From contig NW_019218041.1 of the NCBI RefSeq assembly GCF_002571385.2, forward strand, positions 311,231-375,230: 64,000 nt of DNA. The letters run 5' to 3'. This document shows, piece after piece, positions 1 to 64,000 of this stretch; position 1 is the first letter of the stretch; every line of letters starts with the position of its first letter. This DNA comes from Stylophora pistillata (taxonomy: Eukaryota). Both the position numbers and the translations under genes were made by a program. The notes beneath the pieces are model-generated. The model worked only from the letters and a program-made list of their open reading frames with translations, was not told the origin of the DNA and did no database searches.

Positions 1-12192: not shown

Positions 12193-15100
12193 ATGGATTT
12201 CTCCGCAGAGAAAACACGTACCGCGAGGGATAAAATACAATTAAGGAATATCAACATCATTACGGACATGGACAGTGATCGGCGGGTGAACTGTGTCAAT
12301 GTAAAGCCAGATAGCTCTTCTGTAAAACCTACGGAAAAATGTAGGACTTGGAAGAAGGCGATTAACCGCAAAATATCTGCTAGGCTAGAAGCTCCTGATC
12401 AGGCATTGCTTTCTTTCAGGGATTTCGACGCAGCTAAGAAATTTTACAAGCGGAAGATTAAGATGTTGTCAAGTGTTGCGTGTGTAATGGGACTGATCTC
12501 GGCCGTCTTAGCACTGGTGGATATTGAACTCACCACGCGCGGGAGAGTCTCTGAGGAAGAGCTATCACCAGGAGATTTACGTACGGCTCTTGATAATCCG
12601 TTCAGACTTGCAGCTGTAGTAGTGAAGTCCGTGTTGTCTGTCTTATCGCTGTTGACCTCCTTCACAATTTATCGCATGTATGTGAACGAACTTAGCTACT
12701 TAATTGTCAGGAACATTTACCACGAGTCAGAGAGATTTGTTATGACTTCACTTTTTCCCACCTGTTTGGTAGAAGTGGCTCTTTGTCTGTTTCATGTTCC
12801 TCCTCTGTTAGACTACTATGGCATGCCTTATGAACTTCAGCTTTTGGTTTTCCTAAGATTATATCTCATGGCAAAATACGTAAAAGAACACAACATGTTT
12901 GTAGACAATCATGCCACAGCATTGTTCGCATCTGTGACACAAACGGAGATCTCGTCCATTTTCCTGATAAAAGCCTACTTTTTGAAGTTTCCTTTCAAAA
13001 TGGTATTTACATTTTACTCCCTCAACATTTTCTTGGGTGGCTATTGTGTTTACGTTATCGACAGGGCCCACAATACTTATTTGGTAAGTTTGAAAACTTT
13101 TTTTTTTCTAATTTTGTCTAGTCGTAATTTTTACTCAGGCTAAAATAATTGTCGAGGTCGTCCGAATACAAACCAGTATGTTTACTTAGATGGCCATTTA
13201 AGCCGTCTAGGGCGCCTTCATGCGCCGACAAACCAAACGCAGGTTTGTGAATGAGTAATTTGTTTACTTTTCGAATATGAATTCCGGTGCAAATGATATA
13301 TGAAGCGTCGGGTTATGGTGCCCTGGGCGAGTTTAGTACTTTATTACTCGACAAACGTTTGTTTTAGAAAGAGATATAATGGTTTCAGTTTCAACACTCT
13401 GACTAGTTTCTATTCCAAAGTTTTAATTCGTCATGACCCCATTAAGGATGAGGCAACTAGTTTCAAATTTCAGAACTGCTTCTCTGTTTGCAGTAAATTC
13501 GTTACTTTATATTCAATAATCTCGCACGTCCAAAAATTACGCCTATGTGTATGGTGTAAAATGTTTTATCTGTTAATCTTGATGCATCTACCACAGCTGG
13601 GGCTGGAGTGATTAAAAATTGAATAGTTCTTTATCAAGCCCACCTCTATTGTAATTCTAATAAGTTTTTTTGTGCTACAACAAGTTACTCTTTTCTTAAA
13701 CAAAGCGCTGACAGCAAATTAAACGACCCCATGCTTCGCAAAGAAGAGAAAGTAAATTCAGTTTTTTGATCAGTCAGCCTGGCTGTTGTTCGTTAAGCTC
13801 TTATCTCCTGTTGACACTCAATTCAGCGCTATCTTGCACTTCTCGTGGCGACCTCTTGCCTTCAAATATCACAAACAACGAACCGGTGTCTGAGGCTACT
13901 TCTGTTGGTCAAAACACATTAAGAAAAAGAAAATTACGCGCCTAAACGATGGCGAACACGCTGTTGTGTATTTGGAAATAAAGCGGCGATGGCCAGAGCT
14001 GAAAACAACTTTCACAGTGATGAGGTAACTTCTTAAGAAGAAATAAAAGGCGCTGCAATCGAGATCTCCCATCGGCAGCTTAGACTCTGTCACAGGACGC
14101 ACGGAAGCTTCAAAGAATTCGGAGAACGCTAGATTGCCTCTTCTTCGAAAACAAACATTTATGACTTCGTGATGTTCACGTGTCCAATGTAAAATGAGGA
14201 AATCAAAATGTAGTAAGCGTCTGTACAGAGCTAAAAATACTTTTTTCGTACTTAAAAGGCTACTAAATATCATGTACAGTCGTACAGCCATCAATCCCTT
14301 CCTTGAAAGTAAGTATTTAGAACGTTTCCGTTTCAGTACGCATGAATTATACTAAAATCTCGTCTTTGCCTATGTTATCAAGTCGTAGTTCTTACAAAAA
14401 AAACTAAGAAAACAACAATGAGTAATAGCTTTGCACGCACCGTTAAAGGGGTGCAAAACTCGGTGAAAATAAACGTGCACCAATGGTCAGATATACTCTT
14501 TTTGTGCGTTTGGTTCTGCAACTAGAAATTGATAGTTGGTCTTGTAAGCTTGTAAAGGAACTTAATTGGAGTACACGGGTTGGTGGTAATGCAGAAGAAG
14601 CTGTTAGATTTAGGGGAACAATGAGTGGGCTTGCTATAAAAGCTTACTTTGTTTGGATGACTTTTGTGTAAAACAATAGAGCGCTGTTGGTAATAAAAAC
14701 GATGAAGCAGTCGTTCTTAAGTAACTCTATAAACTAATTTGCTTGCTGGGTTTGCAAACATGCTTGCATATGTGGCGCTGTAAGGTATTAAAGATTTTTC
14801 CGTGTTCAGTAAAGGGGATTAATGAAGAGGTATAAGAAGAAAAATCGAAATATAAAACACTGGTTAGGGAAGGTTCCATTCATGCGAAAACTTGAAAAAA
14901 AAATCCACCATGGGAGCTCTCAGACTCGTTGAACTTTCAAACTGAAATTTGAAGCATTTGTATGACTCCCAAACGCTTTCATAATCATACACTGGAGAAA
15001 TGAGTATTCTCTGGTAGGATAAGTAGTTAACAATATCTTTATTCGTTATCGTGGAACAGCAGGGAATCTACCTAGGATAGCTAACACACCTTGTTAATTT

Positions 15101-18100
15101 CGCTAACTGGCATGCAAATTACTCGCTCAAATATTTGGTGCATGGAACGAATAACCTTTTTTCAAAATTAAAACTACAAAGGTGCAAGGGGTTCCGATCT
15201 TTTGACTTGCTAATTCTTTAACTCGTGACATTTCTAGATGAACCATAGAAATTAAAAACAAATTGGGTGAACCATTTCGCTAACTAGTTTCAAAACAAAC
15301 CTGGAGTTACATCTAATGAGACTAATTTGTACCAATTAGGGTCTAACCTCCTTTGGAGCAGAACACTATCGAAAGCGAAATTCAAATAACACCGATATTA
15401 ACAATTTTGACGCTCATTTTTTAAGAATAAATTATTTAAAAAAATACTTTTACTCCTCTTGCCATAAACTGAATAGTAAGACGAATTATGTTTTTAGTCT
15501 AAATGTAATCGTGATAAAGAATCGTCGTCTGAAACCATGGTGTAAAAAAAAAAAAATACACAATCATGCAATGTTAAATTAACGATATAAAATGTCGCTT
15601 GTAACCATATAATACATAGGACCCCAGGTTCTCGTGTTTTGGGATCAATGTTCTGCCCCTCGGCACTAATCGATTGAATACGACCTTGACTACAAAAACA
15701 GTGGGGCATTTGAAAAACTAATTCGAGCTTATTTAGTGTACCAAGTTAGTCTTATTGGTTCAATACACTAGTTGAATACATTGCTTAATCGCACGCCTGG
15801 CGCTATTATTGCCACATATTTTAATAATTTTGAGCTGTGCCTGAGGTATTTACAATAACACGAATTAGAAACACAGCGGAAGGACTTCAAAAAAGCCGGT
15901 ATTATATGTCTTTCTTTATTAAAAACAAAACTCACAAATTACGAAAACAGTTCCTTCAAATTAAGCGAATACTACAATCGAGACAAAACAGAATAGTTTT
16001 ATCCTTATTCCATATTCAATTTTAGGTAGATAAATTGCAAGCTAGTAACCATATTAATTTATTTCTAAAATGTAAAACGAAATAACTTTTACCTTTGTAG
16101 CAGGTGATTTTGCTCTGCGGGCACAAAATTACCTCTCAGCGTAAATTTCACCAACGTCACTTTTTTTTTTATCTATTTCACCATTTATTTGAGAGAGGTT
16201 CGGAAAAAAAAGCGAGTTAAATTTTGTTCTTCAATATTTGTGTGCGTTTTTTTTTGCGTTTCCTTCCCTATTTCTCCCCCCCCCCTCCCTTCCTCGCTGT
16301 TTCCTTACGTGTTCTCTACCTTTCTCAGTACATAAGGTCTCTAAGATCTGAACAGGACTGTTGTCAGACATTGGCTGATATTTCGATAAGACTGGTAAGC
16401 GGAAGTCACCATCAGAGTTTACTCGACTCTGCTGATGGGGAATGGGATGCAAAGAAAATTCATGAAAAAACAACGCCTTAATGCTGGTCAAAGGACAATT
16501 ACATCCAAGTGATTAACTACTTTGAACTATTTTTTAAAACTGCACGTTAAGTCTCTGTGTGAAACGTATCTTCAAGATTGTATTGCGTATTCTAAATTAC
16601 GTTTAACCTTTCTTGAAATGCACCATCAGGACACTGTTTGGATGCTCGTTGTCACCATGACAACGCTTGGGTTTGGAGATGTAGTACCTAAAGCCATCTT
16701 AGCCCGTGCGTTTGTTGGATTTGCGTCGGTGTTGGGAATATTCCTCATGGCTCTATTCATAAGTGTCGTACATGAATCCCTTCAACTTAAACAACAGGAG
16801 AAAAGAATACTAGCGACCATGGAGAATGCTGGTAATTTAACTCACTCATTTTTTCTTTTCATTTCTATTGTTGTTGCAGTATTATTGTTTCTGTTCAATA
16901 TGACACGAATTGACACGAATATAATACGAATTGAACTGACTTCTCTGTTCGTGTGAGTCTCTGATTAAATCAGTTGAACTTGGTAGTGCCTTGAACAGTT
17001 CATTTAAATTCTAACCAACTTTGCAAGGAAATGAGGACTTGATTGGCCAAGGGGGCCTTTTTTCTTCACTCAAAACAAAAACACACTGTGCTAAAGTCAT
17101 GTGAAGGTAGAAGCAATGTATAAGGACTTCAACGTAACTCTGTTTTCTCCACGCATTGTTCAGTATGAGAGGTTATCTTTCTTGTAGATCACCATTCGTT
17201 GAAAAAGAATCTTGCAGCCACGTGCATACAAAACACATGGAGACTATATCACTTTATACAGGAGAACACAGAAGCCCTCGTGATGGGAGACTGGTTCAAG
17301 TCTCAAAAGCTCAGAATGTTTCAACACAAACTTGCGGAAAGCGTGCGGCGGTGGAGGATCGTAAGGAAAAGCTGGTCAAGAGGTACGTGTTAGCATTTTT
17401 GAACGGGGGTGGGAAGTAAAACTTCAGTTGTCAACCCTAAACTAAAGCCAACGAAAGCCTCTAATACGATTTACAGAGCGTGGAATTATTTTAATCACTA
17501 TGTCTTCGATAGCATCCAAGCAGGAACATGTCTACAGTTATAATAATAGGAAAAGACATGCTATTTAACGAACAACATAACTGACTTCTTTTAGGCCCGC
17601 TACAGTTGGCGAGCTAACAGAATAAGCAAATAAAGCATACAGCACGCATCATATTTTCTCTGTTTTAACCAAGAAGAAGTCTTACCCATGTCGCAGAGAA
17701 CTCGACTTCTGGTCTTCAAAATTCGAATGAACACAATTAAATTATTGGTGACCTTTTTATCATCTCGAATACATAGACACTACAGTCTTAACAGTGTTCA
17801 CCGCAGAGCACCATAATCGCAAATACCTCAGGCTAGTCAGAGAGCTTAAATTGTTGACGAGAATACAGCTCGTTAGGATGCAGTTCCGGGTCCATAGAGA
17901 GGTTCTCTGTCCTCGAATACCAGAAATGAAGGGTTCATATCTGGTTAGTGGCGTAAATCAGTGGCTTCTACTGATTGAGCTGTTTGCCGGCAGGAACGGA
18001 CGTCGATAGAAACCTGATAAAGCATCACTTTCCTTCTTATTACACACGTGAACTTGCAGGAGTCCAGTTATCATTCCATACTTTTTTGCCAAACTTTCAA

Positions 18101-18950
18101 CAGATGACTATTGGAAGAAGTTCTTCCTGGCTGACGACATTGCTATGTTGCTAACTGACGTGTCAAGGAGTATCGGGAACGTGGAAGATTTTCTCCAGAA
18201 GCAAAATGGCGGGCGGCGTACTAGCAGAAACTCGTTGAAAAGCATTGCATCTCCACCTACCATATTGGAAGTAAGTAAACTGACTTTTTCGGAAAAAAAA
18301 AAGGCTAAACCTGCATTTATATATACGCACACTGGATAAGTAGCAAAAATGTGATGACCGGGATTAAGAAATACTGACTACGCGGAGATTTAGCGTTTTC
18401 TCGTAACTTTTGTTTTGGGAATTTACAGGAGGAACCGTCCGCGGAGCCAACGCAAAGGGACCAAAACAGAAAAATGCAGGCAGTATTGGTCGACTCGTGG
18501 CGGCCTTCAAACTTCGGACAAGCTAATGAATCCCCAGCCTCGACGAGACGTACACACTCGGACACGGGTCACACCCATCCGGGACATCTCCAACACCTCT
18601 CATTAACTTACAGTCCTGACAATCACACGTCAAATGGAAAACTGAACGACCTGAGAGAACATGGGCGGGTCACGCAACTTACTCGTCGGTCACGGTTAGA
18701 AAGTGATCCAATCGACAGAGGATATTTGCCTTCAGACGATCTTCAGGGAAAAGTAGAATCACTTGAGAATTCACTCGATCAAATTTATCGGAAAATGAAG
18801 ACCGAGCTCGGAGACGTTAGAGAGTCGATAAGGAAGATAAACAGATATTCAGCTGGGTCGAGTTATAGTATGAGCCCGTCACCGTCCACAAAAAACAATA
18901 ACATGTATCCCTGTCGATATCCACGAACAACTGACCATGTCGACGTATGA
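12193..18950 (+). CDS. Small/intermediate-conductance Ca2+-activated potassium channel (KCNN/SK-like), ~658 aa, 5 coding exons
   Basis: Exons 12193-13083, 16630-16831, 17188-17382, 18104-18270, 18429-18950, all GT-AG with compatible phases (1977 nt). Six TM segments; S3 end VEVALCLFHVPP; S4 LVFLRLYL (SK consensus MFLRLYL); pore WMLVVTMTTLGFGDVVP; CaM-binding helix KNLAATCIQNTWR. The paralog cannot be assigned. Confidence 0.88.
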
Positions 18951-21658
18951 CAGAACAGGGAAGAAAATAATAATCCAGCAGAGAATAGTTTCAAGTCACG
19001 TTCAGTTGCTGATTTCGTAAAAAATGCTTCATTTTGAACAAACCTGGCAAAAGATAAAACAATTTGCTGACGAAAAACGCCCAATTTGATCACTTTTGTG
19101 GACGATATTCCCCGTCTTTGTTCTCCATAATCGGACATATATGAAAAAGAGATTACCGTGCGTCACACTGGCGCAGCACAGCTCTTACCCTCTTTCCTAA
19201 GTTTCTGTTTTTTTTTTTTAAATCAAATGTTTCATTGTCTGAAAGACTCGAAATAAGCTGGTAGCCTAAAAGTAATCTTTGTTCAACAAGAAAATTTTAT
19301 TTTCAGCACAGGAAAAAATTGGATTGAGATCACTAATGCAAGAAGAGATATGAGAGGGGGTAAAGTAGTTTATATTTACGTCGTACATAACGATAAACTA
19401 AAAACAGAGCCATAGGTATTAAAGTTTACCAAATCAAAGTCATGCAGGCCATGAGATTTGAGAGATTAATCATGCCAGGAAATTACATACATTTTTAAGA
19501 ACATTTAGAGTAACTGGGAGGAGCTTCCGCGCTAATAGCTGAGCTAAAGAGGAAAGGAATGAGTAGATAGCACATTTGTCTTTTGAACCCTCCATTCCTC
19601 CATTCATTTGCAATCAGAGAAGGGTCAAGCTACCTTTACTTCTACCTAATCCATGTAGTTCGTGCAGAACATTGATAAAATAATAACAATACTAAGAGAG
19701 AGCAAAAAAGAAAAAAGCAATTAGAAATGATCAAGGAATTAGTTTGTAAAGAAACTGTGGAGCCATCTTAGCAGATGAAACAACGCGTAGTTAATAACGG
19801 TAAATTCTCATATCTTACTTGAAGAGCAGGAGTCTCCGTCAGAAGGGAGTAGAACATTCTTAGTTCCTTATAAGGAGAGGAGTACGAATTGGACACTACC
19901 TGGGAAAACGTTTTGACCAGCGACAGGTCGGTGATCTTTGTGGTTCACCCCAACGTTACCTGTTAAACTGATCTTGAAACAACCCGATGTTTTAAGAACT
20001 GAAAGTTGTATGTTACATATACTGCCATTTTTATTAACTTAAATAGTTGAATTGTATATAGTAGAGTTTTGTACTGATAAAACGTTTACAATCAATTTCT
20101 ATGGCTCCAAGTACTTAAGATAAAATTATGATGATAGACGCATTTAAGTCCACTGAATTCATAAATTTCACTGCGAGAGAACTGAATAAGACGAAATTTT
20201 CTTTGAACTGGGTGGGATACATGTCCTAGAAGTAACTGATAACCCTGAGAGACTTCACTGCTGTCTCAAGACTAACTTTAACATGACAATGCAGGGATCA
20301 AATTAACAGAGAGCAACGCGTGAAACAGGAATCCTTCCTCCCCGTTGCGGAACTACGCTCCCCCTCCTCCTAGTTAGCAGAACAACTTTCATCGCCAGTT
20401 AGCAGAACAGCTCTTTCCTTAAAAGGAATTAAGCTTGGATTTCCCCTAGTCGGCTTGTTTGCCTCGATATTGTGGAAAAACGCAGCCAGAGATTGAAACG
20501 CTTGGGTTGGTTTCCATATGATCGATGCTAGGCAGTTGTGATACATAAGGCGATTTGGCAAGCTTTCTGTGCTTCTTGGGATACTTTGTATCTATTCTAC
20601 TAAGCCCGGTTTCCATACGATCGCCGCTGCCGACGAAGTTGTGATCTTTACATCGCAACAACTGCGATCGCTGAAGATCAGTTAGATCACCGAGAATAGG
20701 GGGTATCTGAAGGTTTTTCCCATTGCAAGTTTGCCCCCTACCACCTTTATAAACTCGCACCCCGAAGTACTACAAATTTGTTCTCACCATAATCAGTTCA
20801 CCTCCAAATCTTTCAACTCATCCCCTTCCGGAAAAACATATTCCTTTTTTGTAGAATTCAGAATATACTTCGATCAACATGCAAGTTTTTTTCTGAGTCA
20901 GTCACTAAAATGTCTATGACTTGTCTCATAACCTGCTTCCTTAGGTTTGCAGAACGCGAATTCAATGAAGAACTAGAATGATTTGTTACACTCTTCTGAG
21001 GATGTCAAATGGCCGTGCACAACAATTTCTGTTTCTCCGTGATGTGTTCTTGCTTGTGATAGCAAGATCAGAAGTCTGGGGAACTGATTCCTGTCAATGT
21101 GAGCTGTCCATGAAAAGATTCGTGACAAACAAACGAAATAAACCCATCAAACACCAAAGTAAGTGGAACAGCTTTATTTCTCGTTCCTCTCTCGTCCCAG
21201 ACACGTTATGCTAACTTGCGTATCAAGCACTTTATCATGCAAACTACATATAAGAGATCGTTCCATCTCATCTTGGTATTGTTAGAACCACTAGGGTTAC
21301 TGGGTTACCAAAACAAATTCTATCGCCCCATCCTTTTTCGTTTGAAGTGGTATTACTCATGCTACAAATCATAACTAACCACGCAGAAAATTTCAGTTTC
21401 ACTCTTCTTATTATTACTATCAGTCAAGTTGACCTTACTCAAGACCCCTTATGGTGTACAGCGCCTTTGCATGACTTTTTGTTTTCGTTGTTGATGTTGT
21501 TGTTCTTACATAGGTAACCCTCTATTTTCTCTGCCTTTCCGTGCCCCCTCCCCTCCCCTACTCTAACCCACTCTAAATTTCTCTCACTCTGGGCGATAAG
21601 CTGAGAGAAATGAGAATTTCTTTCGACAGCAGCGCTTATTTAAGGCTCTAGAGAAGAA

Positions 21659-21945
21659 GGCAGTGTGGCTGAGTGGTCGGCGTGTCGGACTCGCAATCCG
21701 CCGCTCCCGGGTTCGAGTCCCGCCCAGACCACTACCTTGATTTGTTTCACGATAGCTCCAAGTTCAAATCCTCGGCCATGCTTGTAAATAGCCAACTGGT
21801 TTGCCTTCGGTCAGTTGAGATTCTTAATAATGTTATTCTCAATTTGAATTATTTGTTTCAGTTGTTTGGTGGAAAACCTGTAAACTAGCTTTTCAGCTAA
21901 GTGTTTCTACCCACTTTAAATAAGGATTATTATTATTTATTATTA
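21659..21945 (+). mobile_element. tRNA-derived SINE
   Basis: Pol III A box (gtggctgagtggtc) and B box (ggttcgagtcc) in a tRNA-like head, an unrelated body, and an AT-rich (tta)n tail. Confidence 0.8.
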
Positions 21946-22428
21946 AGTAGCCACTATTCTAGACACACTGTGTCCTATAAAAATATTGGGTGCCTGCGCC
22001 TTCATTTACATATCAACGGTGTAAAGGGTGCTTTGCCACCGGTAACAATATCCCTGTGCACGCGCGTTTAGAGCTTAAACTAATAAAGAACCCTGGCGCA
22101 ACCGATCTCTCATCCATGCTTTTGATCAAATTTCTCTCAAATCGGAGAGAGTTCAGTTCACTACAGTATAACATCACAAGTTTTTTGTTCTTCATTTCCT
22201 ATTGTGCGGTCATAGCTTTCGCTGACCCTTTCTCGTCTTTCCATCAGTCCACATGATATAACGAAGGGTGGAGGTGCAATATCTGGAGCCCTTCTAAAGA
22301 ACTGCATTGACATCCAAAATCGTTCTCTAGAGTTAGAAAACTTGATATCCTCTACTACAGTGAGCCAAGACAGAGTCCAAGTTTTCCAAACCCGAGGTTT
22401 CCATTATTTAGCAGCACTGTACTGGTCT

Positions 22429-25400
22429 TTACGGGAAAGACGAGGTAGATGAAGAAGATGATGCCCTTGTATGTTTTTCCGACGTTTCTTCTTGCTCGTC
22501 GTATTTTAAGGTGGGACGGAGAGACGCTCGGGTTAGTCCCCAAAACTTACTGGGCGACAGACCCTTTTTAACCGCAGTGAAACGCCATCCTAAGTGGTCA
22601 GCGCACTGTGCACATTCAGCTATAGTCCAAGCATACCTAAATAAAACAAGGGCAAAAACGTTATCTCCTCGTGGTGTACACTGAATTTGCTTTGCTCGTA
22701 ATCCACCTCTATTTTGTCCCAGAATTTCAAGTTCTCTTTCAAACTGCGCACTTCTTCAATTACGAGCATCTCACCGACTATCAGTATCAAAGTATTTCCG
22801 CATGTTAGTACTACCCTTAGCTCCGCTTTATGAGGTTTGCTTCCTTACCGGGATAGATAAGGTTTGAAAGAAGGTAAAAGTGAGTGGAAAACCTCATAAA
22901 AATACACAGAACAAGAAAATTAGACAAAGGTTACATCTGTCAAGGTTAGCAGCATCTGATGGGGATGGGTTGGGGGAGATACCGACTTACCCTGGAAACC
23001 AACTGTTCTGTGCGGTGGGTTTTCCTCTGAGTCTGATGCCGGAGGCTCGATAAAATGTTAGCGTTTCGTGCACCCAGCCATTCGGATTCACATAAGCACC
23101 TAACGGACCATCCAAGGACATGCTGAAAAATAATATAAAAATACTGAACAACGACTCGACTTCTAACTGAGTTTAAAACAACCAGATGATAACAGTTGGA
23201 CATAACTTTCACCCCTGTTGCAGTAAGGTATTACTATGCAACAACTTATCATTGAGACCAAGGTAAAAATGATTTAAAGAAAAGCCTGCTCCAAGGTTTA
23301 TTAATCAGCCCTCTCCTTCGTATGCATTATGTGTAGCGGTAACCGAGAAATGGGAAAAAATATGGCTATTTTAGGACAAACGTTCTTACACATACCCAAG
23401 ATTCCTTTACATCAACCGTATAAATCGCAAAAAAGCGAAAGGTTGTCACTTGGCAGATATGTGGAATGCTCTCTAACTTTCCGTCGATTGGGAACGATAT
23501 TACTGAAGAGAGTTTCATGGAACTCTGAGAATCATCATTTGAAACAATTCTCTGGAAAAAAATTATGTGATGTTCAGTTAGACTGGTTTGAACTAACCAC
23601 ATGACGGCTCACCTGAATAAATCGCTTTTTCCTACGATCTTGGTATCACAACTGCTACAGCACAACACGCTACACTGTAAGACAAAAATTGGGACATAAG
23701 GTGTGAATCCGAAAGGACGGGTAATCAATCGATGGTGGGTACTTCCTTATTTTGAAACACGTTAACATCCAGTTAACTAACGAAACCAAGGGTTATTGAG
23801 TTTGCGAAAACTTGTCTTCGTTGGGACTTAGAAACGGGAATTAATGTAAGTAAAAAATTTGTAATTAATTATATCTATAGAGAAATTATGAAAATTTGCA
23901 ATGAAACATCTCTGTATATTTTTGAAAATATTATGATTTGTAATATAACACCTCCAAATTTCGCCGTTAACTAACCTCGAATTATTCGCTTTGTACATAT
24001 ATGCATATAAGGGAATCAGTGACCTCGCGATTAATTAACTGCGAAATGTTCGTCTAAATATATGAGGGAATCGGTGACTTCGCGATTGATTAACTGCACA
24101 ATGTTCGTCTAAATATATGAGTGAATCGGCGACTTCGCGATTAATTAACTGCGAAATGTTCGTCTGAATATAGTAGGAATCAGTGACTTCGCGATTAGTT
24201 AACGGCGAAATGTTCGTCTGAATATGTTAAGGAATCAGTGACCGCGATTAATTAACTGCGAAATGTTCGTTCGGGAATCGGTGACTTCGCGATTAATTAA
24301 CTGCGAAATGTTCGTCTGAATATAGTAGGGAAGCAGTGACTTCGCGATTAATTAACTACGAAATGTTCGTCTGAATATAGTAGGGAAGCAGTGACTTCGC
24401 GATTAATTAACGGCGAAATGTTCGTCTGAATATGTTAGGGAATCAGTGACTTCGCGATTAATTAACTGCGAAATGTTCGTCTGAATATATGAGGGAATCG
24501 GTGACTTCGCGATTAATTAACTGCGAAATGTTCGTCTGAATATATGAGGGAATCGGTGACTTCGCGATTAATTAACTGTGAAATGTTCGTCTGCGATAAA
24601 AGGGCAAGACTCGAGGCACGGTCATCCAGGAAAAAGTTGGGAGAGGCAATGATTGGCAAGAGAGTTGAAGTGGAATATGAGGAGAAAGTTGATGGGGAAA
24701 CAAAGTATCTTGGATGGATACGTGGAACTGTTATGGAATATGACAAATTTAAGGGCTATCTTGTTCAGTTTCCAGATGATGTGGACTGGAGACTGGAGTC
24801 TCAGAAGCAAGGACGTACGAATTTTAGAGTAGTGCTTTTTTTGTTCTTTTCAACATAACGGGGCACTGTGCCAAAAGAGTTAAATCATGGGAGGGACAAT
24901 TCTAACAATCGTTGTTTTGAGCAACACCTTGTGGAACTTTGAGTCCTCCCGGAAATTTTGAAGATCCTTCCGAGTGTTTCGGTGACATTCTTGTAAAATG
25001 TCAAAACTTTGCTCTTTTTTTCTGCAGTATCCCAGAAATATGTCATATTTCCCATCAAAAATCCCGAGTCTTCTCGATTCTTTTGTTTTTCTCCCTAATA
25101 GGCCTTGTTAGAGTTGTCACCCCCTATTGTAACCTCCTTTTTTAGTTCATCAATTTGTTAAATTTTGCTTAAACGATAGCCAGACTCGCCTTAGCGTAGA
25201 GATACCAAGGCTCTGCACTGTTATTGCAACTGCTACATGTCGTAATTACTTTTTCAACCAAGCTTTAACATTGTTTTTTTCCCTTATCGCTAATGGTATC
25301 CCTAAGTTCTCTCTCTAAAGTACGTCACCCTTGCACACACTAAGATTAACATTAACTGAGTAGAAGCTTGATCGTTCACTTTTAGATACTAAATCAGCAG

Positions 25401-28400
25401 CCTTTTTGGATTTACCGATGGTGGAAATACCGCGAATTCTAGACATATTGTATAAGCATACCAACGCGACAACTCTAACGAACAGTGAACTTCAAACGAA
25501 AACTTTGTAAGAATGGCTTAATTACAACTCATGGGGGTCCCAGCCGAGGTGAGCAGAAATTCCCAAACATCATACAGTGAGAAATAAGAAAAACATGAAC
25601 ATTTCGCAGTTAATTAATCGCGAAATCACCAATTCCCTCATATATTTAGACGAACATTTCGCAGTTAATTAATGGCGAAGTCACTGATGCCCTAATATAT
25701 TGAGACGAACATTTTGCAGTTAATTAAACGCGAAGTACCTGATTTCCTTATATATGTAGACGAACATTTCGCATTTAATTAATCGCGAAGTCACTCACGC
25801 CCTGATATATTGAGACGAATCATTTTGCAGTTAATTAATCGCGGAGTACCTGATTTCCTTATACGTGTAGACGAACATTTCGCAGTTAACTAACTGCAAA
25901 GTCCTTCGCTTCTGTAACATATATAAAGAGACATTTTTGCTAAATTTCATTTGTCTCTATAGAGTGACATAAATGCAAACTTTGCAATTGTAAAATCTCT
26001 CCTTAGAAACGAGTAGACAAAAAACCAACAACAACAAAGACACGAAACCAATTGACCAGCATCAACATTAGAGGTCGTAAATTAAATGTCAACTGAATTC
26101 CTACGCGTTGGTATTCTTTGTTATACGTCCTACATAATAATCATGGTTCACACAAAAAGAAAGAAACCAGAACACAACAATAAAAAAAGGGAAGGACCGA
26201 CAAACGACAGATGCATATTTGATAAGAACGTACATAATTTGTTTACTAGTAAAGAGGAGATTGCTCTGAAAACTTTGTAATTTGTTCAATAGTAAGAAGT
26301 GTATCTGTTAAATTACCTTACGGACTATTTCAAGCTCTTTTCGCAGTCTTTGAGTAGGACAGTTGATGCCAAGTATTTGAAGTCTAAGGCTATCATCTAA
26401 GGGCATATTGGCTGCCACCCAAAAAGAAAAGTCTGGAAATAAAAGACACCAAAATGTAGTTCACTGTTTTACCTCATGAAGGAGTTACATGTAGATCAAA
26501 CAGTTGGTGTCACTCTACTAAGATGCCTCCATCACGATCAGCTGTTTATAAAGTACTGCATCAATTTAAAGTGATATTGTTTGCCTATCTACAGACTTGC
26601 TCTGACTTTATTCTTGCATTTTTATCTGTTAAATGTACCAATGGTAAATAAGATTAAACATGCAATACTTGGATGCTTGCATTTTTCCCCTCAAGCTATG
26701 CTGAATGACATAACCATGAAATCAGCTTCCCTAAAATTACTGAATTATCTTCTTCTCATACCAAAGGAAAAATGAAAATTCTTTAATCAGTTTACCTGGA
26801 AGCATTAGCTTCTTAGAACTTCCCCATAATACTGTAAGTACACTAACAATAGTCTCTGTCTGGGGTAGAAATATGTACAGATATTTGTCTGCAGTATTAT
26901 TATTCTTCAGATGTTTGTGGAATGCAAGGGAAAAAATCTTCACCAACAGTGTCACCATTTACTGCCTGGGATGTTTACTTTTCACTTTTCAATTCCTCCT
27001 GGTATGATTTTATGAATAAACAAGCTTGCCCACTCTTCAAAATATTCTCTCATCTTGAATTACATTTCAAACTAAGACTTTAACTACAGTGGATGTAAGT
27101 TAAAGAATTGAGGAATATCACTTGGGGTATATTATGAGATATTCCCCAGATTTTGCTGGGGAGATTTTTGTTAGGTGATACATTTAGACCAATGGCACAC
27201 CAGCAAAAGTATTTAATGGATTAGAACCAATTATACCATCAACACTAGCTGAAGCACAAATTGTTAATCATCATTACCTATTGGTGATTGAGGAATGTTG
27301 TCAATACGTAGAGTTTCACTCCAACTTTTTAACTCTTTCTTTATCAAATCCATCAGGACAAACTAAAACAAATTTAAGTTTGACACAAAAGTGATTATTG
27401 GGTTTCTTGAAAAGCTTCCAAGTTGGTGTTAAGTGTTGTATTGTTGGGACATACTTTGTATGCAGTAAAGAAATGATTGGTACAGCGGTTGGTTGGATGC
27501 CTGGGGTGTTTAATATAAACAGTTTCCAGTAAAGTGTTATCAAGCATGGCACTTGCTTACAGTGACTGGGAATTTATTATATTTGATGGAAATACTCTCA
27601 AAGACTTAGCTCATTGAAAAGAACCTTTATGATCCAGTCTTTGAAGAGTCAGTGTTTAGACTCATGTGTTTCTGTCCTTTACTCGCTGCATGAAGACCTG
27701 GAATGACTGCCAGGTTGATCACGTGACAGAATCCAAACAATTTCTCCCTCATTAATAATTTTTACAAATTTAAATCTTTTTTAAAACTTACTGGATTGTA
27801 CAACTCATATACCCAGCTTGGCCATGAACTAAGACTAGTGGGTACCTATGAAGTTCAACACAATCAATGAATCAAATTCCAATATATAGGGTACCATTTA
27901 CATATCTATAGCTCTGTAACAAACTTGTAAATACACTGTCCTGTTTTTGATTGCAGACCAGTACCAATAGTCCATTCAACTCTTGTTTTGCATCATTTAA
28001 TGTTTTCGTGTTTATCTAAGATGACTGTAAGCACCCTGAACAGAATTCTCAAAATTTTTTTACATAAACCAACAACACCATTAAAAAAGATGGTTAAAGG
28101 AAAGAAAAAACTATAATTTTCATATTAGCAGTGTCTCAAGCTTGTTTCTTAGCTTTAGCCACACAGACCAACATGAGAGGAACTGTTTGAATAATAGCTA
28201 CGTGCAACTGTAACTGGTAACACTTTTCTTGAATAGTAATATTTTAAATCAACCATGTTACCCCATCAAAGTAAATTTGATGCCAACTCAAAATATCTCA
28301 CCTTGTGACACTTTTTCTTCCCTAATCTGTTTTTTCCTGAGGTGACCTGGTGTGGTTTTGCAAGGTAGCCATGAGTGGTTGCCTGGCAACCAAACTTGTG

Positions 28401-31034
28401 ATAGCAAGACCAAAGTGCACCCTCAGGATGAGAGGGAAGGTTGACTTCTGGTAAGACATGCACTGTAGCGAGTAAGATACTGAGCCAGGAAAAACAACAA
28501 TTTTATATGAGATTTCAACATTTACGCTCACTCCTTCAATCTAAAGATAACAAAGGTGATGAGAATTTCATTAACTGGTTGTAACCCTTTCCCAGTTCAT
28601 GCATTCCCATTGTTCTTCATGTGTTTCAAATTGTACAACTACCGTACTCGAATCAGTTTGACTTATCAACCAAACATTTTGGCTGAAAGGGTAATGAGAA
28701 GTTCTTTTAACAGGTCAAGTGTAAATCTATAAAGGGTGTTGACCAAAACACATCACTATCTTGTAACTTACCCATCCACTTGCCTACGCAGTTCTTTTAT
28801 TCGAAACCTTTGACGACCTGTAGCTTTGATCCGAAGTGTGTTGATTCCTGCATCAGACTCTTCTTTCATGGAGAATATTTCTGCTGTGGTTCCAATGGCA
28901 GCAAGCAGCTGGCTTTGGTTGATGCCGTATCTAGAGAACAACATAATATATAATAAATGCTGAAAGTACAGATGGATATGATATATTGAAAGACTTGTTC
29001 AGAGTTATGGAATTGAGCTTTTGTCTATTTTTACTTTACAAAAGTTTACTTATTTCTAGTTTCAAAAAGAGAATTAAGAACAAAATTATATGTAACATTT
29101 AGCACCAGGAATGAACTTCCAATTCCATTCCATAGCAGAAGAGTAACCCAAATGCGAAAAAAAAAAAAAAGCACAACAAAGAAAAAAATGTGATAGCATA
29201 TTCTCCAAGGGGGGATAATATCATAAATCTCTCACCTTGCATTTACCAAACCAAATGTTCTGTCTTTTTCTATAATATTCTTCATCATTGACACAGACTG
29301 GTGTGAAGAAGATGTACACAGTCATGTAGTTAATTATTTTCAATGCACTCATAAAAATTGGTAAACCAATCTTGTAAGCAAATAATACCAGATTAGCAAT
29401 ACCCCATCAAAGTGAACATATGGCTATCAGAAAGATAAAATCCTTGATTCATTTATTTTCTTTAGAGCCCTTTTCAACGCAGTTTTGAAAGACTAAAACC
29501 AAAGTAATCACAACATAGAGTAAGAACAAAGGAGAACATTACTAAGAGCCCTAGGAAACTCACAGAAAAGACATGAAACTGCCTGAGGCATGGGAAAACT
29601 TGAGCAACCAAATTTCATTGGTTTCAGGTTTGTATTAATTTGTAGTAGGGCAAGAGAGAAGTTCAAGTTTTCCAGACCAGTCATAGGCATAGTTAAGCAA
29701 AACCAATGAAATCTTGTAGTACTTTTCAAATTCTATTGAAAATTGCCTCAGTAAAGTTGGTCAAATCATTTACCCTGTGATGTAAAAATTAGTATATTAA
29801 TTTCCTAATGTTTACTACTTCTGTCCAAGTTCAAATTAATTGACCTTTAATCTAATGAGTCATAACTACATTTTCCAGAATTTTATACCTAACCTGAGGC
29901 TGAAATAAGTGAAGAGGAAGAGTTTGTCCAGGCACCAAAACAAGCTCAGGTAACATCAACAATGGAAGGGTGATGTGTGTACCAGGCTCATGGTATGTGC
30001 GTCCACTGAACTCATCCATCTCCTCACCAAGATACTGGAAGGAAAATAGACCACTATCTTATTTGTTACAAATTGAATGTTTCTAGTTATGAGTCCTAGA
30101 CTTCAGTTAATAAACGCTAATTGCATTATAATCCTTTCCTTCCCCACGATTACCGAAAGATAATTTCTTGTTAGGGTATCAACACAACATCAAGCACCTA
30201 AGAGATGAGAACACAGAAGAGAACTAACTAAGGGATTGCCATTTGATCCAACACCAAATTCTTACAACAAACTTCACAGAAAATGCATGGCAAACAGTAA
30301 GGAGAATTCACACTGAGATATTGGGAGTGGAAGGACTAAGAGAGTTTAAGATACAGGTGTAATGCTCACTTGATGGCGAGTGGGAAGTGACTGGTCAAAA
30401 TTCATTGTACACTCATCAAGGGCTCCACCCTCATCGCTATCCTGGACAATTTCAGCTGAAGAAAAAACACAAAACAAATACACTGAATGCTTTGCTAAGT
30501 CAGATCAATCCGTCTTTTGTGGCCAAATGTTAAAACATACAAAATTTAAAATACAAATCGAAATAAAAATTTATGAGCTTGCCTTGGAGAAAATGAGTTT
30601 ATGAATGCCGCGTTCAGAGTAACTCTAATCGCAGAAGCTGAAGGTGAACGTCAGTATAGTCTCCATTAATTTTTTTTAAGTATGCATGTTTTTGTCAGTT
30701 CAAATTTGTTTTAGTCCTGAATATGCAAGAAAGTTTCCGATAGATCAAGAATTCCAACATATAGCCCTTTTGATAATAGCCCAAACCATACCGGTGTATC
30801 TCCAGTCAAGAGAAAATATGTCAAAATTCATTAGTACTTTCTGTGCCTCGCTACCAAAACAAACCCTCTACTTCTACACCGTTTAAGGGACTTCCTCCAC
30901 ACAATAATACTACCTGCCGATTCACTTGTATCTGATTCATAATCACCCCTTAGGTACAGTTCAAGTTCACCATCGTATCCGTTTTGAACGTTAAGGTCTT
31001 CGTATTGCTCTTCGTCCGAAGACTCGTCCGCCAT
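22429..31034 (-). CDS. CRBN: Protein cereblon (CRL4 substrate receptor; Lon N-terminal + CULT domain), 467 aa, 12 exons
   Basis: Exons (-): 30914-31034, 30370-30455, 29894-30034, 29236-29297, 28772-28930, 28302-28479, 27792-27845, 27278-27362, 26317-26432, 23613-23674, 22991-23122, 22429-22636. Total 1404 nt, open frame. Motifs: [100 protein letters not shown]. Confidence 0.97.
24011..24593 (+). repeat. Tandem array of ~11 x 55-bp units
   Basis: Unit GGGAATCRGTGACTTCGCGATTAATTAACTGCGAAATGTTCGTCTGAATATATGA, starting at ~24011, 24066, 24121, 24176, 24230, 24273, 24328, 24383, 24438, 24493 and 24548. Confidence 0.95.
24594..24832 (+). pseudogene. C-terminal fragment of a Tudor/Spindlin-like beta-barrel protein carried inside the foldback element
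   Basis: [14 protein letters not shown]...[26 protein letters not shown], then after an apparent frameshift [11 protein letters not shown]. The pattern G-x-R-V...W-x-x-G-x-V...Y-x-V-x-F-x-D is Tudor/Agenet-like. The ORF-track start (24544) is just repeat sequence. Confidence 0.5.
25598..25905 (-). repeat. Inverted copy of the 55-bp array (~6 units)
   Basis: Units GAACATTTCGCAGTTAATTAATCGCGAAGTCAC... are the reverse complement of the 24011-24593 unit and are more diverged. Confidence 0.92.
29462..29730. mobile_element. Degenerate MITE in CRBN intron 3
   Basis: Termini tagagcccttttcaa ... ttgaaaattgcctc form an imperfect TIR; non-coding. Confidence 0.45.
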
Positions 31035-31282
31035 GTTTGTTTTGATTCTGCAACTGTTGCTAGTACTTCTGGGAAGACTGGCTGTCCTTGGCGGAAGTGA
31101 GACGTCATCTTTGCCCACTGACCAATCACAGAACGCTTCGTATGCTGCAGTTTGAAGGGAACATTCTGCTACGGAGAAGACTACACGTTAGCTTTGGTAG
31201 AAAACATTTGGTCGCTATTCTTTCGGATTGAAATTCTCTCGCTCATCGACTGTTTGCCTATTGAATCACAGATAAAAGGACT
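31035..31282. promoter_or_regulatory. Bidirectional promoter CRBN/DNAJB9
   Basis: Only 248 bp between the divergent ATGs; CpG-rich. ETS/GABP-type GCGGAAGTG (31091-31099), CRE/XBP1-like GACGTCATC (31101-31109) and CCAAT (31122-31126). Confidence 0.75.
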
Positions 31283-34200
31283 ATGAACTGTGACAATCTT
31301 GTTCTTCTGGTAACGGCGGCATTTAGTATCCTGGTGGTCGATTTGGCTGTAGCCAAGGACTATTATAAAATATTAGGGGTTCCTAGAGATGCGAACGACA
31401 GACAGATCAAGAAAGCATTCAGGAAGCTTGCTGTAAAATATCATCCCGATAAAAATAAAGCTAAAGATGCTGAAGCAAAATTTAGAGAGGTTGCTGAAGG
31501 TAGGTAATGTAATGTAAATTCTTGATTTAGACTTCAATATATCTCTCTTGAAATGTGTTTGTTGCTTGTGATTGAGCCTTAACAAGCGAAACAATCATAT
31601 TGAGCAAGATTTACCAGTTACCTTAACCAGTCTTTTTTTTAACATTTAAGTTGTATTGTTACTCGTCCGAATGAAAAAGGAAGTCTTGATTTCCTTTTTT
31701 ATGGATTATAAATTGGTAAAAAGCCACGACGTTAGTTAGATATCTTCAAATACCGGGTGTCGATTTCTGTGAATCTGTTATGTTCACTGTCAAACCTCTT
31801 GGCAGATATTTAAATTTTGTCTTGTTCGTGATGGAGAGACGATCGCCTCACTTCCTTAAAACGAATATTCTTGTTTTCAAAGACTGTTGGGTTTTAGTTA
31901 ATCTCGGCATTGTTGACATTACAGTGTACTTGTGGATTGCACAACAATGGTAAAATTCCACAACAATATCTAGACGTTTTATTGTTTTGATTTTTTTCCC
32001 AGTCGTGTGTGGATTGTCAACGTTTAAGTCGTTCTCCCAAAGTCAGTAGAATGGTTGTGAAACTTTGTAAAGGGATTTAAGCCTGCAAATCTCTACAATT
32101 ATGTTGTGCTTTCTTATTCGGAAACACCTTATTATTTTTTGAGAAGTGGTCACTTCACTATCTCGAGTATAATTACATGCGATGTACATGGATATATGTG
32201 AACACTACAGGTGTAAGATCACAAGGTACATTGTACAATGAGGCCAGATATTTTGAAACGGTTGTCATTTTTATTGTGGGTCTGAAGATGTCAAACAGTT
32301 GCCATAAACATTTCAGTTTCAACCTGAATTATTAAGTATCCAGGAACATTTTTATTCTCAATAAATTACCCATCAGTTTACAGACAGTTTTGATTTCTTC
32401 ATGTGTGTTATATTGTACAGATAAGAGACTTTTTATGATTGATTAAAGCCTCCACAATGGCTAGGTATCTGTCTTGTACTGTTAAAGAAATTTCAATCGT
32501 CTGTGTGAGAAAGAAGTGTAAATTGAACAGTGAGAAGCTTATATGAAACCATAAATTTCAGTTTACCAAACACTTACTGCTTACTTCCAAGTGCACTTTA
32601 CCCTGGATATTAAAACTGCAGAATTTGTTTTCAGTCCCTCAAGTAATCTTAAAACTGATTCTAAAACTACTAACCTTAGGGATGTTGTTAACAAAATTTA
32701 TTTCCCCTCTCTACCCATGCAGCATATGAGGTACTATCAGACGAGAAGAAAAGGCGGCAGTATGACCAGTTTGGATCAGAAGGGATGAATAATGATGGCT
32801 TCAACTTCCATCAAGGATTTCAGAGCTTTGATGATTTGTTTAAAGACTTTGACTTTGGTTTTGGAAATGGACACAATCATAGGGGAGGAAGCGGAGGTTT
32901 TAAGTTTTCATTTGGAGGAGGGTTTGATGATTTCTTTGATGAGGATGATGATGAAGATGACGAGGAAGATGACTTTTTCGGAGGAGGATTTAAGTTTGGT
33001 GGCTTTGGAGATTCATTCTTTAGTGATGACAGCTTTCATACTGGTAGACATAGAGATGACTTTTACTCTGAAGATAATGGGGATAGATTCCACAGAAATG
33101 TCAGACATTCAGAGTTTAAACAGACACAATCAAGTAAGTGAGATGTAAAAGTATATTTTACAAATTATTGACCAAAACGATCATTGATCAAGATTCTACT
33201 ACAGAAGAGCCAATGAATGTGGAAATAGCAACTGGCAGTGTTATTTGTTATCATGTGGTCAATGAGTGGTTATCCACTGTGACCACAGGGATTAACAAAA
33301 AACCACTGTAGTCATGGCTGGTAGGTTTACTAACTTCAACAGAAGACTTAAAACTAAAATAAACTGAAAAAGTACACTGATGACATATGCAAAAGTTTGT
33401 TGAATGACACTGTATAAAGAAAACATAAAAATAAAATTTGAAATGAAATGCTATACGGGAACTAATTAAACTTAGTACATGAAATACACTTATTTACCTT
33501 GTCCAGCCTTAGGATCGTGAAATGGACAACAAAAACGCGCTAAATAACTATAAATCTTGCAAAGGTTTGAGTCAACTAACTTGTAATCTGCAAGAGGAAA
33601 AACACACTGTTCATGTGACTGAAATGGCATGAAAACTTAACCATGCACAAACTGGGCTAGTTACAGTCACTTTTACAATGTCTCAAAGGTAGTACAGGGA
33701 AAAGAACAGTACAGCTCAGAGGTACATGGCTAATGCACATGCAAAACCTTTGCTTGTTTTTTGCATTACGCACAAAAAAGTGCAGTCAAAAGTGCATATC
33801 TTAAGTGTGTTTTAACTTTTGTTATTCAATGCAGTCAGCTTACTTTAGTTTCTCATCAAATCATTGTGATAAACTGTTGTTTAGTACCTTCACCGCCATC
33901 CACTGAAATGTATCTTTGGTTCTGGAATTGAAATATAGTAGGCTAGCAGTAGTGAGGTGCATGCCATGGTGAAGAAAATAGCAGGTGTTCCACAGATCTT
34001 AGCTTTCCAGGTTTTGTGTTCATGTAGGGTTAGTGAAGAATTGTGAATGAGTTTATTGTTGCACTGCCTTTGAATGCATCTTTTTGTTAAATAACAGTTA
34101 ATTCCAGTATAATTATATGGCAAGGTTTTCATTAGGTAGATCTGAGCATTCTGATTGGTTCTTACTTGCTGGGCAGTATTTTCCCATATAGACCATATTT

Positions 34201-34623
34201 GTAGGAATGGTCACAAGCTGTGTAATTTTGTTTTCTAAAGCCGGCAAATTCAAAATAAAAAGTTTGGTCTGAGTGCCAAATAAAGTAAATATGTGAACCA
34301 CTAATAATACTAATCTCCCTTGCTGGAGCTGTACTTGGGACTATTGGTCCTCAATCGTTTTTGTACAGATGTTGCTGTGCTTGATCTGTACTTGCACGAC
34401 CTTAGGCCAATATATTCCTCAATATCGGCCTCACACTCACTTAGCAAGAAGTTAATGTTTATTGAAGATATCTTTCAATTTTTGTAAGTGACTTGATGCA
34501 AATTATTTTTTTATCTGTATGTTATTAACATCATACATCTTTTGATCTTTAGGAGGTAGAAGTTGCAGAACTGTCACAAGGAAAGTGGGAAACATGGTTA
34601 CAACTTTTACAGATTGTTCATAG
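31283..34623 (+). CDS. DNAJB9: DnaJ homolog subfamily B member 9 (ERdj4/MDG1), 232 aa, 3 exons
   Basis: Exons 31283-31499, 32723-33133, 34553-34623 (699 nt). Signal peptide, J-domain (DYYKILGV...KYHPDK...[15 protein letters not shown]), G/F-rich region, and the diagnostic C-terminus [19 protein letters not shown]. Confidence 0.95.
34113..34456. mobile_element. Decayed interspersed repeat in DNAJB9 intron 2
   Basis: Contains ttctgattggttc and a ggccaatatattcctcaatatcggcctcacactcacttagcaagaagttaat end resembling common cnidarian non-autonomous elements. Recognised from memory only. Confidence 0.35.
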
Positions 34624-36608
34624 GGATGGTATCGACTATTTTGTAGATTATAATTTTCTTGGGACAGGGAATTGACAAGTGTAGTAGGGAAACTTATCAT
34701 AATCAAACTGGATTAAGTAGTGCCACAGGTAGCTGAAGTAACTGATACACTGCTGTTAACTACAGCTTGTAGGAAATTACATGGAACAATCTAGCTTTTA
34801 CAGAAAGGTTATTTAATTATGTTCAGCGATGTTTTCAGTTAATTCACAATGCTAACAGAGGGAACATTGTTGAGTTAAGTGAATCTGAACAGAACAAGAT
34901 TAATTTACTCATAGTTTAAGCGATGGGTTCAAATGTAGGCAAAACTTGAATGGTAGCTCAAGTTGACAGTCCCCTAGTACGTGTGGTGGGCAAAGGGAAT
35001 GGGGTGAGCAAAACATTTGTGGCAATAGGGCAGAAAGTTACTAATGAAAATTGTCTATTCTAAGGCAGAAGGATTAATATATTTTTGTGAAGAATTATCG
35101 AGTGTTTTATTTGTTTGAAGGTTCTCTCAACTACCTGTGGCACTGAGGGTGGTATGATATTTTTTCTTCAATCAGAATGACTTATATACTGAAAAAAAAT
35201 CTCTTTTTGTTCTTTGTTTGTACCAGAAGGAATTTTTTGAAAGATTTCTACAATATTTAAAGTGAAATAGTAGTGAAGGATTCACTGTTTGCCATTAAAT
35301 GCGGTTAACTCTGAAATTTAGTGATATGTGTATGATTAAGGTACACAAGAATTACTTATTTAGCAAGTCACTGTAAAGTAATATAGAATTTGTCTGTACA
35401 TATTTGTACATGGAATAAAATCACAATTTCTTAAAAATTTATCCTTGTTTTGATGAGATCTTTTAAAACATCTCTGAATTTTTCTGGTAGAGTTCTGAAA
35501 AAGGGGTTCCTTGTAAATAATGATTTCTTGAGGACCTTAGCACAAAATGTCAAGTATGATGGGATAGGTGCATCAAATTTCCTGGCTGTAGATGCTAAAG
35601 AATGGATGATAAGCAAAATTTGTTTGTAACTGCATTTTACATGTACTTGTTAATGATTCTGTCCACATGAGGGGAGACAAGTTAGGTACATCTGTCATCT
35701 GCAAGAATCTCTCAGTCTGCTGTAGAACTTTTAATTTAATGATGTTTTAAGACATTATTTCTGCCTTGGCTTGAATATTGAATGTCACTTTTAACTAAAC
35801 CATTCTCTTGCCAGTGCAAAGGAAATACAGGTCAGAGTAACCCCAGTAGCCTAAAAGAAATGCAGTTAAAAATATTTAGGGAACCCCTATCAAGGAACCT
35901 GCCCTTACTACTTAGAAAGGGCTTAGGACTCTAAAGGAGGCTCAAACTGTCAGAGTTAAAGGCTCAGAGAGGTTTGATTACTTTTAAACAGTTATTCTTT
36001 CATGGATCATAGCTTCTGGACTTTCTGTTTTGTTTCCTTAAGATAGCTATATAAAAGATGCCCAATTGAGTATTTCTCAACCTTCTTTTTTCTTTTCTTT
36101 TTATAGTTAATGATACCACAGCAACCCTTTCTCTGAATCTTTCTCTGCAAATAGTTCAGAAAGAAAACAATTTATTGACTTAAGCAGTTAGTGAAGCTTA
36201 CATTTTCCAAGCAAAGCTGCATCACATTTCACCTTGTGTGGCAGCTGTGTTCATTGAAATTTATATTCTCAAAACAACCAAACTATTGATTGTTCTGGTG
36301 CTTAGCTGATTTTCCAGACTGAAAATGCAAAGGTACTTTCACTATTTATCCCACTAGAATGTACAGTTAAGAGAACAAGTTTCAATGATGCATTTTCTGA
36401 TATTTTATTTTTTCAAGGAAAAAAAAACAAACTAATAAACAGAACTATGAATGCTACTAGATATGTTACCAGTATATACAACATTTATACTGCATTCTTT
36501 TCCCACATCAACCACAGTGATGAAACCAACACTTCCTGGTGGCCCACTGTTTATACTCGGTTCATAATGTTCAGTGGCAACTACATTGGCTGAGTGAACA
36601 GCCCCATG

Positions 36609-39600
36609 TTAGCTTGGTAAGGATCTTTTGCTTGCCTCATCTACCTCCTCTAAATTAGGTAACCAGAATGCCTTTAAACAGAACAAAAATAACAAGATAT
36701 TAGTCTCAACATTGCTTTGGATCTCAGCATGGTTCCTCACAGCTCAAGTCATCTTTCTTTTTTAGTGAAAATGTTGAACTACTGGTACTTCATTTGAGTT
36801 TGGGTAAGTAGCAAACTTTCATCACAGGACAAGTTGACATCAGAATCAACTGAGCTCGGATAGTTGCTGCTACAGAAAACTCTCAACTTTTTGAAAGAAA
36901 AAGGAGGTTGTACTGTTGTAAAATGTCTATATAAAAATTTAGGTGCAGGATGTTAACAAAAAAAAAAAACCCTGAAAGACACATGACTTATAATATTGGT
37001 CAGATGATGGTTGCATAATATCAAAGGTTTAACGAAAAAAAAACAACACCTTTTTTATCCACAACTGCACTTACACTACAGTAGTAAAACAGGATGGAAT
37101 TGCATGCATTAGTCTGGAATGTACCACAGAAATGAGGATGGAGGACCCCTTAAAAAACCGTTTTGTTATTATCTCCCTAACATGTGACACCAGTGTGCAA
37201 AGTTTCAATACAAAGTTATTACAAACTTCATTCTAGGGAATCACCTTCAACTCTGATGAGTTATCAACTCGTAATCTTTCAATCTGTTCTTCTACTAACT
37301 GTACATAATTTGTACACAGACATGCATGTGTCACCAATAAATAATACTGACCATGTTGGTACAAGCACTGGCCAACATCATGTACTTAGGATTGAATGCA
37401 ACACATTGAATAGGACCAGGGTGATTACCCTCCAAAACAGTCAGCTTCTGCCCGCTGTCTGACCCCCAGACATGGACACGCCCATCTTGAGAACCTGTTC
37501 AACAACACAATGCACCATTTACATGTTTCAGGTGGTATGATGAAACGTACTTCAAGAAGTTGAATTTGTTTCTCAGCGACTGATGAATCTCCAAATAAAA
37601 TTGTTCTCTGAGTGAAATACTGAATTCATACATATGATAGTAGATATATTGATGTAAAATATTTTACCAGAGATGGCATATTGTGCATCAGGAGTGAAAC
37701 AAACTTCAACTGGAGTAGACCTTGTCACAGTATGACCCTAAATAAATAATGTAACATAAAGGTATAATTTGGATATATCAACAAAGTTGAAATGGTAAAT
37801 TGGCCACTGTAACAATTACAAAAGCTGACGTTTCGAGCGTTAGCCCTTTGTCGCAGCGAATAGAGGAATTGTGGGTTGTGTGTGCTTTTAAAGGCAGTGT
37901 GGATTGAAAAATGCTAAGACAAAAGTTAGTAGTTGCAGCAATCAAAATACAAATGAATAAAGGCTGATAGTTTCGAAAGAAACTGTTTGGGCTGCGTCGG
38001 TGGGAGTAACGAAATAATTTGGATATATTAAAGTTGAAATGGTAAATTGGCCACGGTAACGATTACAAAAGCTGACATTTCGAGCGTTAGCCCTTCATTA
38101 GTCCTTTTGTTACTCCCACCGATGCAGCCCCAAACAGTTTCTTTCGAAACTATCTGCCTTTAACATAAAGGTAGTTTTAGCTAATTTTAGATCAGGTCAC
38201 TTTATAGTTTCTTTAGTGTACATTGTAGCTAAAGTAGTACTCCAAAGCAGCGATTTACATTCAAAATATACTTAAATTGTATATATTAATACATTATTTA
38301 AAGGATCATCTTGTCACTCACTAATGCTTTGCAAGTTTTTGGCAAATGTTTCATTTTAGCAAATGCAGCAGAATGTGTTGCTCAATCACACAATGATGAA
38401 AGCCCAGAGAAACCTCTACATAATAACTGATGTTTTTGCTACATGTTCCAATCTTACTTCACCTTGTCTATAGACAGGATATCCGCATCTGATTTTTCAG
38501 TTTCACGATGAATGTAAGTGTGCCGCTGTATAGGTATTTGACCAGAACTACAAAAATTTAGCATTACTGTGCAACTAACATAAGCAGTACTTACAGTGAA
38601 AGTATGTAGCTGTGTTCCTTGAAAAGCATCAATCAAATGAATGACTCCTCCATTTGTGGCCAATAAGATCATTTTTCCATCAGAACTAAACTTAACTCCA
38701 GTCCACTCAATGTTTGGGTCATTTTGAATGTGGAAAGTAGAAAATGGACCCTAAAGGAAACAATTCAATTACACTTTTAAATTTTTAAGAAAATGTAGGT
38801 TAGATTACACAGCAAAGCAAGGTAAAAGTGAGAAAAAATATTAAAACTGAAATAATAATAATAATAAAAAATACAAAAAAGAGGTAAATTTTGAACTTGG
38901 ATATGAACACTATTTAAGCAGTAGTGAAAAAAATGCCTGAAAAAAAACTCAGGCTTGTACGGGATTTGAACCCATCACCTCTGCGATACCAGAACAGTGT
39001 TCTACCAACTGAGCTAACAAGCCAACTGGAAGCTGGTCACTAGTGTTCATTACCACAAGGATGACTTTCATCTAAATTTCTTAAAAACCAAAGTGCACAT
39101 AATTTGGATATATCAATAAAGTTGAAATGGTAAATTGGTCACTGTAACGATTACAAAAGCTGACGTTTCGAGCGTTTTCCCTTCGTCGGAGCGAATAGAA
39201 GAATTGTGGTTTGTGTGTGCTTTGAAAGGCAGAAAATGGAGCTACAATTCCTCTATTCGCTCCGACGAAGAGCTAACGCTCGAAATATCAGCTTTTGTAA
39301 TTGTTACGGTGGCCAATTTACTATTTCAACTTTGTTGATATATCCAAATTATTTCATTACCCTCGCCGATGCAGCCCCAAACAGTTTCTTTAGAAACTAT
39401 CAGCCTTTATTCACAGTGCACATATGATTTACCAACAATCAGTCTTTTAACTTGGTTGTTGAATAAAGAAGGTTTTAAATCTAAGTTTCCCTCCTTGAAG
39501 GCTGAACTTTATGAACTAGGCTTACTCTGGTCATGTGACAAATTAAATTTAAGTAACTTTCCTTCATACATTTTAAGTGTACATTGCACTTTACAAACAT

Positions 39601-42600
39601 CAAGGGTAAAAACAAGGAATGCTCACTGAAGGAAGAGTACGTAGGACTGAAAAATCCAATTCTTTGTTTCCAAAAATTATATTTGGGGTCAATGGTGCCT
39701 TTGGTTATTGTGCACTCATTTCAATGACAAGGTAAGCATGCCAATCACAAACTAAGTACATGCCATGAAAAATACCAGCCTAGCAAATCACCCTGCAATT
39801 TTTTTTTTATTTTGAAATAACCCCAATATTATTTTTCATTTCAAAAGATCAATATGAATGTGAGCAGTCTTAATAACATTCCATTGAGACTATTCACTTG
39901 ATACCATATTGTACTTATTCCAAATTTCTTTGGATGTAAATGACTAATGAGTGAACTTTTTGAGACTAATGTAATCTAAAAAAAAAGGTAATTTAGGAGC
40001 AAAAGTCTGTTAAGTTAGGTCAACTAACATCAAATAAAGACCATCCTTTTCGTAATCTGAAAATTTTAATTTCCCTTTTGATTTATTTCGAGCTGATATT
40101 ATGCCATGTACCCAAGCTCCTAAAAACACTTAACCCTCCAAAGTGTTCCTTTTACAAAACTAAATGCAGCTGTTGCCCTTTGGTTCAGTTGCCTTTTCAA
40201 CAGGAGTTGGCAGTGCTCTTTGCTGCTGCTGTTTTTTGCTGCTGCTGCTGTTTTACTGTTTTTATTATTATTTCATGGAACATTAAAAGCCAATTTACAC
40301 AACCTACATGTAGCATTAGCTAATCTTGGCAGGTATTATTAATAAATAAGTAAATACTACACATTGTAAGCTAAAGAGATTTCATTACTACTACAGTATT
40401 ACTGCAGTTATAAGCTATGCATTAGTTTACTACATTATAAGCTAAATGAGTTGTCATACAAATTAAATACAATAAAATTACTAGTAAGTTAAACAAGACA
40501 TAGTAATCAAATACAGGTAGAGCAGACTGGAAAGTAGAGAGGAGTGAATTGTGACATATGGATGTGAGCGAATAATATTCGATAATCAATGGTATTGAAT
40601 TTCAATATTAGTGAATGGGTGTCGAAATAATAGTCCTCAATCCCAAGTATCGTCAAAAGCAACTTATGAATTTTCCTTTTAAATGCTCTTTCTGTGAGCT
40701 TACGCAAGTCAGGGTTTAGACAGTTCGATAACCTCATACCAAACACAGAGAAAGACTTAGATTTCTGTACATAAAAATTCTCTGTGGAAGAGAAATGCGC
40801 ATTATATGTATGGATGTCAGATGAAGTTCCCAAATATTCCTTGGTGTGGAGCTAGTAGAAACATCATGCATTATGGTGGAAACTGTTTCAAAATAGAGCA
40901 TAGTAATAGGTAGGATACTCGCAGTTACGAAAAGAAGGATAGCATGAGATATTTTGCTGGAAAAGAAAATCAAATGGAGTGCACACTTTTGTAAGGTGAG
41001 AATCTTTTTAAATCACTCTGAGCTGCCTGAACTCAAGCAGCTATACTGTAGAGCGTGTAGGGAAAAATCAGCCATCGGCAAATTTGAAGAAGGGTATTTA
41101 AAGGTACATGATGTCTAAACCTGGCAATTATGCCGGCTATTTTACTAATCTTCGAAGCAATATGGTCCATATTTGGCTTTCAGGTTAAGTTCTTGTCAAT
41201 TGATACACCCAAAAATTTTACATGATCTTTGCGTTCAAGAAGTGTGAATCCACTGTTGTTATTATCCAGAATTTTGATACATAGCTGATGATTAATTCTT
41301 TTTTGTGCTGGTATAAAAACGACAAAATTTGATTTCTTCGCATTAATGGTTAGTTTATTAGCATCAAACCAGTCACAAACATTTTTTAGCTCATTATTAG
41401 CTACGGTTTCAAGGGATTTCAAGTCCTTGTCGGCATTTAACAGGTTTGTGTCATCAGGAAACAGATAAAAGCCAAGTTTACTGCTACAAACTTAAGATAA
41501 ATATCATTAATATAAATCAAGAAAAGTAAGGGGCCTAAAACAGACCCTTGTGGAACTCCAGTTACCGAGTTTTTCTTAGATGAAATATGGTCATTATCAA
41601 TATGCGTTCGCTAGGAATTGTATCAGTCACCCAGTTGAGAATATGATAAAAAGAAAATAATTCAAATACTGGAAAATTATAGACGAATGATCAAACACGG
41701 CCTTCATCAGGAAACTGCTGAGTCAGCCTAGGTCACGCAAGTGTCACATGATAGCTGACTCGATGTGAAGATCTTGGACAAGGAAGAAGACTGTGTCAGA
41801 CGTGGCATCAAAGAAGCGGTTTGGGAGAGGGTAGAGGACCCTTCTCTTAATAAGAAAGGGGGGTTGCGGTTTGTACTATCGCACACATGGGACCATACAT
41901 TATGGTATGTGCCGAGTCAGCCATCACGTGACACTTGCATGACCTGACTCGGCAGTTTCCTGATGAAGGCCATGTGGTATGGTCAAAATGTCGATTGTTC
42001 GTCTATAATTTTCCAGTATTTGAATTATTTTCTTTATATCACCAATATGCGTTGTTTGCGTTCGATTAGTCAAAGACAACGAGAACCACTCATGTACAAT
42101 GCCTCTTATCCCATAATGGTGCAATTTATCAAGTAAAATAGTGTGATTGACAGTATCAAACGCTTTTTTGAAATCGAGAAAAATACCACATGTGAACATT
42201 TTCTTGTCAATATTAGTTTGTACTGTATTTACTATGTCCGAAATTGCATGCTGAGTGGAGAATTTCTCTCTAAAGTCTTACTGGGCTTCAAATAAAAGTT
42301 CATTATATTTGATGTATGATTTCAATTGTTTGTACATAAGTTTTTAAATATTCTATTGAAGATGGAGAGTAGCGAAATAGGAGGGTAGTTGCTAGGGTTG
42401 GTCTCATTGTCACCCTTGTATACCGGGATAACTTTTGCCTGTTTTAGCTTGGAAGGATATTTTCCACTTTGGACAGAGAGGTTGATAAAGCTCGGCTAGT
42501 TGTGAAGTGAGTATGCTCTTTGCACATTTCAAAACACAAATAGGGCATGAATATAGTCCATAAGCCTTGTTTGCTGGTAAAAGCGAGATTTCTAGTTCAA

Positions 42601-45600
42601 TATCTGATGAAATGACTGGTTCAAAGAAAAAGGAAGTGGTGAAATTAGTATTTGTTAAGTATTCACTATAGTGACAATTACTATCTTGTACATTTGCCGC
42701 TTGCTTTTGGCCAACCGTAGAAAAGACATTGTTTAGCATGTTCGGCAATGCCACTGGATTACGTCAAACCATTTCCATTTAGTCGTTTAAGGCTAACAGT
42801 TAAGGTTCATTACGTCATTGATTCCAATCCATGCTTTCTTCATGTAATGATCAGCGGTATTACACGTTACGGACATGCACATGAGGAGAACACATGAGCA
42901 TCGTTTTGTAAAGAGGTTGGATTTTTAAATTATTAAAACTGTTATCAAAATCCATCGTGTTTTCATATCAAGAATATTACATGGTGTCAGGAGTAAAACA
43001 CGAAACAGAAACTCAACCATCCATCTAGCGAAAATTTGGACAAAATACAGCCGGCGTTTCAGAGCAATCAACATTGGCGATCCAACTTCATGTCACAGGA
43101 TCTGTCACTTCTTGACACGCCGGAAGAGGTAGAAAACACCGAAGAAACACAACAACCAGTGGAAATCGAAGAACACACAATCAAAATGGCGATGCACTTA
43201 AGCCTCACAGTACCTCTTGAGTTAAGTGGGGGAAACATCTTGGCCAACTGGAAGAAATTCAAACAGAAATATGTAAATTACAAAATTGCGACCGGAATAA
43301 GCTTGAAGGACAGTGCAACCAGGGTAGCAACACTTCTGACAGTTATCGGCAATGATGCTATCGATGTTTTCAACACTCCAACCTGGGATGAAGAAGACGA
43401 TGACAAGAAAAGTGATAAGGTACTGTCGAAATTTGAGCAATACTGTGAACCAAAGAAAAATGTCAGCTACAAAAGATACAAATTCTTCTCAAGGGCCCAA
43501 GAAAGCGGCGAAAGTATCAAGCAGTATGTAATGATACTAAAAAAGCTTTGTGAAACATGTGAATTTGGGACATTGAAAAATTCTCTCATCAAGGATCGAA
43601 TTGTACTTGGTGTAAACAACACGAAAACGAGAGAAAGACTTCTCCAGGTGAAAGACCTTACACTGGAAAAAGCAGTAGACGTAGTACGATCTGCAGAGGC
43701 CACAAAAATTCAAATGAAAGAACTAGACTGTGACTCATCAGTGCATTGAATTGAAAAAGAGAAAAACAAATTTGCAGACAAAAAGACACCCTCAGCTAAT
43801 GATGAAAAAAGACCTCCAAGCAAGAAGTTCAATTGCTGCAACTGTGGAACTAAACATGGTCTAAGAGAGTGTTCTGCATATGGCAAAACATGCAACTATT
43901 GTCAGAAAAGAAATCACTTCCAGAGTGTATGCAGATCACGGAAAAAAGTCCATGGACTGGACGTAGATCAACAAGAGGAAGAACAAAATCTTAATTCAAC
44001 CCTAATTGTAGGAGCTGTCACTACAGACGTTCAGATCTACAATGGGGAATGCTATGTGAAGCTTCCAGTAAAAGGGCATATCACAAAACTCAAGATAGAC
44101 ACTGGCTCTCAAGTTAACATCATGCTGTTTAAAGACCTAAAGAAGATAGTTGGTAGCAACCCACAGATAAATGCCTGCACACACAATCTAGTAAGCTACT
44201 CCGAAGACAAGCTAACTGTACTTGGCACTATTAAACTACCAGTGAAATCTAAAACAGATGTCGAACAGGAGCTGACGTTCCACATAGTAGAAACAAATCA
44301 ACCAGGAGTATTGGGGTTCACATCATCTAGAGATCTGGGTCTAATTGAAGTGATTATGGCAAACAAGAGAGAAGAAGACCAAACCAAACCAAACAGAGGA
44401 AAGGAAGCTAAGAAGCTCTCTGAAGAACTGAAAGAAGAAATGCTGCAAAAGTACAAGCAAGTATTCACAGGTTTTGGACGTTTGGAAAAACCTTACCACA
44501 TTGAAATAGACCCCACTGTGACACCTGTTGTACACCCACCTAGAAATGTCCCAGCAGCTCTTCGCGACCGAGTGAAGAAAGAATTGGATGACATGGAAAA
44601 GCGAGGGGTTGTTCGTAAGATAGAAGAACCCACAGACTGGGTCAACTCCATGGCCATTGTTGAAAAGCCCAATGGTAGTCTGCGGATCTTTTTAGATCCA
44701 AAGCACCTCAATAACGCAATAAAACGGGAACATTTTCAGCTACCCACCATAGAGGACATCACTACACGTATGGCAAATGCAAAATGGTTCACCAAGCTAG
44801 ATGCTAACCAAGGATACTGGCAGATACCTCTTGATGAAGAAAGTCAACTTCTAACCACCTTCAACACACTGTTTGGGCAGTACTGTTATCAAGTCACTCC
44901 ATTCGGAATCACATCTGCCCAAGAAGTTTTCCAAAAGCGGATGAGTCAACACTTCAGCAACTTGGAAGGAGTTGAAACCGACATCGATGACATAATAGTG
45001 CATGCAGAAACAGAAGAAAAACATGACCATCATCTACAAGCCGTCCTGGAATGATGTGAGAAGATTAACCTAACCCTAAACAAAGAAAAGTGCATTTTCA
45101 AAGTCAAAGAAGTCACCTACATTGGTCACAAACTCACACAAGAAAGAATCAAACCAGATGATGAAAAGGTGTGTGCCATAAACGACATGCCTGCACCAAC
45201 TGATAAAAAAGGAGTAGAAAGACTCCTTGGAACTATCAACTATCTGGGCAAGTTCATTCCCAATCTGGCAACCGTCACTGAGCCTATCAGAATTCTGCTA
45301 AGAAAGGACATCGAATTTCAGTGGTCATATGAACAAGACAAAGCACTACAAGAAATCAAAAATATCCTAACCAAAGATGGAGGGCCAGTCTTGAGATTTT
45401 TTGATCTTCAAAAACCTGTTACCATCAGCTGTGATGCCTCCCCAACTGGTCTAGGAGGGGTGCTACTACAAGGTGGATGTCCTGTTGCATATGCTTCAAG
45501 ATCCCTCACGGATGCAGAATCAAGATATGCTCAAATAGAAAAAGAGCTCTTAGCTATTCAGTTCAGCCTAGAACGTTTCAACCAATACACCTATGGCAAG

Positions 45601-48600
45601 CAAGTCACCATAGAATCAGATCACAAGCCCCTTGAGGCCATTGTTAAAAAGGCATTGGCATCAGCACCACTAAGACTGCAAAGAATCCTACTAAGAATGC
45701 AGAAGTATGACTATACATTGGAATACAAACCAGGAAAAGAGTTAGTACTTCCTGACATGCTCTCCAGAGCACCACTTCCCGAGACCACTTCTGGCAGCAT
45801 GGAAGAAGAAATTGCATTACATGTCCACCTACTAACTTCTAACTTACCAGTCTCGAAGCCAAAACTAGAAGAAATTAAAGAAGCCACAGCAAATGATCCA
45901 TCAATGAAAGAGCTGAACGAAATGATCAAATTTGGATGGCCAAAAACAAAGTCTCACATGCCAGCAAATATTCAAGTCTACTGGCATGTAAGAGATGAGC
46001 TCTCTGAAATCGATGGTATTACTCTCAAAAATGACAGAATATTGATCCCATCCTCTATGAGAAAAGAAATGCTCCAACAAATGCATCAAGGCCACATGGG
46101 GATGGAAAAATCCAAACGACGAGCAAGAGATGTACTATACTGGCCAGGAATGAATTCTCAAAGCAGCGACATGATAGCAAGATGCACCATTTGTTTAGAG
46201 CATCAACAGCGAAACACATAAGAGCCAATGATACCTCAGCGCATACCAACCAGGCCCTGGGAAATGGTAGCCACAGACCTGTTCACGTGGGACAAATCTG
46301 AATACCTGATAATTGTTGACTATCACTCAAGATATTTTGAAGTAGCCAAGCTTCCAGACACCAAAAGTACTACAGTCATAACCTTCCCCAAATCCATGTT
46401 CGCCAGACATGGAATACCATCTGAAGTGATCAGCATCAATGGTCCCCAGTATTCCTCAAAAGACTTTTCGCTGTTTGCTCAACAGTGGGAATTCAAACAT
46501 AAAACTGTCAGTCCACAGTATCCCCAAGCCAATGGTCTTGCTGAGAAAGAAGTTCAAATAGTGAAAAATCGACTAACCAAAGCTAAGCAAGATCGCCAGG
46601 ATCCCTATTTAGGACTACTTGAATACAGGAACACCCCAATAGATAACACTGGTTCACCAGTGCAACTACTCATGAGCAGACGACTCAGATCAACAATTCC
46701 CACAACTGACGCACAGCTCCAGCCTAAAGTCCTTGATTCACACAAAGTTATGGAAAAACTGAGGCTCAAACAAGAAAAACAAAAGCACTATTTTGATCAA
46801 CATGCCAAACATCTCCCCACGTTAGAGAAAGGTGACTGGATCAGAGTGCAAATGGGAAGCCATTGGAAACCGGGCGTTGTAACAGATCATGCTGGAACAC
46901 CGAGATCTTATAGGATTTGAACTGATGAGGGTAAAGAGTACCGTAGAAGTAGAAGAGGATTGATGAAATCACCAGTAAGCAGTCCATCAACAACTGACAT
47001 CTCACCTAATACTGATTCTTCAATGGTGAGAGCTTATGAACATTCACCCTCCAAGGAAACAGCAGACCAAGCAATCCCACTTGTTGAAAGACCCACTACA
47101 ACATGTCTCAACCAAGAGGAAATTGATTCATTTGAGGATGAGATCCCAGAGCCTCGCAAGACAGCAAGTGGAAGAACTGTGAGAAGGCCTCTACGTTTCA
47201 AGGATTATGTTGCATAACAATAAACACATCTTACGTCTTGATGTTTGATGAAACTGTGGGACCACTGTGCCAAACATTTGTCTTAACGACTTTGTACACA
47301 TTTCTAACAAGTTTAAGTTAGAGGAAATATCGCACTTTTAATAAGTTCTTGTTTTTTATTTCGTTTCACTGCCCAGCGTTTCTCAATTTGGTGTTAGTGT
47401 GCATACACTCTGTTGTGTTCATTTTTTCTTCTTTTCATTTTCATTGGGGGAAGTTGTAATGATCAGCGGTATTACACGTTACGGACATGCACATGTAGAG
47501 AACACATGAGCATCGTTTTGTAAAGAGGTTGTATTTTTAAATTATTAAAACTGTTATCAAAATCCATCGTGTTTTCGTATCAAGAATATTACACTTCATA
47601 TTGTTCATACGTTGTGTAAAATACTTGTGATAATAGAGCTTTTTACTAAGAAAAATTAGGGATAGAATTTGTATTTGTCGGTATCCCTTGAGGCGAATAG
47701 AGCATTCTTGATTTTTATAGATATGATTATTCCTTTGGAAATCCAGGGTTTAAGGATTGCTTGAGTTTTCACTTTGATAGAGGTTTAAGGGGAGCATGTT
47801 TATCTAACAGTTTGTTAAGTTTGTTGTAAATTTTTGAAAAAGAGATATCAATATTTTCATTTGTTCTTGCAAGAATCCCTTCCCAGCTGACTTGTGCTAA
47901 TTCAGAGTTAAAATCCTCTTTTGAAAACCTAGAGAAGTCACGCACCATGGTCTTTTTAGGGAAAATTGTTTTGCAGGAGAATTCAGTCAAGCAAAATTGA
48001 CAGTAGTGGTCACTTATGTCTGAGATAATGTTGTGACTTGTGATTCTTCCACAATTTTTATTTACAAAAATGTTGTCAATTAGAGTGGCCGAGCTGCTTA
48101 TTCTAGTTGGTTTATCAATCATTAAACGAGTAGCTTTGTAAGGTGAGTAAGAATTCTTTAGTGAAATTGCATGTTTCGGCATTGAAGAGGTTTATGTTGA
48201 AATCACCCATTATGTAAACTGTCTTATTGGACTGACTAAATCTCTCGAGGGCTTCATCAAAATATGGCTGAAAGCTCTCTGGGGAATTGTGCTGTCTGCA
48301 GATTATTCCACAGATAATATTGCTTTTCTTTTCAAAGAGAAACTCCACCCACAGAACTTGGAAGGCACCGGTGACATTTTTTCTGTTATCTTGCACTTAA
48401 ATTTGTCCCTAATGTACACACCAACACCTCCAGCGGAAAGAGGTGATGGAACAAATTCAAATTCATAACCTGGTAGAGATGGTAAATGTTTTGGTAGATC
48501 AAAATTTGAATTTTAGTCTCAGTTATCCCTATAATACTGAAAAGATACTCCAGTTTGTTTAAAAGATGAGTTTCTAAATTTTCAAAATTTCGTTTCAGGC

Positions 48601-50556
48601 TTCTGACATGGTTGTGAAATAAAGAAAACTTCCGAATTCCAGTTCTGGTATTGACATTCAAGCCATTTTTCATTACATAAAAACTGTGGGGAGAATAATA
48701 TTGGCTTCGTATTTTTAAATTAGGAAGGTTAAAATCGGGGTTGATATTGCTATCTGTGTTCAGGCTAAATAAGTCAAGCTCATGGAAACTAGTGAGATTT
48801 TCTAGGTACTTCTAAGTTGGAAGGGAGCTACAGTAGGTACAAGATTATTGAATTGGCCATGCATCGGGATAAAGTTTATACCAAAATACATGCAAGGGAG
48901 TTCTTTGAGAAGCAGTTTTGCTGTGTTATTAGAGCTCTTAACAGACATATTTTAGATAAATTTCATTTACTCAAATTGTAGAAGTTTCTGTAGATCCTCC
49001 ACATCCTTGATCTTCAACACGTAAGAATCCCGGTCCTTGCAAAGATAAACACGCGAATTCTTGGCCCAACAGAATTCAAAGTGATAATCAGTTTTAAATT
49101 TTTTCGCTTCAGAGAAGACATTCTGCATTTTAGATGTGAGGTGGCCGAAAAGTCGAACAGAGGATAAGGACGTTCAGTCAGGCAGACCAAGGTTAATAGG
49201 ATTTGGTTTACAAGCATCTTTCCAGCGAGCCATAACTGCCTCCTTTGCTAATCTCCTTGTAAACTTGCATGTGATTGGCTTCGGCAAATTCCCGGCACTT
49301 CTGAGTGGCACTCGATGCGCTATGTCTATGTCCTGTAACATAAGATTCGTCCCTATCTCCGCAAACAGTTTCGCACATAATTTGCTGGTAACTTCTGCCG
49401 TTTCCTGACTATTGAGTTCAGGTACTCCTACAATCTTGATGTTGTACTGGAAGCGGTACTCCTCGATGGCATCAATCACCTTCCTTACCTCATCAACTTT
49501 CACACTCACTTGGGAAAGACGAGCACTTAACCGCCTGAGCTCTGCTTCTGCTCTAGTTTGGACAGACTGAAAATCTACTTGCTCATTTGTGGGAAATCGT
49601 TGGTCTCTCTCAGCCTGTGCTGCTGCTGATGTTGACTTGTCACCATCTTTGTTACCTAGCTGCGATTTGAGATTCTTGATCTCTTCAGCAAGATCTTCAA
49701 TTTGAGCTTTAAGCTCTAGATTCTTTTTCTTTAACAATGAATTAGAGTCACTCAGCTTGTTGAGGATTGAAAATTTGACAATTATTATATACAGTACACA
49801 AAGAAAACATTGAGGTAACTGTAGTAACTGTTCTAAACTGTTAGATATCGAACTACATGATTGTTCATCTTACAGATATTTGGAGACAAACATACTGGAT
49901 GTTGGGCTAACATTGTATGTTTCATTACAATATATTTACAGGAGATACCTTGTCAAAAGACCTCAAATCATACAGTTTCACCATTTCAGAGTCCACTCCA
50001 GCAGCAAATATCAGACCTTCAGGATCAAAAGCTGCTACAGGTCTCCCATTCACATGCATCAGTCCCTTAATGAAAAGAAAAAGGAACATCATATTTTTGT
50101 GTTTAGTTTATGTGATAATTGGTGTTTCATTCATGTGATTTCTTTTTTTTAATTGTCAGTTTAAGGCGTGAGTAGTCCAGTGGTCAGTGCGCTGGACTCT
50201 GGGTCAGATGGCCTGGGTTCAAGTCCTGGCCGGGGCTTGACGTTGTGTCCTTAAGCAAGACACTTCACTCACATTGCTTTGTCTTCTTGGATAGGACATA
50301 AAGCCAGAGGTCCTGTCTCGTGCATCTATCAATTAGTTAATTTCAGCAGGGGAAGTTAAAGAACCCACATCACGAGATTACTGTGATGTGGTCTGGCCTG
50401 GTTACCGGGAATGAGGCAGGAGGGGGGCATCTGTAAAATGTCTTCTTTATTTATTGTAAACTGTCGCGGGCAGTCTGGAAAAGTCCCCTGCACAGTGTTG
50501 TAAAGCGCATTAGAGCATTTCATGGAAATGCGCTATAAAAATCGATATATTATTAC

Positions 50557-50590
<34 letters not shown>

Positions 50591-64000: not shown

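Follow-up and report, generated by a model that had tools for sequence, protein, structure and literature searches.

A foldback element in a coral CRBN intron and its likely parent, a Mutator-type transposon with a kinase–RecQ–transposase polyprotein

What inserted the foldback structure found in an intron of CRBN (cereblon), within the 64,000-nucleotide stretch of Stylophora pistillata DNA analysed here (the window), and does the inserted DNA do anything there? With high confidence, we identify the window copy as a non-autonomous element, derived by internal deletion from a coral foldback transposon of Mutator type whose full-length members encode a ∼ 2,000-aa protein with kinase, possible cysteine peptidase, RecQ, GCM-like, DDE and Tudor-like parts; this protein likely mobilized the copy in trans. 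The fusion of kinase, RecQ and transposase in the parent element is the main novelty and is absent from an earlier note on this DNA.

The similarity of all dispersed copies breaks off at bases 23836 and 26001 (Table 1), so the true ends lie 38 bp farther out on each side than the 23874..25963 proposed earlier. The window copy has GG/GA termini and is flanked on both sides by a perfect 9-bp duplication, CTTAGAAAC. When the nine left and nine right ends of the family were cross-paired in search of shared duplications, only the pair of the window copy was found, the sole pairing with fewer than three mismatches. These exact-pattern ends in the own genome (G000) establish dispersed copies with common termini and support the view of the earlier note that the element derives by deletion from a foldback DNA transposon family. 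That family may indeed be uncatalogued, as a literature search (outside Repbase and Dfam) found no description of it. An Rfam search gave no match.

The structure is that of a type 2 foldback element, with TIRs and inverted tandem subterminal repeats. The left and right terminal 100 nt share 63 identities, a value reached by 0/500 shuffles, and the array arms can pair over up to 223 nt at 88% complementarity. Each unit carries the dyad TTCGCGATTAATTAACTGCGAA, which is self-complementary at 18/22 positions, and a degenerate version begins at 23960; the GCNNNTAR half-site is common to the arrays of related families. The imperfect TIRs, the inverted arrays of a 55-bp unit and the palindrome within each unit, all described in the earlier note, were thus recovered by measurement. 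From their sequence, the left-array dyads are likely candidates for transposase-binding sites.

Table 1. Features of the element and its surroundings (window coordinates).
Feature	Position	Strand	Remarks
Host CRBN (cereblon) intron	23675..26316	-	2,642 bp; 467 bp minus element and one duplication
Left target-site duplication CTTAGAAAC	23827..23835	.	9 bp; exact match to 26002-26010
Whole non-autonomous element	23836..26001	+	2,166 bp; sequence match of dispersed copies ends there; both junctions on X1 and X2 contigs
Left terminus GGGAATT... and outer imperfect TIR	23836..24004	+	One degenerate dyad at 23960-23981
Left array	24005..24593	+	10.9 x 55 bp, 11 dyads, half-site GCNNNTAR
3' remnant of transposase polyprotein (basic linker and Tudor-like tail)	24595..24832	+	Startless; frameshift near 24790
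Downstream internal region	24833..25596	+	Proposed minus-strand ORF without coding constraint
Right array, inverted	25597..25900	-	5.4 x 55 bp, 6 dyads; tandem repeats span 25597-25893
Right outer TIR and terminus, inward GAGAGATT...	25901..26001	-	CACTCTATAG begins 38 bp inside
Right target-site duplication CTTAGAAAC	26002..26010	.	9 bp

The plus-strand ORF between the arrays, previously read as a 3' end with a Tudor-like pattern, is a real remnant. It corresponds to the final ∼ 80 codons of a single-ORF protein of ∼ 2,000 aa, is 83% identical over 65 aa to P0008, and its predicted tail fold matches Tudor domains. At two loci (G000:C605 and L142) its DNA is continuous with upstream RecQ-GCM-MULE coding DNA, with gapless passage from coding DNA into the core of the window copy, and the junction between remnant and array is identical in four copies. 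The convergent minus-strand ORF of the earlier note did not withstand analysis. No open frame for it was found in seven own-genome and three metagenome copies; across ∼ 580 bp the region has 10–13 indels, most of a length not divisible by three, and substitutions are flat across codon positions. With a frame that is not conserved and a single chance-level Pfam match (E 0.15), it was rejected as a gene.

In order, the parent protein has a kinase, then a possible peptidase and the RecQ helicase, after which come the GCM-like zinc finger, the MULE DDE core and the Tudor-like tail. A sister family (contig C26) has an intact frame of 2,018 codons with profile matches to Pkinase (E 1.9e-34), DEAD (E 4e-25) and recQ_fam (E 6.5e-60; 203 bits versus a cut-off of 219.8); no left end of this element was located next to the ORF, and its matching 9-mer lies on contig C585. 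No intact ORF was found among the G000 copies of the exact family of the window copy. On one scaffold (G000:C180, with N gaps) the left end is followed by the array, the kinase, GCM/MULE, the core and finally the right array; the C180 and C2412 copies contain assembly gaps. Homologs were found in other corals and one octocoral. The RecQ region fits the pattern of that helicase family, an SF2 core with DEVH, a Zn-binding domain and RQC. Its top PDB matches are RecQ, BLM and WRN, an RQC match is present in one homolog (E 0.0046), and the DEVH helicase motif is intact in 9/9 long homologs. Judged by sequence, the catalytic motifs are intact in the full-length relatives. A conserved Cys and DTH, together with a weak Herpes_teg_N match (E 0.019) in one of 11 such regions, suggest a possible cysteine peptidase domain between kinase and RecQ, for which PDB searches gave no meaningful match. 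We take the Cys...DTH set to resemble the Cys...Asp-x-His catalytic set of herpes tegument-type (C76) deubiquitinases. Literature searches found neither the combination of kinase, RecQ, Mutator transposase and Tudor-like tail nor (outside Repbase and Dfam) a Mutator element with RecQ. The polyprotein ORFs of such elements carry host 'RecQ' gene annotation, and counts of DNA-repair and kinase genes in corals would therefore be inflated.

The predicted model of the transposase region (pLDDT 90.6, versus 34 for a single-sequence fold) has an RNase H-like core with DDE and CxxH, as for the Mutator/MULE superfamily. The homolog alignment conserves the DDE residues (D301 in 60/63, D372 in 76/78, E516 in 62/67) and the CxxH after the second D (C397 in 75/78, H400 in 76/79). 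The top Foldseek matches to the catalytic region are to ISCth4 of the IS256 family (E 2.9e-4). VIA-align gave a near-tie of Hermes (Z 10.1), ISCth4 (Z 9.9) and P (Z 9.4), so that the fold by itself cannot pick MULE. The Pfam MULE profile matches 21 of 111 homologs weakly (best E 2.5e-4; the query scores 17.5 bits versus a cut-off of 27.6), and the Atlas neighbours are MULE clusters; PDB sequence searches with the transposase region and tail returned no match. The Cys/His set of the zinc finger before the core is conserved across homologs, and its model shows modest similarity to GCM (1odh) and WRKY33 (Z 5.8 each). The 9-bp duplication, seen in the window copy and three sister pairings, lies within the 8–11 bp of MULEs, for which 9 bp is the usual length.

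The CMC/EnSpm affinity suggested earlier, based on CAC termini and two convergent genes, can be set aside with near certainty. CACTCTATAG does occur near the right end, but a CAC terminus at 25963 was rejected: the match between copies extends 38 bp beyond it, which makes CACTCTATAG internal and the assignment wrong. The termini are GG/GA and the minus-strand ORF that this reading needs is not conserved. CMC/EnSpm duplications are 2–4 bp, against 9 bp here. The MULE/IS256-like core has a single CxxH, unlike the C(2)C and H(3-4)H motifs given for CMC (PMC12730594). It is also very improbable that the family is a relative of AcademH or KolobokH and not of MULE. Both of these encode RecQ-type helicases, and the duplications of AcademH, described from animals and fungi (PMC10045372, PMC10799480), are given as 9–10 bp (PMC10045372), which the 9-bp duplication of the window family resembles. 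Kolobok is described with CxxH and RR/YY termini, and KolobokH with a RecQ joined to a CxxH-type DDE transposase, as in the window family (PMC9587614). However, Kolobok duplicates TTAA and not a 9-mer, and KolobokH, reported there from fungi only, has its RecQ downstream of the transposase, whereas that of the window family lies upstream. AcademH probably belongs to another transposase superfamily: PMC9587614 names five superfamilies with CxxH and Academ is not one of them, whereas the window family conserves CxxH. Profile, Atlas and Foldseek evidence all favour MULE/IS256.

The Mutator-type assignment agrees with the published descriptions of the foldback MULEs Muta1 (PMC5499845), Tm1 (PMC3169594) and Rehavkus (PMC6446971 Table 1), which like the window family have TIRs of tandem subterminal repeats, repeat numbers that are unequal between the ends of non-autonomous copies, a 9-bp duplication that is missing at some copies, DDE with CxxH, and an N-terminal zinc finger. 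Differences lie in the repeat units (55–66-bp dyads versus 12–14-bp motifs), in the outer TIRs, about 63% alike in the window copy, and in the ∼ 2,000-aa ORF; Table 1 of PMC6446971 gives no kinase, RecQ or Tudor-like domain for any of its 50 MULE groups. The ISCth4 transposase (PDB 6xgx, 6xg8), despite being the best Foldseek match, is 12–15% identical; it is a small protein of prokaryotes and lacks accessory domains.

A Tudor-like fold at the end of the transposase is supported by the predicted model, in which the tail forms strands at 606-672 (pLDDT about 90). The Tudor fold expected for this ORF by the earlier note was found by structure search: the best match is the RDM15 Tudor (PDB 7de9; PMC8184781; Z 7.6, rmsd 2.2, 57 aligned, 25% identity), followed by PWWP, PHF19 and SMN. 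Pfam Agenet matches 7/8 tails and 10/111 homologs. We regard as possible, though on balance doubtful, the further proposal that the tail reads methylated histones and steers insertion into expressed gene bodies. RDM15 is an H3K4me1 reader, several tail aromatic residues are conserved across homologs, and the window copy lies within an expressed gene. However, a Z below 8 may reflect just the common barrel, since the PcrA C-terminal Tudor and RimP also match, as do integrase chains within two-domain alignments. RDM15 has a three-residue aromatic cage, whereas the putative cage of the window-family tail has one variable position: the residue placed near RDM15 Tyr623 by pattern alignment is aromatic in just 13/35 homologs. 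The C260 and C44 insertion sites, moreover, fall within other repeats.

Five of the six two-ended copies of the window family lack the duplication and one has it; in the sister family, three end pairings have perfect 9-mers. Two of the duplication-less copies, both with intact termini, sit exactly at target deletions, of 157 bp at C260 (147–158 bp versus seven paralogs) and ∼ 869 bp at C44 (863–871 bp versus eight paralogs), and two further copies are compatible with deletion. Chimeric assembly is an unlikely cause of the missing duplications at C260 and C44 because their flanks are colinear with uninterrupted paralogs. One contig of run X2 joins the C260 flanks. At the C402 copy the flank is nearly unique.

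The combination of kinase, RecQ, transposase and Tudor-like tail likely accounts for the flanking deletions at several copies. We propose that the full-length polyprotein, acting in trans on the window copy, would bind the GCNNNTAR dyads of the arrays through its transposase, pair both ends, cut at the GG/GA termini and insert with a 9-bp stagger, like Muta1, whose subterminal repeats are described as helping binding and excision (PMC5499845). RecQ would probably unwind the self-annealing arms, or drive copying in donor-gap repair; aborted copying could give array-joined internal deletions such as the window copy, and one-ended or local re-insertion could give flanking deletions. The Tudor-like tail probably anchors the enzyme on chromatin or DNA; host repair or silencing proteins are the probable targets of the kinase and peptidase-like domains.

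Replicative movement, in which RecQ unwinds the element after strand transfer so that it can be copied where it sits, and neighbouring DNA is lost through intramolecular events, seems to us unlikely, although it would suit the duplication-less copies at target deletions and the intact DEVH motif. It would also suit a sister pair on C760, where outward-facing ends enclose 1.7 kb and one 9-mer recurs on either side, a cointegrate-like layout, but tandem duplication or a scaffolding error fits this layout too. Copy number is low, helicase-free foldback families are likewise described with duplication-less copies (Tm1, PMC3169594; Galileo, PMC3573991), and Muta1 excision is described as proceeding by double-strand breaks (PMC5499845). 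A wider scheme is similarly unlikely: an anthozoan Mutator polyprotein would replicate its element in situ by means of RecQ, use the kinase and deubiquitinase-like domains to disarm host repair or silencing, and choose chromatin targets with the Tudor tail. It would mark a third independent RecQ capture among DDE transposons and would routinely generate flanking deletions in coral genomes. For the question of why RecQ helicases are found in some cut-and-paste transposons, the coral lineage offers a case from the Mutator superfamily; its intact ORF, defined ends and putative binding dyads make the role of the helicase directly testable. Should this small sample be representative of how often flanking deletions occur, the coral families would be a source of structural variation.

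As for the host gene, no empty CRBN allele was found among the X1 and X2 contigs, which register presence and not absence. Over the element, at a depth of 0–4.4 and with reads differing from the window copy, no excess of A>G (A-to-I editing) was found: A>G/T>C places numbered 13/9 in X21 and 6/8 in X24, compared with 12/12 in the DNA run X2. These thinly covering reads thus lend no support to effects on CRBN of the long dsRNA that, in the earlier note, the arrays would form in its pre-mRNA. The position of the element inside a CRBN intron, given in the earlier note, is confirmed by reads spliced across 23674/26317 (seven in X21, four in X24) and by LON and Yippee-Mis18 matches on the adjoining exons. 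The window copy looks inert and is probably a neutral passenger that is spliced out of CRBN.

The element in the CRBN intron is an ordinary dead derivative of a family of the Mutator/foldback kind that has an unusual polyprotein. Both inverted 55-bp arrays claimed for it from the sequence alone are present (Table); their arms are 88% complementary over up to 223 nt, and the dyad TTCGCGATTAATTAACTGCGAA, self-complementary at 18/22 positions, recurs in every unit. The ends set in the earlier note were wrong. In the Stylophora pistillata genome (398 Mb; 58 matches from 16 candidates) dispersed copies align to the window as far as 23836 and 26001 and not beyond, so that CACTCTATAG, taken as the right terminus, sits 38 bp internal to the true right end. 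The proposed imperfect TIRs stood, with 63 identities across the terminal 100 nt (above all of 500 shuffles), and CTTAGAAAC flanks the window copy as a 9-bp target-site duplication. Pattern searches of this genome gave nine left and nine right ends, and six two-ended copies on single contigs (441 to 2,471 bp). The window copy and those on contigs C547, C260 and C766 form one deletion subfamily, since in all four the left array joins the last ~80 codons at one shared junction. The left array of the C260 copy is interrupted by a very high-copy element of ~310 bp. In two pairs of copies, one end and its flank are identical between the two members (about 440-500 bp for C44/C235), representing either one duplicated junction or redundant haplotypes.

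Locations of features in the window and the S. pistillata genome, and GCNNNTAR half-sites of the arrays
Feature	Location	Strand	Half-site(s)
Left array, 10.9 units	window 24005-24593		
Right array, 5.4 inverted units	window 25597-25893		
Intron holding the element	window 23675-26316	-	
Calcium-activated potassium channel-like exons	window 12187-18947	+	
SINE-like repeat	window 21640-21908		
DnaJ-domain gene	window 31265-33148	+	
Gag-pol frames of a Gypsy-like LTR retrotransposon	window 42997-46917	+	
Nested high-copy element	L003:1190-1505		
Identical end + flank, pair 1	C44:78971/C235:271415		
Identical end + flank, pair 2	C786:779/C1410:13257		
Kinase-helicase interval	L071:1985-2713 (C26)		
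Mab-21/cGAS-like ORF	L070:538-3171 (C26)	-	
57-bp-array sister family	L081-L110 (many contigs)		
Outward-facing sister-family ends	C760:14547-16247		
Window family			GCGATTAA/GCAGTTAA
C26 family			GCCGTTAA
L140 and L146			GCCAATAA
L141			GCCACTAA
L137			GCCGTTAA/GCAGTTAA

Related families have arrays of 57, 64 and 66 bp units. The units differ among families, yet by inspection each contains an inverted pair of GCNNNTAR half-sites, and this conservation supports a putative role of the dyads as transposase-binding sites. Transposase binding has been demonstrated for the repeats of Muta1 (PMC5499845).

On contig C605 the plus-strand ORF remnant runs gaplessly upstream into sequence that encodes a RecQ zinc/RQC region, a Cys/His-rich finger and the DDE core. 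A copy on C180, spanning about 12.6 kb with gaps, reads left end, array, 3.4-kb spacer, kinase, gap, finger and DDE core, short gap, core, right array. The window core has counterparts of 85-86% identity at three metagenome loci, L142, L144 and L154, of which the first two are continuous from kinase to tail. All examined copies of the window's own family are broken. The sister family on C26 has a 2,018-codon open frame, annotated as 'ATP-dependent DNA helicase RecQ [Stylophora pistillata]'; it matches the Pkinase, DEAD and Helicase_C profiles and, weakly, MULE. DEVH is present in 9/9 long homologs, a kinase domain in 5/9 and all three kinase motifs in 4/9; those without the domain begin later. 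The homologs assigned to a species are from Montipora capricornis, Paramuricea clavata and Pocillopora meandrina, and the transposase-region profile matches 1,659 cluster representatives, which carry no taxonomy, at E <= 0.001 (154 at 1e-30). The kinase-helicase interval keeps HQG, DG-x-N-x-C and DTH motifs in C26 and homologs (alignment A5), suggesting a papain-like peptidase; the Herpes_teg_N profile matches 1/11 homologs, weakly. About 5.7 kb upstream of the intact sister ORF there is an intronless 878-codon Mab-21/cGAS-like ORF. For the 57-bp-array sister family, 40 of 71 candidates yielded 243 matches; its units are near-identical, and it is thus probably larger and younger.

The D-D-E triad (60/63, 76/78, 62/67) and CxxH (75/78 and 76/79) are conserved. 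For the predicted transposase region (111 sequences, pLDDT 90.6) the top Foldseek match was the IS256-family transposase ISCth4 (E 2.9e-4); with VIA-align, Hermes, ISCth4 and the P element tied (Z 10.1, 9.9, 9.4), and a GCM domain was found (Z 5.8). Pfam MULE matches 21/111 members weakly, and the Atlas neighbours are MULE clusters. The 9-bp duplication recurs in three sister-family end pairings (C56; C26 with C585; C760). Duplications of hAT and P elements are 8 bp. A length of 9 bp, rather than 8 bp or TTAA, therefore favours MULE over hAT, P and Kolobok.

In the literature searched, no MULE was described as carrying a RecQ, kinase or Tudor domain; a coral MuDR entry with such domains may exist in Repbase/Dfam. 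The full text of PMC6446971, including its Table 1 section, contains neither 'helicase' nor 'kinase', and that of PMC13359780 lacks 'helicase', 'kinase' and 'Tudor'. Sections of other papers treat KolobokH and the CxxH group (PMC9587614), AcademH (PMC10045372, PMC10799480), fungal IS3EU with alpha-kinase genes and CMC motifs (PMC12730594) and TRADD-N fused to Mutator elements in marine animals (PMC8195603); parts of PMC6431247, PMC3169594 (Tm1), PMC3573991 (Galileo) and PMC5751038 were also drawn on.

The Tudor-like pattern noticed in the plus-strand ORF was borne out. The best fit to model residues 597-673 is the Tudor domain of RDM15 (57 residues at Z 7.6 and rmsd 2.2), with PWWP, PHF19, SMN and PcrA Tudor folds ranked lower; the Agenet profile matches 7/8 tails, and the leading Atlas neighbours are Tudor clusters, none of them above 0.80. 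A Tudor-like fold thus holds for the predicted tail. The RDM15 cage is given as Trp616, Tyr623 and Tyr641 in the section of PMC8184781 describing it. Tyr611, Trp626, Tyr640 and Phe644 are conserved in homologs of the tail, but position 627, which by pattern would correspond to RDM15 Tyr623, is aromatic in 13/35. The convergent minus-strand ORF did not survive: it is closed in 7/7 own-genome and 3/3 metagenome copies examined. Between C605 and the metagenome copies its region has 10-13 indels per about 580 bp, most of which shift the frame; the 234-bp tail has 0-1. By codon position, substitutions are flat in the minus ORF (19/22/17) and show a third-position excess in the transposase (16/11/27). 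Judged by these comparisons, the minus-strand ORF is non-coding or long dead.

Apart from the window copy, the two-ended copies, a small sample of six, lack a target-site duplication (5/6). Both flanks of the C260 copy derive from one RT-like repeat; 14 paralogs were fetched, eight matched the left flank, and 147-158 bp are gone at the element relative to the seven measured. At C44, 863-871 bp are gone relative to 8/13 paralogs, one of which has a tandem copy that gives a second value of 2,153 bp. A deletion would also fit C547 (about 300 bp, at 76% identity) and C668 (about 7.3 kb), each judged against one paralog. Since the termini of the deletion-flanked copies are intact to the base, the evidence points to deletions made by the transposase or else to local duplication followed by recombination between the copies. 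The helicase is not required to explain the missing duplications, because copies without them are also described for Tm1 and Galileo in parts of the papers on those elements. Two outward-facing sister-family ends on C760 surround 1.7 kb, with an identical 9-mer at both bounds; the pair is cointegrate-like, a tandem duplication or an assembly error.

The location in a CRBN intron was confirmed: the adjoining exons match LON and Yippee-Mis18 profiles, as expected for cereblon, and raw RNA reads define the intron (splicing in seven reads of run X21 and four of X24). Without the insert it would measure 467 bp, comparable to neighbouring introns (292-845 bp). Both element junctions occur on contigs from two DNA-type runs of different studies, and no empty CRBN allele was seen in contigs of two such runs. 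RNA reads over the core are few and mostly fit the sense strand of the transposase; since they differ from the window copy, other copies are their probable source. A minimum-energy fold, computed with no shuffle control, pairs 321 bases across >800 nt, which makes a foldback in CRBN pre-mRNA plausible. The transcribed 3' region of CRBN contains a very high-copy SINE-like repeat, and CRBN and a DnaJ-domain gene are arranged head to head. Channel-like exons lie further left, and the gag-pol frames of the Gypsy-like element are broken by a few stops.
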